Shown: piece by piece, positions 1 through 64,000 of the stretch
Layout: each line of letters opens with the position of its first letter
Numbering within the stretch: the first letter of the stretch is position 1
IMG/VR virus record: IMGVR_UViG_3300043438_001900
Strand: one strand, 5' to 3'
Length of the DNA stretch: 64,000 nt
From: an uncultured virus (IMG/VR IMGVR_UViG_3300043438_001900)
Taxonomy: Duplodnaviria > Heunggongvirae > Uroviricota > Caudoviricetes
Translations under genes and position numbers: made by a program
Notes under the pieces: generated by a model
Seen by the model: only the letters and a program-made list of their open reading frames with translations
Told to the model about the DNA's origin: nothing
Database searches by the model: none

Positions 1-3000
1 AACCGAAACTATTTGGGTAAACATTTAGATTATTTCCAAAAAATTTCCTAGCAAAAAATAGATTAGATTGACCAATTACCCAATAACCCAACGTACCGTT
101 AATACCTCCGGCTGTTTGTACTGAACCCTCAATTAATCCTGTTAGGTTAAGAGAACCAGAACCTGACATTATAACGTCAGAACCAACCTCTAAAATTGTT
201 ACCACAAGACCTGATGTAGGTGTTGGAGTAGGTGTACTCGTAGGAGTTGGGGTACTTGTTGATGTTGGAGTAGGTGTATTTGTTTCCGTCGGAGTTGGTG
301 TTGGTGTCTCTGTCGCCGTAGGTGTTGGTGTAGGTGTTGGTGTTGGTGCACAATCAACTAATATTGATTTTACAACAATATTTGATAGGTTGTTTCTATC
401 TCTCGCAGCGACCCAATATGTTTTCGTGATGTTAGGTATTGGAAGACCGTAACCAACATAACCATTAGGATTCAAAACTGTTGACCATTGCGTTTCATTC
501 AATGCCTCCAATTCGGTATCATATAATCCATTACCTCTATCATAAAAACCTGAACCACCAGTGTAGTGATGTGTACTAACCGCACCGTCATCAACACAAG
601 TACCTGAAATTTCAAAATCTAAAGGACTTTCTGTTGGAGTTGGTGTACTTGTTGCGGTCGGTGTCGGTGTAGGAGTTGGGGTTTCCGTAGGGGTTGGAGT
701 TGGTGTAGGACAAATCCAAGTGGTTACTGAATCATTATAATTCTGTAAAACATCTGAAGATGAAATTGCACCATCCCATATTTCTAATCTACCAAATTTA
801 AGTGCGGAATATGTTCCATCATTTAAGTTTGTACTATCCGTTGCACCTATTGCATAATATAAACCATTACCACTTTGGTATGGTGCCTCTCTAACAACTG
901 TTGATGAACCAGCACTTTGACCATTTACATATGCGGTTAAAGTTGTGTTGTTGTATACAAATCCAATATAATACCAATTATTAAGGGGTGTTGATATTGA
1001 TGATGTTATTTCACTACCATATGGCCACACACTAAACTTCAATGTTCCATCAACTAACTCAATTTGTGAATCGTGCCAACCAATGTTTAAAACAGCACTA
1101 CCTTGTTCACTCAATATTACACCATTATCTGTTAAATAAACCCAAAGAAATATAGATGTATCTGTAGAATCATAAAGTGTATTAATTGAGGTGTTGGTTA
1201 AAATATATTGACTGGTACCGTTCAACACTATTGACGAAGTACATCCATCATTTTGATATGATGGTGAACCAATTATACTTGCATTTGTGTTACCCAAAAT
1301 GTCCGTAACCGTTGTTCCACTTCCAGAATATGATATTGAATCATTTATGTTTAAGTCAACAATTTTGTTATATGGTACCATTGTTGGTGTAGGAGTAGGT
1401 GTTGGTGTATTAGTTGGAGTTGGTGTACTTGTCTCCGTAGGTGTTGGTGTTGGGGTTTCCGTAGGGGTCGGAGTTGGGGTTATTGGACAGACCCCACAAT
1501 CAGTTCTATATGTTGCGATATTACTCCCATCCATATTAATGGTTTTATAATAACCATTATGGACAATTGTTCCCCAACCACTAAAACCAAATCCATCTCC
1601 ATTTGTTACAAAAACATTTGAATCACAGAACGTTGGCCCGTCACCCGTCACATAAAATCTTGGACATTCTCCCACAGGACAATTACAAGTTCCCTCAACA
1701 GAATCTTCTCCCAATGTTATTTCACCATAAAATACTGCTGGTGGTCTTAATACTGTATATTGAATATCGTTATTCGGTATTAATGTATAAGATAAATCGG
1801 TATTCGGTATTATTGTATATGTTACATCGTTATTGGGTAAGGTTATATAAAGAACATCGTTGTCTGGAATAAAAGTTGTTGAAAAATCACCTGAAGGAAT
1901 TAATGTATACGTTAAATCGTTATTCGGTATTAATGTGTAAATGAAATCTCCATTTGGAATAATATTATAAATAAAATCATTTTCAGGTATATAAGGAGTT
2001 ACTGTTGATGTTGGTGTTGGAGTTGGAGTTGAAGTTAAACACACAACATCAGTACAATCAGAAACCGTTGTTAATGTATCTAAATCATAATCGAATGTTG
2101 GACCTAAATCAAGACCAACAATTTCGTAACACACACTATTCCCAATACTATAAGTTATTCCAGCTAACCCACTTGTTAAACTTCTACCTATCTTATTGTG
2201 TGTTCGATTACAATCCCTTAGATAGTAATAATAGTAAACTACCGGAGTTTGTGTTGGTGTACTTGTAGGAGTTGGTGTTAATGTTGGAGTAATAGTTCCT
2301 GTTGGTGTACTTGTAGGAGTTGGTGTTATCTCCGAAAAAATTAATGCCAATGAAACATTATCGTTAAATTGTTCGGTACTATTAGTATTAATCACCAATG
2401 GAGTGTACTCAAAGAATGTTTTATTCAAATCATCAAAATTTTCGGGTAATGTTTGAGTGTATTGACCTATAAGGTCACCGGCATATATTGTAATAGAAAT
2501 TGGTATTTCTAAAATACTTTCGTCATTTAATTTTAAAGTGTTAGTGGTTGTTAAGGTAATATCATCCGCAATTACCCTATCTATGGTTGCATCGTAATGA
2601 CAAACAATTGAACCACTACCGATTACGCCACTAAATGTTAACACAACGGGTCCGACCGTTGTGGTCGATGTTGGCGTGGGAGTTGGAGTCGATGTTGGTG
2701 TTGGTGTTGGGAATAAAACCCCTATCACCTCATCGGGACAATCCGCAACACATTCAACGATATTGTAATATGGTTTAACATCCACTAAATAATGGTGCCT
2801 AACGTGAACAAAATCAAGAGGTTCTTCATAGTATCGTACTCTCTTAAAGTTAAAACATGAAATACCCATATTGTGAATTCCACCTGAATATTCCGTTCCT
2901 GACCCCCAAGATTGTATAAAAGGTTGAACACCTCTTGTTGATGGGATAATTTCCTCCCAATCTTTTATTTTATAAACAGGTCTACCATTTAGGTATATTT

Positions 3001-4084
3001 TTAAAACACCTAATCGTCTATTTCTCTCGTCGGCCCATTTTTTATTTAATAATTCAACGGTATTATGTACTGCAATTTGTGTTGATGTAACCGCAGTAAC
3101 TCCGGTATTTGGAACATATTCATTTACGATATGTTCAGGAATTAAGTCATTCCACCCACCGTCATTCTCAATATTACAATCCGTCAAATGACGATATCTG
3201 TCAAAAGTTATTGTGATTTCAAAATCTTCAGATGTTCCATCAATACAAAGTTGAGGGGTTTGTCCCGATGCGATGTAATAACTTTGACCATAAACACCAT
3301 CATCCGAACACGCTCCCGAATAGTGAACTGCTCTCCATTGAATTCTTCTATCATCGGTAAATGAAAATGAAAGATTATTATCGGCATAGTCAGAAATACT
3401 ACTATCTCCTCTTGTACCTAAATAATAAAATACTTTACCCACAGACCACGGTAATTCTTCCCTATTGAATACAAAATCCAAAGTCCAACCCTTTTCAGTT
3501 CTTCTTTGAATAATTGGATTACAGTCATTTCCCGAGGCGGCACCGTGATTGGTTTGATACGCCCATGGTTTTGCGTTTGATGGTGAATCTACTGGACAAC
3601 AATGGTCTTCCTCCCATAATCTTGGAATACACGCAATTGGTGCACCGACAGTTAATCCTGTGACATTTAAAGAAAATGGATTGGAAAGTGGAGAATTGTA
3701 ACTATATGTTCTAAAATAATGGGTAATACCACTAACATCCACGAATTCATATACGTCATTTTGTAAAATTGTGTCAGAATTACCTAAACGATTAGTGAAG
3801 TCAGAATATGAAAGGGTCCATGTATATGCAGAATATGGGTATGTGGGGTCATTAATTCTATTATCGTACTCGACAATAGTAATCCTATCTCGGGAACATA
3901 ATGTACCCATAAGACCCGTAGTATTTATCTTCAAAGAGGAATAAACGATTGGTGTGGTAAGGTCAAGAACCTCGGTATTGTAATCTACCTCAGTTTTACC
4001 CACCTCATAATCGTGAAATTCCGATGTATCGAGTTTCAAATCAAATTTGCTACCCCAAAATTTTAGTATATTCTGACTATTCAT
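1..4084 (-). CDS. Large virion fibre/adhesin-like protein with PT linkers and a LamG-like domain (runs off left edge)
   Basis: Manual minus-strand translation from ATG at 4084 (MNSQNILKFWGSKFDL...) stays open to position 1. Several (TP)n linkers separate beta-rich domains, including a LamG-like WYYIGFVYNNTTLTAYVNG...LEIWDGAISSSDVLQNY. Missing from the ORF track because no stop lies in the window. Confidence 0.8.
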   Translation of the reverse strand, partial: MNSQNILKFWGSKFDLKLDTSEFHDYEVGKTEVDYNTEVLDLTTPIVYSSLKINTTGLMGTLCSRDRITIVEYDNRINDPTYPYSAYTWTLSYSDFTNRLGNSDTILQNDVYEFVDVSGITHYFRTYSYNSPLSNPFSLNVTGLTVGAPIACIPRLWEEDHCCPVDSPSNAKPWAYQTNHGAASGNDCNPIIQRRTEKGWTLDFVFNREELPWSVGKVFYYLGTRGDSSISDYADNNLSFSFTDDRRIQWRAVHYSGACSDDGVYGQSYYIASGQTPQLCIDGTSEDFEITITFDRYRHLTDCNIENDGGWNDLIPEHIVNEYVPNTGVTAVTSTQIAVHNTVELLNKKWADERNRRLGVLKIYLNGRPVYKIKDWEEIIPSTRGVQPFIQSWGSGTEYSGGIHNMGISCFNFKRVRYYEEPLDFVHVRHHYLVDVKPYYNIVECVADCPDEVIGVLFPTPTPTSTPTPTPTSTTTVGPVVLTFSGVIGSGSIVCHYDATIDRVIADDITLTTTNTLKLNDESILEIPISITIYAGDLIGQYTQTLPENFDDLNKTFFEYTPLVINTNSTEQFNDNVSLALIFSEITPTPTSTPTGTITPTLTPTPTSTPTQTPVVYYYYYLRDCNRTHNKIGRSLTSGLAGITYSIGNSVCYEIVGLDLGPTFDYDLDTLTTVSDCTDVVCLTSTPTPTPTSTVTPYIPENDFIYNIIPNGDFIYTLIPNNDLTYTLIPSGDFSTTFIPDNDVLYITLPNNDVTYTIIPNTDLSYTLIPNNDIQYTVLRPPAVFYGEITLGEDSVEGTCNCPVGECPRFYVTGDGPTFCDSNVFVTNGDGFGFSGWGTIVHNGYYKTINMDGSNIATYRTDCGVCPITPTPTPTETPTPTPTETSTPTPTNTPTPTPTPTMVPYNKIVDLNINDSISYSGSGTTVTDILGNTNASIIGSPSYQNDGCTSSIVLNGTSQYILTNTSINTLYDSTDTSIFLWVYLTDNGVILSEQGSAVLNIGWHDSQIELVDGTLKFSVWPYGSEITSSISTPLNNWYYIGFVYNNTTLTAYVNGQSAGSSTVVREAPYQSGNGLYYAIGATDSTNLNDGTYSALKFGRLEIWDGAISSSDVLQNYNDSVTTWICPTPTPTPTETPTPTPTPTATSTPTPTESPLDFEISGTCVDDGAVSTHHYTGGSGFYDRGNGLYDTELEALNETQWSTVLNPNGYVGYGLPIPNITKTYWVAARDRNNLSNIVVKSILVDCAPTPTPTPTPTATETPTPTPTETNTPTPTSTSTPTPTSTPTPTPTSGLVVTILEVGSDVIMSGSGSLNLTGLIEGSVQTAGGINGTLGYWVIGQSNLFFARKFFGNNLNVYPNSFG
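1760..1995 (-). repeat. About 8 copies of a 30-bp/10-aa coding repeat (IPxNDxxYTx)
   Basis: Translation: IPENDFIYII IPNGDFIYTL IPNNDLTYTL IPSGDFSTTF IPDNDVLYIT LPNNDVTYTI IPNTDLSYTL IPNNDIQYTV. Confidence 0.85.
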
Positions 4085-4139
4085 GTTATTGATAAATATC
4101 TTTCCCTTCTTTTGATATTTATATAAGAAACAATATTAA

Positions 4140-4889
4140 ATGGATAAATACGTAAAAAATATTATTGAAGAGAAATTTACATCAAAATCACAGCAAAGAT
4201 TCTTCTTCGCAAAGGCCGGAGATAAGGATTTATCGAAGAAAGAAAGGAAGAAGTGGGGTAAGTTGGCTAAGGAATTTTCTGATGATACCAATTATGATAA
4301 ACTTCCTGATAGTGTTGAAACTGACGTTGAAGAAATTGTTGATGTAAATGGTAACATTGCTAGAAGTAAAGTTCCCCTAACAAGAGCATCAAAAGGTTCA
4401 ACACATAAAACTAGTGATGAGGTTGTTAAGGCATCGTCAGGACAGATGGGTAATCATGGTCTTGGTAGAAGTGCACTTACATCTTTAAGATATTGGGCGG
4501 AATCTGATATGAGCGACGCTTTGGGATATGATAAGACTCTTGGTGATGATGCAACATATGATGAAGCATTTGAACATTTTACAAAAAAATTAGGGTTAGG
4601 TGACGAAGAGTCCAAAGAAAGACTAGAAGCACTTGGATACATTCCGGGAGAAAAAGATTTAGTTAGACTTGTTGAGAACCCAAAAAAATATATTTCCGAT
4701 TACGTTGAAAGTGTTTTATCAAAAAAATCTTCTTCCGAAGATTTAATCACTAAAGACCAAACCGAAGATGTGGATAAAGAAATCGGTCCAATTATTAAAA
4801 AACAAATAAAATCTTTAAAAAATACATTAGTTAAGAACAATCTTTCAATTAAAGATGTACTTAAATTATTAAACAAGGACGATGAATAA
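4140..4889 (+). CDS. Hypothetical protein (possible virion-internal)
   Basis: 249-aa ORF; TATTTAT motif upstream. Confidence 0.6.
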   Translation: MDKYVKNIIEEKFTSKSQQRFFFAKAGDKDLSKKERKKWGKLAKEFSDDTNYDKLPDSVETDVEEIVDVNGNIARSKVPLTRASKGSTHKTSDEVVKASSGQMGNHGLGRSALTSLRYWAESDMSDALGYDKTLGDDATYDEAFEHFTKKLGLGDEESKERLEALGYIPGEKDLVRLVENPKKYISDYVESVLSKKSSSEDLITKDQTEDVDKEIGPIIKKQIKSLKNTLVKNNLSIKDVLKLLNKDDE

Positions 4890-5379
4890 AGATTTAAAGG
4901 GTAGACAGTTTGATATCCCACAGGATATCTTGGATAAGATAAACCACACAATCACAGGTTTAAATGGTGGGAATGTGCGTGGAATCCAAAGAGCAAAAAA
5001 ACTTTTACAAGACAAATCCGTAAAATACGGTCAGCTCAAAAGAATTATCTACGATATAAAAAACATGGATAAGGTGAATGAAAAAACAAAATATGAGTTG
5101 TGTGGTGGGGAACTAATGGAAAAATGGGCAATGACACACTTACAAGGTGAAAGAGACTTAATAAGTAATGTTAAACAAGCAAGAAAAAGAGCAGATGAGA
5201 TAGGTGGTTTAACAGGACAAAGAAAAAACAGTCACTTAAAGTCACACAGTAAAAATTTTAGTTTTAAAATTCCAACCAATTTGATAAAAAGTAATTCACA
5301 TAAAACAAGTATATCGCCAATCACATCTTTGGGTTTGTTTGAAGAACTTGAAAAAATAAAAAAATTAATTACATACTAA
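4882..5379 (+). CDS. Hypothetical protein
   Basis: 165-aa ORF overlapping the previous stop. Confidence 0.6.
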   Translation: MNKDLKGRQFDIPQDILDKINHTITGLNGGNVRGIQRAKKLLQDKSVKYGQLKRIIYDIKNMDKVNEKTKYELCGGELMEKWAMTHLQGERDLISNVKQARKRADEIGGLTGQRKNSHLKSHSKNFSFKIPTNLIKSNSHKTSISPITSLGLFEELEKIKKLITY

Positions 5380-5380
5380 T

Positions 5381-6043
5381 ATGCCTACTCAATTAGAAAT
5401 TATTGCCAACAAAGAACGTGTTGAGCACTTAGCAAGAAATGAATACAATTACGGTGACTTGTATGGTTCAAGTAACACAGGAGCATTATCTGATGGTGAT
5501 GAAAGAGGTAAGGGTGAACTAAACGGTCAAATCGGTTCTAAAACAGATATCTTAGAAAGACAATCGTTAGTTGCTAAAAATATTTACAATCCAGCATTTT
5601 CATATGACTCTAATAACCCTAACGCATTGTCAGATGGTGACAATAAAGGTAAAGGTGAAAATGGAGGAAGTATTGGTGGTTTAATTGACATTAATGAAAG
5701 AGCCACGTTATTAGCAAAAAACATTTATAATACAGGTTTTGAATATGACTCCAATAACCCTAACGCATTATCTAACGGTGATGAGAAGGGTAAAGGTGAA
5801 GATTCCGGTAATATTGGTGGTTTAACCGACATCAATACAAGAGTTTCATTGTTGGCTAAAAATATTTATAATGGTGGATTTGAATATTCATCAGTAAACC
5901 CTAATGCTATTTCTGATGGCGACGATAAAGGTCGTGGTGAAAACGCTGGTGGAAGTGTTGGTACAAATAAAGATATAAACGAAAGAATTGTCTTAAAGGC
6001 AAAAAACAAATACGGAGAAACTAAAACATATCCAGATTTTTAA
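5381..6043 (+). CDS. Repeat protein with four ~47-aa units
   Basis: Repeated KNIYNxxFxYxSxNPNALSDGDxKGKGExxGxIGxxxDINER. Confidence 0.75.
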   Translation: MPTQLEIIANKERVEHLARNEYNYGDLYGSSNTGALSDGDERGKGELNGQIGSKTDILERQSLVAKNIYNPAFSYDSNNPNALSDGDNKGKGENGGSIGGLIDINERATLLAKNIYNTGFEYDSNNPNALSNGDEKGKGEDSGNIGGLTDINTRVSLLAKNIYNGGFEYSSVNPNAISDGDDKGRGENAGGSVGTNKDINERIVLKAKNKYGETKTYPDF

Positions 6044-6906
6044 TGAGAAATTTTGAAGACATAGTAATTGATATTTTAATGGAGGCAGCGCCTAAAGGTT
6101 CTATTAGAGCCAGGTTAAAGTCTGCCATTGAAAATCGTTACCCTGTTTCATTTTATTATAACGGACCAAAGGGTGAGGTTTTACCGGGAAGAAGAATTAA
6201 GGCGGAGATGGTCGCTATGGGGTTAACAAAAAAAGGTAATCTTGTTGTTAGAGCATGGGTACAACCACCATCAACCTCCAAAAAGGGGTTTGAAGAACAC
6301 GGATGGAGACTTTTTAATTTAAAAAGAATGTCAGGTATTCAAATCTATGAAGATGAGACGTTTGACACTAAAAGACCCGATTATAATCCTGACGGTGACC
6401 GTAGTTTAACCACAATTGACGCTAAGAGTAATTGGGGAACAACCACACCTACTAAGGTTGAACCTAAACCTACTGAAGTTCCAACAATAGAAAAACCAAT
6501 ACCAACAGTTGAACCTAAACCACAACCCGAACCAACAACACCCGAATTACCACAACCAAAGAGTGATGAGAGACCTTCACCGGTCCCAACACCTGAAGTT
6601 AAAAGAGATGTTGAGGTTTTTAACGATTTAAAAACAAAAGTAACCGATGTTGAGGGTCAGAAACTAATATCTCCTGATGATTTTAAAAATTCGATAGATA
6701 TTCTTTATAAAAAGAAATTAGAGGATTGGAAAGAATTACAAAACCAAGCGGGTGGTAATACAACTGCAGGTGAGGGTACAAGAAGAAGACTCGAGAAAGA
6801 CTCGGAATCTGATTTGTATCAATTGATGAAAAATGACAAAATTGTTGTTGGTCAAACACAATTACAAGAATCTATAAAAAGAATGAAGACTTTAATCTTC
6901 TTCTAA
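6043..6906 (+). CDS. WYL-domain-like protein with Pro-rich linker
   Basis: VSFYY...RRIKAEMVAMG...VVRAW...GWRLFNLKRMSGIQI resembles the WYL pattern. Confidence 0.6.
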   Translation: MRNFEDIVIDILMEAAPKGSIRARLKSAIENRYPVSFYYNGPKGEVLPGRRIKAEMVAMGLTKKGNLVVRAWVQPPSTSKKGFEEHGWRLFNLKRMSGIQIYEDETFDTKRPDYNPDGDRSLTTIDAKSNWGTTTPTKVEPKPTEVPTIEKPIPTVEPKPQPEPTTPELPQPKSDERPSPVPTPEVKRDVEVFNDLKTKVTDVEGQKLISPDDFKNSIDILYKKKLEDWKELQNQAGGNTTAGEGTRRRLEKDSESDLYQLMKNDKIVVGQTQLQESIKRMKTLIFF

Positions 6907-6936
6907 AAATACTTATACTTAAAAAAAAGAAATATC

Positions 6937-7491
6937 ATGTCAGGAAAAGGAGTAATATCAGAAAATGGATTGATGCAAAAATTGGTACAAGCCAAAAAAG
7001 TGATGAACAAAGTTGATGGTGGAAACTTTGAAAGAGGTAACGTTAACGAAGAAATGTTAAGGTCAATGCCAGAAGAATTGGATGTTAACGAAATACAACA
7101 ACCAAGAACAAGCCAAGTAAACCAAGCCAAAATTATGGAATCTAAATTACCTGAAGCGATTAAAAGAGCAATGATTGAAAATCACATCCCACAAATTAGT
7201 TTAAATGATTCATTAGATTTTGATTTTGTAAAAAATACTAAAAAATTAATGGAAGCCGAAGGAGTTTCAACAAAATCCAAAAGTTCACCATCAAACAACA
7301 AATCAACTTCGAACATTGACATGAACGAAATTGCCATTCTAATTGAAAATACTGTCCGTAAGGTTATGGACGAGAAATTAAATCAACTTCTAACCGCACA
7401 ACAAACACTATCAATCAATGAAAATTTAGTTTTGAAGGTTGGGGATTCTATATTCAAAGGTAAAATTACAGGTGTAAATAAATCCAAATAA
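6937..7491 (+). CDS. Hypothetical protein
   Basis: 184-aa ORF in the operon. Confidence 0.6.
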   Translation: MSGKGVISENGLMQKLVQAKKVMNKVDGGNFERGNVNEEMLRSMPEELDVNEIQQPRTSQVNQAKIMESKLPEAIKRAMIENHIPQISLNDSLDFDFVKNTKKLMEAEGVSTKSKSSPSNNKSTSNIDMNEIAILIENTVRKVMDEKLNQLLTAQQTLSINENLVLKVGDSIFKGKITGVNKSK

Positions 7492-7545
7492 GGTTTGTTT
7501 TTCTCGATTTTTTTCTGTATCATTTAGACATACAAGTTTTATTTG

Positions 7546-8763
7546 ATGTCAAAAATTAGAATATTAGCAATACCACCAGACGCTCATGGTGTCGGTAAGT
7601 ACCGAATCTTAGACCCGTTTAAATATATTGGGGATAATCATGCTGAGGATTTCCACGTGGATATTGCGATGAATCCCACCGATGACGATAATTTCTTCAA
7701 AAATTACGACATTGTTGTGTTTCACAGTTTTATCCATCAAACCACTCACGAAAACAATCTTGAAAGAATTAAGAAATTAAAATCCATGGGGATTAAAGTC
7801 ATTATGGATATTGATGACTTTTGGTCTGTTGACCATAGACACCCTATGTATCACCAAATTAAGGCAAACGAAATCCCAAGAAAAAAGGTTGAATTAATGA
7901 GGTCTTCTGATTGGGTTACATGTACAACGGAGGTGTTTGCTAACACAATCAAAACAAGATTGGGGATAAAGAACGTTATCGTTTTCCCAAATGCGGTTAA
8001 TCCCGAAGAACCACAATTTAAATCAAATCCAACGGAATCTGAAATGATTCGTTTTGGTTGGTTAGGGGGTTCAAGTCACTTTCACGACATTGAATTAATG
8101 TCAAGCGGAATCTCAAGTACGTTGAACAACTATAAAAACACACAATTTGTATTGTGTGGATTTGACCTAAGAGGAAACGTAACCGAAATGAACCCAAAGA
8201 CGGGTGAAAAACGAGTTAGACCAATCCAACCAACAGAGACCGTTTGGTACAGATATGAAAAAATATTCACTGACCATTATAAATCGGTTGATGAAGACTA
8301 TAAAAACCACCTAATGACGTTTAATGAAGTTGAATATGATGACTCCACAAAACGTTATAAAAGGGTTTGGACTCAACCTGTTGGAAAATATGCAATGAAT
8401 TACAATTCATTTGACGTATCTTTAGCACCGTTAGTTCCAAGTGAATTTAACGCAAACAAATCACAACTTAAAGCAATTGAAGCGGGTTTTCATAAGAAGG
8501 CCCTGATTGCGAGTGAAACACTTCCCTATACAATTGATTTGGTACACGCACTTAACGAAGGTAAATTCACCGACAAGGGTAACGCATTACTAGTTTCCCC
8601 AAGTAAGAACCACAAACAATGGGCTCAAAATATGAAGAAATTAATCGAGAACCCAAACATGATTGAGGATTTGGGTAATAGACTTTACGAAACAGTTAAA
8701 GACAAATATTCACTCGTGAATGTATCAATAAACAGAACACAATTTTTCAAATCAATAATCTAA
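7546..8763 (+). CDS. Glycosyltransferase, GT-B/GT4-like
   Basis: DIDD, FPNAV, GWLGGSSHFHD, DVSLAPL...FNANKSQLKAIEAG motifs. Confidence 0.85.
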   Translation: MSKIRILAIPPDAHGVGKYRILDPFKYIGDNHAEDFHVDIAMNPTDDDNFFKNYDIVVFHSFIHQTTHENNLERIKKLKSMGIKVIMDIDDFWSVDHRHPMYHQIKANEIPRKKVELMRSSDWVTCTTEVFANTIKTRLGIKNVIVFPNAVNPEEPQFKSNPTESEMIRFGWLGGSSHFHDIELMSSGISSTLNNYKNTQFVLCGFDLRGNVTEMNPKTGEKRVRPIQPTETVWYRYEKIFTDHYKSVDEDYKNHLMTFNEVEYDDSTKRYKRVWTQPVGKYAMNYNSFDVSLAPLVPSEFNANKSQLKAIEAGFHKKALIASETLPYTIDLVHALNEGKFTDKGNALLVSPSKNHKQWAQNMKKLIENPNMIEDLGNRLYETVKDKYSLVNVSINRTQFFKSII

Positions 8764-8776
8764 AAACAAAAAAAAC

Positions 8777-9007
8777 ATGCATTATTTAGTAACAGTAGGT
8801 TACGAGTTGGAGCAACTCGACCGCAACGGAAACCCAAGACTTCAAAAAGTGAAATACATTGTTGAAGCAGAATCAGTAGAAGAGGCAACAATTGTTGTTT
8901 CAAAATACAAAGCAGGAGATATGCGTTCAAGTGAAAGTTTATCAATCGCTAAAATGACAATTGAGTGTATCATCGACAAAAACAACACACCCGAATACTA
9001 CAAGTAA
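8777..9007 (+). CDS. Small protein, DUF4494-like
   Basis: KVKYIVEAESVEEA resembles Bacteroidota DUF4494 (recognised from memory). Confidence 0.45.
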   Translation: MHYLVTVGYELEQLDRNGNPRLQKVKYIVEAESVEEATIVVSKYKAGDMRSSESLSIAKMTIECIIDKNNTPEYYK

Positions 9008-9028
9008 TCACCTTTTAATAAAAACAAC

Positions 9029-9601
9029 ATGTTGACTATTGAGCAATTAGAATCCAATAAGAAAAAATTTCAGGAAACAAACCTCAAATATGGTATTTTT
9101 ACCGAAGAACTTCAAAACTTTTTAGGTGATGATTTTTATACCGCACCAGCAACAACCACATTAGATATGTACGGTTGTTATCCGGGTGGTCTGTTAAGTC
9201 ATTGTATTAAGGCATGTAAGTACGCAGTTAAAACAAATGAGATGTTACCTGAAAACATGAGAGTAGATGTAAATTCAATTCTTAAAACTGTTTTCATTTC
9301 TCAAATAGGTAAAGTGTTCTTGTTTTGTTTAAACCAAAATGAATGGCAAAAAAAGACACTTGGTAAAATGTACGATTTTACTGAGGATATGGTTTCCCTT
9401 CGTGTTGGTGAGAGGTCAGTACATTATGCAACAAAACATGGTGTTGTACTAACTGAGGAAGAGTTTCAAGCAATTTTAAATTCAGATAAAGAACCCGATG
9501 ATAAAATGGCAAAATATCGTTCAACCACTCTTTCTCATGTAATAAAAATAGGGTTTGAACTATCAATTTTGGAAGAAAAAAATGGAAAAAAATCAAATTA
9601 A
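9029..9601 (+). CDS. HD-domain-like protein, metal ligands apparently degenerate
   Basis: FYTAPA...YPGGLLSH present, but the HD dyad position reads SQIGKV. Confidence 0.5.
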   Translation: MLTIEQLESNKKKFQETNLKYGIFTEELQNFLGDDFYTAPATTTLDMYGCYPGGLLSHCIKACKYAVKTNEMLPENMRVDVNSILKTVFISQIGKVFLFCLNQNEWQKKTLGKMYDFTEDMVSLRVGERSVHYATKHGVVLTEEEFQAILNSDKEPDDKMAKYRSTTLSHVIKIGFELSILEEKNGKKSN

Positions 9602-10169
9602 CGATTACATCGCCAAATTAAAAGAGATGGAAAAAGAGTTGTCTTCGGATGAACCCGGAGACCTCTCTATCTTTGGTGAATTAGATGGTTTATTATCATC
9701 ATTAAATAAAGATGTTCAAAACGCGGTTATGGCTGATGTAAATCAACTAAAAGTGAACATCAAAAAATTACACCCAAATACAGTAATTCCATCATATTCA
9801 AAAGATGGAGATGCTGGAATGGATTTAGTTAGTACTGAAATTATTTCTGAAACACTAAACCAAATAACCTATGGTACAGGAATTGCATTAGAAATTCCAA
9901 AAGGATATGTTGGTTTAGTTTTCCCTCGTTCATCAATTAGAAAATACGAATTAGAATTAACTAATTCTGTTGGTGTAATTGATAGTGGTTACCGAGGTGA
10001 AATACAGGTAACCTTTAATAAAGTACATAACCGTTTAGAGGTTTACAAAGTTGGTGATAGAATTGCTCAGATAATGGTTATACCATACCCTAAGGTAGTT
10101 TTCAGTGAAGTTAATGACTTATCTTCAACTGATAGAGGTGAAGGTGGATTCGGTTCAACTGGAGCATAA
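9582..10169 (+). CDS. dut: dUTPase (trimeric) with N-terminal extension
   Basis: DAGMDL, PRSS, GVIDSGYRGEI, RIAQ, RGEGGFGSTG motifs. Confidence 0.95.
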   Translation: MEKNQINDYIAKLKEMEKELSSDEPGDLSIFGELDGLLSSLNKDVQNAVMADVNQLKVNIKKLHPNTVIPSYSKDGDAGMDLVSTEIISETLNQITYGTGIALEIPKGYVGLVFPRSSIRKYELELTNSVGVIDSGYRGEIQVTFNKVHNRLEVYKVGDRIAQIMVIPYPKVVFSEVNDLSSTDRGEGGFGSTGA

Positions 10170-10193
10170 AAATATAATTTAAAATATAGATAA

Positions 10194-10910
10194 TTGAGAA
10201 AATCAACTGTAAAATCCGGAATAGTAGACGAAAAAAAGAATCTACCTAAAAAAGAAAGAATTAGACAACTTATCAAACAACCAAAAGAGAAGTTTCTAAC
10301 TAAACACCAAGAACAATATTGGAACATTTTAAGTGAAAATGAAATCACTTTATGTTTTGGTCCTGCAGGTGTGGGTAAATCTTATATCGCAATGAAACGT
10401 GCGGTTGACTTGTTATGGGATGACACCAATAAGTACGAAAAAATTATCATTGTAAGACCAGCAGTAGAGGCGGAAGAAAAACTCGGTTCTCTACCGGGTG
10501 GTTTAGAGGAAAAACTTGACCCATACATTTATCCGTCATATTATCTATTAAATAAAATTATAGGTAAAGAGGCAAGAGAAAAACTTAAAGAAGAAGGGTT
10601 CATTGAAGTTGCAGCCCTTGCATACATGAGGGGATGGAACGTTGATAACACTATCCTTGTATTTGAAGAGGCACAAAACACAACTCCAGCACAAATGAAA
10701 CTTCTTTTAACGAGAATCGGGTTTAACTCCAAATTCTTCATTTCAGGGGATTTAGACCAATCGGATAAATTTAAAGATAAAACTAAAACAGGATTATACG
10801 ATGCCAAGGTTAGACTTGGGGATATCAGAAATGTCGGCATTTTTGAATTCGATATGGATGATATTGTTCGTAACCCTATAATCTCTCAAATATTAAAAAG
10901 GTACGAATAA
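10194..10910 (+). CDS. phoH: PhoH-family ATPase
   Basis: GPAGVGKS, RPAVE, LGSLPG, YMRG, EEAQN, GDLDQSD, DIVRNP. Confidence 0.95.
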   Translation: MRKSTVKSGIVDEKKNLPKKERIRQLIKQPKEKFLTKHQEQYWNILSENEITLCFGPAGVGKSYIAMKRAVDLLWDDTNKYEKIIIVRPAVEAEEKLGSLPGGLEEKLDPYIYPSYYLLNKIIGKEAREKLKEEGFIEVAALAYMRGWNVDNTILVFEEAQNTTPAQMKLLLTRIGFNSKFFISGDLDQSDKFKDKTKTGLYDAKVRLGDIRNVGIFEFDMDDIVRNPIISQILKRYE

Positions 10911-10949
10911 ACCTTTACTTATAATATTTTTTAAATTATATTTTCCTTT

Positions 10950-11627
10950 ATGGAAGTATATGTTAGTATTGATGGTGTGTTGAGGAACATGCTACAAAAA
11001 TTCGATTATCATTATAAAGATTACTTTGTTGATACGGAGTCAGAAACTGAAGAAACATTTGAATATTCAGTTTCTGAACCCGTTTTAAATGATGATGTAT
11101 TGAATTCATACAAATTTCAATCAAATGAAGAATTCTTAAAATTCTTATATCTTGATTTCCCGATTGAAATTTTTGGTCACGCGGGTTTGAGTTATAATCA
11201 GGCGGTGACAGAATTAAACACGTTGATTTTCGAAAATCCTGACGTTAAATTCACATTAATTGGTTTAAGTGAAAAAGCCAAAGCCAAACCATCAACATTA
11301 TTTTTCTTATCACGTAACGGAGTAATCTGTGACAACATATCATTTTCTAAAATAGAAAACGTGAATGAACTTTGGAGAAAGTGTGACTTATGGATTACTG
11401 ACGACAGAAGAATTATAGAGTCGTGTCCACCAAAAAAGAAAGTGGTAAAATTTAATACCGCATTCAATAATCACTTTACAAATACCTTAAAAATAAATAA
11501 ATTATCAGAAATAAAAAAAGAATGGTTGAAATTTTCGGAAAAAACTATTACATCGACATTGATGGAATTACTAACAAATGTCAAACAGGCAGTACAATCA
11601 AAAATGAAGACGGTACAGAAACCTTAG
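10950..11627 (+). CDS. HAD-fold 5'(3')-nucleotidase-like protein (first Asp not conserved)
   Basis: VSIDGVL N-terminus; DLWITDD and FNTAFN C-terminal motifs. Confidence 0.5.
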   Translation: MEVYVSIDGVLRNMLQKFDYHYKDYFVDTESETEETFEYSVSEPVLNDDVLNSYKFQSNEEFLKFLYLDFPIEIFGHAGLSYNQAVTELNTLIFENPDVKFTLIGLSEKAKAKPSTLFFLSRNGVICDNISFSKIENVNELWRKCDLWITDDRRIIESCPPKKKVVKFNTAFNNHFTNTLKINKLSEIKKEWLKFSEKTITSTLMELLTNVKQAVQSKMKTVQKP

Positions 11628-11806
11628 AAATAAATTTGTTCAAGTATGAAACAATTAAAATGTGTCTTGACAGGGTTCTAAATGAATACGAGGAACCCGG
11701 AGAAGGAAGTATTGGATTGTTTGGACAAAATGAACTATCCATATCATTTAAAATTGCATTTAACACCCTAATCAAATATCAAATCTTACAAGAAGATGAT
11801 GAATAA
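11522..11806 (+). CDS. Hypothetical protein
   Basis: 94-aa ORF coupled to the next gene. Confidence 0.55.
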   Translation: MVEIFGKNYYIDIDGITNKCQTGSTIKNEDGTETLEINLFKYETIKMCLDRVLNEYEEPGEGSIGLFGQNELSISFKIAFNTLIKYQILQEDDE

Positions 11807-12863
11807 AAATAAAGAAAACATAGAAAAACTAGAAAGTTCATTAAGTAAATTAAACTCTAATGAACACACAATCTATTTCTTGACATATGACACAAGAAAT
11901 AACGCAAGAGCATCAGTTAAACATATCTACGATATGGCATTGACATTAAAAGAATCGGGATATAACTCGAAAATCTTGGTTGAAGATAAAACATACACAG
12001 GTATCAATGCTTGGTTAGGTGACAAATATGACTCATTAGAGGTTGTCACCATTAAAGACGATAGAGTTGAAATCAAAATTGAGGATACCATTGTGGTTCC
12101 TGAATATTATTCAAACGTGTTGGAAAGTTTGGCTAATATTAAATGTGTTAAAGTAATGCTGGTTCAACAAAAAGAATACCTGTTCGAAACATTACCAATT
12201 GGTAGTCGTTGGTCCGATTATGGTTTTGATAGGGCAATTACAACAACCGACCTATCTAAAAAATACATTATGGAGAACTTCAATGAAGCATTGGTTCATA
12301 TTATTCCACCTATGATAAGTGATAATTTTACTCCATCGGAAAAAATGGCAAAACCAATTATTGCCATTTTATGTAGAGACCGTTCAATCAATAAGAAATT
12401 GATTTCTGAATTCTACATTAGATACCCACATTTAAGGTGGATTACATTCAGAGACATGAACCAAATGACTTATGAAGAGTTTTCAGACAACCTTAAAGAG
12501 TGTTTGGTTTCTGTTTGGGTTGATGATGACTCAACATTCGGAACTTTTCCATTAGAATCGATGAAATGTGAGGTACCAGTAATTGGTAAAATCCCAAAGA
12601 ACGAACCCGATTGGATTGGTGAAAATGGTATGTGGACATACGATGAATCTAAATTAACTGAAATCCTTGGTAAGTTCGTTTTAGCGTGGTTAGAAGGTGT
12701 TGAGATTAATGACGAGGTAAAACAAAAAATGAAAGAGTCATTATTACCTTACGATTCTGAGATTACAAAAACCAACATAATCTCAATTTTCAATTCATTT
12801 AAAAATAACAGAGTTCAAGCCATCGAAAAGGCATTAGAAAAATTAAACAGCGAGGAAGTATAA
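11796..12863 (+). CDS. Glycosyltransferase-like (GT-B)
   Basis: IVVPE; TFGTFPLESMKCEVPVIG resembles the GT4 EgFglpplEAMacG motif. Confidence 0.7.
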   Translation: MMNKNKENIEKLESSLSKLNSNEHTIYFLTYDTRNNARASVKHIYDMALTLKESGYNSKILVEDKTYTGINAWLGDKYDSLEVVTIKDDRVEIKIEDTIVVPEYYSNVLESLANIKCVKVMLVQQKEYLFETLPIGSRWSDYGFDRAITTTDLSKKYIMENFNEALVHIIPPMISDNFTPSEKMAKPIIAILCRDRSINKKLISEFYIRYPHLRWITFRDMNQMTYEEFSDNLKECLVSVWVDDDSTFGTFPLESMKCEVPVIGKIPKNEPDWIGENGMWTYDESKLTEILGKFVLAWLEGVEINDEVKQKMKESLLPYDSEITKTNIISIFNSFKNNRVQAIEKALEKLNSEEV

Positions 12864-12865
12864 CC

Positions 12866-13645
12866 ATGAAAAATATAACAGTAATATTACCAATTCATAA
12901 ATGGGACGAAGAATACTCAACGATGTATGAGAATTCAGTTAAGTCCGTAGAACAATTTTACAATGACGTTAAATTAATCGTTGTGGGACCATCTACAGTA
13001 ACATCAAAAATTACATTTACATCGGATAAATTAGAAACTAAAATTGTGGTAAACGAAGGTTTAACAGATTTTTGTAGTCAAGTTAACTTGGGAATCGATA
13101 ATTGTGAAACCGAATGGTTTTCACTTTTAGAAGTTGATGATGAGTATAAATCATCGTGGTTGAAGTCTATGGACTCCTACATGAAAGAAAACCCAACGGC
13201 TGAGGTCTTCTTACCAATCGTAAGAGATATCAACGTAGAGGGTAAATTCTTGAGTTATACAAATGAGTCTACTTGGGCGTATGGTTTTACTGAGAAACAA
13301 GGCACTCTTGATAATGAGGCACTTTTAGACTATCAAAATTTTCAAATCAGTGGTGGATTGTATAAAACATCTGTGATTAAAGAACAAGGTAAGTTAAAAG
13401 ACAACATCAAATTAACTTTTGGGTATGAGTTCTTATTAAGATTAACACACAATAACATTGTGGTTATGACAGTACCTAAAATCGGATATCAACACGTTAA
13501 CTTCAGAGAGGATTCTTTGTTTTGGTCATATAAAAACGATGAAACAATAAAGATGACAGAGAATGAGGTTAAATTTTGGTTAGAGACCGCAAAGAAAGAG
13601 TTTTTCTTTAAAAATAAACGAGACATAAATTATGTAAATAACTAA
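12866..13645 (+). CDS. Glycosyltransferase family 2-like
   Basis: ITVILPIH, VNLGI, WFSLLEVDDEY, YEFLLRL. Confidence 0.75.
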   Translation: MKNITVILPIHKWDEEYSTMYENSVKSVEQFYNDVKLIVVGPSTVTSKITFTSDKLETKIVVNEGLTDFCSQVNLGIDNCETEWFSLLEVDDEYKSSWLKSMDSYMKENPTAEVFLPIVRDINVEGKFLSYTNESTWAYGFTEKQGTLDNEALLDYQNFQISGGLYKTSVIKEQGKLKDNIKLTFGYEFLLRLTHNNIVVMTVPKIGYQHVNFREDSLFWSYKNDETIKMTENEVKFWLETAKKEFFFKNKRDINYVNN

Positions 13646-13647
13646 AA

Positions 13648-14346
13648 ATGCCACGCAAACGTACCCAAAAAATATATTTTGGGGAGGACCAAGAACAAGC
13701 GGTGGTACGATATCTAGAATCAGAATCCGAATCAGAAAAGAATAAGATATTCAATGAATATTTAAGAGAACCTCTCATTATAATGGTTGAAAGTATCATT
13801 CGACGTTATAAATTATATAGAAAAAATTTAGAATTTGTGGACATCCACACTGATACAATGTCCTTTTTGATTACTAAAATCAATAAGTTCGACCATACAA
13901 AGAACCATAAGGCGTATTCGTACTTTGGTACCATTTGTAAGAACTATTTGATGGGGGCAATCCAAAAAGACACTAAGGAACAAAATAGAAGTGTTTCCTA
14001 TGACGATATTTCATCATCATTAGAAGAGAGTCCTGAACACTCCTATGTCATCGATGAAACTCATGTTGATTATAGGGACGTTATCATAAAGTTCAACATC
14101 CAAATGGAGGAATTTATGGAATCGGAAGAATTAACTGATAATGAACAAAAGTTAGGATATGCCCTTTTAGAAATCTTTGGCAATTTTGATAAAATCTTCC
14201 AAATAGGAGATGGAAACAAATTCAATAAGAACCTGATACTCTTATCTTTAAGGGAGATGACCTCCTTATCAACTAAGGAAATAAGGATATCTCTTAGAAA
14301 ATACAGAAAATTATACGAAGGTGTAATGTTAGGGTTCATAAATTAA
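13648..14346 (+). CDS. Phage sigma factor, T4 gp55-like (putative late sigma)
   Basis: Region-2-like KINKFDHTKNHKAYSYFGTICKNYL; C-terminal HTH-like LREMTSLSTKEI. Confidence 0.65.
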   Translation: MPRKRTQKIYFGEDQEQAVVRYLESESESEKNKIFNEYLREPLIIMVESIIRRYKLYRKNLEFVDIHTDTMSFLITKINKFDHTKNHKAYSYFGTICKNYLMGAIQKDTKEQNRSVSYDDISSSLEESPEHSYVIDETHVDYRDVIIKFNIQMEEFMESEELTDNEQKLGYALLEIFGNFDKIFQIGDGNKFNKNLILLSLREMTSLSTKEIRISLRKYRKLYEGVMLGFIN

Positions 14347-14367
14347 AAATAACCCTATTTATAGTGT

Positions 14368-14742
14368 ATGAGAGAGAGAAAAAATATCATAGCACTCGAT
14401 ACAGACTCAGCGTTAGCGTTGATGCAGGAAATCTACAATGATATTGTGGAGCAAAAAAACACCGCATCAATGATAACGAAGAAAATGTTAACCTTCATGA
14501 AAGATGCGGAGGATATGAGTGTAATTGGTCCTGTTATTAAGGAACAACAAAAAATACTAAACGACTGTACCGAGAAGAAGATTTCGTTGGTTAAGTTACA
14601 AAGTGCATTATTAAAACAAACTCAAGGAACGGGCGCAAATTCTGGTGGTAAATTAAGTTTAACAGACGAAGATAGAACTCTTCTTGAGAAATTAATGAAT
14701 GAACCCGACGACGAACCAAAACAAGGAACTTATAGAACGTAA
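14368..14742 (+). CDS. Hypothetical coiled-coil protein
   Basis: 124-aa ORF; TATTTAT upstream. Confidence 0.6.
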   Translation: MRERKNIIALDTDSALALMQEIYNDIVEQKNTASMITKKMLTFMKDAEDMSVIGPVIKEQQKILNDCTEKKISLVKLQSALLKQTQGTGANSGGKLSLTDEDRTLLEKLMNEPDDEPKQGTYRT

Positions 14743-16691
14743 TGAGCAAGTTAAAAAATACCAAAAAGAAGTTAGTTTCGAGGATTGAGGGAATCAAAAA
14801 AATAAGTGATGACCCAAAAACATTAGCAGATAATACTTCGGATACCTATTTAGGAAATATTCCGTCAGCGGAAGACTTTGTTGGTAAAAAACTTGATGCG
14901 TTAAAAAAGAAAAGAGCACAGAAAAAAGAAAACAAAAAAGACATTTTTAGTGAGTTACTTGAAGTTGTTGAACAATTTTTAGGTACCGAAAAGAAGTCTT
15001 CAGGTAATCAAACCGATACCGTACAAAGTGGTACAACCACCAACCCCGTTAAGAACAAAGATAAAAAAAGATTAACCCAACACGCATTATCAGCATCTGA
15101 CACAACATTAAGTCAGGCAAAAGAAATTGTGGTTAAAAGATTATCGGAGGCACTTTTTTTAGGGGATGGAATTTGTGGTACCGAATCAGTATTCAATGTG
15201 GATGCAATTAGTATCAAACCAGAAGAATTCGATGTTTTGGATATTCTTACAATTGACCCCGAAACTTCTTGTGGTCAAATCATCTATGAACCAAAAAGTC
15301 CCGATAAGAATAAAGAAAAGGTAAATAGGGAACTATATAATTCCTTCAGTGGAGGTACCTATACGTTTACTTCAAATAACGGTAACGATTTGTTTACCTC
15401 AACATGGAATCAAACAAATCAAGAATTCCAAATCACAGGATTAACACAGGGAGCGACCGGTGTAACCAAAGTACAAGATTTTATTAACGATTATTATTCA
15501 TCTCTCGAACTACCCGATGGGGAGGCAATTGCCAAAACGGCAATGTTACTAACCATCCAAGGAGGAGGTAAATGTGGTAAATCTAAAAAATTTGATGCAT
15601 CATTAAATAATTTAGATAGACTAATAAAAAAATTACTTTCGATTTGTGGTTCAGAAACCAAAACAGATGAGTTAAAAAATCAAAATGCCGTTAATATGTT
15701 TGATGAATCGGAAGAAGACATTGAGTTTTATTTTGATTTTGATGACGTTGAAGGGATTGATTTAGATGACGAGGATTTAAGATATAGAAGAGTACTAAGA
15801 TTCAAAGATTGTTACAATTTTGAAATTGACGTAGATGATACTCACATTGAGGACTTTGTTTACTTAGTAAAGAATAAAGACCCTAAACAGGCGATTAACG
15901 AGGCACTTAATAAAGTTGCCACGGATGCGAGTGAACAATCTGATGGGTCTCTTTCAATATCTGATTTGTTAAATAACTTATTAAATAATTTTATCCTTAG
16001 TTTACCAAAGGCATTAATTATGACGGTTTTATCTGCAAAGGTTTTTTTACCACTAATAATGATTTATAAAATTTTCAAACAAATGGCCCTAAATGTTGTG
16101 ATAAACATAAAGGAATTAATGAAAAAGTTTTATAAGGCGATTAGTTTAATTATAAAAGATTTGTTTTGGATTTTTATCCGCGCATTTTGGAACTTAGTTA
16201 AGATTGATTTAATTGCATTTGTGACTAAATTAGTTCAAAAAATTATTAAAAGAAAATACAAGAGATATCTGTTGATTATCACATCCCTTCTGGCGTTACT
16301 TAAAAAAATATCAGAAACGGAAATGGATAGTTGTTATGAGATATTTCAGACAATCTTGGATACTATAACAGGGGCCATTAATATGAAAACACCCCTTACT
16401 GTTCCAAGTTTTCTTTTATTTGTTGCAGACTCGGCACCGGGTTATAGTCAAGATAGGGCGTTTTTGAATATTGTAGAAAGGTTAGAATCCGCAGGGGTAC
16501 CAACAGGTCCAATCTACGGTGAAAGTAATGACGTGTTAACATTAGTTAAATCCGTTATTGATGGACACACAGAAGAAGAAGATACGAATTCATTTATAAA
16601 AATTGTTCTAAAAGGTGGAATATTACCAGGACCTACAGGTGGTGCGGTAATTCCTCCGGCATTAATATCTGGAGTTGGTAAAAAGTTTTAA
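14742..16691 (+). CDS. Hypothetical (probable virion) protein
   Basis: 649-aa ORF with a long hydrophobic helical region; next to baseplate-like gene. Confidence 0.55.
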   Translation: MSKLKNTKKKLVSRIEGIKKISDDPKTLADNTSDTYLGNIPSAEDFVGKKLDALKKKRAQKKENKKDIFSELLEVVEQFLGTEKKSSGNQTDTVQSGTTTNPVKNKDKKRLTQHALSASDTTLSQAKEIVVKRLSEALFLGDGICGTESVFNVDAISIKPEEFDVLDILTIDPETSCGQIIYEPKSPDKNKEKVNRELYNSFSGGTYTFTSNNGNDLFTSTWNQTNQEFQITGLTQGATGVTKVQDFINDYYSSLELPDGEAIAKTAMLLTIQGGGKCGKSKKFDASLNNLDRLIKKLLSICGSETKTDELKNQNAVNMFDESEEDIEFYFDFDDVEGIDLDDEDLRYRRVLRFKDCYNFEIDVDDTHIEDFVYLVKNKDPKQAINEALNKVATDASEQSDGSLSISDLLNNLLNNFILSLPKALIMTVLSAKVFLPLIMIYKIFKQMALNVVINIKELMKKFYKAISLIIKDLFWIFIRAFWNLVKIDLIAFVTKLVQKIIKRKYKRYLLIITSLLALLKKISETEMDSCYEIFQTILDTITGAINMKTPLTVPSFLLFVADSAPGYSQDRAFLNIVERLESAGVPTGPIYGESNDVLTLVKSVIDGHTEEEDTNSFIKIVLKGGILPGPTGGAVIPPALISGVGKKF

Positions 16692-16692
16692 T

Positions 16693-16893
16693 ATGGAAAA
16701 AGAAAAATTATTAGACGTAATTGAAAATGTAAAAGATAAATCAAACAAAGATTTATTAGACGCAGAAGGTTTCTTATTTGAGGAACATGAAAAAACAAAA
16801 GAGTTAATCATAGAATTAACTCGACATTTAGATGGAATCGCAGATTTACATTCTAAAGTCGTTAAAGAAATTGAAAATAGAAAAGTAATATGA
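16693..16893 (+). CDS. Hypothetical protein
   Basis: 66-aa ORF from ATG 16693, coupled to neighbours. Confidence 0.55.
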   Translation: MEKEKLLDVIENVKDKSNKDLLDAEGFLFEEHEKTKELIIELTRHLDGIADLHSKVVKEIENRKVI

Positions 16894-18449
16894 AAATAAT
16901 AGATTTAGGTGTCTGTATCGATAACAACGACCCAAAAGTTTTGGGTAGAATACGTTGTATTGGTTATGATGATTATGTTTCAGGTAAAGAGAATTACAAA
17001 AAGTACACTCCATATGACGAGAATGACCCTTTTGTTGCCTTACCGTTTTTACCTAACAATATTAATTTTATACCTGAAGTTAACCAAACAGTAAAAGTAT
17101 TAAGATATAACACGGAAAAAACAACCGTGAACCAAGAATACATTGCCGGTCCATTTACTACAAGATACGATTATTCATCACAAACGTTTTCACAACAAAT
17201 TGCACCAACAACCTTTGGTGTTGGGGTAAAGAAAAAGAAGGATATATTTAAAAACGGGTCATTACCACCTGATTGTGCAAATACCTTAGCAAAAAATACG
17301 GATTACGCAATTTCAGGTAAGTACGGTTCGGATGTTTTAATGACAGAAGGTGGTTTAGTTTTAAGGGGTGGTAAATTATTGTCAAAACAAAGTGCGTCAG
17401 CACCAGAAAGAGAACGATTAGCGGATTTTCCATTATCATCTAAAAAGGTTGCCAAATTACAACTTAAAAAATTCCCCGAAAAAAGAATTAGTAAGATTGA
17501 TATTGTTAAAAAAACAACATATGAAAATGCGAACTTAAAATACATTATTGAATATGATTTAGATAGCCTAACCTCACCTCAAATTGTTAGTTTCTTTGTA
17601 TATAAAATACAAGAAGGTACATATGGGGATTTATTTAAAACAAATACATTTACCGAATTCACCGATACATCAACATTACCTGTTGTCTTATTAAATTCAG
17701 ATAACACCACGACCACACCGACGTTGACTGTAGATATGTCAACAATGGTAGGTTTTAACGATTTTGGTGTTGATGGTAAAATCACATTAATTTGTTCTGA
17801 GATTAGGACTAAGTTATTAAAAATTAAAGAGGATGGTTTTATTGGTTTATTTAATGCGGATGTAAATAAAAAATTTAGTAATCCCGAAGAATTAACTAAC
17901 ATTTATCCGTTCTTTTTTAGACCTACCACTTCATTTAGAACAACTCAAACCAGTGACACAACCGTGTTAGAAAGAAAAGATGCGGTACTTTCAAATATTA
18001 GATTAGCGAAAGGTGTGGTACAAAGCGGTTTAGTTTGGTCAGCAATTCAATTTAAGGCTCCGTCATTCACCAAAGAGGAGGAAGTTGAAAAACTAATTAA
18101 AGATAGTTCATCAAGAGAACAGACATTTGGTAGTGTGGTTGCAGATAAGTTATACCTACTATCTACAGACACAAACTTTACAGGTAAAAGTATTGATTTT
18201 GAGAAATTGGATGGATACGAGTATACCCAAGAAAATTATTTAAACCTTATTGACCCAAATACGTATGGTGTCGTTAGGGGTGAGATTTTATTGGAATTTT
18301 TAAGGTCAATGTTCAACGTAATGTTGACACATACCCATAACATTAATAAACCATATGCGAGGACCGATTACGAGGCACATAACACTATGGCAGAACTTTA
18401 CAACAAACTTGAATCTGAGTTATTAAATAAATCGGTTAGAATCAACTAA
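16890..18449 (+). CDS. Baseplate hub/spike protein with gp5/VgrG-like N-terminal OB fold
   Basis: GVCIDNNDPKVLGRIRC...FIPEVNQTVKV; C-terminal HTH motif (THTH). Confidence 0.6.
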   Translation: MKIIDLGVCIDNNDPKVLGRIRCIGYDDYVSGKENYKKYTPYDENDPFVALPFLPNNINFIPEVNQTVKVLRYNTEKTTVNQEYIAGPFTTRYDYSSQTFSQQIAPTTFGVGVKKKKDIFKNGSLPPDCANTLAKNTDYAISGKYGSDVLMTEGGLVLRGGKLLSKQSASAPERERLADFPLSSKKVAKLQLKKFPEKRISKIDIVKKTTYENANLKYIIEYDLDSLTSPQIVSFFVYKIQEGTYGDLFKTNTFTEFTDTSTLPVVLLNSDNTTTTPTLTVDMSTMVGFNDFGVDGKITLICSEIRTKLLKIKEDGFIGLFNADVNKKFSNPEELTNIYPFFFRPTTSFRTTQTSDTTVLERKDAVLSNIRLAKGVVQSGLVWSAIQFKAPSFTKEEEVEKLIKDSSSREQTFGSVVADKLYLLSTDTNFTGKSIDFEKLDGYEYTQENYLNLIDPNTYGVVRGEILLEFLRSMFNVMLTHTHNINKPYARTDYEAHNTMAELYNKLESELLNKSVRIN

Positions 18450-18472
18450 TTTGATATTTATTAAATAAAAAG

Positions 18473-19849
18473 ATGTCATACTTCCGTTCATATTTTGAGA
18501 AGAACAATACCATACTTAAAAATAAGTCAGTAAATACGGCCAAAAACCCTACTACTGAGATATTTTATGGTTCAGGTTTTTCTAAGTTCCTTTTTAAAGT
18601 GGACTTCACAGATTTAATCAATAAAGTCACAAATGGTGATTTAGTAATTGATTCAAATACCAAACATTATTTAAAAATGACTAACACCGTATCGGGTGAT
18701 GCAACATTAGTTGGTCAGAAAAGAAATACAGGTAGAGAAAGAACAACTTCTTTCGATTTAATTGTATTCAAAATCCCCGAAAATTGGGATGAGGGTGTTG
18801 GTTTTGATTATGAAGATGGTGGGTACGACTACACCACGGGTAACGAAACTTTTGATGAAAGACCATCTAACTGGTATTATAGAACCACATTAAATCAATG
18901 GACAGCGGACGGTGTTTATGGTATTAACCCAACAGTTGTTGAGACTATCCACTTTGATAATGGAGATGAGAACATTGATGTCGATATCACTAATTATGTG
19001 AACGGTATCGTTGTCTCAGGTAACACTAACCATGGTATAGGTTTGGCATTTGCGGTCTTATATCAAGACCTAACCGCAGAATTCGACCAATCTGTTGCAT
19101 TTTTCACAAAATACACACAAACATTCTACGAACCATTTGTTGAGACTGTTTTTGAAGATAGAATTCAAGACCATAGACAGAGTTTCATTGGTGAGAGACA
19201 AAACAACCTTTATTTGTATGTAACAAAGGGAACCAACTTCTATGATTTGGATAATTTACCAACCGTAGATATATTGGACAGTTCAAGTAGCCCAATTTCG
19301 GGTTTAACGGGTCTCACAACGACTAAAATCAGAAAGGGTATATACAAGGTTACTTTTGGTATTTCAGGTCATCTATGTGACGGAAAACGATTCTTTTATG
19401 ATAAATGGAAGAATCTAACAATCGACGGTGTATCAATTGCCGATGTTGTACAAAAATTTGTACCAAAACCATTCACCGCACAATACTCATTTGGGGCAAA
19501 TCCCACGGAAATACAAAAATACGTTACTCAATTCTCGGGAATTAAACAAAACGAAAGAATCATCAGAGGAGAACTTAAAAAGATTGTTTTAGGATTCAAA
19601 TCAATTGATGTACCAAACGCTCAACTATTTGATGAGGTACATTATAGAATCTTCGTTAAAGAGGGTAGAACCAATGTAATAGTTAATGATTGGACCCAAG
19701 TTGACATGACGACTACTGAAAATTCATTCTACTTAGATACATCTTATATGATTCCGAGAGAGTACTTTATGGAATTTAAAGCAAAAACACATACTGAGGA
19801 GATTTTCTACGATGAGTATGTAAAATTTGAAATATTATCAGAAAAATAA
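18473..19849 (+). CDS. Probable virion structural protein
   Basis: 458 aa, beta-rich (WDEGVG, DITNYVN, NHGIGLAF); TATTTAT upstream. Confidence 0.5.
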   Translation: MSYFRSYFEKNNTILKNKSVNTAKNPTTEIFYGSGFSKFLFKVDFTDLINKVTNGDLVIDSNTKHYLKMTNTVSGDATLVGQKRNTGRERTTSFDLIVFKIPENWDEGVGFDYEDGGYDYTTGNETFDERPSNWYYRTTLNQWTADGVYGINPTVVETIHFDNGDENIDVDITNYVNGIVVSGNTNHGIGLAFAVLYQDLTAEFDQSVAFFTKYTQTFYEPFVETVFEDRIQDHRQSFIGERQNNLYLYVTKGTNFYDLDNLPTVDILDSSSSPISGLTGLTTTKIRKGIYKVTFGISGHLCDGKRFFYDKWKNLTIDGVSIADVVQKFVPKPFTAQYSFGANPTEIQKYVTQFSGIKQNERIIRGELKKIVLGFKSIDVPNAQLFDEVHYRIFVKEGRTNVIVNDWTQVDMTTTENSFYLDTSYMIPREYFMEFKAKTHTEEIFYDEYVKFEILSEK

Positions 19850-19864
19850 AAACAAGTTTAATAT

Positions 19865-20134
19865 ATGTCCGAAAATCAAAGTAGTATTACTGACACTTTC
19901 TTTACTAAATTAAAAGAACAATCGTTTACAATTATATTGTTGGTTGCGATGTTGTGGTATCAAAACAACACGTATAAAAACAATTTAGAGGGTTATAAAT
20001 TAATGATTAGAGAGAAGGATGATATAATATTAAAAATGATGACCACTGAGAGACAAATAATGCTTGAACGTAATGAACGTTTGATGGAACAAAGAGACGA
20101 CTATGTTGAAGAACTAATTAACTCAAAAAAATAA
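19865..20134 (+). CDS. Small membrane-anchored coiled-coil protein
   Basis: Hydrophobic FTIILLVAMLWY followed by coiled coil. Confidence 0.55.
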   Translation: MSENQSSITDTFFTKLKEQSFTIILLVAMLWYQNNTYKNNLEGYKLMIREKDDIILKMMTTERQIMLERNERLMEQRDDYVEELINSKK

Positions 20135-20147
20135 GGTATTTATAGTT

Positions 20148-20873
20148 ATGAAAAATTTAGAATCAATTATAAGAAAGAATCTTAAACAGATGATTTCAGA
20201 ACAACCTTCGGAAACTAACTACATGTTCTTTTCTAATTTAGAACAAATTAAAAGACAATGTGAAATGTTACTTGAGATGGACCACGCTGTTCTTGATAAT
20301 ATTATCATTAATGGGCACGATTGGGCTGATGACCATGTGTCTGAGGCAAAAAACAATATGGACCAAGTATTTGACTTTTTCATGAATGAAACCAAAAAAA
20401 GTGACAATCCCGATAACCTAAATGAAGAAGAATCAATTGATGAGGGTAAAAACAAACCAACAAATTCTAAATTGTGGTCTCGTGCAAAATCTTTAGCAAA
20501 ATCCAAATTTGATGTTTACCCCTCAGCATTGGCAAATGGTTGGGCGTCAAAATGGTATAAAGAACACGGTGGGGGATGGAGAAAAAAAACAAATGAAAGT
20601 ATTGATGGGTCAAAAAAAAATGATGACGTGTATCACAAGACATACACATCAGCAATTAATACTGCACTCGAATATGCCGAGAAAAAAGGTTACACATATG
20701 ACAAGGAAGAAGTTGCACGTGAAATTGGGATGGGTCCAAGAAAACCAAAAGATGGGGATACAAATCGTTTCACAATAAGTTTGAAAAAAGACGATAAGGA
20801 ACAAAAAAAATCACTTCATATACAAGTTTATGGTATGAAAGAGACATATGAACTAAATTGTTATATTAATTAA
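20148..20873 (+). CDS. Hypothetical modular protein (possible capsid-internal)
   Basis: 241 aa; basic module LWSRAKSLAKSKFDVYPSA...YKEHGGGW. Confidence 0.55.
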   Translation: MKNLESIIRKNLKQMISEQPSETNYMFFSNLEQIKRQCEMLLEMDHAVLDNIIINGHDWADDHVSEAKNNMDQVFDFFMNETKKSDNPDNLNEEESIDEGKNKPTNSKLWSRAKSLAKSKFDVYPSALANGWASKWYKEHGGGWRKKTNESIDGSKKNDDVYHKTYTSAINTALEYAEKKGYTYDKEEVAREIGMGPRKPKDGDTNRFTISLKKDDKEQKKSLHIQVYGMKETYELNCYIN

Positions 20874-20876
20874 TTT

Positions 20877-21290
20877 ATGAATATCATCGTATCTAAAGAA
20901 GATAAAGAGTACATCAATGAATGTCTTAAATCAGGTGAGGTTTTAAAAGAAGACCTTAGGCGTTGGTTTAAAGAAAAATGGGTTGATGTCAGTAAAAAGG
21001 TTGATGGTAAACATCCACCATGTGGTAGAAAGGATGCCGATGGTAAATCGTATCCAAAATGTAGACCTTCAAAGAAAGTCTCAAAGGAAACCCCAAAAGT
21101 TGTATCATCTTATAGTAAAAAAGAAAAGAAATCCATGACCACACAAAAAAGACGTGCGGAAAAGGAAGACCCAAAAATTGGTAAAGGAAATAAACCTACC
21201 ATGACAAGATTCGATGAGGAAATAAAAAAAAGACAACTAATCAAAATAACCGAGGAACAATTTAAAAAATTGTTTGAATCAAAAAAATAA
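20877..21290 (+). CDS. Basic phage protein (LRRWFKEKWVD...CGR...YPKCRP)
   Basis: 137-aa ORF; C-terminus duplicated at the start of 22200..22604. Confidence 0.6.
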   Translation: MNIIVSKEDKEYINECLKSGEVLKEDLRRWFKEKWVDVSKKVDGKHPPCGRKDADGKSYPKCRPSKKVSKETPKVVSSYSKKEKKSMTTQKRRAEKEDPKIGKGNKPTMTRFDEEIKKRQLIKITEEQFKKLFESKK

Positions 21291-22261
21291 GCCCACAAAC
21301 CCTAAATTTAAATTAATGAAAAGGTTAATACTCACATTATCATTACTTTGTATGGGGTTCATATCAAACGCACAAACACCGGATACGTTAAAACTATCAC
21401 CAAAAGAACTATTTGGGGAAAGTGGTAATTTAAATAAAGTAGGGGTATTACAATCCTACGTGAATTTCTCAAAAGACGTTCTTTCAACATCAAATCTTTC
21501 AATTGGTGTAATTGGTAAACAAATATCTACCACCTTAAATTTAGGATATAGTAGGACATCTAATAATAATAAATGGGGTCACTCATTCGCATCATCAATA
21601 AATCCTATTTGGAAATATTATGGTGTGGGTTACGGTCTTAGTAGAAATGTAGAAAAAAGAACCACCACATTACAGACATTCTTTTCAACGGATTTTGATT
21701 TTCAAAACGATATCACACTATCATTTATAGATGTGATTAGAACTAAAAAATATGGAACCTTCGGTTACAGTTTAGTTGTATCTAAAACCTTTTGGGGTGG
21801 TTATCAAGGTCAATGGCAAGGTGAATATATTGTTGATTCAAACGGTAATTGGTTGTCTAATGTATACCCACAAATGTCTCCATCTAATGAAATGAATTAT
21901 AGAGGAATGGTGATGTATACGTATACGTACAAAACAAAGATTGTTAACATATCTCCTCAGTTATTCTTTATGGGTGACATATATAAAACATTCCAAGACG
22001 ATTCTTTAAACATATCATATCTAAATAAATTTAATTTAGACTTGTATTATGGGACATCTATGGATTGGAAAATAACTAAAAGGTATGTATTAAATACTAA
22101 TTTCAGATATAACACAACTTGGGATAAATTAAGTGAATCAGTCGGGTATAAAAAGAGTAATCCTTTTGTATTTATGATAGGAACAAACTTTCAATTTTAA
22201 TGAAAAAAAGACAAGTAATCAAAATAACCGAGGAACAATTTAAAAAATTGTTTGAATCAAA
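21225..22261 (+). repeat. 59-bp direct repeat (21225-21283 and 22203-22261, 1 mismatch) flanking an inserted gene
   Basis: AAAAAAAGACAA[C/G]TAATCAAAATAACCGAGGAACAATTTAAAAAATTGTTTGAATCAAA occurs twice. Confidence 0.95.
21316..22200 (+). CDS. Secreted outer-membrane beta-barrel-like protein
   Basis: Signal peptide MKRLILTLSLLCMGFISNA-Q; amphipathic strands; C-terminal ...IGTNFQF. Confidence 0.6.
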   Translation: MKRLILTLSLLCMGFISNAQTPDTLKLSPKELFGESGNLNKVGVLQSYVNFSKDVLSTSNLSIGVIGKQISTTLNLGYSRTSNNNKWGHSFASSINPIWKYYGVGYGLSRNVEKRTTTLQTFFSTDFDFQNDITLSFIDVIRTKKYGTFGYSLVVSKTFWGGYQGQWQGEYIVDSNGNWLSNVYPQMSPSNEMNYRGMVMYTYTYKTKIVNISPQLFFMGDIYKTFQDDSLNISYLNKFNLDLYYGTSMDWKITKRYVLNTNFRYNTTWDKLSESVGYKKSNPFVFMIGTNFQF

Positions 22262-22604
22262 CGAAAATGTACACGTATTAAGTTACGATGATGAATTTGG
22301 TTCAGTGGAAAATACCTCATTTGAGGCATATGGTTTATTAAACGAGGCCGAATACCAAGGACGTAAGGTACAACTTGGTAAGATTATGCAAGGTGACATT
22401 AAGAAATTTAAAGTTTACGTTAAGAATGACAAAGGAAAAGTCGTAAAGGTAAACTTTGGTTTTGGTGGTAAATCCGCAAAGGGTAAGAGAATGGTTATTA
22501 AAAAGAATAATCCCGCAAGAAGAAAATCATTTAGAGCGAGGCACCATTGTGAGAATCCGGGTCCACGTTGGAAACCAAGATATTGGGCCTGTAAAACTTG
22601 GTAA
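22200..22604 (+). CDS. Basic phage protein (KVNFG...RRKSFRARHHC...RYWACKTW)
   Basis: 134-aa ORF. Confidence 0.6.
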   Translation: MKKRQVIKITEEQFKKLFESNENVHVLSYDDEFGSVENTSFEAYGLLNEAEYQGRKVQLGKIMQGDIKKFKVYVKNDKGKVVKVNFGFGGKSAKGKRMVIKKNNPARRKSFRARHHCENPGPRWKPRYWACKTW

Positions 22605-22609
22605 TTAAT

Positions 22610-23017
22610 ATGAACTTACAAGAGAACATACAAAGAATTAAAGAGGTGATGGGAATAATCAATGAAGGATTACATGACACATCTTGGGAGAACGAAGAAG
22701 GAAATAAAATAACCCTTATGGATTTATTAAATGCCACGGAAAATATTCCTGTGGAAAACATATCTGTAGAAGAATTAAAACCACACCTATTAACTTGGGA
22801 CGATGATGAAGGTGAGGTTAAGAAAATAGATGGTGCCGACTTACAATACCCCATACTAATCTTTGTTAATGATGACGGTGAGTTTATATCAATTATAGAC
22901 GGACACCACAGAGCACAAAAGGCGGTAAGAAAAGAGTTAAAAACAATCAGGGCAAAAGTAATACCAATTAACTCTTTACCCAAAGATATTAGAAAAGTGT
23001 TTAGTCACATGAATTAA
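22610..23017 (+). CDS. ParB/Srx-like domain protein
   Basis: YPILI...IIDGHHRAQKA motif. Confidence 0.7.
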   Translation: MNLQENIQRIKEVMGIINEGLHDTSWENEEGNKITLMDLLNATENIPVENISVEELKPHLLTWDDDEGEVKKIDGADLQYPILIFVNDDGEFISIIDGHHRAQKAVRKELKTIRAKVIPINSLPKDIRKVFSHMN

Positions 23018-23037
23018 TATGAACCTACAATAAATAA

Positions 23038-23478
23038 TTAATAAAACATTACCTGTACACCACACTCATTAAGTAATTGAATACTTTTAAGTTGGGATTC
23101 CTCCCACTTTTCTTTATTCTTAGTTGTACATGTTCTTTTACACCATATAACTTTAATTCCCGAATTTACAATCCCTCTGGAACAATCCATACAAGGAACT
23201 CCCGATGTTAAGTAAATCTTGGAGTTTTTTAATGCCGTTCCGACACGTGCAGCGTTATAGATTGCGTTACGTTCAGCATGTTCGAACCAGAAGTACTTTT
23301 CAGGTCTTTCCTGACGTTCTTGTTTAGAATCATCCATTCCCCTCGGAAATGAATTATAACCCGTAGAAAGTACCTCATTATCCTCCCCAACGATAACTGC
23401 ACCTATCTGTGTAGATTCATCTTTTGATTTTAATTTTACTTGTTCGGCAATGTTCAGGAAATACTCGGTCCAATTCAT
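23038..23478 (-). CDS. dCMP deaminase
   Basis: STGYN, HAERNAI, PCMDC zinc-deaminase motifs. Confidence 0.92.
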   Translation of the reverse strand: MNWTEYFLNIAEQVKLKSKDESTQIGAVIVGEDNEVLSTGYNSFPRGMDDSKQERQERPEKYFWFEHAERNAIYNAARVGTALKNSKIYLTSGVPCMDCSRGIVNSGIKVIWCKRTCTTKNKEKWEESQLKSIQLLNECGVQVMFY

Positions 23479-23816
23479 GTAAGTTTTTGTTTAGAATTAT
23501 AATGTATACGGTCATTCGTGTACATACCTATGTTTTTAGCAATACCTTTAGAAACTAATTGACCCATTTCATTTAGATTTTTGGTATCATTTAATGCAAT
23601 GCCAACAATAAACGAACCATCGGGTTGTTTATCATACGTAATAGGTCTAACGTATTTTTCCTCATCGTCTAACTTTAAATGTTTGATGATTTCTTCTTTG
23701 GTTTGTTTACAATCGATATTTCTACCATCTATTAACATCTTTAAGACATCCACCCTTAATTTTTCGTAGTCTACTTGGTCAATACTTTCTTCAGGTATTT
23801 TTTTTATTTTCGACAT
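23475..23816 (-). CDS. Hypothetical protein
   Basis: 113-aa ORF coupled to the deaminase. Confidence 0.55.
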   Translation of the reverse strand: MSKIKKIPEESIDQVDYEKLRVDVLKMLIDGRNIDCKQTKEEIIKHLKLDDEEKYVRPITYDKQPDGSFIVGIALNDTKNLNEMGQLVSKGIAKNIGMYTNDRIHYNSKQKLT

Positions 23817-23847
23817 ATTTTACAAATATACTGAATTTCTATAAAAT

Positions 23848-23878
23848 AAAAAAGGGTCCCTTTTGAGGACCCTTTCTT
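23848..23878 (-). terminator. Intrinsic terminator after the capsid gene
   Basis: AAAGGGTCC-loop-GGACCCTTT with an A-run on the left (U-tract on the minus strand). Confidence 0.8.
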
Positions 23879-23895
23879 TATGACTGATAATTAGA

Positions 23896-25626
23896 TTATC
23901 TTAATGTGTCAAGACTGAATGTAGCCAATCCATGTACGTCAATTAAGCCATAGTAACGGTTATTAACCATTTTCTTAGCGTATCTTGTCATAATACCCTT
24001 AATTGGGGTAAAGTTGAACGGGTTATACATTGTAGGAGTCAATTGTAAAGGAACGTAAGGTGCGTAAATGTAACCTGCGTCTAACAATGATTTTCCTTTG
24101 TGACCGATGATTACTTTACCTGCTGGTAAGTAAGGGTCACGGTAAACTTGGTAACGACCAGCTAATGAACCGATTTTCTCGATACCCATGTTGTAAGTGT
24201 CAGCCTCTGGACCAGCACTTGATACGTGGAAATATTCTAAGTCATCGAATACTGCTGATACTTCAGAAGAAACAACAACCCAGTTAGCTCCACCACGAAG
24301 AGTTGTCTTGTGGATTTGAGCAGAGATTTGGTTGATTTTGGTAACCAAAGTTTGGTTCCAATCTTTCTGAGTGTAACCCATGAAAGGAGTGTTACCGGTT
24401 GCTCCGTATTTCCATTCGTTATAGTCCCACTTAGTTCTCCAAGCGGCACCTTTACGGATGTCACGTAAAATTTCACGGTCAATTTCTGCCGCAACTTGCT
24501 CAGACAATAAAGCTGTTAATTCAGCCTCAGCGTCGATGTTGTGGAATGCAGAAACGTCTTGTGCTAATTCTGGAGACCAGCTAGCTCTTAGTTTTCTTTC
24601 AGTTACAGAAACTGTTACTGACTCAAGGTCGAAAGAAACCTCACCGATTTCTTCTTCGAATTCAAGAGAAGCATAAGTGTTGTAAGAAACAACTAAGTTA
24701 GCAAGTGCTAAGTCGTTAGAACTAAAGTCAGATGCAGAGAAACCATTTGTTGTACTGTAAGATTCGAAATCTACATTTAAGTAAATTTTACCTTCTTCGT
24801 CACAAATGTCATTGTATTTAGCAACACCACTACCTGATTTTTGTCCGTACTCAACGATACCTTTACCATATTTCTGAGTTACAACGTTAAAGTTTTTAAC
24901 ACCGTTTTGTGCTGTTGTGTTACCAGTAACTGTGATTGCTAATGAAGCTAAAAATTCTTCAGTGTCCATAATGTTACCATTAGCACCTACCATTTTACCT
25001 TCACCTGCTGTAGTGAAACCACTAAGAACAACGATTGCACTTGATACTGAATCTCCACTCAAAGCGGCTGTACTTTCAGATGCAGCACCATTACTGAATG
25101 TTACGAATGCGAAAGGTGCTGCTGCGATTGCAGTAACTGCTCCTTTAGAATAATCGAACAAACCTGAAGTTGCTGTGTCATCTTCTTCGTAGAAACGGTC
25201 GTACAAGTTAGTACCTGTGTAACCTGAAGTTGGGTTAGTTTGAGACGAAGGGAAACCATAAGGTTGGTTATGGTAACCACCTGAAGTTCTTTCCTGAATT
25301 TTAGGGATAAAGAAGAACAATTTACCAATAGGTAAGTTCATTGCTTGTACCGAAACGATGTCGTTTGCTAATAATTTAGAGAATACACGACGGATAATTG
25401 GGAAAACTACAGTCTCGAAAGAACCACTAGCATCAGAAACTGCTGCTTCGTTGATTAAGTAAGACGCTTGGTTTTCATACAATTGCGCGATGTTATCTTT
25501 TTTATGGCCTTCAAGGCCTTCTAGGAAACCTAAGTCATCCCATTTTTTGATGGTATCTTCTTTGATAACTCTAAGGTGTTTTAACCCGATGTTACCTACC
25601 ATACCTGATTCTAATAATGCTCCCAT
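23896..25626 (-). CDS. Major capsid protein, T4 gp23-like
   Basis: IVSVQAMNLPIG, RKLRASWSPELAQD, AEIDREI, YAPYVPL, GIMTRYAKK. Confidence 0.95.
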   Translation of the reverse strand: MGALLESGMVGNIGLKHLRVIKEDTIKKWDDLGFLEGLEGHKKDNIAQLYENQASYLINEAAVSDASGSFETVVFPIIRRVFSKLLANDIVSVQAMNLPIGKLFFFIPKIQERTSGGYHNQPYGFPSSQTNPTSGYTGTNLYDRFYEEDDTATSGLFDYSKGAVTAIAAAPFAFVTFSNGAASESTAALSGDSVSSAIVVLSGFTTAGEGKMVGANGNIMDTEEFLASLAITVTGNTTAQNGVKNFNVVTQKYGKGIVEYGQKSGSGVAKYNDICDEEGKIYLNVDFESYSTTNGFSASDFSSNDLALANLVVSYNTYASLEFEEEIGEVSFDLESVTVSVTERKLRASWSPELAQDVSAFHNIDAEAELTALLSEQVAAEIDREILRDIRKGAAWRTKWDYNEWKYGATGNTPFMGYTQKDWNQTLVTKINQISAQIHKTTLRGGANWVVVSSEVSAVFDDLEYFHVSSAGPEADTYNMGIEKIGSLAGRYQVYRDPYLPAGKVIIGHKGKSLLDAGYIYAPYVPLQLTPTMYNPFNFTPIKGIMTRYAKKMVNNRYYGLIDVHGLATFSLDTLR

Positions 25627-25659
25627 TTTAGTATTTTTTTTGGTTTTTTATTTTTATGT

Positions 25660-26847
25660 TTATTTTATTTTTGTCATCAAATCTTTCATTCTCTTAAATT
25701 GAGGATTCTCATAAGCCTTTGACTCAGATAAAACTTCAGTAGAAGATGAACTACTCGGTGCTGACGTGATTTTTTCAACCACTGATTCTGAAATTGGTTT
25801 TTTAACTTCAAATTCAGATTTTAATGTACTATACAAGTTCTTAGATTCTTTCAAGGTTGAAATTGAATCGAATCTCTTTAAGATGTTTAACTTTTCTTGT
25901 TTTGTTGTTGAATGTTCAGTGAACAAACGTGTAGCGTACGCTAAGTTTGCATTGAACACAGCAACTTCATTAAGTTTCTCTTTGAACAATATAAGGGCCT
26001 TTTTGTATTCAGAGTTTTGTTTTTTCAAGGTCTCAACTTCTTCGTTGATTGCTCCTGCTGCAAATACTTTTTTACCTTTGATACCTGTTCTGTTCGCTCC
26101 GGCTTTATCACCGTGTGCGTTCCACTTAGTTCTAGCGGCTTCTTCTACATCACCCTCCATTGGTTCTGCAAATTCCTCTTCAGAAACTTCTTCTTCACCA
26201 ATTGGTTCGTCAAGTTCGATTTCATAAACTACTTCTTCATTTTCTTCTCCTTCAGCATCTGCACCATCAAGGCCAGCACCTGAAAGGTCGAAAGAATCGT
26301 CTTCGTTCATGTCAAATGATTCTTCTTCCGTAGATTCATCTTCTAACTTGATGATGTATTCGTCATCGCCATCTGATAATTCAATGTGATTGTTATCTTT
26401 CTTAACGATGATACCATCTTCAGGACCCATTGCTTTGAAAACTTTTAATATTTCGTCTTCGTCAGCATCAGTCATGTCAACAACATCTTCTTCATCTTCA
26501 GAATCCATACCCATACCCATATTAGGCATTTCGTCTTCATCTTCAAAATCCATTGAATCGATATCTTTTGATATTTCTTCATCGTCAGATGATTCTTCAC
26601 CTGATTCATCATTATTAAGACCGTCTTCTTCATCTCCAGCTTCAGCTGGTACATCGTCTTGTGTCTCTTCTTCAGAATCGGGTTGTTCTGCAACAACCTC
26701 TTCCTCTTCTTCCATAGATTCTTTTAGCAAATCATTTAGTTCTTGTTTCATGGTAGAAGCAAGTATACCTTTTGCATTTGCCCTTACTGCCTCTTCAAGT
26801 GTCTGCACCTGAAGTAACGCTTGTTCTAAGATTGATTTTTCGCTCAT
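25660..26847 (-). CDS. Prohead core/scaffolding protein
   Basis: Very acidic, coiled-coil; lies between protease and capsid genes. Confidence 0.75.
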   Translation of the reverse strand: MSEKSILEQALLQVQTLEEAVRANAKGILASTMKQELNDLLKESMEEEEEVVAEQPDSEEETQDDVPAEAGDEEDGLNNDESGEESSDDEEISKDIDSMDFEDEDEMPNMGMGMDSEDEEDVVDMTDADEDEILKVFKAMGPEDGIIVKKDNNHIELSDGDDEYIIKLEDESTEEESFDMNEDDSFDLSGAGLDGADAEGEENEEVVYEIELDEPIGEEEVSEEEFAEPMEGDVEEAARTKWNAHGDKAGANRTGIKGKKVFAAGAINEEVETLKKQNSEYKKALILFKEKLNEVAVFNANLAYATRLFTEHSTTKQEKLNILKRFDSISTLKESKNLYSTLKSEFEVKKPISESVVEKITSAPSSSSSTEVLSESKAYENPQFKRMKDLMTKIK

Positions 26848-26927
26848 TTTAAAAAATTAGTTTATTATAAATATTGTGATTATGTAAAAAAGTACTTTTT
26901 ACGGTATTATAATCTTAAATAAATTAG

Positions 26928-27611
26928 TTATTTAGATAAAAAACTATCCAACTTATTCATTAGATTTATCATTTTGTTAGACTGTTCAGGTCTTTCTTGG
27001 GTTGATTCCTGATATTGTTCTCTCTCACTTGGGTCCTTAAATACATAGGCACCGGGGGTAGATGGAGATGATACTAAATCGTAACATACGAGTTCAAAGT
27101 CCTCTTGTACTATATTCTGACCTCTAACATTCTTTAAGGAACCGACACCTCTTGATGATATACCCAACGTTGCCCCGTTCATAAGTAACATTGCGGCTTG
27201 GTCACCCTTAGTACTAACGATACCCATCTTCTTCCAACCTGGTGAAGTGAATAGTTTAATTTTACCCATTAGGATTTTACCATCCCACCAAGTTTCAAGG
27301 ATTGAATGGGAAACCCTATCTAAATCGATAAGTGATGATGATGGGTGATTTAACTCATTTAGAGCACCACCTTTTTTAATAAGGGTTTGATATTTCTCGT
27401 TTTCTCTCTTTAATAATACTTCAGGGTAGATTCTACCGTTCTTATTTGGAGTATCATATTTTTGTAAAACAGCATACAAAATAATATCCTGAGAGAAGTC
27501 TGTATCTTTCATCTCGGATATTATTTTTTTATTGTCTTGGGGAGAAACGTGACCGGCGTCGTATTCTATTAATATACCTCTTCCGATTTCATTGGGTCCG
27601 AGTATTTTCAT
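26928..27611 (-). CDS. Prohead protease, T4 gp21-like
   Basis: NKNGRIYP, ELNHP, GISSRGVGS, DLVSSPSTPGA. Confidence 0.92.
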   Translation of the reverse strand: MKILGPNEIGRGILIEYDAGHVSPQDNKKIISEMKDTDFSQDIILYAVLQKYDTPNKNGRIYPEVLLKRENEKYQTLIKKGGALNELNHPSSSLIDLDRVSHSILETWWDGKILMGKIKLFTSPGWKKMGIVSTKGDQAAMLLMNGATLGISSRGVGSLKNVRGQNIVQEDFELVCYDLVSSPSTPGAYVFKDPSEREQYQESTQERPEQSNKMINLMNKLDSFLSK

Positions 27612-27645
27612 TTATCTTTTTCATAATAAATACCCCGTTCCTACA

Positions 27646-28071
27646 TTAATTCTTCGTTTCGTTGAAATTAAAGAGAGTTTCGTCAGTTAAAACGTTATCA
27701 ATTAGTGTCTCAGATAAATCTGCAACGATTTGTTTTATCTCTTTTGACCTTACATCAAAATATTTTTCAACGTATAATGTAATTTCTAGGTCCATAAATG
27801 ACCGTTTATTAATTTTAACTCCGCTGGTCTTTATGTCCAAATCCACAATTGATTGTGGTTTAAAATATTCGCAGTTTAAATTGTGAATATTTTCTTTTAT
27901 TTGTCTTCTTGTTTTGTTAATCAATCTATCGAAGTCACAATCCTCTGTATCGGGTTGTGTCCATGAGTTTAATTGGATATAGATTGTCTTTAGGTCTTTG
28001 TAGTCAACTGTACCGTATCCTATTTTAACATTGTTGTGGACACCAATTGGAATAAATTTTCCTCTTTTCAT
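27646..28071 (-). CDS. Hypothetical protein
   Basis: 141-aa ORF. Confidence 0.55.
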   Translation of the reverse strand: MKRGKFIPIGVHNNVKIGYGTVDYKDLKTIYIQLNSWTQPDTEDCDFDRLINKTRRQIKENIHNLNCEYFKPQSIVDLDIKTSGVKINKRSFMDLEITLYVEKYFDVRSKEIKQIVADLSETLIDNVLTDETLFNFNETKN

Positions 28072-28168
28072 TTAATATTTTCATACTTAGTTATTTTATG
28101 GTGTATTTAAAATATACAAAAAAAAGTCAAGAAATCAAAATAATTTCATTATAATTGTAAAAAAGAAT

Positions 28169-28360
28169 ATGATAATCATCAATGTACTAAAAGAAAAAAA
28201 CCTTGAAGTAGCACTTAAAAAGTACAAATTCAAGGTTCTTAAAACTAAACAAACTGAACAACTAAGAGAGAGACAACAATTTGTGAAACCTTCGGTTGTT
28301 AAAAGAAGTGAAAAGTTAAAGGCGATTTACAAACAGCACAAGAACAATCCCGAGGATTAA
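28169..28360 (+). CDS. rpsU: Ribosomal protein bS21
   Basis: LEVALKKYKFKV...LRERQQFVKPSVVKRSEKLKAIY matches bS21. Confidence 0.85.
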   Translation: MIIINVLKEKNLEVALKKYKFKVLKTKQTEQLRERQQFVKPSVVKRSEKLKAIYKQHKNNPED

Positions 28361-29088
28361 TCCAAGTTATTCTTCAACTCTGTTAATCTAAAATAGTTGT
28401 ATTTCGATACTACCGATTCATTAACGTCGTTTTTAACGTTAGTTAATTTATCACGTAGTTCATTGTCTGATTCGGTTAAAAGAGAATCAATCTTAGTATT
28501 AAGACTTTCCTTTAATGTTTCCATTTCAGATTTTAATTCAGTTTCATCCATAGAAACAATTTTCTTAAACATTTCTTTTTGACCCTCATTCATAAAATCA
28601 ACAAACTTGGTGTTGAAGTTATTCACCAAAACCGCATTCAATAAAGATTGATTATCGGTATGAGTTGATTCTGAAACTTGAGATGATTTCTTTTTAGTAA
28701 GGTGTGAGATTAATGTTTGTTTAGACTCAACCTTCTTCTCAATGTTTAAAAGGGTATTCTTTTCAGAAATAATATCTAAACATTCATAGATTACATTCTT
28801 TTCAATTGATACATCACCCAATATCTTATTCAAAGATTTACAAGATTCTTTAATCGAGTTTGATTTTTCAATCAACAATGATTCAATTTGTTCAACGAAC
28901 AATTTGGCGGTATCGGTACTTGAGATGTGTTTATTTTCGATATCTTCATAGAACAAGTACATTTCTGACAAGTTCTTATCTGATTTAATTTGTTTTAATA
29001 ATTCTTTTACGTCTGATTTTTTATCAGAAGTGTAAGATTCTGTTAATTTGTTTAACAGTTTTGATTTTACATTACCAAAGTTTGACAT
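28357..29088 (-). CDS. Hypothetical head-module protein
   Basis: 243-aa ORF directly after the portal gene. Confidence 0.6.
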   Translation of the reverse strand: MSNFGNVKSKLLNKLTESYTSDKKSDVKELLKQIKSDKNLSEMYLFYEDIENKHISSTDTAKLFVEQIESLLIEKSNSIKESCKSLNKILGDVSIEKNVIYECLDIISEKNTLLNIEKKVESKQTLISHLTKKKSSQVSESTHTDNQSLLNAVLVNNFNTKFVDFMNEGQKEMFKKIVSMDETELKSEMETLKESLNTKIDSLLTESDNELRDKLTNVKNDVNESVVSKYNYFRLTELKNNLD

Positions 29089-29090
29089 TC

Positions 29091-30902
29091 TTATTGTTCG
29101 TTTAGTATATCTTTTAATTTATTTTCTATTTCATAAATATTCTGTTGTGCCCTATTCATATCGAATAAATCGGTAAACTCTTCGCTCTCACCCAACATTC
29201 CTAATATTTTACGTTTTTTTGATGATTCCGCTAACGGTTCGGCTCCACCCGATGGAGGTGCCTCCGCCGCTGGCGCTCCACCACCCATATCCATTCCACC
29301 TGGTTCTCCACCACCTTCCGGTGCATCACCACCCTGTTCTCTTTCTTCCTCAGGAACACCGTACTTAGTATCTACTTCATCAAATACACCTGAACGTTTA
29401 ATAACATTCTGAGTGTTTGTTAATTCAAATCCCATTGCTCTTTCAAGACGTTGTTGTTGTAAATCAAGTATAACCTCACTATCACTCATACCAAGAATAT
29501 TTTTCTTAGCCCATGTGTGGGATACTGGTAATATACCAACTTGTGATGTGTCAGACGTTGCATCTTTATATAGAACAATTTTTTCTTTCCACTGCTCAAT
29601 ACGTAATAAGTCTGATTGTGCTGAAGGGTTAGTTAATGATAATGTGAAATTATCCAACTCATCCTCCAATCCAAGAAGATACAAATGCATAAGTGCAATT
29701 TTGTTTAATTCTTGAATCATAGACTTTTGAATTCTATTGATGGTTCTAGCGAAACGGATATCCATTAACGCTAAAGTTTTACCGTCACCAACCACCTCTT
29801 CAAAACCTAAGAATGCCTTAGGTATACGAAGTGCCGCCAACATTTTCTTTTGGATGTATTCAATATCCGCAATCTCACCTAAGTTTTGTGCTCCCGGTAG
29901 AGTTTCAATTGGATTAGTTTGTGCCGCATCACGTACAGGAATGAAATAATCTTGGTCAACAGCCATTTGGTTATATCTCATATCCACTTGACCATTTCTA
30001 CTGTCAACTATTTGGTCCCTTTTAAATTTGTTCGCCACACGTTGCACATACGCCTCGATATCTTTATCATCCATGTTACCAACGAATACTTTGAATACAC
30101 GTCTTTCGGGTGCTCTTGTTGTTCTATAAATTAACATCGCATCTTCGGCAAGAAGTAATTGTTTCCAAATTCTTCTAATCTTATCCAACATTGATGTACC
30201 ATATGGTAACTTTCTATCGTCACCCAGTAATCTAAAGTGGGCAATTTCCCATGCTTGGAATTCTAAATCTTTATTTTTCCATTGGAACCTTAATTCTCTC
30301 GATGGCATCTTAGAATCATTTTGGTTAGGTGCTTTAGTTGAGCCACCCTCCATTCTTTCAATCTCAATATTCGGTAATTGTTGACAACCAACAATACCTT
30401 TTTCGGGGTCAATTTTTAAATAAACAAAATCATCACCGTACTTACACACACCACGAGCCCACATTTGTAGGTTAGTGTTCAAATCTAAACGATTAATGAA
30501 TAAGTCCTCAAGTATGGTTTTAATTCTTGAAGATTCTGAAAATATAGTAAGAATTTCACCTTTTTCTGATAATGTAGTAGATTCTTCTGCATAGATGTCT
30601 AATGCCGCCGAAATCTCAGGAGTAAACTCCATTGATTCATAATCATAATACGCCGACATTCTATTTGGTTCATAATAAACCGATTGGTTATATAATGATT
30701 GTTCAAGTTTTGTCCACTTGTCAGCAACGTATTGACTCTGTTGAGCCTGTAACATCGCCTTTTCGTATTCTTCCCTACTATTGGTTTTTAGTATTTCTTC
30801 TCTCGAGAAATTAAATGACGGTGAATCCTCGGGTTTTACTTGTCCCGGGAAACCAAACATCTTGGTTAACCTCTGAAATACAGTTATGTTATTATCTGCC
30901 AT
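29091..30902 (-). CDS. Portal protein, T4 gp20-like
   Basis: EDAMLIYRTTRAPERRVFKVFVGN, DYFIPVR, IETLPGAQNLGEIADIEY. Confidence 0.95.
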   Translation of the reverse strand: MADNNITVFQRLTKMFGFPGQVKPEDSPSFNFSREEILKTNSREEYEKAMLQAQQSQYVADKWTKLEQSLYNQSVYYEPNRMSAYYDYESMEFTPEISAALDIYAEESTTLSEKGEILTIFSESSRIKTILEDLFINRLDLNTNLQMWARGVCKYGDDFVYLKIDPEKGIVGCQQLPNIEIERMEGGSTKAPNQNDSKMPSRELRFQWKNKDLEFQAWEIAHFRLLGDDRKLPYGTSMLDKIRRIWKQLLLAEDAMLIYRTTRAPERRVFKVFVGNMDDKDIEAYVQRVANKFKRDQIVDSRNGQVDMRYNQMAVDQDYFIPVRDAAQTNPIETLPGAQNLGEIADIEYIQKKMLAALRIPKAFLGFEEVVGDGKTLALMDIRFARTINRIQKSMIQELNKIALMHLYLLGLEDELDNFTLSLTNPSAQSDLLRIEQWKEKIVLYKDATSDTSQVGILPVSHTWAKKNILGMSDSEVILDLQQQRLERAMGFELTNTQNVIKRSGVFDEVDTKYGVPEEEREQGGDAPEGGGEPGGMDMGGGAPAAEAPPSGGAEPLAESSKKRKILGMLGESEEFTDLFDMNRAQQNIYEIENKLKDILNEQ

Positions 30903-30959
30903 GTATATAAATAGTTTTCTTTATAATATAAATAATTTTAAGGGGATATTAAAGTCGTG

Positions 30960-32729
30960 TTACCTCTTTTTGGAAAATAACCACGAATATTCTTTATAGT
31001 GGTCCTTAGTCGCATTACCGTGTATCTGTTGAACCACATTAGCGTCCGTACCCATTGAACCTATTTGGTCAAATGCGGTACCATATGAATAAAACGATTT
31101 GTTCGGTTCGTAGGTTCTTTCAGTTACCGTCCACGACTCCAACATTGCCTTATTTGCGTTCTCGTTTTTTTCTAATTGACTAAAACACATATCGGCCGCG
31201 TAAAGTGCCATCGACATACTCATAATTGCATCATCATGATGTCCTTTCATGTGGTCAGGTCTACCGTTGATATAAACAAATGTGTTTAATTCATTTACTA
31301 ATCTACTTGACCTAACTTGGAATCCTTTTCTTAATTGTTCTTCAAATGCGGCAACAATCTGAGTTCTTTTATTGTTAAAATTTAATCCGGGGATTTTTTC
31401 CATCGCCTTCGAATTATATTCCCAAATATTCTTTGTATTAACACCATCAATATACAGGTTCCTATAATTCATCTCCTGTAATTTTCTGGATGTTGCCACA
31501 CCCATACCACCGGTGATATCAATTACAATAAACGCCTCATATAAAATTCCCCATTTATATGCAACTGACGCTAAATCGTCGGGTGGAATCTTACCTATAT
31601 ATTCCGCAACTTGTTCCCTCTCATCAAAGTCAATTATATTAATAGATGAGAAGTCTTCACTGTCCCCTCTACTCACATCGACACCCATAATGTATTTATG
31701 TCCTTGTACCGGTTCTTTCCATTGCCAAAAGGTACCTTGCATGTACTTTTCTTTTGGTGTGCGTAACATGTTCTTAGTTATATTATCTTGAATATCACCC
31801 GGAATAACACCATCACCCGAACCCAAGAAGTCACACTCTAACTCTTGCGCAATCTTACGTCTATCATATTTGAACTTTTTTGACATTGATTCAAACCATG
31901 AAGAAAACGGTTTATATCCCAATTCTTCAAGTTCGGCATACTTTTCTATGTCAAAGTCATATATTATCACTTCAGTATCGTCATATTGTTCTCTATTCAA
32001 CATGTAATGACATATATCCTGACATTTAACCCAACGTAAGTCCTTTGTGTAACGAGGGTCTTTAAACCACCTTAAATCGGTTATATGGAAGTCATTGATA
32101 CCTCTCATCGCTTGGTCATAAACACCATAGTAAATTGGGTCATATCCATTCGGAGTAGAAACAAGAATAATCTTACCACCTGTAGATAGGGATGCCATAG
32201 ATGCCGCCCAAAAATCTTCACCGGCTTCGATATATGCCGCCTCGTCAAATACAAGGATTGTTGGGGTATAACCACGTAACGCATCCGCAGATGTCGCAAC
32301 CGCCTTAACCTCACACCCGTTGTTTAACCTAAATCTACTTTCTGAATTTTTATCGGGTGAAAACCCAACATTCAACCAATCTGGCCATTGGTCTAAGAAA
32401 TGACGAACCTTATTGGCCATTTCCACCGCGGTATCCTTTTTGTTGGCAATTAATAATACCCTTTCAGGGTTTTCTGGTTTTGCCAATTGTAGTCTTCTGG
32501 AAATCCATGCGGCAGTTACTGTGGTAACACCGGCCTGTCTATATTTCCTCGTAATATTTTCGTTGTATACTTCGTAATCCTTGATTAACTGAACTTGGTC
32601 AGGGAATAACTCTAAAGGAACATATTTCTTTTGCGTATTGTCATATGTCGTTAAGTATGTTTTTAACGCATATGGAGCATCCTTCATTATACGAGCATAC
32701 TCTTTTAATTGTTCTATCTTATTACTCAT
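30960..32729 (-). CDS. Terminase large subunit, T4 gp17-like
   Basis: KYRQAGVTT, LVFDEAA, STPNG, QELECDFLGSG, GVDVSRG, HDDAIMS. Confidence 0.95.
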   Translation of the reverse strand: MSNKIEQLKEYARIMKDAPYALKTYLTTYDNTQKKYVPLELFPDQVQLIKDYEVYNENITRKYRQAGVTTVTAAWISRRLQLAKPENPERVLLIANKKDTAVEMANKVRHFLDQWPDWLNVGFSPDKNSESRFRLNNGCEVKAVATSADALRGYTPTILVFDEAAYIEAGEDFWAASMASLSTGGKIILVSTPNGYDPIYYGVYDQAMRGINDFHITDLRWFKDPRYTKDLRWVKCQDICHYMLNREQYDDTEVIIYDFDIEKYAELEELGYKPFSSWFESMSKKFKYDRRKIAQELECDFLGSGDGVIPGDIQDNITKNMLRTPKEKYMQGTFWQWKEPVQGHKYIMGVDVSRGDSEDFSSINIIDFDEREQVAEYIGKIPPDDLASVAYKWGILYEAFIVIDITGGMGVATSRKLQEMNYRNLYIDGVNTKNIWEYNSKAMEKIPGLNFNNKRTQIVAAFEEQLRKGFQVRSSRLVNELNTFVYINGRPDHMKGHHDDAIMSMSMALYAADMCFSQLEKNENANKAMLESWTVTERTYEPNKSFYSYGTAFDQIGSMGTDANVVQQIHGNATKDHYKEYSWLFSKKR

Positions 32730-32774
32730 ATATATAAATACAAAAAAAGGAGGTTAAAAACCCCCTTTTAAATA

Positions 32775-34208
32775 TTATCGATTATCGTCATCATCGTCAT
32801 CCGATAAACTAATACCTAAATCACCTAAAAGATTTCTCATATCATCATCAGTAAAATCATCCGCAACATCATCTAAATCATTATTAAATGATTCCATTGC
32901 ATCTTGGTAATCTTGGTCTCTAAGTAATTGTTCAATCCCTAACATTAATTCATTCATTAATCTTTTACCATTTGCAGAACCTGAAACAACCTCCTTTGCG
33001 AATACCAATAAATTTTTTGCTGGTAATTTGAAAATTGTCATTAGTAATCTATTCTGTAGATGCATCTTATTTACATCGGTTAAGATGTCTTCAGGAAATT
33101 GTCTTCTCATCCTTTCCCATATTGCTGGTCCTAATCTCAAATCCCATACTTCTTTTTCTAAAGTATCTTCTGATTGTTGTACCGCATTAAAAGTTTCTAA
33201 ATCATCTGGGTCACCGGCGTATGAAATTAAATCCATCACCGCTTTAACTAATTCATGGACAAGTACGGGAAAATTAACAGCTTCTATTGTTATTTTAGGG
33301 GGGTTGGAATTTCTATCTGTTTTTTGTTTACCAGCCATACTTGACCCACCTTCTCCGCCTCCACCCATCATCATTTTCATTTGTTCGTCACTTAATTGCC
33401 AATAAAGTGTATCGTTAATTGACATTAAAATACCGTATTGATTTATCAAGTTTTCAGAACCAGTAATTTCTTCAATTTTATCAGGAACATAATGATACAT
33501 ATAGTGAGCCTTTTCTGATGCACCTTGTATCATACTATTAATAAATCTTCTTTTTGCTTTTTCTAAATCAAGTTTTTCCAAATCACCCATTAAATCCTCC
33601 TCAACCTCAATATTTACTTCTGGAGCATTTTGTTGTTGACCTTGTTCTCTATTGAAATCACTCGAATCAATTTCACCTGTATTAACAATTTTAACATCAA
33701 ATTGTAAAATATTTACTTTTTTTCTAGTTGTTCCGGTTATTTGATACTTATATGCCATATATACACCATCAATAAATTCAACACCAGCACCTTCTTCAAT
33801 CTCCTTTGGTTTAAAAACATTCAGTTCTTTTACAACTAAATCAACTGATAATTTTTCTAATTCTCCTCTATGTGCTCTTTCGGTTTGTACAATTTGATTA
33901 TGAGCAGTCATCATCATTTGAGCTAATGGCATTATATCATTAATAGTCCTAAGAGGTGTATTAATACCCGTATATTGTCTTAGGTTACTAATTACTTGTC
34001 TATATCTTTCAGATGCTAAAAGTTCTTGGAAATTTTTATTGGGTTCATCACCTGTTTTAGGAAATGGAATTTTTTTCAATGGAGTATCTCCTTGAGCTAG
34101 TTTATTTTGTATACCTTGGTCAGGTCTATCTTCCGTATCGAAATCCATTGCCATCTCTTCTAAATTTTCTTTAATTAAAGATAACAAATTTTTTTTACTA
34201 AATTCCAT
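32775..34208 (-). CDS. Hypothetical protein
   Basis: 477-aa ORF. Confidence 0.6.
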   Translation of the reverse strand: MEFSKKNLLSLIKENLEEMAMDFDTEDRPDQGIQNKLAQGDTPLKKIPFPKTGDEPNKNFQELLASERYRQVISNLRQYTGINTPLRTINDIMPLAQMMMTAHNQIVQTERAHRGELEKLSVDLVVKELNVFKPKEIEEGAGVEFIDGVYMAYKYQITGTTRKKVNILQFDVKIVNTGEIDSSDFNREQGQQQNAPEVNIEVEEDLMGDLEKLDLEKAKRRFINSMIQGASEKAHYMYHYVPDKIEEITGSENLINQYGILMSINDTLYWQLSDEQMKMMMGGGGEGGSSMAGKQKTDRNSNPPKITIEAVNFPVLVHELVKAVMDLISYAGDPDDLETFNAVQQSEDTLEKEVWDLRLGPAIWERMRRQFPEDILTDVNKMHLQNRLLMTIFKLPAKNLLVFAKEVVSGSANGKRLMNELMLGIEQLLRDQDYQDAMESFNNDLDDVADDFTDDDMRNLLGDLGISLSDDDDDDNR

Positions 34209-34794
34209 TTTTAATTCTTTTTTTTTCAGCTAATGCTTTTGGAGCATGATTAGGTCCCGGTTTAGGACTAAATGGGTCATCAGTTTTAGGTTTTTCTGTT
34301 GGTTTCTCTCTAACAGGTCTTTCTCTAACCGGTGTTTCGGTTTCTTTTTCTTTGGTTGATGATGACATGATTGAATCATAAGTCATAAATTCAGGAACAC
34401 CGTTGTGTCCTTTGTTTGCCTTAGTTGCCGGCATTGGTGTTGAAGTTTCTTTAACTTTAGAACTAATAATTTCCATAATTTCACTTTTTTTCGTAAAATT
34501 ACTAAATTTTTCCTCAGCCAAATTTAAAACCCAAGATTCAACCTCATTTTCTTTTTGAACATGAGACCATTCTTCATTTTCATCCCCTTCTTCACTCTTT
34601 TCTTCGTAAGTTTCAATTGTCTTACCTAATTTTTTTGCATTTTCAATGTCCTTAACGTTATCTGACTTAATTATTACCGCTTCTTTTAAAACAGTTTTGG
34701 CTAAAACGGTAAGTTCCTTGTCTCCCATACGAGAAAGGGTCTTTTCAGAAAACCCCTCAGATAATAGTTTTTCGATTATATCTTTTCTTTTCAT
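34198..34794 (-). CDS. Hypothetical protein
   Basis: 198-aa ORF, coupled. Confidence 0.6.
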   Translation of the reverse strand: MKRKDIIEKLLSEGFSEKTLSRMGDKELTVLAKTVLKEAVIIKSDNVKDIENAKKLGKTIETYEEKSEEGDENEEWSHVQKENEVESWVLNLAEEKFSNFTKKSEIMEIISSKVKETSTPMPATKANKGHNGVPEFMTYDSIMSSSTKEKETETPVRERPVREKPTEKPKTDDPFSPKPGPNHAPKALAEKKRIKNGI

Positions 34795-35192
34795 AACGAT
34801 TTAAATTTTAATTCTTGGGTTTCTAAAATATAACCTCTTGATTTTAGTTTTTTCTCTACTGATTCCATGGATTCACCAAAACGGAAAAACATTCTATCTT
34901 CATCCATGTCGAAATTAGATTTTTCCCATGCCATGGCAATTATACCATCCACAGCATCAATAACACCGAAATAGTCAGAATTTTGTATTAATTCAAAAAC
35001 CACATCGGTGTCACGTAAAAGACCTACAAGGTCAATATATTCAATACTTGGAGACTTTGAGGTCATTGTTGAAGATGCTGGAACGTCAAACCATTCCTCC
35101 ATGTCAATTTCTACGCTTTCACTAAAAATGAATTCGTACTGTCTTTGACCTTTAAAATCGGAACCGATTTCATTGACGTATATTAAACGCAT
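34791..35192 (-). CDS. Hypothetical protein
   Basis: 133-aa ORF, coupled. Confidence 0.6.
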   Translation of the reverse strand: MRLIYVNEIGSDFKGQRQYEFIFSESVEIDMEEWFDVPASSTMTSKSPSIEYIDLVGLLRDTDVVFELIQNSDYFGVIDAVDGIIAMAWEKSNFDMDEDRMFFRFGESMESVEKKLKSRGYILETQELKFKSL

Positions 35193-35193
35193 C

Positions 35194-36171
35194 TTACTTG
35201 AAATATTTACCTAAAGTTTCCCCGATATTTCTGTTAATTTCTTTCTTTATTTCCTCCAAGTCGATTTCCATTACGTCATCTTCTTGTACCGAACCTAAAT
35301 CAGCATAATTGCTCAAATCAATTTCTTCGTCTTGAACTGCTGGCATATTAACAAAACTCTCCAATTTATCCATTATTGACATTTCACCCAAATCTTCGTC
35401 TGCTTCAGGTTCTTCTGCCGGCATTTCAGGTTCTTCTGCAGGAATCCCTTCCTCATCACCAAAATCCTCTTCATCTCTGTCGAATTTTTTAGCGATGTCT
35501 TCGATGTCCTCAATCTCAAGTTTGTTAAGGTCAACCGCCGAGATAATCATGTTAAGTACGTATTTGATATCGTCACTTTCCATTTTTTCTTTTTGGTCTC
35601 TTAATTCTTGACCTAATTTACCTGCGAATTTTTGAACTTCAGCCATGTAATCAGATGGTTTGGGTGTGTTTTCATCACCCATTTCAGGTTCCATTGATGT
35701 ATCATCAGAAGGAACATCTGAACCCATATCATCCATAGATGTTACCGGTGTCTCGTCTGCAGATGGTTCTGATGGAACATCAGTTGGCATCGGTGCTGGC
35801 GCATCAACAGGCATTGCAGGTTCTGTGGTTTTGTTTTGTTTTAATACATATTTTGTGGCTTCCTGTAATTGTTCTTGACCATTTAAAAGGTCAAGTCTTT
35901 TCAATGCCTCAGCGTATGAACTAAATTTGTTTTTATTTTTCATGAAAAGACCACCAATGTAATCCAATGAACTTTCATTTAAACCTTTCTTTACGAAATA
36001 TCCATCTTTTTCTTTGACGATACCGTATACACCGTTTACTGATTCTGAGATATACTCAGCCTTAGACGATGTGTTGTTTGTTTTATTACCGTAATAAGTC
36101 AACTCAAGAATTCTCTTTAATTTGTCGTCTCCTTGAAGTTTCTCACTTCCTAATGGTTTTAAGTCTGCCAT
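35194..36171 (-). CDS. Hypothetical acidic protein (possible head-associated)
   Basis: 325-aa ORF; TATTTAT upstream. Confidence 0.6.
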   Translation of the reverse strand: MADLKPLGSEKLQGDDKLKRILELTYYGNKTNNTSSKAEYISESVNGVYGIVKEKDGYFVKKGLNESSLDYIGGLFMKNKNKFSSYAEALKRLDLLNGQEQLQEATKYVLKQNKTTEPAMPVDAPAPMPTDVPSEPSADETPVTSMDDMGSDVPSDDTSMEPEMGDENTPKPSDYMAEVQKFAGKLGQELRDQKEKMESDDIKYVLNMIISAVDLNKLEIEDIEDIAKKFDRDEEDFGDEEGIPAEEPEMPAEEPEADEDLGEMSIMDKLESFVNMPAVQDEEIDLSNYADLGSVQEDDVMEIDLEEIKKEINRNIGETLGKYFK

Positions 36172-36246
36172 GTTTTTTAAATATTGATAATGTGTTATTC
36201 TTAGTATCCTATAAATACATGCATATAGGTAAAAAAATTATGATTA

Positions 36247-37032
36247 CTACTGTGGAAGGGACAATTTCTTATTCCTCACACTCGTTTTTATGTTCATCAA
36301 TTTTTCAATGTACCCATTTCTTCTGAGTAATTTGAAGGTTAGATTCTCATAAGAATACTCCCCACCACTCTCAAGACCACATTGTCTGAACTTTTTTATC
36401 TTTGATTTTAATTCATCAACCTCTTTTGTTGTATCCTCACCCATCTCTTCTCTATTAACCATAAGGTCAATTTGTTTGGCGTATTCTTCCGACTTTTCTA
36501 AAATTTTTTTCTCATCTAAGTCAAAAGGTGAGTCTAACTTCTTTGGTTCAACAACCCATTCATTATTTAAAATAGAGTAAACCCCCGTTGATAGATGTTC
36601 TTCATCTACGTCTTGTACATATAACTCAACCTCAAAATCCTTTACTTTAATGTCGGTGGTTGTGTTCCAAATTACCTTTTTACTATCAAAAAACTCTTTA
36701 ACGATTTGGTGGTATATGGTTGGGGTAACTTTATTCCCATCAAATTCATCCAAATCAATTAAGATGTGTAAATCAACATCAGAATATTTTGACCAATTAA
36801 AGTTTGCTAAAGAACCTGTTAGAACGATGTCGTGAACAAAAAAATCAATACCAATGAATTCTAAGAACTCATTTGAAATTTCCAATAATTTTTCTCTAAT
36901 TTCTTCGTTTAAAACATAAGAGTCACCCTTCAAAGAAAAGATTGTTTCGGGCAACGTATCTTTAGGGATGAATGATTTTACAATCTCATTATCCTTTTCA
37001 ATATCCTCTATTAGTTCTTTAATTAAACTCAT
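36247..37032 (-). CDS. Pol-beta-superfamily nucleotidyltransferase
   Basis: LTGSLANFNWSKYSDVDLH...VELYVQD. Confidence 0.8.
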   Translation of the reverse strand: MSLIKELIEDIEKDNEIVKSFIPKDTLPETIFSLKGDSYVLNEEIREKLLEISNEFLEFIGIDFFVHDIVLTGSLANFNWSKYSDVDLHILIDLDEFDGNKVTPTIYHQIVKEFFDSKKVIWNTTTDIKVKDFEVELYVQDVDEEHLSTGVYSILNNEWVVEPKKLDSPFDLDEKKILEKSEEYAKQIDLMVNREEMGEDTTKEVDELKSKIKKFRQCGLESGGEYSYENLTFKLLRRNGYIEKLMNIKTSVRNKKLSLPQ

Positions 37033-37274
37033 TTTACTTTTTGATACTTGTATGTTTTAGAAATACTTGTATTGAAAAACTTACCCTGAGATTCCGCCAT
37101 TCGGAATTTAGTGAAGATTTCCCATGGTACTTCATTATACTCATAAATAGCACCATTATTAAATTCCACCATCAGAGTCTTTTCTTCGGTGTTATATGTT
37201 GCACTTTTAAGATTAGACGATGTTATTAACACCTCAATCAGAAGACCATTAATTTTTTCAGATGTAATTCCCAT
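37029..37274 (-). CDS. KTSC-domain protein
   Basis: SSNLKSATYN...LMVEFNNGAIYEYNEVP...AESQGKFFN. Confidence 0.88.
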   Translation of the reverse strand: MGITSEKINGLLIEVLITSSNLKSATYNTEEKTLMVEFNNGAIYEYNEVPWEIFTKFRMAESQGKFFNTSISKTYKYQKVK

Positions 37275-37518
37275 AATGTTTTTTTATCTGATAATATACA
37301 CAATAAATACCAAATAAAAAACCCCGATTCCTCGGGGTTTAACTTAATTCAACAAAATAATATGTTAAAGTAATTTTTTTTCATATATTCGTATCAAAAT
37401 ATATTCCGAATGAATAAATAAGACAATATGTCAGTTATATCTTTATACTAACTGAAAAAATGTCATCATTTTGTTTTTAGAATTATTTTTGTTATCTTTA
37501 TTAAAAACACATTATATA

Positions 37519-39537
37519 ATGGCAGTAGATTTTTTCGAAGAGGGTCAGACCTCCACTCCAAAGAGGGGTAAAAAGGGTTCTACAACCCCAATCCTTGATA
37601 ACTTTTCAAGGGATTTAAACAAACTTGCCGAAGAGGGTAAAATCGACCCTGTGATTGGTAGAGACAAAGAGGTAAAGAGAATCGCTCAGATTCTTTCAAG
37701 AAAGAAGAAAAACAATGTGGTTGTTGTTGGTGATGCCGGTGTTGGTAAATCTGCTCTTGTTGAGAAATTAGCATTGTTAATTGTTAAAGGTGAATGTCCA
37801 ACCAATCTTTTGGAAAAAAGAATAATGTCGTTGGATTTAACTTCATTAGTTGCAGGTACAAAATACCGTGGACAGTTTGAGGAGAGAATCAAGGCAATTT
37901 TAAATGAGTTACAACACGAACCAAATGTGATTGTCTTTATTGACGAATTACATACAATGATTGGTGCGGGTAATGCAAGTGGTTCAATGGATGCCGCAAA
38001 TATTCTTAAACCCGCATTGGCAAGAGGAGAAATTCAATGTATTGGTGCCACAACTTTTGATGAGTTTAAAAAACATATTGAGAAGGATTCCGCATTAGTT
38101 AGACGTTTCCAAAAGATTATTTTAAAGGAACCGACTCACGAGGAAACCATTCAAATTTTGGATAACCTAAAAGATTCTTATGAAAGTTACCATAAAGTAC
38201 ACTACGAAGATGGTGTTGTTAATATAATTGTTAAACTTTGCGGTCGTTTCATCACGGATAGACAATTCCCCGATAAGGCAATTGATGTATTAGATGAATT
38301 GGGTTCAGATAAAAAAATCAACACTAAGGTTCCCGAAATAATTGAAAAACTAAAAAAAGAATCTGACGAACTTAAAGAAAAAAAGATTCAAGTTGTAAAA
38401 AACCAAAACTACGAGCAGGCGGCGAAACTCAGAGATGAGGAACGTAAAATTCTAACCAAGTTAGAAGAAGAGAAAACATTATGGTTAGACAAACAAAAGG
38501 ATAACAAAGTCCCTGTTTGTGTTGACGATGTTTATGAAATAATCTCACAAATGACAGGTGTCCCAATTACCAAATTGGATGATAGAGAAACTCAAAACCT
38601 ATTAAAATTAGAAGAGAGGTTATCGGCGAAAGTTATTGGTCAGGAAGATGCGATTTCAATTATATCCAAATCAATCAGACGAAATAGGGTTGGTATTAAA
38701 GACACAAACAAACCAATTGGTTCGTTTATCTTTTTAGGTTCGACAGGTGTCGGTAAAACTTACCTCGCCAAGTCTATTGCGGAGTTGTTATTTGGTGACC
38801 CCGAAAAAGTGATTAGAGTAGACATGAGTGAGTTTATGGAAAAACATAATGTATCTCGTTTAATCGGTTCTCCTCCGGGTTATGTTGGTTATGATGAAGG
38901 TGGTCAATTAACTGAGAAGATTAAAAACAATCCATTCTCAGTAGTATTGTTCGATGAGATTGAAAAGGCACACAAAGACGTGTTTAACATCCTACTTCAA
39001 ATTTTAGATGAAGGACATTTAACGGATTCATTTGGTAGGAAGGTTAACTTTACCAATACCATCATTATTATGACCTCTAACGTAGGTGCAAAAAAAGTAT
39101 CAGATTTCGGAGGTGGTGTTGGATTCACAACTAACTCAAGTGAGGAACAAAAACACGAGGTTAGGAAATCAATCATTCAAAAATCTTTGAAACAACATTT
39201 CAATCCCGAGTTTCTTAATCGTATTGATGATATTATTTTGTTTAATAAATTGAATGGTGATACTATTAATAAAATTATCGAAATTGAGTTAGGTAAATTA
39301 CTCATTCGTTTAAAAGAAAAGAATTTCAATGTAGTATTTGATAAAAGTGTAATATCTCGAATTTCCGAGTTAAATATTCAAGAAGAATATGGTGCACGAC
39401 CAATTAAGAGAATCATTCAAAATCTTTGTGAGGATTTCCTCAGTGAAGAGATTTTAAGGGGTTCGATTAAGGAAAACGAACTTACAACATTGAAATTTAA
39501 AGACGGTCAACTAAAAATATTTAAGAAATTGGTATAA
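37519..39537 (+). CDS. clpC: ClpC-like AAA+ ATPase lacking the N-terminal Clp-repeat domain
   Basis: Two AAA modules (GDAGVGKS; GSTGVGKT), UVR-like NYEQAAKLRDEE, LIGSPPGYVGY, GARP; likely start MAVDFF at 37519. Confidence 0.88.
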   Translation: MAVDFFEEGQTSTPKRGKKGSTTPILDNFSRDLNKLAEEGKIDPVIGRDKEVKRIAQILSRKKKNNVVVVGDAGVGKSALVEKLALLIVKGECPTNLLEKRIMSLDLTSLVAGTKYRGQFEERIKAILNELQHEPNVIVFIDELHTMIGAGNASGSMDAANILKPALARGEIQCIGATTFDEFKKHIEKDSALVRRFQKIILKEPTHEETIQILDNLKDSYESYHKVHYEDGVVNIIVKLCGRFITDRQFPDKAIDVLDELGSDKKINTKVPEIIEKLKKESDELKEKKIQVVKNQNYEQAAKLRDEERKILTKLEEEKTLWLDKQKDNKVPVCVDDVYEIISQMTGVPITKLDDRETQNLLKLEERLSAKVIGQEDAISIISKSIRRNRVGIKDTNKPIGSFIFLGSTGVGKTYLAKSIAELLFGDPEKVIRVDMSEFMEKHNVSRLIGSPPGYVGYDEGGQLTEKIKNNPFSVVLFDEIEKAHKDVFNILLQILDEGHLTDSFGRKVNFTNTIIIMTSNVGAKKVSDFGGGVGFTTNSSEEQKHEVRKSIIQKSLKQHFNPEFLNRIDDIILFNKLNGDTINKIIEIELGKLLIRLKEKNFNVVFDKSVISRISELNIQEEYGARPIKRIIQNLCEDFLSEEILRGSIKENELTTLKFKDGQLKIFKKLV

Positions 39538-39644
39538 ATATTTGGGTTTTTTTAAAAATCATATATATTTATATCAACAAGGAAATCTTTGCCGAAATCC
39601 TTTCGTTTTTTAGTCCGTGGGGTTGAACCCACAAAAATGACCTT

Positions 39645-39673
39645 AAGCCCCGATTCCCGTCGGGGCTTTTTTT
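39645..39673 (+). terminator. Intrinsic terminator
   Basis: AAGCCCCGA-TTCCCG-TCGGGGCTT followed by a T-run. Confidence 0.85.
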
Positions 39674-39702
39674 ATTCCGTAATTTTTCGTATATTTGTAA
39701 CT

Positions 39703-39879
39703 ATGAGAAAATATACTTTGATTTTCGCAATTATCGCAACAGTTGCGATGACTGCATGTGGTAACGAGTCTACCACATCAACCGAAACAACCGACTCAAC
39801 TGCAACTGTTGCTGATACAACAGTTGTTGCTGATTCCGATGCAACACAGGAAACTGTGGATAGCACTGTGAAACAGTAA
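39703..39879 (+). CDS. Small Thr-rich lipoprotein
   Basis: MRKYTLIFAIIATVAMTAC lipobox; TATATTTG promoter box just upstream. Confidence 0.75.
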   Translation: MRKYTLIFAIIATVAMTACGNESTTSTETTDSTATVADTTVVADSDATQETVDSTVKQ

Positions 39880-39973
39880 TTAAATGAGTGCTCACTACCG
39901 TTGGTGGAAATGTGGGTTAAATGTATTGATTGTGACACCACAGCTCGTTTTTTTAATTTAAAAATTTTAAAAT

Positions 39974-40357
39974 ATGGAATTAATATTAGTAAGGGGTTTA
40001 CCGGGTTCAGGTAAATCAACATTCGCAAAATCTTTGGGTTGTCCTTGTTTCGAGGCAGATATGTATTTCATCAACGAAGATGGGGTGTACAACTTTGATG
40101 CGTCAAAAATTAAAATGGCCCATCAATGGTGTAAAGACAGGTTAGTACAACTCATGGAAGTGGACATCAAAAAAATTGCGATATCGAATACATTCACCCA
40201 AGAATGGGAAATGGATGATTACTATAAATTGGCGGAACAATACGGGTACACCGTGTTTAGTGTTATCGTTGAGAATAGACATAACGGAAAAAATGTTCAC
40301 GGGGTACCTCAGGACAAATTAGAAATCATGAAAGAAAGATTTCAAGTGAAACTTTAG
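39974..40357 (+). CDS. P-loop polynucleotide-kinase-like protein (AAA_33)
   Basis: VRGLPGSGKST, EADMYF, SNTFTQEWE, HGVP. Confidence 0.85.
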   Translation: MELILVRGLPGSGKSTFAKSLGCPCFEADMYFINEDGVYNFDASKIKMAHQWCKDRLVQLMEVDIKKIAISNTFTQEWEMDDYYKLAEQYGYTVFSVIVENRHNGKNVHGVPQDKLEIMKERFQVKL

Positions 40358-40362
40358 ACATT

Positions 40363-41427
40363 ATGTTAGACATTTTAGAAAGATATCATAAGGATGGTTT
40401 GTTACATAAACAAACCCACCCAACTCTTGATTTGACCATATGGAATTATTCGCCGAAAGTTCAATATGAAAGACTGTGGGATGAGATAACTGTGCAATGT
40501 CGTGGTCTTGTTACTAACAGTAAAGGTGAAATTGTTGCGAAACCATTCAAAAAGTTCTTCAACTATGAAGAACATAAACCAGAAGAAATACCAAATGAGT
40601 ATTTTGAGGTTTATGAAAAAATGGATGGTTCTTTAGGTATATTATTCAACTATAATGGTGAATGGGTAATGGCAACCCGTGGTTCGTTTATTTCTGAACA
40701 ATCAGTTAAAGGTCGTAAGTTACTTGAGAAATATGATTATAATCGGTTACATACCGACTACACTTATTTATTTGAAATAATCTATCCCGAAAATAGAATT
40801 GTGTGTGTTTACGATTTTGAAGATTTAGTTTTATTGGGTGTAATCCACACAGAAAGTGGTAACGAGGTTAATATTCATAACCTCAATAATGAAGATATCC
40901 GATTAAACAACATGATTGGTAATTTAGGTTTCAGAGTCGTTACCTTATATAAAACATGGGGTGAAGGATTTGACGTACTGAAAGAAGAAATATCAAAAGA
41001 TAGAGAAGGATACGTTATTCGTTTTAGAAATGGTTTTCGTATGAAAATCAAAGGGGATGAATATGTCCGTTTGCACCGAATATTAACCAATATATCTAAT
41101 AGAGACATTTGGGAGTATTTGAAAGATGGTAAACCTATGGATGAAATCTTAGATAAAGTACCCGATGAATTTTACGATTGGGTTAAGAACACCAAAAATG
41201 ATTTAATTACACAATTCAATATATTAGAAAAAGAATATCAATGGATATTCAAAGTAACAAACAGGGTTCACGGTATTGAGAATCGTGCAGTCTTTGCTGA
41301 GTACGCAAAAAAATACAAACACCCCAACTTATTATTTAATATGTTGGATGGTAAAGACTATTCGCAACAAATATGGAAACTTCTGTACCCAACATATTCA
41401 AAACCATTTAAAAAAGATGAAATATAG
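40363..41427 (+). CDS. RNA ligase 1 (T4 RnlA-like)
   Basis: CRGLV, KFFNY, EKMDGSLG, FEIIYPENRIV, EGYV, KIKGDEY. Confidence 0.92.
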   Translation: MLDILERYHKDGLLHKQTHPTLDLTIWNYSPKVQYERLWDEITVQCRGLVTNSKGEIVAKPFKKFFNYEEHKPEEIPNEYFEVYEKMDGSLGILFNYNGEWVMATRGSFISEQSVKGRKLLEKYDYNRLHTDYTYLFEIIYPENRIVCVYDFEDLVLLGVIHTESGNEVNIHNLNNEDIRLNNMIGNLGFRVVTLYKTWGEGFDVLKEEISKDREGYVIRFRNGFRMKIKGDEYVRLHRILTNISNRDIWEYLKDGKPMDEILDKVPDEFYDWVKNTKNDLITQFNILEKEYQWIFKVTNRVHGIENRAVFAEYAKKYKHPNLLFNMLDGKDYSQQIWKLLYPTYSKPFKKDEI

Positions 41428-41851
41428 AATTTATTTAGACGATGTTAGAACACCAATTAGTCCAAACAATGAATGGGTGGATGGTATTGAGGAATGGACT
41501 GTTGTTAGGAATTACGTGGAATTCGTAGAGAAAATAACCGAGATTGGTTTGGAGAACATAGAATTAATTTCTTTGGACCACGATTTAGGTGATACCGCAA
41601 TGGCCGAATGGCATCGTAATGTTTATCACAACTATGAGTTGGATTATGATAATATCCTTGAAAAAACCGGAATGGATTGTGTTAAATGGTTGGTTGAAAA
41701 ATGGATGGATGGTGAACCCGTGGTTACTGTTGTTGTACACTCGGCAAACGCAATCGGTAGTGGAAATATGATGGGTTATATAAACAATTACCGACACATC
41801 AATAAATTACCACAAAATTGTATTAGAGTTCAGTGGGAACACACGGTGTAA
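41417..41851 (+). CDS. Cyclic-phosphate-processing receiver-like domain protein
   Basis: IYLDDVR, ISLDHDLG, TGMDCVKWL, VHSANAIG; likely start MKYRI at 41417. Confidence 0.8.
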   Translation: MKYRIYLDDVRTPISPNNEWVDGIEEWTVVRNYVEFVEKITEIGLENIELISLDHDLGDTAMAEWHRNVYHNYELDYDNILEKTGMDCVKWLVEKWMDGEPVVTVVVHSANAIGSGNMMGYINNYRHINKLPQNCIRVQWEHTV

Positions 41852-41913
41852 AAATCGTTTGGATAATTTAATTTTTTTAATCACCTTTGTACTGAACCAA
41901 ACAATTTATTAAA

Positions 41914-42243
41914 ATGGATACAAATACTAACTCAATTGCGACCAAAAAATTATTAATAAAAGGAAAGTATGAAGGTTTTAAAGACTTTTATGATGTTAAC
42001 AAAATTGTTATTTACAAAAACATTTTAAAACTTTTTACCAACTTCAAAAAACAAGATAAAGACCAATTAGTTCTTATCATTTCGGCAAAGATTAGTAATT
42101 TAGATTGGGAAACCGAATTGAAATTTCAAAGAAAAGAGTCCATCGTTTTAGTTCGTGATATCATGCCGTACTTCGAGCAAATCGAAGACTATGAAACATG
42201 TGGTCAAATCTGTGACCTATACAAAAAAATACAATCAGTTTGA
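41914..42243 (+). CDS. Hypothetical protein
   Basis: 109 aa ending in a YFEQIEDYETC motif. Confidence 0.55.
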   Translation: MDTNTNSIATKKLLIKGKYEGFKDFYDVNKIVIYKNILKLFTNFKKQDKDQLVLIISAKISNLDWETELKFQRKESIVLVRDIMPYFEQIEDYETCGQICDLYKKIQSV

Positions 42244-44526
42244 TGAGTGAGATAAGTTTGAATCACCTTTAACAATATACTTTATGTTAAGGGTGACAGA
42301 ACTTGTCACAAAATTTATAGTAAAACTCGTAACGGGTGTTACTGTTTTATAATTTGATGGAGTTATCGAATTAAAATCTGACGCAGTATACCACCACACT
42401 TTATCAAACGTAATCATACCTGTAAGATTTGCACCAAGTAAGTACGCATCAGGTATGGTAACAACACCGTCATCATTAATGTCACCAGCCCTCATTTTAG
42501 GTCCACTGTTCAAATGTATTCCTGAAAGTGTATTGTTGGGTGTATTTTCATTTTGAGACTCGTTAAACACCAAATCAAAGTCTGATGAAGTTAGTGTTGG
42601 CGTAAATGAAGGTACAACTTTGAAAGTTGCATTATGTTTTGTTGGATTCAATGTATATGTTCCGTTTGTTGCGACCGTTACGGTTTGTAATAATGTGTCC
42701 GTAGTACCCACAACCAAATATAATTTAACCTGCGGTCTTGTGGATAGTCCAGATGGAATTGTAATTGTACCACTAATTGTTTCAGTTATAATTGAAACCG
42801 TACCATTACTACTATATGCAAATCCACAAGTACCACTTTGTAATTGTGCTCTAAATAATGTTTTGGTTGTAATGTTTGTATAACTATTACTTGCAGTTGT
42901 GTTTGTTATGTCTGTCCAGTTGACACCGTCATTAGTAGACTTCTGCCATTTAACAATAGTTCCAGTATAACTACTTAATGTCAATGTACCTGAGTTTGTT
43001 GTACTCGTGTGAGTTGCTGATGACACACCACCACCAACAGGGGGTGTTCCCGATGTTACGCTGATAGTTTTAGCACCTGATAATACCGCACTACCACAAC
43101 TCGGTGTTTGGACTTCAACACGATAATAATATGTACCAGCGGAACTTATGGTTTCTGTTAAACTTGTTGTTGTGTTAGAGATATTAGTCCAATTCACGTT
43201 GTCCGTTGAGCGTTGCCATTTATTTACATTACCCTGTTGACCTGATAATGTTAATTCAACTTGACCACCGGCACATATAGAATTATTTGCCGCGAATACC
43301 GACCCCGATTTAGTTGGTTTTACGGTAACATAGACACTTGAGGTTGCCAATCCCGAACAACTAACAGGACTTGATGAATTCACAATTGCTCGGTAATATG
43401 TTGTCTTCGTTAAATTGGTTACCGTTATACTTGTTGATGTACTTGTGATAGTTGTTCCTGCAGTAAAAAAGTTATCGAAAGATGATTCCCATCTAACAAC
43501 ACTACCCGATAAATTATTTAATGTTAATGTCGTACTATTACTTCCTGAACATACGTTAACATCACCACCACTTATGTAACCACTTGAAGAGTTACTGACC
43601 TCAATATTTCTTGTTAATATAGTTGTACTCGTTGTTATATCACCCGGCATGTCACCATACTCACAAATATAACCCGGTAGAGTACTATTTGCTAAGTCAT
43701 TCCATTGACCACTATTTGATGAATAGAATTGTCCAAACGCTTCCGAGGTACCATTTGGTTCTCCACCCGCCCATTTATGATACATACCCGATACTAAGGT
43801 TGTACTTGGGGTATTTCCATTTGAAAAGTTTTGACCTTTTTCAGGACCTGTAACCCAGTGCCACTTTCCTTCTGATGCGGATTGACTCGCATAAACAGTT
43901 GAACCCTTTGCAGTGTTGATATAGTTGTAATCATCCGATGCACCAAACCAAGCATCGTTTGCCATTAATTTCCAAATAAAGTTATTTTCCGCCTCGGATA
44001 AAACTGTTGCCAAATAACCAACCCTTCCGAAGTATGATTTATTACTTGCGTTTGTATATGAATTAGTCCAACTTGTATTACCCGACACATATTCATAAAA
44101 GTGTTCGGTTAATGGATTATAAAAAACAGTACCTGCAACGAAAGTCACTCTTCTTTGAAGTGCGTAACATGTGGAGGTGGTTGATTTAAATTCAACACCC
44201 CTTAATACTGATTCCCAATTTGTTGCAGTTGTTGAACCACTAAAAATTAAAACACCCGTTGTGGTATTAAATGATGAAGAAACTCCCGATGGAAGTGTTG
44301 CCGTTGACCTTAATTGGTCACCACTCGTATATGTTTGAGATATTTGAACTCTAAAACCTGTAATCGTTCCATTTGCGGTTAAAGTTAGATTTGGGTCAAC
44401 TTTAGTCCACGTATTATATGTCGATGAAAGAGCACTCGTACTTGATGTTCCAAGACTAACAGATGTTGCCTGTGAAAAACCTAAGACTGGTAACAATAAA
44501 AATAATATGTATAGTAGTTTTCTCAT
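42235..44526 (-). CDS. Secreted protein with C-type-lectin-like, Ig-like and dockerin-like domains
   Basis: Signal peptide; GYLATV..EAENNFI, WAGGEPN, WNDL, GYICEY (lectin); GDINDDGVVTIPDA (dockerin-like). Confidence 0.75.
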   Translation of the reverse strand: MRKLLYILFLLLPVLGFSQATSVSLGTSSTSALSSTYNTWTKVDPNLTLTANGTITGFRVQISQTYTSGDQLRSTATLPSGVSSSFNTTTGVLIFSGSTTATNWESVLRGVEFKSTTSTCYALQRRVTFVAGTVFYNPLTEHFYEYVSGNTSWTNSYTNASNKSYFGRVGYLATVLSEAENNFIWKLMANDAWFGASDDYNYINTAKGSTVYASQSASEGKWHWVTGPEKGQNFSNGNTPSTTLVSGMYHKWAGGEPNGTSEAFGQFYSSNSGQWNDLANSTLPGYICEYGDMPGDITTSTTILTRNIEVSNSSSGYISGGDVNVCSGSNSTTLTLNNLSGSVVRWESSFDNFFTAGTTITSTSTSITVTNLTKTTYYRAIVNSSSPVSCSGLATSSVYVTVKPTKSGSVFAANNSICAGGQVELTLSGQQGNVNKWQRSTDNVNWTNISNTTTSLTETISSAGTYYYRVEVQTPSCGSAVLSGAKTISVTSGTPPVGGGVSSATHTSTTNSGTLTLSSYTGTIVKWQKSTNDGVNWTDITNTTASNSYTNITTKTLFRAQLQSGTCGFAYSSNGTVSIITETISGTITIPSGLSTRPQVKLYLVVGTTDTLLQTVTVATNGTYTLNPTKHNATFKVVPSFTPTLTSSDFDLVFNESQNENTPNNTLSGIHLNSGPKMRAGDINDDGVVTIPDAYLLGANLTGMITFDKVWWYTASDFNSITPSNYKTVTPVTSFTINFVTSSVTLNIKYIVKGDSNLSHSSN

Positions 44527-46154
44527 AGATTAACCTTACTACCTATTAAGAAGAAAGATAAAATAGGAATTTCGGGGTTCGAACTTATATTCGCCTTATA
44601 ATTCATGTTTATTTTAAATCTTTTTGAGATTTGATAATCAAATCCACTACCCAAGAATCCACTAAAAAATCTATCGGTTATTGTTACTTGTTCTTTTGTT
44701 GAGTAAACCAACGGTGTTGACATTACATATAATTCGGGTGACACCATTAATTTTTTACCGACCTTAAACGGTCTGGTGTAAAACGCAGTTACAGATGGTG
44801 AATAATAACCACTCTTATCTTCTGAAATGATTGATACCGCACCACTTACGTTAAAACCCGTAACACCCCATTTACCTGCGTTTAAAATACCACTATATCC
44901 TAAGAAACCAAGTATATTTCCATAGGTGTATACACCAGTTAGACTAGCGTTATGTATGTACTTTATTGTGTTCTTTTTATTGTAATGTAACTTAGTATAT
45001 TTTGTCGATATCGCAAATTGATTAAGATTTGCCCAAATCATAGCGGTCGCCCCGAAACTCGATAAACCTGTCATTGATGACCTGTTTGCACTCAAGTTAA
45101 GAATTGGAGTAAATGTTTTATTTAAATTTTGTGCGGTTGTTAAATCAGAAGAAACAATCAATGGATTTGAACTACCTGATTTACCACCACCTGATTTACC
45201 ACCACCTGATTTACCACCACCCGATTTACCACCACCTGAACTACCACCACCACTACCATTATCGTTGTGAGCGTCATTATTCATTGTTGTGGTTGCCCCA
45301 ACCTCTTCATTACTTTGACTGTTTGAATTGTTACCCGACCCCGTTCCACCACCTGTTGTACTTCCGCCTGTGGTTCCACCCGAACTACCCGTAGAACTAC
45401 CATTACCACCGGTTCCACTTCCACCTGTTGTACTACCGCCAGTTGTTCCTGAACCACCCGTTCCACTTCCTCCTGTTGTACTACCGCCAGTTGTTCCTGA
45501 ACCACCTACAGGTGGCTGAGACGAGCCACTTCCCCCTTGAGGTGGGTTACTTGAACCTGTGCTGTTTCCTCCCTGTGTTCCAGTTGAACCTCCCTGAGAA
45601 GAATTAGTTCCTCCAGTCGACCCAGTAGTTCCTCCTGAACCTTGGGATTGACCTCCATTCTCGCCTCCCTGAGAAGACGAACCACTTCCGTTATTGTTAT
45701 TACCTGACCCATTTGAATTTCCATTAGATTGTTTATTCCCATCTTTTTTATTATTCCCACCGGCATTAAGATTACCCCCACTCGATGATGATTGAGCGGA
45801 TGACATAATACTACCAACAACCGATTGTACGGTACTACTAATAATTTGGGATGTGATTTGATTTTGTGTTACTTGACCTTGTTGTTGTGAACATGGGTTT
45901 GTTTGACGATACTCGGAGTATGTTTGATTAACCCAACTTGAGAATACTCCACTGGCAACATCCGCAGCGGTAAAGTATTGACTTTTATTTAAAAAAAATA
46001 TTGTAGTACCACCTTGTAATGGTACGGTAAAAAGAGTTACTTCTTTTGTACATGGGTCGATAAATGTTTGCACCGACACCTGAGCCTTTATATTCTGACT
46101 AAACAGAACAAAAAAACTTATAAAAAATAATGTCTTTATTGTTTTCCAATACAT
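44523..46154 (-). CDS. Secreted protein with Gly/Ser/Thr low-complexity linker and C-terminal beta-barrel-like domain
   Basis: Signal peptide; GGS/GGKSG repeats (~45175-45780); amphipathic C-terminal strands. Confidence 0.7.
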   Translation of the reverse strand: MYWKTIKTLFFISFFVLFSQNIKAQVSVQTFIDPCTKEVTLFTVPLQGGTTIFFLNKSQYFTAADVASGVFSSWVNQTYSEYRQTNPCSQQQGQVTQNQITSQIISSTVQSVVGSIMSSAQSSSSGGNLNAGGNNKKDGNKQSNGNSNGSGNNNNGSGSSSQGGENGGQSQGSGGTTGSTGGTNSSQGGSTGTQGGNSTGSSNPPQGGSGSSQPPVGGSGTTGGSTTGGSGTGGSGTTGGSTTGGSGTGGNGSSTGSSGGTTGGSTTGGGTGSGNNSNSQSNEEVGATTTMNNDAHNDNGSGGGSSGGGKSGGGKSGGGKSGGGKSGSSNPLIVSSDLTTAQNLNKTFTPILNLSANRSSMTGLSSFGATAMIWANLNQFAISTKYTKLHYNKKNTIKYIHNASLTGVYTYGNILGFLGYSGILNAGKWGVTGFNVSGAVSIISEDKSGYYSPSVTAFYTRPFKVGKKLMVSPELYVMSTPLVYSTKEQVTITDRFFSGFLGSGFDYQISKRFKINMNYKANISSNPEIPILSFFLIGSKVNL

Positions 46155-46222
46155 AATAATAAATACTAAAAAGGGGGTTATTAACCCCCCAAATTTTTAA
46201 TTATCAATAATAAAAAATAACA

Positions 46223-46990
46223 TTAATTAGGAAAAACACCCTTCTTAATCATCCTAAGTAGGATTCTACTACATGCGATGTCCAATGATTTTTTTGTTGC
46301 GATTCCAATTGTTGATTGGTTGAATTTTACTTCACTTAGATTATCATCGTTTAATAAACTTAATTCTCTTACCGTCGTCGCCTCACCCAAACCACTAGCA
46401 CCAATAATGGCACCCGTTTCTGCGTCTGTGAATCGAACTTGCATACCAATACGAGTTGTTACAGTATTTTTAACTCCATTTGCCATGTTTACTGTTTCAT
46501 CTTCACTAACAGAATAATCATATAGTTCAATTGTAACAAAGTAATGTGCCAAACGTATTTTACCTCTACCGTTTAAAGTATCTTGGGAAATACCCGCTTG
46601 AGATGCTTGGAATTGTTTTACCATTCTATTCTTAATCTCTGTTTTATCCTCAGTGAAAATAAAACGATTAAGATTCTCAAGATATTCAAGTGTCATATTC
46701 GCAACACCCAAACCAACTTTCTTTTCCTTTAGTTCAGGGTATAGTTCATATACCTCATCACTAATACCGATTTTTAATATCTGTATTGGAATTTGAGGTC
46801 CCTCATAATCCATTAAAGAATCGATATTAACACTGGTTTCAAAAGATGCCTTATATTGTTCTGTTTGTGTTTTACCGATAGTTTGTGCGGTTGCCTTATT
46901 GGCAAACGCAAACATTAAAAGAAACCATAAGATAACAACCATGATTGGCATCAAATATTGTTTTACTTTATCGTTATTTAATAGTTTCAT
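46223..46990 (-). CDS. CsgG/HfaB-like protein
   Basis: GLGVANMTLEYLENLNRF, AHYFVTIELYDY, IGMQVRFTDAETGAII pattern. Confidence 0.6.
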   Translation of the reverse strand: MKLLNNDKVKQYLMPIMVVILWFLLMFAFANKATAQTIGKTQTEQYKASFETSVNIDSLMDYEGPQIPIQILKIGISDEVYELYPELKEKKVGLGVANMTLEYLENLNRFIFTEDKTEIKNRMVKQFQASQAGISQDTLNGRGKIRLAHYFVTIELYDYSVSEDETVNMANGVKNTVTTRIGMQVRFTDAETGAIIGASGLGEATTVRELSLLNDDNLSEVKFNQSTIGIATKKSLDIACSRILLRMIKKGVFPN

Positions 46991-46991
46991 A

Positions 46992-47546
46992 TTATAAACT
47001 GCCTTCTTCTTTTATTTTTCCGCACTTTAAACATTCTTCTTCACCATCTCCGTCAGCATCACCCCAAACGTGTTCACACTGTCTGTGGTCAAAATACTCA
47101 TCGATGATTCCGTCGTTGTCAAAGTCTAATCCGTCCATAACACCATCTCCATCTTCATCGATTTCAACACCTTTTTTGGCAACTTGGACAGGTTGTTCAA
47201 GTTCCTCGATTATGGGTGACGATGTTGGTCCACTTGGTATATCAGACGTGTTTGATATCGAAATACCGTCCTCCTCATCCATTTTCTGAACTAACATTTT
47301 ATCCTTATCGGTATCACTAAACCAATAGTCAATGATTTTCCCGTAAGAACCAATAAATGCACCTAATAAAAGGAGTAAAAGTTCTTTCCACTCTCCTTCA
47401 ATTGGTGATTTGGAGAATATCGCAAAAAACATTCCGCCAACGATGAACATGAACCCACCTAATACTAAAGCGGTAATGTACCATCTTCTACGCATCATTG
47501 CATATAATAATTGCTTAAATCCGTCTGGTTGTTGTGTATTTGACAT
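46992..47546 (-). CDS. Membrane protein with Ca-binding-like DxDxDG motifs
   Basis: Two TM segments; DEDGDG, DFDNDG, DADGDG. Confidence 0.6.
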   Translation of the reverse strand: MSNTQQPDGFKQLLYAMMRRRWYITALVLGGFMFIVGGMFFAIFSKSPIEGEWKELLLLLLGAFIGSYGKIIDYWFSDTDKDKMLVQKMDEEDGISISNTSDIPSGPTSSPIIEELEQPVQVAKKGVEIDEDGDGVMDGLDFDNDGIIDEYFDHRQCEHVWGDADGDGEEECLKCGKIKEEGSL

Positions 47547-47570
47547 ATTTCTTTTTTTTACTTTAAATTA

Positions 47571-47891
47571 TTACCATTTTGGCTCTTCAGCCGCAAATTC
47601 GTCTTTTTTCTTTTCTTTAGGTTTTTCAGCTGGTGCTGATGCCGCTGGTTTTTCAACAACTCTTTCAATCACTTTGGTTGTACCACCTGATTGTTGTTGT
47701 TGGTTAGCGTTACTGTTAGTAATGTTAATAACGGGTGCTGCTTGTTGAACTGGTTGTGCTTCTTCAGCACCTCCACCTAACATTGTTGCGAACCATGTAC
47801 CGGCGCCTAATACTGCTGTTGACAATACACCGATTATGGTTTTTTTAAGTCCTGTCCAAGTTCCTTCTTGTTCTTGTGTTTCTTCGCTCAT
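47571..47891 (-). CDS. Small membrane-anchored protein
   Basis: One TM segment followed by a low-complexity tail. Confidence 0.6.
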   Translation of the reverse strand: MSEETQEQEGTWTGLKKTIIGVLSTAVLGAGTWFATMLGGGAEEAQPVQQAAPVINITNSNANQQQQSGGTTKVIERVVEKPAASAPAEKPKEKKKDEFAAEEPKW

Positions 47892-47895
47892 AAGT

Positions 47896-49803
47896 TTAGA
47901 GTTTTATAAATTGTTTTGTTAATTGGTTATTTTGATTGTTTAATACTAAATAGTAGTGACCCGTACTTGATGATGTCATGTCAATTTGTTTGTATCCCAC
48001 TGTGGAACCTTGACCTGAAATTTCACCAATGTGTTTCACCAATCTACCTTGCATATCATAAATACTACCATTTAACTTAATATTCGGGTCGGGGAAAAGA
48101 ACCTCAATCTCAAACCATCCTGTTACTGGATTTGGTCTAATAAGTGCGCTAATTTCTTTAAATTCACCGGGTAAAGTGGTTGGTGACATTTTATAGAAAA
48201 GTGTGGTCACTTGACTTGCTAAGTTTATTTCCAAATGGTCACCGTTATTATCAGATGCATCCATTAATTTTCTCACATAAATGTTTGTACTAACATCAAC
48301 ATTACCAATTGGACTAAATTTTATTTTAAATGGAGTGTGTGAACCAACCAATCCGTCTTTTTGTTGGTTGTTCATACCACCGAATCTGATGGTTCCCGCG
48401 GCCTCATCATGAGTTAAGTATTGTAACCAAGGACCACCATTAAAGTTGGAAACTATTTCATCAAATTTAACCTTTGTTTTATCGTACTTCATCTCAAACT
48501 GTAAACCGTAGTTTTGGTCACCATTTGTGTTGATGTTAAATGGAACATACATTGGTTGTCCAAGTGATGATGTATTAGGAATTTCAACATCTAATTTACC
48601 TTTATAAACCGCCTTAGCAACTAATACACCTGAACTGTTATAAACAGGAGATGAATAAGTTCTATCAACGTCACCTAATACAAAGTACTTAATATCGATG
48701 TTAGTTAAGTTAGTGGTACCAATACTATCCACAACATAATTGTATGCGGTTGAGTGGTTTGTCCATTCTGTCCATTGGTTAGCGCCTAACACTAATGAAT
48801 CAAATACATTTCTGTGGAATGCGTGAATCATTGTGGTTGTGTCAATCTTTTTAAGACCACTTATGTTTGCGTAAATCAAATAAGGGTCACCACCATCGAT
48901 TTTACCGTTTTTGTTAACATCACCAATCAAATACGCCAAACCATGTTTCAAGTAGTTTTGTGATGGTGTTTGACTAACATCGGTAACCGAATATTCATCA
49001 TATGTTTTAACCGCATCAGATATAGTAACACCATAATCTCTAATAGTAGTCATACTATCTGCTGGGAATCTTACTGTTAATTTATATTTTGTATTTTTAT
49101 CTACGTTGTTAAGAGAGTAAAGACCTGCAGTATCCACTTGTTGTGAAGATACAAATTCACCTGTGTTAAATTTAGTACAAATGATTGTAGGTCTCATTCC
49201 AACACCTACCATAGTAGGTGGTAACCATACTTTACCACTAATAACCAAGTTACCCAAAAGTTCAAGATGCATATCCTGTACGTTCAAGGTCGCAATGTTA
49301 TCACCAATTGTGGTACCATCAAATTTGAACATACGAGCCCAGTTAATTTCAAGACTATCCGCGTTGAAGTTTGATGTAACATCATTTATGATAAATTTGT
49401 TATGTATTAAGAAAGTATCCGCAGTAATCTGAGAACCACTTGATAATACTAAGTAATTTCTGGCAACAGTGTAGTTAGTATCGGTTGCATATGTGTACGA
49501 ACTTGTACTTGAGTTGTAACCCGAATACTTGTAGTCATTAAAGAACTTAATAGACAACGAAGGGGTCATACTACTAACGGTAGCGTCAACAGTTGTTGAT
49601 ACGTGAGTAAAAAGTTGTTTTCTATATTGAAAATCAACTTGGAAGGTTCTTATGTCCACAGATGACGATGCGTCATATTTGAACACCACATCTAATGTGT
49701 CTCCTCTTTTAATGGTTTTATAGGCAACTGGGTTACCTATACCTTGTGCAAATGCCGACGATGATGTAATTAATACAACAAGGGCTAAAATTAGTTTTTT
49801 CAT
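47896..49803 (-). CDS. Secreted protein with cohesin-like and dockerin-like domains and a T9SS C-terminal sorting domain
   Basis: Signal peptide; TFQVDFQY and GLQFEMKYD (cohesin-like); GDVNKNGKIDGGD; IRPNP...IYDMQGRLVK...GHYYLVL...TKQFIKL. Confidence 0.75.
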   Translation of the reverse strand: MKKLILALVVLITSSSAFAQGIGNPVAYKTIKRGDTLDVVFKYDASSSVDIRTFQVDFQYRKQLFTHVSTTVDATVSSMTPSLSIKFFNDYKYSGYNSSTSSYTYATDTNYTVARNYLVLSSGSQITADTFLIHNKFIINDVTSNFNADSLEINWARMFKFDGTTIGDNIATLNVQDMHLELLGNLVISGKVWLPPTMVGVGMRPTIICTKFNTGEFVSSQQVDTAGLYSLNNVDKNTKYKLTVRFPADSMTTIRDYGVTISDAVKTYDEYSVTDVSQTPSQNYLKHGLAYLIGDVNKNGKIDGGDPYLIYANISGLKKIDTTTMIHAFHRNVFDSLVLGANQWTEWTNHSTAYNYVVDSIGTTNLTNIDIKYFVLGDVDRTYSSPVYNSSGVLVAKAVYKGKLDVEIPNTSSLGQPMYVPFNINTNGDQNYGLQFEMKYDKTKVKFDEIVSNFNGGPWLQYLTHDEAAGTIRFGGMNNQQKDGLVGSHTPFKIKFSPIGNVDVSTNIYVRKLMDASDNNGDHLEINLASQVTTLFYKMSPTTLPGEFKEISALIRPNPVTGWFEIEVLFPDPNIKLNGSIYDMQGRLVKHIGEISGQGSTVGYKQIDMTSSSTGHYYLVLNNQNNQLTKQFIKL

Positions 49804-50300
49804 AGTAGTTTATCGAGTAAGTTTATTGTTGTTTTCTTTATTGCAGAACTTGCGGATTCTTGATTGAATTTACCTCCCTCATCAATAATGATTGTTGAAG
49901 TTGATATTTCAGTCGATTTACCTTCCGCAAATTCAGTTTTAATTTTTTTATCTCCTTTATAGAGAACACCCTTCATTCTAATGACGGTGGTACTTTTATC
50001 TTGGTGAAATACAGCAATTCCTGATTTAGTATTGACGATATCAAAGAATATTAATTCAACCTGTATTGAGTATTCGGCCTTTTCTTTTACCCCAATCAAG
50101 ACCAAACTATCTTGTTCATTTATTATTTCTTGAACAATGTTTTTTACTCCAAACGCCAAATTTTTGTTACCAACAAGAGTACCAACACGGATGTTGTTAA
50201 TCACGGGTTCAACAAAAATAGTCGGTCCTGTCTGAGCAGTTACGCTCAAAAAGGGACATAGGAATAGCACAGAAAAAATTATACTTTTGATAAGTCTCAT
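49800..50300 (-). CDS. Secreted protein, possibly CsgG-related fold
   Basis: Signal peptide; LAFGVKNIVQE...SAIKKT loosely parallels 46223..46990. Confidence 0.5.
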   Translation of the reverse strand: MRLIKSIIFSVLFLCPFLSVTAQTGPTIFVEPVINNIRVGTLVGNKNLAFGVKNIVQEIINEQDSLVLIGVKEKAEYSIQVELIFFDIVNTKSGIAVFHQDKSTTVIRMKGVLYKGDKKIKTEFAEGKSTEISTSTIIIDEGGKFNQESASSAIKKTTINLLDKLL

Positions 50301-50324
50301 GGTTAAACAGTGGAATAAATTAGA

Positions 50325-50585
50325 TTATTCAGAGATTTCGTCTTCCGATTTTTTATTCTTGTTGTTAATCCACTTATCGACAGATGCGATACCGAATGAA
50401 CCTAACGTGATTACTAAAAATCCGTCAAAGATAAATTCGTTAATTAGTAATTCTTTACCCATCCAACCTGTAATAAGGTCAACGAATAGAGAGATTACCA
50501 TCATGAGAAACGCGATGAATCCCACTACTGATTTCTCGTTAATTGTGTTGTTATCGTTAAATAACTGGCTGAAAAATTTTTTCAT
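50325..50585 (-). CDS. Small two-TM membrane protein
   Basis: Two hydrophobic segments. Confidence 0.6.
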   Translation of the reverse strand: MKKFFSQLFNDNNTINEKSVVGFIAFLMMVISLFVDLITGWMGKELLINEFIFDGFLVITLGSFGIASVDKWINNKNKKSEDEISE

Positions 50586-50706
50586 AGTTGTAGTTTGTGT
50601 TTGTTTTTATGTTTGGTTATCAATAAATATCCCGGCAAAGTGTTAAGGAAAAAAAATTCGAGAAAATCAAGTCTAAAAAAATTTTATATCTTTTTTGATA
50701 CTTTTC

Positions 50707-50737
50707 TTTGTTTTTTGCATACTTATTGTTATCTTTG
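50707..50737 (+). promoter_or_regulatory. Bacteroidota-type promoter for leader 1 / tRNA block 1
   Basis: TTTG (50707-10), 19 nt, TATCTTTG (50730-37) fits the -33/-7 TTTG...TAnnTTTG consensus. Confidence 0.7.
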
Positions 50738-50768
50738 TAAAAGATTTAAAAACTAAATAAAAAATTCA

Positions 50769-50858
50769 ATGACACGCAACACACATACAATGTCGTTTAC
50801 TATCTGTTCGAAATGGGCGGAAGTGATTGATATTGCCATGTCTCGAGGTGTCTTGTAA
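50769..50858 (+). CDS. Putative attenuator leader peptide 1 (MTRNTHTMSFTICSKWAEVIDIAMSRGVL)
   Basis: 29-codon ORF between promoter and terminator; its codons match the block-1 tRNAs. Confidence 0.75.
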   Translation: MTRNTHTMSFTICSKWAEVIDIAMSRGVL

Positions 50859-50887
50859 GTTGTTTAGTTTTAAAACGATATTAAAGG

Positions 50888-50917
50888 AACCTCGAGAGAA
50901 ATCTCGGGGTTTTTTTT
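50888..50917 (+). terminator. Attenuator terminator 1
   Basis: AACCTCGAGA-GAAA-TCTCGGGGTT plus T-run; 5' arm complementary to TCTCGAGGT (50841-49) in the leader. Confidence 0.85.
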
Positions 50918-50923
50918 GTTTTA

Positions 50924-50996
50924 GGGCTGTTGGTATAGTTGGCTAACACACGACATTTGCACTGTCGAATCCCCGGTTCGAAGCCGGGACGGTCCA
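50924..50996 (+). tRNA. tRNA-Ala(TGC)
   Basis: Cloverleaf, G3:U70, loop TT-TGC-AC. Confidence 0.93.
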
Positions 50997-51027
50997 CAAA
51001 GTGTTCTTTGACATATTGGTTTAATTT

Positions 51028-51100
51028 GGTACCGTAGCTCAGTTGGTAGAGCGTCGCCCTGAAGAGGCGAGCGTCACTGGTTCGAATCCGGTCGGTACCA
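51028..51100 (+). tRNA. tRNA-Phe(GAA)
   Basis: Cloverleaf, loop CT-GAA-GA. Confidence 0.95.
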
Positions 51101-51105
51101 CATTT

Positions 51106-51179
51106 GTCTCCGTAGCTCAGTTGGTTAGAGCACCTCACTTTTAATGAGGGAGTCACGCGTTCGAGTCGCGTCGGGGACA
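51106..51179 (+). tRNA. tRNA-Lys(TTT)
   Basis: Cloverleaf, loop CT-TTT-AA. Confidence 0.95.
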
Positions 51180-51321
51180 CAAAGGTTGATTGGGGAATGA
51201 TTATGTCGATAGTTCGAGAGTGAATACTGACTGACATAATCGGAGTTTGGAGGTGTTCACCTAAGTAATGCCAATCATAAAAGTAGATGTCCACTGAACC
51301 ATCTTCTACTTTCCTTTATTT

Positions 51322-51394
51322 AGTTCCGTAGCTCAGTTGGGAGAGCATCTGCCTTACATGCAGAGGGTCACTGGTTCGAACCCAGTCGGAACTA
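51322..51394 (+). tRNA. tRNA-Val(TAC)
   Basis: Cloverleaf, loop CT-TAC-AT. Confidence 0.95.
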
Positions 51395-51403
51395 CAAATA
51401 CAC

Positions 51404-51475
51404 ATGGGTGTGGTGCAATGGTTAGCATAAGAGTCTCCAAAACTTTTGATGGGAGTTCGAGTCTCTCCACCCGTG
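51404..51475 (+). tRNA. tRNA-Trp(CCA)
   Basis: Cloverleaf, loop CT-CCA-AA. Confidence 0.93.
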
Positions 51476-51496
51476 CAAACTTTAAAAACAAATAAC

Positions 51497-51925
51497 ATGG
51501 AAAGAGATGACAACATCGATGCCGTCAAAATGAGATTTGAGGCGGAGAAAATGAAATTAAGGGAAGAAAGGGAAAAAACAATTAAACAGTATTGGGAAAA
51601 TTTACCAAAACTTAATAATCCTGAAGATGTACCAACACTCCCAAGAGTTGATGAAAAACAATGGAGGGAGTTTTATGTCCCAAAATTAATCGAAGCGGGA
51701 GCAATCCCAAAAAATGATTTAATTCATGGTCAAATTTATATTGGTGAACATAGAAACACAACCATCGCAAGATGGAATCAAGAAACAGATAAATTTGTAC
51801 ACATGAGATATAAGTTTGGTTGGAGAGAAGATGAATGTAATCACTTTGAGGATGATAATGGATTTGCGTTGTTTGTACCAATTAGATTGGGTACACAAGA
51901 AGAATGGGATGAAAGAATTAAATAA
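51497..51925 (+). CDS. Hypothetical protein within the tRNA array
   Basis: Likely start MERDD at 51497 (the longer ORF overlaps tRNA-Trp). Confidence 0.65.
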   Translation: MERDDNIDAVKMRFEAEKMKLREEREKTIKQYWENLPKLNNPEDVPTLPRVDEKQWREFYVPKLIEAGAIPKNDLIHGQIYIGEHRNTTIARWNQETDKFVHMRYKFGWREDECNHFEDDNGFALFVPIRLGTQEEWDERIK

Positions 51926-51932
51926 TTAAGTT

Positions 51933-52006
51933 ACTCTCGTAGTTCAATGGATTAGAACATTTCACTACGGATGAAAGGGTTGGGAGTTCGAGTCTCTCCG
52001 AGAGTA
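51933..52006 (+). tRNA. tRNA-Arg(ACG)
   Basis: Cloverleaf, loop CT-ACG-GA. Confidence 0.93.
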
Positions 52007-52012
52007 CGATAA

Positions 52013-52082
52013 GGTCAGTTTGGTCGTGGAGGCCGGTTAGTCTGCAAAATTAACGGAGTTGGTTCGATTCCAACATTGACCT
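52013..52082 (+). tRNA. tRNA-Cys(GCA)
   Basis: Cloverleaf with short D-arm, loop CT-GCA-AA, U73. Confidence 0.85.
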
Positions 52083-52088
52083 CAATAT

Positions 52089-52166
52089 GGTGGATATAGT
52101 TCAGTTGGTTAGAACGTCTGATTGTGGTTCAGAAGGTCGCCGGTTCGAATCCGGTTATTCACCCCA
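52089..52166 (+). tRNA. tRNA-His(GTG)
   Basis: G-1, C73, encoded CCA, loop TT-GTG-GT. Confidence 0.95.
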
Positions 52167-52169
52167 TAT

Positions 52170-52243
52170 TGGAATATAACTCAGTTGGTTAGAGTGTCAT
52201 CCTGATACGGTGAAAGTCGGTGGTTCGAGTCCACCTATTCCAA
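52170..52243 (+). tRNA. tRNA-Ile(GAT)
   Basis: Cloverleaf, loop CT-GAT-AC. Confidence 0.93.
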
Positions 52244-52250
52244 CAAACAT

Positions 52251-52324
52251 TGCGGGGTGGTCTGGAGAGGTTCCAGCTCGGTCTCATAAGCCGAATCACG
52301 TGGGTTCGATTCCCACTCCCGCAA
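52251..52324 (+). tRNA. tRNA-Met(CAT), initiator-like acceptor stem
   Basis: TGCGGGG acceptor, loop CT-CAT-AA; initiator versus elongator not resolved. Confidence 0.88.
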
Positions 52325-52388
52325 CTTTTTAAAAACATTTTGAAGTGTGACTTTTATTATGTATATTTGAAATGTTCTTTGATTTAAT

Positions 52389-52465
52389 GCCTCCTTAGCT
52401 CAGTTGGCCGGAGCGCCTCACTTGTAATGAGGATGTCGGCGGTTCGAATCCGTCAGGAGGCTCCA
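52389..52465 (+). tRNA. tRNA-Thr(TGT)
   Basis: Cloverleaf, loop CT-TGT-AA, encoded CCA. Confidence 0.95.
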
Positions 52466-52467
52466 TT

Positions 52468-52540
52468 GGTCCCGTGGTTGAATGGTTACAATTCCACCCT
52501 GTCACGGTGCGAGGTACGGGTTCGAATCCCGTCGGGACCG
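52468..52540 (+). tRNA. tRNA-Asp(GTC)
   Basis: Cloverleaf, loop CT-GTC-AC, G73. Confidence 0.92.
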
Positions 52541-52752
52541 CGTTGAGTAAGAGATACTCACTAAGTTTGGTAACGTTCTTTCAAGATGTTATAGTTGTCG
52601 CCTTCCACAACTTTAAAGAGGAGGTCGTCGGAGTATGGTCGTAACAAAACCACCGAGTATGTTTGACGTTTATGTGCGGGTAAGACCGTCTCGTGTTTTC
52701 AATACGAAAACAGAAGAAAAATCTACTCATTGGAATCTCAGGTGGGAAAATT

Positions 52753-52838
52753 GGAAGGATGGCAGAGTTGGTCTATCGCATCGGTCTTGAAAACCGAAGT
52801 ACTGAAAGGTACCGTGGGTTCGAATCCTACTCCTTCCG
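52753..52838 (+). tRNA. tRNA-Ser(TGA)
   Basis: Long variable arm, loop CT-TGA-AA, G73. Confidence 0.95.
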
Positions 52839-52884
52839 CAAACGATTGTTGTTCTTTGACAAATTAAAAACAAAATTAAAAGAT

Positions 52885-53175
52885 ATGGATACATTATCAT
52901 TTATTTTAGGAATGTCCTCGGTGGTGGTTATCGCAATTGCGGTAGTTGCTGTTAAAGGATTTTTTAAGGTCAGAAATGTTGAGAAACACTTCAATGAATA
53001 CAAACAAAACTTTACAGTTGAGTTTGATAATAGAACAAAAGATATTCATGATAGTATGAATCGTGTGAATGATGAATTACATCGTAGAATTGATAACACA
53101 GAAAGAGAAGTCTTTTCCCAATTAGACTCTCGATTAGATAAATTGGAAACTAAGTTAACGAGCCGTAAGGCATAA
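52885..53175 (+). CDS. Membrane-anchored coiled-coil protein
   Basis: Likely start MDTLSFILG at 52885; one TM then coiled coil. Confidence 0.7.
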   Translation: MDTLSFILGMSSVVVIAIAVVAVKGFFKVRNVEKHFNEYKQNFTVEFDNRTKDIHDSMNRVNDELHRRIDNTEREVFSQLDSRLDKLETKLTSRKA

Positions 53176-53209
53176 TAAATAAATCGTTAAAGACAACAAT
53201 CGTTTATAT

Positions 53210-53281
53210 GGCCCTTTCGACTATCGGTTAGGTCGTCAGGTTTTCATCCTGAAAAGTCGGGTTCGATTCCCGGAGGGGCTA
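53210..53281 (+). tRNA. tRNA-Glu(TTC)
   Basis: Cloverleaf, loop TT-TTC-AT. Confidence 0.93.
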
Positions 53282-53304
53282 CAATGGAATTAAATTAAAC
53301 CAAT

Positions 53305-53544
53305 ATGTTAGAAAGAATATTAGGAATTTACGAAGATGAAGGATTACTTATCGCTGATGGATTCGATGATGCAGTAATTGGAATTGATGAATCGTCAATG
53401 AGAGTAATCTATTCGGTTGCCAAATGTCTCCACATTTTAGAACGTGATATGGAGATGATTGATGCGATTGAATACTTTGAATTTAACGTAAAAGGCGCAT
53501 ACGTTGGAGACAAGACTCCGATATGGTGTGAAGATTTTTTTTAA
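53305..53544 (+). CDS. Hypothetical protein
   Basis: ADGFDDAVIG...EYFEFNVKGAYVGDKTPIW, 79 aa. Confidence 0.65.
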   Translation: MLERILGIYEDEGLLIADGFDDAVIGIDESSMRVIYSVAKCLHILERDMEMIDAIEYFEFNVKGAYVGDKTPIWCEDFF

Positions 53545-53546
53545 TT

Positions 53547-53756
53547 ATGATTAATTATTTAGGTTACTTCGCAACATTCTTAACTCTACTTTCTTTTTCT
53601 TTTAAAAATATTACAAAATTAAGAATTGTTAGTTCAACGTCATGTGTGTTTTGGATTGTTTATGGGTGTTTAAAAAATGATTATCCAATCATCAGCACAA
53701 ATGTTTTAATAATCATAATACATGTGTACTACCTACTAAAAACAAAAAATAAATAA
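53547..53756 (+). CDS. Small membrane protein (YgjV/PQ-loop-like)
   Basis: LGYFAT..LLSF...LRIV...FWIVYG...YPII..N. Confidence 0.65.
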   Translation: MINYLGYFATFLTLLSFSFKNITKLRIVSSTSCVFWIVYGCLKNDYPIISTNVLIIIIHVYYLLKTKNK

Positions 53757-53789
53757 ACTTTTGTATATTTGTATATACTTATTAAAACA

Positions 53790-53888
53790 ATGATGAACTT
53801 GGATAACATACAACAACTGTCTAACAACCCGATAAGTGGTAATGGGAGAGGTACGTATTTATGTCACCCAAGTTCGGAATCCAAATGA
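53790..53888 (+). CDS. Putative attenuator leader peptide 2 (MMNLDNIQQLSNNPISGNGRGTYLCHPSSESK)
   Basis: 32-codon ORF after TATATTTG (53764-71) and before a terminator; its codons match the block-2 tRNAs. Confidence 0.75.
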   Translation: MMNLDNIQQLSNNPISGNGRGTYLCHPSSESK

Positions 53889-53916
53889 ATGTAAGAATTT
53901 TAAACTCTATACTCAC

Positions 53917-53953
53917 GAGACCCGAACATCCCAAAAAGATTTTCGGGTTTTTT
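53917..53953 (+). terminator. Attenuator terminator 2
   Basis: AGACCCGAA-C-ATC / GAT-T-TTCGGGTTT plus T-run; CCGAAC complementary to GTTCGG (53872-77) in the leader. Confidence 0.8.
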
Positions 53954-54016
53954 GTTTTTAGAGATATTCTTTTGTATATTTGTGATGTAGTTCTTTGACA
54001 TGTTGGTGAAAAAAAT

Positions 54017-54101
54017 GCTGAGGTGATGGAATGGTAGACATGACAGACTTAAAATCTGTTGAGTAGTAATGCTCGTGTGGGTTCGACTCCCATCCTCAGT
54101 A
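54017..54101 (+). tRNA. tRNA-Leu(TAA)
   Basis: Long variable arm, loop CT-TAA-AA. Confidence 0.95.
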
Positions 54102-54312
54102 CAAAAAACAATACCTTACATAAGACGGATTAGCACCGTTGAAAGGAACCTTGGCTTCAATCGGAGTAATTACCGTAACCGAAGTAATAATGACCCAAGG
54201 TACTATGTGATGGACCCTGCTCTATGGTGCACTCATAACAGGTGAACAGTAAACTATGTTCAATCAAATTCAAAACCACGGTGAGCGTGGAAGGTATTGT
54301 TTTTTATTTAAC

Positions 54313-54387
54313 GCACCCGTAGCTCAGCTGGATTAGAGCAACTGCCTTCTAAGCAGTAGGTCACAGGTTCGAATCCTGTCGGGTGTA
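54313..54387 (+). tRNA. tRNA-Arg(TCT)
   Basis: Cloverleaf, loop CT-TCT-AA. Confidence 0.95.
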
Positions 54388-54428
54388 CAAATGGAGTCCT
54401 TTACTTTATCCTTTTATATTCATATAAT

Positions 54429-55073
54429 ATGGAAAAAAGTATGAGATATAAAAAAAAATTAAACAGTGAGTGTAAATGGTGTGGGGAAACCTTTAATGTA
54501 GAAGATAAACCAAAAGGTTTCATGGCAAATCATAGTAGATGGTGTGTAAAAAACCCAAATAAAAATGATTACATGAAAACTCTATCAAAAAATAGAAAAT
54601 CAATTACCGAAGAATCCAGAAAATTGGCAGGAAAATCGATATCGAAAGCATGGGAAAACGGTTCGTATTCTCATGTTAAGTTTAATAGCTTCCAAGGAAG
54701 AACACACACCGAAGAAGCGAAAGAAAAAATAAGAAGAGCACAACTATTATTAAATTACCGAAGACTTAGAAAACATCAAGTAATGTATAAAGATGTGTTA
54801 TTAGATAGTAGTTGGGAATTAGCGTTAGCAATCCGTTTAGATGAATTAAACATAAAATGGATACGACCTGAACGCATTATGTGGATTGATAAAAATAATT
54901 TAAAACGTTCATATTATCCTGATTTTTATTTAAACGATTATGATATGTATTTGGACCCAAAAAATCCAGCGGCATATCAAAATCAAATTGAAAAAATTGA
55001 AATTTTAAAAAACACAATTCCAAATTTAAAGTTCATTTTAAGTTTGAAAGAATGTAAGGAGTTTAACATATAG
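54429..55073 (+). CDS. Free-standing homing-endonuclease-like protein (Zn finger + NUMOD3-like + PD-(D/E)XK)
   Basis: CKWC...HSRWC; GRTHTEEAKEKIR; DSSWE...YYPDFYL...YLDPKN. Confidence 0.75.
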   Translation: MEKSMRYKKKLNSECKWCGETFNVEDKPKGFMANHSRWCVKNPNKNDYMKTLSKNRKSITEESRKLAGKSISKAWENGSYSHVKFNSFQGRTHTEEAKEKIRRAQLLLNYRRLRKHQVMYKDVLLDSSWELALAIRLDELNIKWIRPERIMWIDKNNLKRSYYPDFYLNDYDMYLDPKNPAAYQNQIEKIEILKNTIPNLKFILSLKECKEFNI

Positions 55074-55145
55074 GGAATTAGCGTAGTTCGGTATCGCGCT
55101 TGGTTTGGGACCAAGAGGTCGTCAGTTCGAATCTGGCATTCCCTA
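55072..55145 (+). tRNA. tRNA-Pro(TGG)
   Basis: Cloverleaf, loop TT-TGG-GA. Confidence 0.93.
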
Positions 55146-55150
55146 CAAAT

Positions 55151-55224
55151 TCCTCGATAGCTCAGTCGGTTAGAGCATTTGACTGTTAATCAAAGGGTCC
55201 CAAGTTCGAGTCTTGGTCGGGGAG
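55151..55224 (+). tRNA. tRNA-Asn(GTT)
   Basis: Cloverleaf, loop CT-GTT-AA. Confidence 0.95.
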
Positions 55225-55233
55225 CAAATAAAT

Positions 55234-55307
55234 ACCTTCGTAGGAGAACTGGTATATCCACTGCACTTAGGATGCAGATTTTGTGGGTTCGAATCCCACC
55301 GAAGGTA
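55234..55307 (+). tRNA. tRNA-Leu(TAG) with short variable loop
   Basis: Cloverleaf, loop CT-TAG-GA, variable region only ATTTT. Confidence 0.85.
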
Positions 55308-55312
55308 CAAAT

Positions 55313-55440
55313 AGTCAGGTGGCGGAAAGATTACGGCGCTGGGATAAAAACTGGGGCCTTGATAATCGTGGTAGACGCCCTGTTTCTAGACGATGGCCGA
55401 AAGCAAGATTTCGGTACAGGTTCAAATCCTGTCCTGACTA
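55313..55440 (+). ncRNA. tRNA-like RNA with D-loop insertion and irregular anticodon arm
   Basis: Acceptor AGTCAGG/CCTGACT-A, T-arm ACAGG-TTCAAAT-CCTGT, Leu-type TGGCGGAA...TGGTAGACGC split by ~40 nt. Confidence 0.75.
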
Positions 55441-55450
55441 CAAACATTAT

Positions 55451-55532
55451 TGGAAGGTGGGTGAGTGGTTAAAACCGACAGACTGTAAATCTGTTCCCAT
55501 TGGGTACGGGGGTTCAAATCCCTCCCTTCCAA
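55451..55532 (+). tRNA. tRNA-Tyr(GTA)
   Basis: Long variable arm, loop CT-GTA-AA. Confidence 0.95.
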
Positions 55533-55548
55533 CTTAAAAATTATTATT

Positions 55549-56124
55549 ATGGCAAGAAGTAAAATTTTATCTGACTTATTAAAATCCATAACTCCTGAAA
55601 TGGAAGAAAAGTGGAAACAGGAAAGAATGAATTATAAAAAAAGTTTAAGTATCGAATATCAATTGGGGTATTATGTTGGGTTGGAAATTGTACATCGTTA
55701 CTTACCAACACTATCAACTGATATGATTCAATCGAATTATGTAATTGAGGTATCTCAGATGGATTCTGAGGAGAACAAACGATTAGAAGTGGAATGGTTC
55801 ACAACCACCAAACACGGTGGAGAATGGGATGGTAAAAGTGATAACGGTAATAAAGAAAGATGGGATGATTTATTTGACCACAATAAAATGTTGGAGGTAA
55901 AATATCTACCACATACTTTAACATGTCACATGGATGTTTTGAACATCAACGACATGAAACAATTTAAAGAGGGAATAAGAACAAGTCTATGGGATTGTGA
56001 TATGTGTTCATATAATATCGATATCGAAAACATAAAAATTTATGACGATGAGGATATTAGATTTACAATTATTGAATTCACATTGGATTCATTAAATGAT
56101 ACTAAAACAGATGAAGAGATTTAA
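55549..56124 (+). CDS. Hypothetical protein
   Basis: 191-aa ORF. Confidence 0.6.
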   Translation: MARSKILSDLLKSITPEMEEKWKQERMNYKKSLSIEYQLGYYVGLEIVHRYLPTLSTDMIQSNYVIEVSQMDSEENKRLEVEWFTTTKHGGEWDGKSDNGNKERWDDLFDHNKMLEVKYLPHTLTCHMDVLNINDMKQFKEGIRTSLWDCDMCSYNIDIENIKIYDDEDIRFTIIEFTLDSLNDTKTDEEI

Positions 56125-56800
56125 GATTATATCAGTAGTGGTGGTAACACTAACAATTTTATTTGCGTCACTCATGTTAATTTCAAGTCAATCCTTGAAA
56201 AGTGTGAAGGTAAAAAAAGATGTGGTTAAATCACCGTCTTTAAATGTGGATACGGTTGTTGATGTGAATGGTAAACATGTTTTGTTTATTGGTGATTCTC
56301 ACACCGCAAATCATGACTTTGGTTGGCAAGTTATTCTGTGTCAGAAAACGGGGATGAAAATGAATAACACCGCAGTTATAGGTAAACACTTACCATGGAT
56401 GGTATCTGTCGCAAGACAAACAATTTCACCCTATTATGATTATTGTTTTATCTACGGTGGTGCAAATGATATCCATGGAAATCGAAATCCATATTCTGTT
56501 GTTAAAGACGTTCAGAAGATTGTTGAGATGTGCACAATGAATGGGGTTGAGGCAATTGTTCTTACAGGGTTTAATGCAGAAGAATGTGTTAGACCGTTAA
56601 AAGGACAAGAATTTTATCCAAAGGCGTACACTCGTTATCAAAAAATATTGATGGATAGTATCGTAGATGCAACTGTTGTTGATACAAGAGTGGTGGTGAG
56701 AACGGATTGCGGTGATTGGACTTGTCACATGCACCCAACGGGACATAGAAAAGTGGCAAACGCAGTTATTAAACAAATGAACTTTAAAACAAAAAACTGA
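56096..56800 (+). CDS. Membrane-anchored SGNH/GDSL hydrolase
   Basis: N-terminal TM; FIGDSHT, GGAND, HMHPTGHRKVA. Confidence 0.85.
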   Translation: MILKQMKRFKIISVVVVTLTILFASLMLISSQSLKSVKVKKDVVKSPSLNVDTVVDVNGKHVLFIGDSHTANHDFGWQVILCQKTGMKMNNTAVIGKHLPWMVSVARQTISPYYDYCFIYGGANDIHGNRNPYSVVKDVQKIVEMCTMNGVEAIVLTGFNAEECVRPLKGQEFYPKAYTRYQKILMDSIVDATVVDTRVVVRTDCGDWTCHMHPTGHRKVANAVIKQMNFKTKN

Positions 56801-57405
56801 TGACAAAATATACCTTAGTAATCGGTGGTTGGGAGTTGAACGCTTCCGGTCATCAACTCACAAACGAAGAAGTTGTAAAACTTAGAAACCACATGTCTGA
56901 AAATGGTATCGATGATTTAAGTTCAATGGGATTTGACATTGAAGAAGTTTTAAATTATGATATATTCGATGCGAATATGTGGGTGATGGATAAACCTCTT
57001 TGGAATGGTACACCACACTTCATGGTATTCAAATCGGATGACATGGAAAATAGAGTTCTTGAATTCGAAGAAAAAGAAATGTCTGACCATTATGAAGTAG
57101 ATGAAGATGCAGATTACGGTGACACATTTAACGGATTTCCAATTGAAGGTGAGGAGGAAAATATCATCCTTTGGTTAGAAGAAAATAAAGGATGGGTATG
57201 TGACTTTGAATTTGAGTCTGATGAAATTCCAACTGCAAAAGATTTCAGTATGGTTGGTGGTTGTATTGAAACACCTAACGGAGATTGGGACTTTATTGAT
57301 AAAATGTACTTCAAGGGTAAAGAACTTCAGATGGACTTTAACCACCAAGAAACTCGAGGTAAGGCATTAACAATAGAACTTTGGACATTAGAGAATACCA
57401 AATAA
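56800..57405 (+). CDS. Hypothetical acidic protein
   Basis: 201-aa ORF, coupled. Confidence 0.6.
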   Translation: MTKYTLVIGGWELNASGHQLTNEEVVKLRNHMSENGIDDLSSMGFDIEEVLNYDIFDANMWVMDKPLWNGTPHFMVFKSDDMENRVLEFEEKEMSDHYEVDEDADYGDTFNGFPIEGEEENIILWLEENKGWVCDFEFESDEIPTAKDFSMVGGCIETPNGDWDFIDKMYFKGKELQMDFNHQETRGKALTIELWTLENTK

Positions 57406-57413
57406 TTCTTTAA

Positions 57414-57487
57414 GGACCCTTAGCTCAGTTGGTTAGAGCAACTGACTCATAATCAGTAGGTCACAGGTTCGAGCCCTGTAGGGTCCA
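57414..57487 (+). tRNA. tRNA(CAT), probably Ile2 (lysidine, reads AUA)
   Basis: Loop CT-CAT-AA; GGACCCTTAGCTCAG body resembles Ile2 tRNAs; leader 2 contains two ATA codons. Confidence 0.85.
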
Positions 57488-57620
57488 CACATGTGGTCGT
57501 ACACTTAACTCCAATACCCGAAAGGGAAATCGTTATGTGAAGGCCACTCCCCTTGGTAGACCTTAAAAAGGGCCCTTCCGTTGGTACGACAACGGCTCGC
57601 TGGGCCCGGGTCTACTTTTT

Positions 57621-57692
57621 GCGAATATCGTATAGTGGTTATTACTCCATCCTTCCAAGTTGGAGACGACAGTTCGATTCTGTCTATTCGCT
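57621..57692 (+). tRNA. tRNA-Gly(TCC)
   Basis: GCG acceptor, loop CT-TCC-AA, U73. Confidence 0.92.
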
Positions 57693-57697
57693 CATAT

Positions 57698-57768
57698 TAT
57701 CCTCTCGTCTAATGGCAGGACCTCAGATTTTGATTCTGATTGTCGAGGTTCGAATCCTCGGGGGATAA
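57698..57768 (+). tRNA. tRNA-Gln(TTG)
   Basis: U1-A72, loop TT-TTG-AT. Confidence 0.93.
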
Positions 57769-57781
57769 CTAAAAACACAAT

Positions 57782-57870
57782 GGAAGGTTACCCAAGTTGG
57801 TGAAGGGGGCAGTTTGCTAAATTGTTAGGGTGTCACAGCCGCGAGGGTTCGAGCCCCTCACCTTCCGCCA
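57782..57870 (+). tRNA. tRNA-Ser(GCT)
   Basis: Long variable arm, loop TT-GCT-AA, G-CCA end. Confidence 0.93.
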
Positions 57871-57903
57871 CATAAAAAATATACTTATGATAAACTAAAG
57901 GAC

Positions 57904-58365
57904 ATGAAAATTTTTAAGACATTACACGGAACACCGGTAAATGACATCATCAACTACATCAAAGATTACCTAAAAGGACGAGAAGACGTTGAACTATTAA
58001 TTGGTTCAGACTCACAATCGTTTAGTAATTCTAAAACAGTGTATGGGGTTGTTATTGCTCTTTACACAAAAGGAAAAGGTGCACACGTGTTATGTACTAA
58101 AGATACAACTCCTTTTGAAAAAGACACATCTAGTAGATTAATGACTGAGGTATGGAAGGCGGTAGAAATTGCTGAGTTCCTTAGAGAAAATGGATTACCA
58201 AGGGCATCATGGATTGATATCGACTTGAATCCTGACCCAAGATATAAATCAAACAAAGTTCTAAGACAGGCGGTTGGTTTAGTTGAAGGTATGGGTTATA
58301 GAGTTAGATATAAACATAACGGTGCAATGATAACCTATAGTGCGAACCACTTAGTAAGAATATAA
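57904..58365 (+). CDS. RNase H-like YkuK (DUF458) family protein
   Basis: IGSDSQ, RLMTEVWKAVEIA, IDIDLN, SANH. Confidence 0.8.
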   Translation: MKIFKTLHGTPVNDIINYIKDYLKGREDVELLIGSDSQSFSNSKTVYGVVIALYTKGKGAHVLCTKDTTPFEKDTSSRLMTEVWKAVEIAEFLRENGLPRASWIDIDLNPDPRYKSNKVLRQAVGLVEGMGYRVRYKHNGAMITYSANHLVRI

Positions 58366-58793
58366 TGGAAAAGAACATCAACATAGTTAACAGACGTGCA
58401 AAATTCGAATATCATTTTATTGATACCCTCATTGCGGGGGTATCATTGAATGGTGTTGAAGTTAAGTTCATTAGGAAGGGACATTTAACTTTTACACCTG
58501 ATTCGTTTTGTCATTTTCAAAATGGTGAACTGTTCTTAAAGAATGTTACCATATCGGGAATTGGTGATGATAACATGAAGAGAGATAGAAAATTGTTACT
58601 CAAGAAAAAAGAGTTGACTAAACTTAATAAAGAACTCACCAACGGTTTAACAATTATACCATATCGTTTATTTGAGAATGATAGAGGAATGTTTAAAGTT
58701 GAAGTGTGTCTTGCCAAAGGAAAAAAACTTCACGATAAACGTGAGACAATTAAAGAAAGAGATATTCAAAGGGAAATAAAAAATTTCCACTAA
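58365..58793 (+). CDS. smpB: SsrA-binding protein SmpB
   Basis: NRRAKFEY, AGVSLNGVEVKFIR, RDRKLLLKKKE, GLTIIP, LAKGKKLHDKRETIKERD. Confidence 0.93.
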   Translation: MEKNINIVNRRAKFEYHFIDTLIAGVSLNGVEVKFIRKGHLTFTPDSFCHFQNGELFLKNVTISGIGDDNMKRDRKLLLKKKELTKLNKELTNGLTIIPYRLFENDRGMFKVEVCLAKGKKLHDKRETIKERDIQREIKNFH

Positions 58794-58954
58794 ATAATTC
58801 ATTCTTTATGAATACGGAGAATATTTTCCACTAAAACCCCATTTTCGGTGATTATTTTCCATTATAAAAAAATATTTTAAAAAAATTTACAAAAACACTT
58901 GTTTTTTAAAATATATTATGTACCTTTGTATTACAACAATTAATTACGACATTT

Positions 58955-61027
58955 ATGACGACAAGAAATTTAGTTTCCTTTCAGAAGGGTTTGGTATGTT
59001 CACCAAACGACGGTCAAGATAATAGAATCGCAGTGGCGACCGTTCAATCTCACTTAATGGAGTGGGGTTATATGTTAGACGAAGATGCATTCTTCGCATT
59101 ATCCAAATCAGATTTATCGTTCATAGAGAACTTCAACAACGAAGTCGTTACACATTTGAAAAATGTAATGGGAGGTAATCGTAATTACCAACCTTTATAT
59201 AAAAACTTCCCACAAGAAGTTATGTCAATGTCTGATTTCGAATTGTATATTAATGCAATTACCCACTATTGGAGTAACGGTACTTGGGAACCATCTACCC
59301 ATACTTTTGAAAAAGAAATCAAGTTTGAGAAAATCAAATACAACTTGATTAAGTATGGCACATCGGAAAGATTTTCACAAATCTTCACTGATTTGGTTTC
59401 AATTAATACATCATTGACACCTCAAGACCTTGAGATTGTTAAATGGTTCGTTAACAGTGGTGAAACATTAGTATTCCCTAATACAATTCCATTCAAAGAG
59501 AATTTGTGTACATTGGCGGCAATGGGAATTGAGGGATTACCAGTTAAGACATCAACTGACGTGTTAAGAATCGCCGTTCATCTTTCAGGTGGAGACATCA
59601 GTTTACCTAAAGTTCCTGAAAAGGAAATTAGATTAAACAGATGGTCATCTGCAAAGGGTGAGAACCCTGAAAGAGAAAAGTTTAAATTCAAGAAGTTCAC
59701 TCGTAAAGAGAGACGTTACATCTTGGGTTTACTTGAGAACACAAACTGTGACCCACGTGAAATGGTTTTAAAAGACCAACGTTGGATTCGTTTAGGTGAA
59801 ATATTACATCCAGGTGAATATAAAAATCAATTCCCAAAATCTTTTGATGCATTCAATAAGATTAGAAACGAGAAAGTAAAATCTTGGTTCTCACTTGTTA
59901 ATGAAGGTTTCAATAAAGGTCTTGAGAATGGTTTGAGAGTATTGTCTCAAAAACCCGGTGAATTCGCAAGAAGAATCGATTGGTTGGTTCGTACATATCC
60001 AAAAGATATCGAAGTAATCATGACACACTTCAGCGAAACGGTAAAAGGTACATCGAACAAAGTATTGTTTGAAGTTTACGCTCACTTTGAAAATCGTACT
60101 GAACCTATGGATAATAGGTCCGTTATGATAAAGGGGTCAAGAAAACGTACCATGTTACCATCACTACCAGCAATCCCTAAAGAGATTGTGGAAACCATCC
60201 ACTCTAAATTATTTGAAACACTTAGAGATAAGTTTTCAGTAATGGATTCTTTGGGTAACTGTTGGATTGATGAGGAATTGAAAAAGATTCCTTTACCAAC
60301 CAACATGAGAAGTATGAACTTTTCAACTAAACCAACAATCAGAGGTCAAAGAGTTCCACTCGATAACCCTGATGCAAAAGTTATCAGACCTTTCATTCAT
60401 TGGATGGATAAACATGGTAGTGAAGATTTGGATTTAAGTGTTACGTTTGTTGGTGAAAAAGTGTCAGATGTATTATCTTTCAGTAACTTGAGAGTTGGTG
60501 AATCTGTTCACTCGGGGGACGTGAGACACAGACAGGGTCCTTGTGCTGAGTACATCGACATTGATATGGAAGATGCATTGAACCGTGGATACAAATATGT
60601 AGTCATTGACGTGAGAAACTTCAATGGTGGTAGTTTGAATTCACTTGAAACATCTTTTGGTATCATGGAGAGAGAACACCCCGAATCAAATAAAACATGG
60701 TTACCTGAGACAATTTCAAATTGTCAATCATTGGGGTCAACGTCGTCAAACACTTTGATTTCAATCATTGACCTTGAAACCAAGGAGTATATCATGTTGG
60801 ATATAGATTCAGAAGGTTTTGTAACCGCAAGAAGTGACTTCAAAAACACCCTTAAAGTAATTCAACAATACGCTGAGTTACCAAAAGTAAGTGTTTACGA
60901 CCTTATTCTTCTACACGTAGAAGGAAGAGGTAAACAAGTTACCCTTGACGAGAATGTGGATACACATTTTAAGTACGAGGACTTCTGTTACTCTTATGAA
61001 GAGACAGGAAAATTGATGGGTGTGTAA
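58955..61027 (+). CDS. Large helical protein with C-terminal TerD-like domain (possible Ro60/TROVE-like RNA binder)
   Basis: 690 aa; DLDLSV, HSGDV, AEYIDID are TerD-like; N-terminal PLYKNFP, TDVLR, RLGEILHPGEY, PGEFARRIDWL. TROVE-likeness is inferred. Confidence 0.65.
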   Translation: MTTRNLVSFQKGLVCSPNDGQDNRIAVATVQSHLMEWGYMLDEDAFFALSKSDLSFIENFNNEVVTHLKNVMGGNRNYQPLYKNFPQEVMSMSDFELYINAITHYWSNGTWEPSTHTFEKEIKFEKIKYNLIKYGTSERFSQIFTDLVSINTSLTPQDLEIVKWFVNSGETLVFPNTIPFKENLCTLAAMGIEGLPVKTSTDVLRIAVHLSGGDISLPKVPEKEIRLNRWSSAKGENPEREKFKFKKFTRKERRYILGLLENTNCDPREMVLKDQRWIRLGEILHPGEYKNQFPKSFDAFNKIRNEKVKSWFSLVNEGFNKGLENGLRVLSQKPGEFARRIDWLVRTYPKDIEVIMTHFSETVKGTSNKVLFEVYAHFENRTEPMDNRSVMIKGSRKRTMLPSLPAIPKEIVETIHSKLFETLRDKFSVMDSLGNCWIDEELKKIPLPTNMRSMNFSTKPTIRGQRVPLDNPDAKVIRPFIHWMDKHGSEDLDLSVTFVGEKVSDVLSFSNLRVGESVHSGDVRHRQGPCAEYIDIDMEDALNRGYKYVVIDVRNFNGGSLNSLETSFGIMEREHPESNKTWLPETISNCQSLGSTSSNTLISIIDLETKEYIMLDIDSEGFVTARSDFKNTLKVIQQYAELPKVSVYDLILLHVEGRGKQVTLDENVDTHFKYEDFCYSYEETGKLMGV

Positions 61028-61054
61028 ATCACCTGTCAGTTCTTTGAAATATTA

Positions 61055-61366
61055 ATGTGGCTATGTGAGTCACTGAGAGGATAACCTTTACCTATTATAG
61101 GTGACCACGTAGTGGTACTATCTTAGGTCTTAGAGAAGGTGAAAGTATCGGTGCAAATGTCTTACTTCTAACATACAAAAATCAGATACAACGTTAGACA
61201 CACAATTCTCCACATAAACTTATTGACGGCTATGTACCGGGTTACTTCTACAAAACAATTGGATGTTAAACCACCCGTACTCTTTCCGTCTACCTTATTA
61301 CCGGCTATGAGTGTAGTTACTTCTAAACCTATCTAAATGAAAAAACCACTCGTTCAATTTCCGGTA
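61055..61366 (+). ncRNA. Array of three related hairpin RNAs (GGCTATG...TTACTTCTA)
   Basis: Units 61055-61215, 61225-61290, 61299-61366 share two motifs and have covarying stems. Confidence 0.75.
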
Positions 61367-61405
61367 TATTTTATTAACAATAACAATAATTTAAAAACAA
61401 CAATT

Positions 61406-61855
61406 ATGACAACATCAAAAACAACAGATGAAAAAGTAAAAGAACTATTCGACTTAGTTCAATCAAAAAAATTAGCAATTGAAAAGGCTGAAAGACCTTG
61501 CTGGAAAACAAGTGGTAATTTCGGTTACTCAGCAAATTCAGCACATGACAGAACGTCTATCCCAACGGTAACAGACACTCGTAAAATCGTTGAAATGTTC
61601 GCATTTCTAATCGATAGAAAAGATAAATCTGAATCTGCAGCAAAAGAACTTGGTGTGGACTATAATTTTACTTGGTTAGGATTCGGTGTTGATGAGTGGA
61701 AAGAAGATTTTCAAACTCGTGTAAACCAAATCTCAGTCCAAGAAAAACGTAAGGAACTTGCCGAATTAGAATCTCGTTTGAATGCAATTATCTCACCTGA
61801 GTTAAAGGCACAAATGGAACTTGAGGCAATCGCCAAACTTTTAGAGAATAACTAA
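61406..61855 (+). CDS. Hypothetical protein
   Basis: Likely start MTTSKTT at 61406 (the longer ORF overlaps RNA unit 3). Confidence 0.7.
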   Translation: MTTSKTTDEKVKELFDLVQSKKLAIEKAERPCWKTSGNFGYSANSAHDRTSIPTVTDTRKIVEMFAFLIDRKDKSESAAKELGVDYNFTWLGFGVDEWKEDFQTRVNQISVQEKRKELAELESRLNAIISPELKAQMELEAIAKLLENN

Positions 61856-61976
61856 AAGTGTTTTTCTTAGTTTAGTAAAACTAAGTGGTGGAGTCGACTT
61901 CGGTCAGCACCCGAAAGGGGGGTTGGATTTGTCTAACCTCCTTTTTTTTATCAAATATTTTTTATATCTTTATATC

Positions 61977-62735
61977 ATGAGAATTGTATGTATATCGGAT
62001 ACTCACGGACTCCATAAAAAAATGGAGTTTTTTAACCCATTACCTGAAGGTGATATTTTAATTCACGCGGGTGACTGTACCAATGTTGGTAAACCTCATG
62101 AGGTTAAAGAATTTGTTGAGTGGTTTCAAAACGTAAAAGGATTTGAAACAAAAATCTTTATTGCGGGAAACCATGATTGGTCATTCCAAAAAGTTAATGA
62201 ACCCCACCACTCAGGTGATTATGATTGGTTCCGTCATTTAATCAATGAAGAGAATCTATCCCAATCTGATGTGACATATTTAGAGGACACCAATTTTACA
62301 ATTGAAAGTTCAGAGTTTTCAAAACCAATAAAAATCCACGGTAGTCCATGGCAACCTAATTTTTATGATTGGGCATTTAACCTACCAAGATTGGGTGATG
62401 AGATTAAAAGTAAATGGGATATGATTCCCGATGATACCGATATTTTAATCACACACGGTCCACCACATGAAATCAGAGATTTTGTCAGTAATTGGAGACA
62501 AGGTGATAGGAACGTTGGGTGTGAATTATTGAGGTATGAATTGGATAATAGAATCAATCCACTAATACATGTGTTTGGACATATCCACGGTGCATACGGT
62601 GCCACATACATTAAAGATACTCTTTATGTGAACGCATCAACCTGCACAGAAGGATACGTACCATCAAATAAACCAATCGTTATTGACGTAACAGAGAATG
62701 ACGGTAAATTAATCGCAACGTATGTCGAAATATAA
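61977..62735 (+). CDS. Calcineurin-like metallophosphoesterase
   Basis: SDTH, HAGD, AGNHD, THGPP, FGHIH; start MRIVC at 61977. Confidence 0.92.
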   Translation: MRIVCISDTHGLHKKMEFFNPLPEGDILIHAGDCTNVGKPHEVKEFVEWFQNVKGFETKIFIAGNHDWSFQKVNEPHHSGDYDWFRHLINEENLSQSDVTYLEDTNFTIESSEFSKPIKIHGSPWQPNFYDWAFNLPRLGDEIKSKWDMIPDDTDILITHGPPHEIRDFVSNWRQGDRNVGCELLRYELDNRINPLIHVFGHIHGAYGATYIKDTLYVNASTCTEGYVPSNKPIVIDVTENDGKLIATYVEI

Positions 62736-63399
62736 TGAACCGATAACAGTAGTAATCTCAACAAGAAAAATTGATGAGAACTATGTTAAACAAACAAAGA
62801 AGAGTTTTTCTCACCCAAAGACACAGGTATTAATTTACGAAAATAATGGTGAATTCTCACTACCTCAACTTTATAATAAAGGTTTGGATGAATCGGTAAA
62901 CGATGTTGTGGTTTTCATGCATGATGACATTGATATTGAAACTACCGGTGTAACCAATAAACTTTTAAGACTTTTTGATACACATCCCGAACATGGAATT
63001 ATTGGACTTGCGGGTACTGATGATTTGGTGAGTGGTATGTGGTGGCAAAAAAGAGAAAGGATGTATGGACAGGTTAAACACGAACATCTTGGTAAGGTAC
63101 ATCGTAATAACTATTCTGGAACGTTTGGAGACGGTTTAAAGGATGTTGTGATTGTCGATGGGTTATTTATCGCAGTACACAAGAAAAGGATTGTGGAGAG
63201 GTTTGATGAGGAGTTTCCGGGGTTTCACTTCTATGACACACCATTCTGTGTTTTAAACCACTTAAAAGGGGTTAAAATAGGTGTTACAACTAAAATATTG
63301 GTTGTACATAAGTCAGTTGGTGCGGTAGATAAGAAATGGGAAAAGAATAGGTTATTCTTCGAGGCAAAGTATGGTCACAATCTACCCTTGACTATTTAA
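62722..63399 (+). CDS. GT-A fold glycosyltransferase-like protein
   Basis: YNKGL, VFMHDD, GIIGLAG, VDGLFIA, GFHFYD. Confidence 0.8.
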   Translation: MSKYNEPITVVISTRKIDENYVKQTKKSFSHPKTQVLIYENNGEFSLPQLYNKGLDESVNDVVVFMHDDIDIETTGVTNKLLRLFDTHPEHGIIGLAGTDDLVSGMWWQKRERMYGQVKHEHLGKVHRNNYSGTFGDGLKDVVIVDGLFIAVHKKRIVERFDEEFPGFHFYDTPFCVLNHLKGVKIGVTTKILVVHKSVGAVDKKWEKNRLFFEAKYGHNLPLTI

Positions 63400-63443
63400 T
63401 GTATCTGACGTATATTTTATTATATTTATAAAAAAAACCACTT

Positions 63444-63680
63444 ATGAAGAAATTAATTGAAATCGTAAAACAATTCTTAGGTCTTGGAAAAACAGCAAAG
63501 GCCATAACCACAGTAACTCAACTAAACAACGAGGTTAAAGAAGCAATCGTTGAAGTTAAGGAAAAGGTAGAAGAAGTAAAAAAGAAAACAAGATATTATT
63601 CTAAACCAAAATCAAAACCATCTGTAGAAACTACTACAGAAAAAAAATCAAAAAAACCGAACAAACCTAAACAACAATAA
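63444..63680 (+). CDS. Small basic protein
   Basis: 78-aa ORF; TATTTAT upstream. Confidence 0.55.
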   Translation: MKKLIEIVKQFLGLGKTAKAITTVTQLNNEVKEAIVEVKEKVEEVKKKTRYYSKPKSKPSVETTTEKKSKKPNKPKQQ

Positions 63681-63715
63681 AAAAGTTTACTTACCTTTGT
63701 ATCGTAATATACAAT

Positions 63716-64000
63716 GGGGATGAATGGAATTGATTGGCGTTGGTATTGTACGTGGGCACGTAGTCGGATGTCATCTACGACTTAAATAAATGGTGGTAAC
63801 AATTAGACGGCAACGTTTACAACAACATGGAAGTAGCTGGTTTACTAGCAACTTCTAAGGTGGCAGCCTAACCGCTCCCACTGGACGGGTCGATGGACAT
63901 ATAACCTTGGAACAGAAGTCCTCACGGTGTGGTACCTACCCAAAAAGGTACAAATGGTCTCGTTCAGAGTGCTACCATAAAAAAAGTGAACTCGACACAG
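63716..64000 (+). ncRNA. ssrA: tmRNA (3' end beyond the window)
   Basis: 5' GGGGATGAATGGAATTGA; internal tag ORF 63809-63871 GNVYNNMEVAGLLATSKVAA*; TACCTTTG promoter box upstream; smpB nearby. Confidence 0.85.

Follow-up and report, generated by a model that had tools for sequence, protein, structure and literature searches.

The closest described systems are the transcription attenuators of enterobacterial amino-acid operons, among them the trpL, hisL, leuL, and pheL leaders and the multivalent thrL and ilvGMEDA leaders. In the textbook trp-type model, a short ORF lies between a promoter and an intrinsic terminator, the leader RNA can form 1:2, 2:3, and 3:4 pairings, and a ribosome slowed at the regulatory codons frees the antiterminator; in the enterobacterial leaders, these codons form runs specifying one, two, or three amino acids. 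The attenuator of pheST (pheM), which controls Escherichia coli phenylalanyl-tRNA synthetase, is also of the leader-peptide type and senses Phe codons. T-box riboswitches use a terminator/antiterminator switch to monitor tRNA status and control translation-related genes; one uncharged tRNA is bound directly via a specifier codon, and no ribosome is needed.

The window analyzed here is a stretch of 64,000 nucleotides from an uncultured virus (IMG/VR IMGVR_UViG_3300043438_001900), in which, in our judgment with high probability, a trp-type transcription attenuator, mediated by the ribosome through a leader peptide, lies ahead of each of two tRNA blocks. As in the textbook model, a short ORF lies between promoter and intrinsic terminator, the three alternative pairings are predicted, and a ribosome slowed at regulatory codons would free the antiterminator. 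Unlike the enterobacterial leaders, the element is phage-borne, in Bacteroidota-type phages, and would control tRNA genes rather than biosynthetic enzymes, and its region 1 is the start-codon region itself. Instead of repeating one amino acid, its putative regulatory codons form a list, with at least one codon per tRNA of the downstream block, covering 10–16 tRNA classes with mostly one to three codons each. As in pheST, a codon-decoding sensor would control part of the translation apparatus and not a pathway of biosynthesis; pheST, however, responds to a single amino acid, and its target is the protein gene of a synthetase, whereas the phage element would act on tRNA genes. Unlike a T-box, the phage element would have many codons read in frame by the ribosome. 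The leaders had no sequence relation to Rfam leader families: no T-box or other Rfam family matched over the window leaders at the gathering score, and an E-value-threshold scan of positions 9800–17400 of the relative L096, which include both of its leaders, gave no match over either one. A literature search found no publication describing such control for tRNA genes.

The phage carrying both modules is a giant phage of Bacteroidota. ARAGORN found 24 tRNAs, all on the + strand, and the Rfam tRNA matches concurred. They form two blocks of 2.4 kb (block 1) and 3.9 kb (block 2), with ORFs inside both (Table 1). The same phage has two translation-maintenance genes, for SmpB (58365–58793) and for an Rnl1-like RNA ligase (40363–41427). 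The CAT tRNA at 57414 was typed as Met by ARAGORN; it is probably an Ile2 tRNA (lysidine) reading ATA. Indirect support is that where such a tRNA is encoded, its gating leader also has ATA codons. The order of elements is promoter, short ORF, intrinsic terminator, and tRNA. tRNA-Ala begins 6 nt past the U run of terminator 1, and there is no room for a promoter before it; in 54 of 62 relatives the first tRNA lies at most 15 nt from the T run. An earlier note on this DNA had described the two leader ORFs and their terminators, listed the 24 tRNAs, and counted the codons as given below; ARAGORN, ORF, and fold checks reproduced all of these, tRNA anticodons and coordinates included.

Table 1. Features of the two leader/tRNA-block modules in the window
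Feature	Position	Strand	Description
Promoter P1 of leader 1	50707–50737	+	Bacteroidota type, TTTG-N19-TATCTTTG
Leader 1 region 1 (anti-antiterminator)	50767–50775	+	start-codon region CAAUGACAC
Leader 1 ORF	50769–50858	+	29 codons; product MTRNTHTMSFTICSKWAEVIDIAMSRGVL
Leader 1 internal hairpin	50783–50841	+	predicted fold
Leader 1 region 2 (antiterminator strand)	50841–50849	+	UCUCGAGGU; codons 25–27
Intrinsic terminator 1	50889–50917	+	ACCUCGAGA / GAAA / UCUCGGGGU + U8
tRNA block 1 (ARAGORN, Rfam)	50924–53282	+	14 tRNAs, small ORFs interspersed; first half Ala-TGC, Phe, Lys, Val, Trp, Arg-ACG, Cys; second half His, Ile-GAT, Met-CAT, Thr, Asp, Ser-TGA, Glu
P2, promoter-like −7 element	53764–53771	+	TATATTTG; 5' of leader 2
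Leader 2 ORF	53790–53888	+	32 codons; product MMNLDNIQQLSNNPISGNGRGTYLCHPSSESK
Leader 2 region 1	53795–53802	+	GAACUUGG
Leader 2 region 2	53868–53877	+	CCAAGUUCGG
Intrinsic terminator 2	53920–53953	+	ACCCGAA ... UUCGGGU + U run
P2', second promoter-like element	53975–53982	+	TATATTTG; between terminator 2 and tRNA-Leu-TAA
tRNA block 2 (ARAGORN, Rfam)	54017–57870	+	10 tRNAs, four ORFs interspersed; Leu-TAA, Arg-TCT, Pro, Asn, Leu-TAG, Tyr, CAT, Gly-TCC, Gln, Ser-GCT

Of codons 2–24 of leader 1, 22 of 23 were decoded by block-1 tRNAs, the sole exception being AAC. All 14 block-1 tRNAs were represented, and Leu, Pro, Gln, Tyr, and Gly codons were absent from this stretch. In leader 2, block-2 tRNAs decoded 19 of the 22 codons from 3 through 24 (exceptions GAT, TCT, and ACG), and all 10 were represented if the CAT tRNA at 57414 reads ATA. 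The isoacceptor split claimed earlier held, with CGC, ATC/ATT, and TCG in leader 1 vs. AGA, ATA, and AGT in leader 2; between the two leaders, TTG, TTA, and CTG were confined to leader 2. Chance was modeled on the codon usage of window ORFs of at least 200 aa (13,093 codons), 0.618 of which belongs to block-1 codons. Under this model, the probability of at least 22 of 23 codons falling in set 1 was 2.3e-4, and that of 23 codons covering all 14 classes was 6e-6. For leader 2, the probability of at least 19 of 22 codons in set 2 was 3e-6 by simulation (4.6e-6 by binomial), and that of 22 codons covering all 10 classes was 4.6e-4. Among the 281 ATG ORFs of 25–40 codons in the window, one had at least 22 of 23 codons in set 1 and two had at most 4 of 23. 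The codon split between the two leaders is not due to chance.

In the predicted folds, both leaders have trp-type architecture, with a 1:2 pairing, a 2:3 antiterminator, and a 3:4 terminator. Region 1 of leader 1 pairs with GUGUCUUG (50848–50855) in the minimum-free-energy fold. The fold of 50745–50925 reached −60.8 kcal/mol (z = −8.0), a stability attained by none of 200 shuffles; for leader 2, the z-score against shuffles was −2.2. The internal hairpin of leader 1 might act as a pause hairpin. The complementarity of the leader ends to the terminator 5' arms, another claim of the earlier note, was seen in both leaders: region 2 of leader 1 is complementary to 50889–50897, and GUUCGG (53872–53877) of leader 2 to CCGAAC within 53921–53927. 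A duplex of region 2 with the terminator 5' arm was predicted in all 60 distinct leader-1 regions (−9.5 to −23 kcal/mol); in their alignment 87.4% of antiterminator cells pair, vs. 28–49% with the partner slid, and pair 108–181 was CG in 30, UG in 20, UA in 8, and other in 2. The leader-1 antiterminator is, as judged from these alignments, conserved, with a compensatory pair. For the 23 distinct leader-2 regions, the predicted energies were −11.6 to −16.1 kcal/mol for the terminator, −10 to −14.2 for the antiterminator, and −8.6 to −17.9 for the 1:2 pairing. In all 23 the ORF end competes for the terminator 5' arm, and the antiterminator extension covaried (AAGUUCGG/CCGAACUU vs. GUGUUCGG/CCGAACAC). 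The motif AUGUCUCGA was retained even where the overlying reading frame differs. Predicted folds gave 1:2 plus 3:4 with no ribosome, 2:3 with the 5' part masked, and 3:4 with the ORF end masked, and all 11 diverse leaders folded behaved in this way.

From this anatomy and the comparison among relatives, and with helices and energies that are predictions, we infer the following working. Host RNA polymerase would initiate at a Bacteroidota-type promoter and transcribe the leader. With the ribosome absent, region 1 would pair with region 2, at the 3' end of the ORF, and the 3:4 terminator would form, halting transcription before the first tRNA. With fast translation, the ribosome at the ORF end would cover region 2, and the terminator would form again. 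A ribosome slowed at a listed codon (roughly codons 4–22) would keep regions 1 and 2 separated; the free region 2 would then pair with the terminator 5' arm, and polymerase would enter the tRNA genes. Slowing at any listed codon would open the switch, which would thus be an any-of-N sensor of decoding speed, feeding back on the supply of exactly the listed tRNAs. Because a codon-spelled leader is wired to a switchable stop, the tRNA block is probably made upon slow reading of codons. Candidate triggers are decay of the host tRNA pool in infection, phage codon demand that the host tRNAs do not match, and tRNA cleavage by host defence nucleases; plain supply/demand feedback explains the data as well as a host anticodon nuclease, the trigger that the earlier note had given as an example. 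A point against the model is that read-through would have to cross long, ORF-containing blocks to reach the distal block-2 tRNAs (57414–57870).

Comparison among relatives gave the decisive evidence. Loci of relatives were collected by terminator sequence only, and sampling was therefore blind to leader codons. They comprised 42 distinct complete leader/block modules (31 leader-1 and 11 leader-2), with 18 different block-1 tRNA sets. The tRNAs were called with ARAGORN, plus blastn for one odd Ala-like tRNA, and '???' entries were ignored; the covariation tests used codon positions 2–24 and excluded CAT/TAT tRNAs and ATG/ATA codons. The results showed that leader codons track block tRNAs, the covariation by which the earlier note had proposed to check its reading. 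Of 881 leader codons, 728 matched the gated block, and 528 of 651 did so for leader 1 alone; neither value was reached in 100,000 permuted pairings (for all modules, mean 0.487, maximum 0.656), counts that overstate independence because the sequences are related. A codon for the tRNA was present in the leader for 428 of 431 gated tRNA classes (permutations: mean 273, maximum 361). Class by class (n = 22), it was found in 92–100% of leaders if the tRNA was in the block and in 0–65% otherwise. When own and partner's leaders were compared in nearest-neighbour pairs, there were 16 wins, 5 ties, and 4 losses in 25 cases; all four losses involved L088, in which the Phe tRNA is lost and Phe codons are kept. 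The low-match modules were L163 (10/22), L149 (10/20), and leader 2 of L165 (10/21).

These data bear on whether the attenuators report general translation capacity and not the listed tRNAs in particular, which we consider unlikely. Under that explanation, global slowing of ribosomes, as by amino-acid starvation, ribosome-targeting toxins, or lost transcription-translation coupling, would open the attenuators, and the varied codons would merely avoid bias. The predicted architecture would react to any slow ribosome, and SmpB and the RNA ligase are further translation-maintenance genes in the phage. Block-specific lists, however, would be needless for a general sensor, and codons of the other block are avoided in the same genome: pooled over the two-leader genomes, own- vs. 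other-block codons numbered 192 and 25 in leader 1 and 200 and 21 in leader 2, with Fisher's p from 2e-4 to 3e-9 in 11 of 11 distinct genomes. L099 carries, just upstream of a gated block, a further block (Met, Gly, Thr, Asp, Pro, Glu, Met, Arg-TCT) that has no leader but a plain promoter. The gated block's leader contains 22 codons matching its own tRNAs and none matching those of the leaderless block. Leader codons were also rewritten when tRNAs moved. L017 and L096 have Val, Asp, and Ser-TGA tRNAs in block 2, and V, S, and D are gone from leader 1. The L145 type has Thr and Val tRNAs in block 2; its leader 2 has gained four Thr and two Val codons, and in its leader 1 the Val codon is gone and one Thr codon is left, vs. 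four in the window. In L125, KWAEVxD has become KWTAIRH, the Glu, Val, and Asp tRNAs there lying in an ungated block, and the leaders of L127 and L134 are spelled, as their blocks are, in P, N, Q, Y, W, T, S, D, and E. Some leaders trail recent tRNA losses: in L119 the Phe, Lys, and Val tRNAs are gone, yet their codons persist, as do those for the tRNAs lost from L088 (Phe), L166 (Phe, Tyr, Val), and L138 (His, Ile), and the L149 leader is only partly adapted to its block.

The position of the matching codons and the promoters bear on a second alternative, that each leader-terminator unit is a self-contained peptide or small-RNA gene, with the tRNAs transcribed from other promoters and the codon likeness being a sign not of regulation but of a peptide gene having co-adapted to the tRNAs beside it. 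Codons 4–22 matched their own block in 469 of 552 cases for leader 1 and 167 of 191 for leader 2 (85–87%), vs. 83 of 211 and 49 of 108 (39–45%) for the tail (codon 25 to the end); the match is thus limited to that portion of the ORF in which a stalled ribosome would leave the antiterminator free. The leader ORFs were conserved, in 57 distinct leader-1 DNA sequences and 23 distinct leader-2 regions. Third-position excess at variable sites was weak (5, 6, and 9 of 19 at codon positions 1, 2, and 3). P1 exactly matches TTTG-N19-TAnnTTTG, the consensus of Bacteroidota promoters. Among distinct relatives, 56 of 62 have TAnnTTTG at 10–70 nt 5' of the ATG of leader 1, and 18 of 24 have it ahead of leader 2. 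P2' has a −33 TTTG; of 24 distinct relatives, 16 have an exact TAnnTTTG there and the others have near-matches. A further full TTTG-N19-TAnnTTTG match lies within block 1 (52339–52369), ahead of Thr. P2' and the element within block 1 favor self-contained genes, as does conservation of the peptide core SFTICSKWAEV, which 20 of the 24 leaders with 29 codons share. Even so, we regard this explanation as very improbable. A promoter-like motif lies between terminator 1 and the nearby first tRNA in only 1 of 62 relatives, and the ORF end competes for the terminator 5' arm in both kinds of leader. The peptides diverge freely yet follow the tRNA sets, the tail codons do not follow them, and no known cause would tie peptide composition to one tRNA block only. 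Under the attenuator model, gating of block 2 may nevertheless be leaky because of the conserved promoter-like TAnnTTTG between terminator 2 and tRNA-Leu: P2' lies behind the terminator, and block 2 may therefore be transcribed bypassing the attenuator and could be partly independent of it.

Least probable of all is direct binding of tRNAs or a protein by an RNA switch in the manner of a T-box, with the ORF incidental: the strong structure of leader-1 RNA and the conservation of the terminator and the motif above at the nucleotide level, even across frames, would suit it, but the signal lies in in-frame codons confined to positions 4–22 and listing 10–16 classes, the ORF is kept in the 57 distinct sequences, and specific binding of 14 different tRNAs by one RNA of ~150 nt is implausible.

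The cultured Cellulophaga phage phi17:2 (NC_021798) has two leader/tRNA-block modules, whose terminator sequences are unrelated to those of the window; in both, a tRNA begins directly 3' of the terminator. Codons 4–14 of its leader A (Q R L H L Q E L E Q P) correspond to exactly the seven tRNAs of the downstream block, and the probability that all 11 fall in the set was 2e-7. In leader B, all 17 of codons 4–20 came from the downstream block (P = 4e-5), a count that assumes decoding of ATA by one of the two CAT tRNAs in that block. Phage phi17:2, an unrelated phage, is an independent replicate of the design, seen twice. Together with the conserved ORFs, the covariation, the antiterminator, and the confinement of the match by position, it supports, at the level of sequence, the tRNA-shortage attenuator that the earlier note had proposed; each prediction about sequence among that note's refutation tests turned out in its favor. 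No clear terminator was found for a third small ORF of phi17:2 (gp078); all four classes of its block are present in it, but only 6 of its first 16 post-start codons belong to these classes.

The window contains 24 tRNA genes, all on the plus strand, which were found with ARAGORN and agreed with the Rfam tRNA model; under ordinary wobble rules they cover all 20 amino acids. An earlier note, made from the sequence alone, had listed their anticodons and had proposed that each of the two tRNA blocks lies behind a leader peptide attenuator whose codons list the tRNAs of that block. The anticodon list was borne out by ARAGORN, and the tRNAs, leaders, codon counts and terminators were confirmed as described. 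In leader 1, the short ORF ahead of block 1, 22 of the 23 codons at positions 2–24 are read by block-1 tRNAs, and 14 of 14 tRNAs are represented. In leader 2, block-2 tRNAs read 19 of the 22 codons at positions 3–24, and 10 of 10 are represented if the CAT tRNA at 57414 reads ATA. The order of codons in leader 1 bore no visible relation to the order of the tRNA genes when the two were compared by eye.

Chance expectation was calculated from the window's own codon usage (13,093 codons, with block-1 codons making up 0.618 of usage). For leader 1 the probability of at least 22 of 23 codons in its set was 2.3e-4, and that of covering all 14 tRNAs was 6e-6; for leader 2 the probability of at least 19 of 22 was 3e-6 to 4.6e-6, and that of covering all 10 was 4.6e-4. 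Among the 281 ATG ORFs of 25–40 codons in the window, one had at least 22 of 23 codons in the block-1 set, and two had 4 or fewer of 23.

Coordinates of features. Positions are in the window unless another record is named.
Feature	Position	Strand	Description
Lon-like ATP-dependent protease	37471-39537	+	
Rnl1-like RNA ligase	40363-41427	+	phrog_562, E 5e-71
Leader 1 promoter	50707-50737		exact TTTG-N19-TATCTTTG match
Leader 1 ORF	50769-50858	+	MTRNTHTMSFTICSKWAEVIDIAMSRGVL, then stop
Leader 1 codons 25-27	50841-50849		UCUCGAGGU
Terminator 1	50889-50917	+	5' arm ACCUCGAGA (50889-50897), GAAA loop, 3' arm UCUCGGGGU, eight U
Block 1	50924-53282	+	14 tRNAs (ARAGORN)
GTTCTTTGACATNTTGG	51003-51019	+	~10 nt ahead of tRNA-Phe
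CAT tRNA, block 1	52251-52325		only 40.7 bits with Rfam tRNA model
Promoter-like match	52339-52369	+	full TTTG-N19-TATATTTG, between CAT tRNA and tRNA-Thr
Weaker copy of GTTCTTTGACATNTTGG	52851-52867		
Leader 2 ORF	53790-53888	+	MMNLDNIQQLSNNPISGNGRGTYLCHPSSESK, then stop
Terminator 2	53920-53953	+	promoter-like motif behind
Promoter-like TATATTTG	53975-53982		with -33 TTTG; between terminator 2 and tRNA-Leu-TAA
GTTCTTTGACATNTTGG	53990-54006	+	~10 nt ahead of tRNA-Leu-TAA
Block 2	54017-57870	+	10 tRNAs (ARAGORN)
Freshwater-1 RNA	54206-54268	+	Rfam RF02979, 73.4 bits (gathering score 72)
CAT tRNA, block 2	57414-57488		75.5 bits with Rfam tRNA model
RNase H-like protein	57904-58365	+	PF04308
SmpB	58365-58793	+	Pfam E 1e-40
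Weaker copy of GTTCTTTGACATNTTGG	61039-61055		
phi17:2 leader A	NC_021798 87518-87586		unannotated ORF, MKIQRLHLQELEQPIISGGTGV, then stop; downstream of TATGTTTG promoter motif
phi17:2 gp077 (leader B)	NC_021798 88442-88561		annotated 'hypothetical protein'; annotated TTG start inside promoter
phi17:2 gp078	NC_021798 90383-90484		annotated 'hypothetical protein'
Odd Ala-like tRNA	L096 10125-10194		Rfam 32.5 bits; missed by ARAGORN
tRNA-model matches, 121 nt	G001 64240-64360 and 65985-66105	-	both 37.3 bits

Related loci were collected in two ways. The 79-aa ORF between the blocks had 106 relatives in IMG/VR, and 80 loci were kept; 12 of these carry the tRNA array, and both leaders are ORFs in all 12. 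The second sampling was keyed on the conserved terminator 1 with the leader unconstrained, and was thus blind to leader codons. The antiterminator-plus-terminator pattern gave 22 viral loci, and the terminator alone gave at least 120 stretches in metagenome contigs. At least 72 of these stretches had a leader ORF and a tRNA within 400 nt downstream; the rest were terminators in contigs with no relation to the phage. Terminator-based sampling provided at least 57 distinct leader-1 DNA sequences with at least 18 different block-1 tRNA compositions. Loci L235 and L126 had Val-AAC and were dropped as unrelated; L126 had no leader ORF, and neither had a convincing antiterminator. L081, a chance match without tRNAs, was also dropped.

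Codons and tRNAs were grouped into 22 classes, in which the Arg, Ser, and Leu boxes count separately; the test excluded ATG and ATA codons, as well as tRNAs with CAT or TAT anticodons, because CAT identity is ambiguous. Each block was taken to start at the terminator and to stop at the next leader-terminator module (or tRNA-Leu-TAA) or at the end of the array. Modules, each consisting of a leader ORF, its terminator and the tRNA block gated by (lying behind) them, were excluded if the contig ended 1,500 nt or less from the last tRNA without a boundary, or if there were fewer than four tRNAs. Of the 54 modules that remained, 42 were distinct (31 with leader 1 and 11 with leader 2).

In the distinct modules, 728 of 881 leader codons at positions 2–24 came from the gated block. 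The matching fraction averaged 0.487 and peaked at 0.656 when leaders and blocks were re-paired at random, and the observed value was reached in 0 of 100,000 permutations; these counts are not probabilities, since the sequences are related. The covariation of leader codons with downstream tRNAs in relatives, which the earlier note had named as a check, was found. Leader 1 alone gave 528 of 651 codons (0 of 100,000 permutations) and leader 2 alone 200 of 230 (10 of 100,000), the leader-2 blocks being all alike and the power correspondingly low. For 428 of 431 gated tRNA classes, the module's own leader has at least one codon (under permutation, 273 on average and 361 at most); the exceptions are Arg-ACG in L099 and L166 and Glu in L127. 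Each of the 22 classes had a codon in 92–100% of leaders if the block had the tRNA and in 0–65% if it did not. In genomes with two leaders, the leaders were split by block in 11 of 11 distinct cases (Fisher's p 2e-4 to 3e-9); pooled, leader 1 had 192 own and 25 other codons, and leader 2 had 200 own and 21 other. We interpret a recall near 100% with a precision of 83% as fitting selection for one codon per gated tRNA, with only weak selection against surplus codons. Variable leader sites showed only a weak third-position excess.

The match also depended on position within the ORF. Codons 4–22 matched the gated block in 469 of 552 cases (0.85) for leader 1 and 167 of 191 (0.87) for leader 2, whereas in the tail (codon 25 onward, covering the antiterminator strand and what follows it) only 83 of 211 (0.39) and 49 of 108 (0.45) did so. 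At codons 2–3 of leader 1, only 33 of 60 matched. In many relatives codon 2 is AGA within GAGAC, which pairs with GUCUC of the antiterminator strand; this pairing would explain the presence of an otherwise 'wrong' Arg-TCT codon there. By these counts the codon match is limited to the part of the ORF in which a stalled ribosome would leave the antiterminator strand free, as the attenuator model needs.

Where tRNA genes lie in different blocks, the leaders differ accordingly in several loci. Loci L099 and L107 have an upstream block of eight tRNAs (Met, Gly, Thr, Asp, Pro, Glu, Met, Arg-TCT) with a plain promoter and no leader. The next block (Ala-like, Gln, Ile-TAT, Asn, Lys, Leu-TAG, Val, Phe, Tyr, Ile-GAT, Arg-ACG, Cys, Trp, Met, His, Ser-GCT) has the leader MKNQIHNQISLYLQKWNACVFAKNKPRLEMF (followed by stop), whose scored codons include 22 for its own block and 0 for the upstream block. 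In L017 and L096 the Val, Asp, and Ser-TGA tRNAs are in block 2 (Asp was found by Rfam only), and leader 1, which begins MKRFTHITFTTFATKWCAMGEIG, lacks V, S, and D before the antiterminator. Block 2 of the L145 type includes the Thr and Val tRNAs, and its leader 2 begins MTNTNNILTLTSRPVNNGNGYGVQ; leader 1 of this type has lost the Val codon and has one Thr codon left, compared with four in the window. In L125 the Glu, Val, and Asp tRNAs are in an ungated block, and KWAEVxD in the leader has become KWTAIRH. Codons outlasted lost block tRNAs in the leaders of L119, L088, L166, and L138, and in part in L149. When nearest neighbors were compared for the fit of a block to its own or its partner's leader (n = 25), there were 16 wins, 5 ties and 4 losses; all 4 losses involved L088, in which the Phe tRNA is gone from the block and Phe codons are still in the leader. 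We interpret such surplus codons as evolutionary lag.

Both leader ORFs are located downstream of TAnnTTTG promoter motifs, between promoter and terminator, and are predicted to be translated. We designate the start-codon region as region 1, the antiterminator strand at the 3' end of the ORF as region 2, and the 5' and 3' arms of the terminator as regions 3 and 4. Codons 25–27 of leader 1 are complementary to the 5' arm of terminator 1, and tRNA-Ala starts at 50924, 6 nt past the U run. In the predicted fold of the leader 1 region (−60.8 kcal/mol, z = −8.0), the start-codon region CAAUGACAC pairs with GUGUCUUG, immediately behind the antiterminator strand, and a long hairpin occupies the central part of the ORF. 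The same three elements are predicted for leader 2, namely GAACUUGG with CCAAGUUC (1:2), GUUCGG with CCGAAC (2:3), and the terminator.

Eleven diverse leader-1 regions were folded in three states. The full-length regions formed 1:2 together with the terminator. Masking the 5' part, in a transcript still lacking the 3' arm, gave the antiterminator, and masking the end of the ORF gave the terminator. In these models the three states are those of trp attenuator logic. The anti-antiterminator, in which the start-codon region is paired with region 2, was present in predicted minimum-free-energy folds, and its register varied among subfamilies. An antiterminator duplex with the terminator 5' arm was predicted in 60 of 60 distinct leader-1 regions (−9.5 to −23 kcal/mol). 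In alignment A1, 87.4% of antiterminator cells paired, compared with 28–49% when the partner was slid, and the pair opposite the variable arm base was CG in 30, UG in 20, UA in 8, and other in 2. The conservation of terminator 1 itself is no evidence, because it was fixed by the search pattern. For leader 2, the antiterminator was found in 23 of 23 distinct regions, with an extension that covaries with the bases on the loop side of the arm. Leader 1 is kept as an ORF in 57 distinct sequences, and leader 2 in 23 distinct regions.

A second occurrence was found in the cultured Cellulophaga phage phi17:2, a siphovirus of 145 kb with 24 tRNAs (Rfam), 23 of them in one array. Codons 4–14 of its leader A (Q R L H L Q E L E Q P) are exactly those of the next seven tRNAs: Pro, Glu, Gln, His, Leu-TAG, Leu-TAA, and Arg-ACG. 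The strand CGGGAGGU is predicted to pair with a terminator 5' arm, and the U run of this terminator stops a few bases short of tRNA-Pro. A second copy of the promoter precedes leader B, for which the start is most likely GTG 88478. All 17 codons at positions 4–20 (T K T G I T V I D K T K G A R A Y) come from the next block (Ala, Lys, Ile, Gly, CAT, Asp, Thr, Val, Arg-TCT, CAT, Tyr), with ATA counted as read by one of the two CAT tRNAs; the strand at its 3' end is predicted to pair with a terminator abutting tRNA-Ala. Given the phage's own codon usage (8,990 codons), the chance probabilities were 2e-7 for 11 of 11 in leader A and 4e-5 for 17 of 17 in leader B. The phi17:2 terminators have no evident sequence likeness to those of the window. 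The gp078 ORF, ahead of the Ser, Asn, Trp, and Phe tRNAs, was not counted as a module: all four block classes are present, but only 6 of the 16 first codons after the start match and a clear terminator was not seen.

Codon-tRNA covariation, antiterminator conservation and the phi17:2 leaders thus support the attenuator reading of the earlier note. In our judgment the leaders are probably ribosome-mediated attenuators that sense the decoding of codons read by the gated tRNAs. They share with trp/his-type attenuators a short ORF, an intrinsic terminator ahead of the regulated genes, the predicted 1:2 and 2:3 pairings, and the codon placement. Leaders of trp/his-type operons, however, contain runs for the amino acid(s) made by the operon, whereas each phage leader has codons for 12–17 different tRNA classes at positions 2–24. 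Because the regulatory codons are not in runs and the regulated genes are tRNAs, we keep the phage leaders apart from amino acid operon leaders. At gathering score, the Rfam T-box model and the His, Thr, Trp, and Leu leader families had no match in the window, where only the tRNA and freshwater-1 families matched; nor was a T-box found in a scan of L096 at E ≤ 0.1. The mechanism class is known; its use on tRNA genes, the multiplex sensor built as a list, and its setting in a phage are new. A full-text literature search, with most subscription journals and supplementary files outside its scope, found no description of leader peptide attenuation of tRNA genes; the matches within that scope were only classical amino acid, antibiotic-resistance, and Mg2+ attenuators, plus papers on phage tRNAs and tRNA-targeting defense. 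In the searched text of PMC10264068, the terms attenuation, leader, terminator, and promoter did not appear, nor did attenuation, leader peptide, terminator, and tRNA expression in that of PMC13015707.

Possible promoters behind the terminators bear on how complete the gating would be. The element behind terminator 2 is of the TAnnTTTG type, and 16 of 24 distinct relatives have an exact copy of it and the others a near-exact one; block 2 may therefore have some basal, attenuator-independent transcription. A full promoter-like match was also seen inside block 1. At the two sites before tRNA-Phe and tRNA-Leu-TAA, the motif GTTCTTTGACATNTTGG is conserved in relatives, and Flavobacterium phage immuto has a similar CCGTTCTTTGAAAT after tRNA-Cys (L242, ~1036-1049). 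The motif may be either a signal for processing or a promoter specific to the phage, and in the latter case gating would be weakened. Five metatranscriptome RNA runs contained only 5–14% of the sampled words, and the mapped contigs were mostly tRNA cross-matches from other organisms; in these sparse libraries the leader-1 region had next to no RNA-contig cover. Two short RNA contigs from two studies (X3, 53833-54014, and X4, 53819-54006) span terminator 2 and end just before tRNA-Leu; DNA carry-over is possible for both, and they show neither ends nor levels, so no conclusion is based on them.

In the usual view, tRNA genes are controlled at the promoter. If the leaders act as attenuators, tRNA transcription would follow ribosome speed on matching codons, a direct feedback from decoding to supply. 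A wider reading, to which we give about even chances, is that phage tRNA arrays are closed-loop homeostats, in which each block has an any-of-N sensor of decoding speed and selection rewrites the codon list each time a tRNA gene changes block. Such sensors would be shared by Bacteroidota phages that are not related to each other (a ~310-kb T4-like freshwater phage and a 145-kb Cellulophaga siphovirus), and the phage would replace exactly those tRNAs the infected cell runs short of, including those cut by host defense nucleases. As a by-product, the leader would label operon boundaries and ambiguous tRNA identities, such as CAT tRNAs reading ATA. This bears on why phages carry tRNAs, since the design is sensible only if shortage of particular tRNAs during infection is real and variable. 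For annotation, the codon list would predict co-transcribed tRNAs and decoding by ambiguous CAT tRNAs. As a natural multiplex sensor with 10 to 16 inputs in ~25 codons, the leader would also be of interest for synthetic biology. Cellulophaga baltica #17 and phi17:2 are a cultured pair with two clean examples, which makes the design testable.

The window comes from a large phage encoding a T4-type major head protein, portal, and terminase. By capsid, the closest cultured phages are Flavobacterium phage vB_FspM_immuto and Rhodothermus phage RM378, with ~30–40% identity. A type-IX-secretion sorting domain protein and the TAnnTTTG motifs, a consensus that we take to be the Bacteroidota promoter type, point to a Bacteroidota host. 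Against cultured phages, window positions 50600-54100 gave only tRNA cross-matches in blastn, with no close relative found, and the 79-aa ORF matched only Bacillus phages in tblastn. The phage vB_FspM_immuto has only 4 tRNAs and no evident leader-terminator. The nearest related record, G001, is 310,691 bp; past window position ~57300 it has other sequence, with a tRNA-Asn. Far from its array are two 121-nt tRNA-model matches, which may be tRNA-like elements or interrupted tRNAs.

The two CAT tRNAs of the window differ. Those of the block-2 type occur together with ATA codons in the leader that gates them, where internal ATG codons are few or absent; this fits a putative Ile2 (lysidine) identity for the block-2 CAT tRNA. 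The odd Ala-like tRNA of L096 has the anticodon loop TTTGCAA, G3:U70, and an irregular acceptor and D arm; this element is present in 39 loci, and in many relatives it takes the place of the normal tRNA-Ala right after terminator 1. The freshwater-1 RNA of the window lies between tRNA-Leu-TAA and tRNA-Arg-TCT; it was also found in five of seven relatives scanned (L086, L088, L089, L090, and L097), between the same tRNAs in the first four. The genes for the RNA ligase, SmpB, RNase H-like, and Lon-like proteins form an RNA-repair and ribosome-rescue set beside the tRNA array.

Follow-up and report, generated by a model that had tools for sequence, protein, structure and literature searches.

Tandem arrays in which a conserved scaffold carries variable inserts beside the gene for an RNA-binding protein are exemplified by the CRISPR and TIGR systems. 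The closest described counterparts of the locus analysed here are the Ro60 (Rsr)/Y RNA ribonucleoproteins, the bacterial and phage YrlA/YrlB RNAs among them, whose small RNAs are encoded beside the gene for a ring protein, on the same strand, and carry a variable module on a terminal stem motif. Tethering by Ro60/Y RNA is established (PMC4201824; PMC12135203), and for the YrlA class competitive inhibition of an anticodon nuclease has been raised as a possible role (PMC7790460). ROT/TROVE proteins with tRNA-like partners have been noted in some jumbo phages, in an account that does not describe the RNA element reported below (PMC7824862). Phage tRNAs offer a further parallel, the T5 tRNA-Lys being reported to counter PARIS, which cleaves tRNA-Lys (PMC11464382).

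The window (the whole 64,000-nucleotide stretch of uncultured-virus DNA that was analysed) corresponds to a large phage's tRNA region, and the nearest record (G001, 310,691 bases) shares all sampled window words. A sequence-only reading had noticed a TerD-domain protein gene followed by an array of motif-sharing hairpins, and had proposed a ribonucleoprotein analogous to Ro60/Y RNA. The locus is organized as follows.

58921..58928, + strand: TAnnTTTG, putative Bacteroidota-type −7 promoter element upstream of the 690-aa gene
58955..61027, + strand: gene for the 690-aa protein, with a predicted N-terminal α/β region, TROVE/Ro60-like helical ring and C-terminal TerD domain
59330..60370, + strand: predicted Ro60-like helical repeat ring, residues 126–472 (model pLDDT 93.6; Ro60 structures are the top three matches)
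60371..60871, + strand: TerD-fold domain, residues 473–639, in the place of the vWA domain of Ro60
61039..61050, + strand: boxA-like antitermination signal preceding the array
61055–61215, + strand: RNA unit 1, a handle with an insert of about 90 nt (61068–61158) and an apical loop (61170–61195)
61225–61290, + strand: RNA unit 2, a handle with a loop at 61250–61272 (52 bits with the covariance model)
61299–61366, + strand: RNA unit 3, a handle with an A-rich, poorly conserved loop at 61325–61347
61406..61855, + strand: gene for a 149-aa protein (phrog_2574, function unassigned), found after the array in this phage clade only
61866..61950, + strand: conserved 3′ element made up of a hairpin, an invariant UGGUGGA and a second, small hairpin, with an intrinsic terminator at the operon end

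Upstream of the 690-aa gene within the window lie 24 tRNA genes, in a cluster 1–8 kb away, together with an RNase H-like gene and SmpB, and a tmRNA starts near 63716. Elements matching TAnnTTTG, which we take to be the Bacteroidota-type −7 consensus, precede the 690-aa gene and many of the tRNAs; a sigma-70 scan gave matches at chance level only. Together with a 59% homologue in a Puia bin, these elements make a Bacteroidota host likely. The boxA-like sequence GTTCTTTGAAAT has four further copies in the tRNA cluster. Of 55 non-redundant phage arrays, 40 contain such a site and five have a promoter-like site of their own; boxA-like sites are about 20-fold enriched in arrays (1.6 versus 0.08 per kb). 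The 149-aa gene had been put forward as a possible partner of the system. It accompanies 88 of 136 environmental loci and a single one of the best 80 among 308 bacterial loci, and is thus a companion in one phage clade and no core part. An ESM Atlas search with its product returned Nmad5 (score 0.78, 30% of members), as a lead only.

The 690-aa protein is predicted with a full-length pLDDT of 84.6. The TerD domain anticipated by the sequence-only reading is recovered by fold (Z 14.9, rmsd 2.5, 150 residues aligned) where Pfam is silent; the fold and the invariant residues D493, D522 and E532 agree with the TerD superfamily, in which frame metal binding is putative. S520 and G521 are also invariant in the homologue alignment, completing an acidic/HSGD signature. 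A C-terminal vWA domain with a MIDAS was looked for, and TerD stands there instead. The full model also aligns with three Ro60 structures, along some 300 residues (Z 5.6, 4.7 and 4.2). Folded alone, the helical domain that precedes TerD (residues 126–472) ranks the three Ro60s first among 48,161 PDB chains (Z 9.1, 6.9 and 6.9), with 251–267 of 347 residues aligned (about 75% of the domain) at rmsd 4.7–5.5, while most other rows of the search align only about 45–120 residues. The best match, Z 9.1 at rmsd 5.0, is moderate and in a range common for helical repeats. The earlier suggestion of a TROVE-like ring is favoured by this structural ranking and by neither Foldseek nor sequence searches: Foldseek gave nothing at E ≤ 0.001 and no Ro60 for the ring alone, and only TerD above noise for the full model, and a PDB sequence-profile search left the ring unplaced, with no Ro60. 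Since Foldseek and the sequence profile miss Ro60, homology of the modelled helical domain to the Ro60 ring is likely rather than proven. Two ring residues, R205 and R339, are invariant among 113 homologues, and R304, R381, R388, R452, R463 and K181 are at least 90% conserved.

At the sequence level the protein matches the MXAN_6230/SCO0854 family (NCBIfam NF041916) with E 6e-70 and 236 bits, below the 600 cut-off, and it contains no CxxC motif and no RING finger. Judged by sequence homology, it is a RING-less relative of the MXAN_6230/SCO0854 (TerD-family/Prok-RING_4-annotated) proteins, a family reportedly noted as ROT/TROVE-like in the Pfam Prok-RING_4 text. These proteins differ in having a RING finger, and the literature searched describes no RNA partner for them. 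RING-family homologues at loci L242 and L243 have the same RNA units nearby. Pfam gave no match to the 690-aa protein for either TerD or TROVE (PF05731), and PF05731 matched nothing in the 310,691-base record, which holds no classical Ro60; PADLOC returned no match for the protein and no nuclease domain was predicted in it. At E ≤ 1e-10 the family numbers 2,339 clusters; 12 phage records and 30 plasmid records contain homologues.

The RNA units share a handle of the form GGCUAU / UU[A/C]CUUCU / YUUCC with covarying stems, in which the box is UUACUUCU. The boxA-like sequence, the three units and the invariant TACTTCTA box (at 61163, 61243 and 61318) all lie where the sequence-only reading had placed them, and units 2 and 3 fold as it described (z −1.98 and −3.10). 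Two matches to the pattern GGCTAT-N6-20-TTACTTCT lie in the window, against none in 100 shuffled sequences, and the whole 310,691-base record contains only the same two occurrences. Unit 1 has a folding z of −2.1, and the complete 378-nt array region is not unusually stable (z −0.58). Unit 3 scores 64 bits with a covariance model that includes a near-identical unit.

The insert of about 90 nt in unit 1 lies in the 5′ strand of the inner stem, where other units have a one-base bulge, and its helices covary, with two-sided changes in 12 of 29 pairs across 13 relatives. Within the insert is a symmetric GA...UA / GA...UA internal loop (strands 61077–61083 and 61141–61147) with the conserved sequence GAGGAUA/GAAAGUA. 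To judge by eye from the sequences, this arm resembles loop E of 5S rRNA, given as GAUGGUA/GAGAGUA for the 5S rRNA–L25 structure (PMC1920249). The structured insert was absent from the first description of the array. The loop of unit 2 holds a conserved hairpin, four base pairs closing the 6-nt loop AUUGGA, which is an imperfect likeness of a Pro-UGG or Ser-GGA anticodon arm; the unit 2 loop is inherited among relatives, and the unit 3 loop drifts.

The handle is conserved far beyond this phage. A unit-finding script that scores two boxes and two stems was applied to 244 loci plus the window, many of the environmental loci being redundant, and placed 615 units on the strand of the gene and nine on the opposite strand; 543 of the 615 fall within −500..+749 of the gene. 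Among 308 bacterial loci the best 80 were examined, and at 79 of these units adjoin the gene, in Planctomycetota, Bacillota, Verrucomicrobiota, Armatimonadota, Acidobacteriota, Pseudomonadota and others, and occur at 120 of 156 environmental loci. At 32 of 133 full-flank environmental loci the script found no unit. Nineteen of these belong to one large-phage clade, in which one record has three units far from the gene; three others have A/U-closed unit variants, and two incomplete records contain no units. With the covariance model, units were found beside homologues in XacN1, RpAliso, Weasels2, Variovorax, Streptomyces and Deinococcus, so that the carriers include cultured phages (Weasels2, XacN1 and RpAliso) and cultured bacteria, in which experiments are feasible. 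In an alignment of 80 units, 90.6% of cells are paired, 11 of 14 pairs show two-sided changes, and the covariation score is 0.81 against 0.19 for shuffled alignments and at most 0.16 for slid registers, values biased upward by the choice of units on pairing score.

Co-occurrence with the protein is equally close. In one genus the protein is present in 10 of 26 genomes; each of these 10 carries a pair of units immediately upstream and none of the remaining 16 carries any, a pattern that probably reflects a single inherited cassette and not ten events. In a phylum-wide sample the protein is present in 8 of 141 genomes, and seven of the eight have units (five by genome scan and two more locally), against none of the 133 genomes without it. 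Over both samples no units were found in 149 genomes without the protein, these genome-wide absences being judged from no more than the 150 or 35 highest-ranking candidates in each genome. The covariance-model and co-occurrence checks proposed with the sequence-only reading therefore came out in its favour. Rfam 15 contains no match to the handle at gathering score in the window or in 12 loci, and the literature searched holds no description of it; the 2016 Burroughs/Aravind RNA-repair survey, the Ter-system and prokaryotic-RING papers and their supplements may mention such an RNA. The handle RNA is thus a family absent from Rfam and undescribed in the literature searched, and these data now define it.

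Together these results show a conserved, covarying, strand-specific RNA scaffold that is tied to one protein family and has arms drawn from tRNA. On the basis of fold, conservation and co-occurrence, we infer that the gene and the array RNAs form a ribonucleoprotein with the 690-aa protein, with a probability of roughly 0.85. The Ro60/Y RNA analogy first proposed is supported indirectly, by the Ro60 fold match, the co-occurrence with the protein, the common strand and the covariation. A large, unstudied protein family spread over many bacterial phyla, plasmids and jumbo phages thereby gains a candidate RNA partner and a testable function.

The system resembles Ro60/Y RNA yet shows no PF05731 match, no vWA domain and no GNCGAAG motif. 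As for Y RNAs, the units are encoded within a few kb of the gene for the (here predicted) ring, on its strand, and a terminal stem motif carries the variable module. Across the family, though in none of the three window units, some modules are permuted tRNA T/D/acceptor domains like those of the YrlA RNAs (RF02553), and there are links to tRNA clusters, RtcB and RtcR; units with T/D arms score as partial YrlA (26–47 bits against a gathering threshold of 69). Ro60 has a vWA domain and matches PF05731, whereas here TerD takes that place. The YrlA motif GNCGAAN0-1G (or GGUCCGA) occurs within the first 25 nt of none of 385 units and nowhere in the window array. In its stead are the GGCUAU/UU(A/C)CUUCU/YUUCC handle, with a second invariant box before the arm, and arrays of up to eight units. 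The published YrlA model lacks the anticodon stem-loops that arms here often show, and in this family, unlike YrlA, the handle can itself be permuted into a tRNA anticodon arm. A divergent Ro-type partner with a predicted ring and an undescribed RNA family suggest a separate lineage of the Ro/Y theme.

The nature of the arms was analysed in 385 distinct units, of which 307 have a regular handle, a loop of 8–60 nt and no T arm, leaving 259 after removal of redundancy. A hairpin of four Watson–Crick pairs closing a 7-nt loop is present in 64 of the 259 against 16.8±3.6 in shuffles; 6-nt loops number 34 (18.9 expected) and 8-nt loops 17 (14.9 expected). The excess of 7-nt loops holds for bacteria alone (19 of 117 versus 5.1±2.2) and for phage and metagenome units alone (34 of 131 versus 7.1±2.4) with homopolymer stems excluded. 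Among 68 such loops, U33 is found in 57, a purine at 37 in 57, A or C at 38 in 61 and C32 in 38, with a non-canonical A32 in 18. These loop-size and position tests replaced counts of the plain anticodon 7-mer, which are weak (155 versus 141.8±7.5, reached by 6 of 200 shuffles), and a reverse-complement control, which cannot discriminate hairpins.

The displayed anticodons are diverse, the commonest being Lys-UUU (12 of 55), whose tRNA is the one that falls to PARIS (PMC11464382); UUU is favoured by A/U-rich loops. A single stem type bears 10 different loops across loci. Thr-GGU loops recur in the family, and a T6SS toxin is reportedly known that modifies tRNA-Thr(GGU) loops. Forty-one of the 385 units have a T arm, none of them among the three in the window. 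More extensive borrowings include whole tRNAs inside a unit loop (loci L081 and L074), permuted tRNAs whose break lies in the anticodon loop (Thr in L105, Gly in L108 and Lys in Weasels2), and 13 distinct tRNA-like genes in which a permuted handle is seated inside the anticodon arm. About three-quarters of the family's loops have no canonical anticodon hairpin, nor does any of the three in the window, which are poor anticodon mimics; close relatives have one to four extra units, some with clear anticodon arms, that are missing from this genome. We consider it probable that the mimicry by the arms is functional. The mimicry is also relevant to the question of why Y RNAs resemble tRNA, because the mimicked part varies from unit to unit and arm swapping can test its role.

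In the ribonucleoprotein that we favour, the operon would be transcribed with boxA antitermination, and cutting in the A/U-rich spacers would release RNAs of 65–160 nt. The helical ring would clamp the invariant handle through its GG/CC outer stem, CUAU/YUU internal loop and unpaired UU(A/C)CUUCU box, stabilizing the RNA and holding the variable arm outward. The arms, which family-wide sequence and structure statistics show to be copies of translation RNAs (anticodon stem-loops, T/D arms, tRNAs entire or permuted and, in this phage, a loop-E-like arm), may act as decoys for anticodon nucleases and tRNA-modifying toxins or inhibit them competitively, so that translation continues in the infected or attacked cell. 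In this phage the particle may work alongside the adjacent tRNA cluster, SmpB and tmRNA. The shared conflict would be that of phage tRNAs that oppose anticodon nucleases, and 24 tRNAs lie upstream here. T5-type tRNAs are functional replacements, whereas the units cannot be charged or decode and would serve as bait, inhibitor or adaptor.

Action as a decoy against anticodon-attacking enzymes is favoured because the anticodon itself is displayed and varied, the longest arrays are those of phages, and translation-rescue genes surround the locus; we rate it at slightly less than even odds. Stoichiometric decoys would be a poor defence against catalytic nucleases, and most bacteria have only one or two units (57 of 69, from the best 80 of 308 loci), mostly upstream, an arrangement no less compatible with a sensor or autoregulator than with a decoy. 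If true, the decoy reading would be a new mode of anti-defence against anticodon nucleases. More tentatively, the family could be a second ancient Ro-type lineage that forms a modular, RNA-encoded panel of inhibitors, each unit presenting a different anticodon arm or rRNA motif. Phages and bacteria would then gain, lose and mutate units against the tRNA- or rRNA-attacking toxins encountered, and such a panel would amount to counter-defence by RNA substrate mimicry, re-targetable through a few bases.

The most probable alternative is a repair or quality-control adaptor, as in RYPER, in which the RNA would tether the ring to an enzyme that recognizes tRNA shape (RtcB or another RNA ligase, polynucleotide kinase, PNPase or the CCA-adding enzyme) and different arms would recruit different partners to repair or clear damaged tRNA or rRNA. 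The partial YrlA scores of T/D-arm units and the tethering established for Ro60/Y RNA (PMC4201824; PMC12135203) are in keeping with this, as are the surroundings of some genes. RNA-repair-type neighbours stand at 11 of the best 80 of 308 bacterial loci (RtcB at five, a DRB0094-type RNA ligase at two, Thg1 plus kinase at two, an HD-kinase at one and RlaP at one), a count that has no computed background rate; Variovorax has RtcR and a sigma-54-like site upstream, and cultured phages have RtcB, nucleotidyltransferases and tRNAs near the gene. The other 69 of these 80 loci lack a repair neighbour, and most bacterial loci have no common gene context. The 310,691-base record has no RtcB and only a sub-threshold RNA-ligase match, and many different anticodons are unnecessary for a tether. 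We regard the adaptor as rather unlikely.

Less probable still is a tripwire, in which the mimic loop would be bait whose cleavage or modification frees or activates the protein, with TerD binding a metal or ligand, or, in a variant, ends the repression that a unit within the leader exerts on the gene. Here one or two units would be enough. Units lie solely upstream of the gene at 64 of 79 bacterial loci, 28 of the 68 upstream arrays have a stable hairpin behind them, the acidic residues of TerD are invariant, and signalling of tRNA damage to such operons is known (PMC7790460). That leader geometry is at odds with the 100 of 119 environmental loci, this one included, at which units lie solely downstream, and with units 8–20 kb or more from the gene or within tRNA genes. 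Neither an effector domain nor a conserved effector gene was found at the loci by PADLOC or by neighbour scans, one of which covered the domains of 96 of 143 direct neighbours.

The sequence-only reading had offered guides, decoys or adaptors as roles for the loops. The decoy and adaptor roles are sharpened by the family-wide mimicry of anticodon arms and tRNAs, and the guide role finds no support in the phage record. Repeated scaffolds with variable inserts in tandem do recall CRISPR or TIGR spacers that base-pair with target RNA or DNA, but outside the array the phage record matches the three loops over at most 13, 13 and 14 nt, no better than chance (shuffled means 12.6, 11.8 and 12.5), and the unit 2 loop is inherited. 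The inserts are self-paired, structured, tRNA-derived and very unequal in length (11 to over 90 nt), the protein has a different fold with no predicted nuclease domain, and a guide array is accordingly very improbable.

RNA runs containing the stretch are mostly freshwater, and close relatives of the locus come from viral and metagenome contigs. Metatranscriptome contigs, which are blind to ends, strand and level and to which DNA may contribute, cover the 690-aa gene in four of four RNA runs; in one run a contig continues out of the gene as far as unit 2, and in the remaining three the array has hardly any coverage. DNA-level repeats or chance intergenic hairpins are the least credible explanation, for although the RNA is seen only as such contigs and not directly as small RNAs, the region is not unusually stable and G-U exceeds A-C only modestly in the outer stems (39 versus 28), the strand bias of 615 to 9, the compensatory changes, the fusions with tRNA genes and the conservation across phyla all argue for a structured RNA.

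The locus that holds the gene for the 690-aa, predicted Ro60/TROVE-like protein and its adjoining array of small RNA units lies among genes for translation rescue and tRNAs, and the operon carries a conserved element at its 3' end. The corresponding features of the window are as follows:

54206-54268: freshwater-1 RNA (RF02979), within the tRNA cluster; Rfam match, 73.4 bits
58365-58793: phage SmpB gene, on one flank of the protein-gene/array locus
61866-61950: 3' element, after the 149-aa gene; in order, a covarying hairpin, an invariant UGGUGGA, a small hairpin and a terminator
63716-64000: tmRNA, flanking the same locus and truncated by the window end

The 3' element is kept in ~25 related loci among those listed, and a search of Rfam returned no match to it. 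The tmRNA is full-length in G001, the 310,691-base record nearest to the window, at 6451-6857. Immediately ahead of the tRNA cluster in this record is a 380-aa frame with a weak, sub-cut-off match to RNA ligase (PF09414; E 1.1e-4; G001:C1:293204-293653).

The distance between the protein gene and the units varies among loci. In L017 and L022, an ORF that appears by eye to be homing endonuclease-like is inserted directly after the gene, displacing the array ~650 nt downstream. In one clade of large phages, ~20 kb or more separates the units from the gene, and they are on the opposite strand; this clade includes G009, the record of locus L232, where units occur at 58739-58904 and 336411-336489.

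For the homologues at G017:C180:691-2910 and G029:C114:10990-13209, the match in each case came as two segments that overlap, inside a long open frame, which suggests an internal duplication or insertion. L067 and L038/L039/L051 carry the protein gene twice, with the additional copy downstream of the first, either adjoining it or a short distance away.

Variant units were observed in several gene flanks. Those of L188, L201 and L207 have A/U pairs in place of the outer GG/CC stem and retain the UUACUUC box; in L188, the handle is inserted in a duplicated tRNA-Arg-like gene. In the cultured phage RpAliso (L239, 2449-3500), the first box of the units is GCGCAU, two of these units contain domains resembling those of the Y RNA YrlA, and a permuted tmRNA precedes them.
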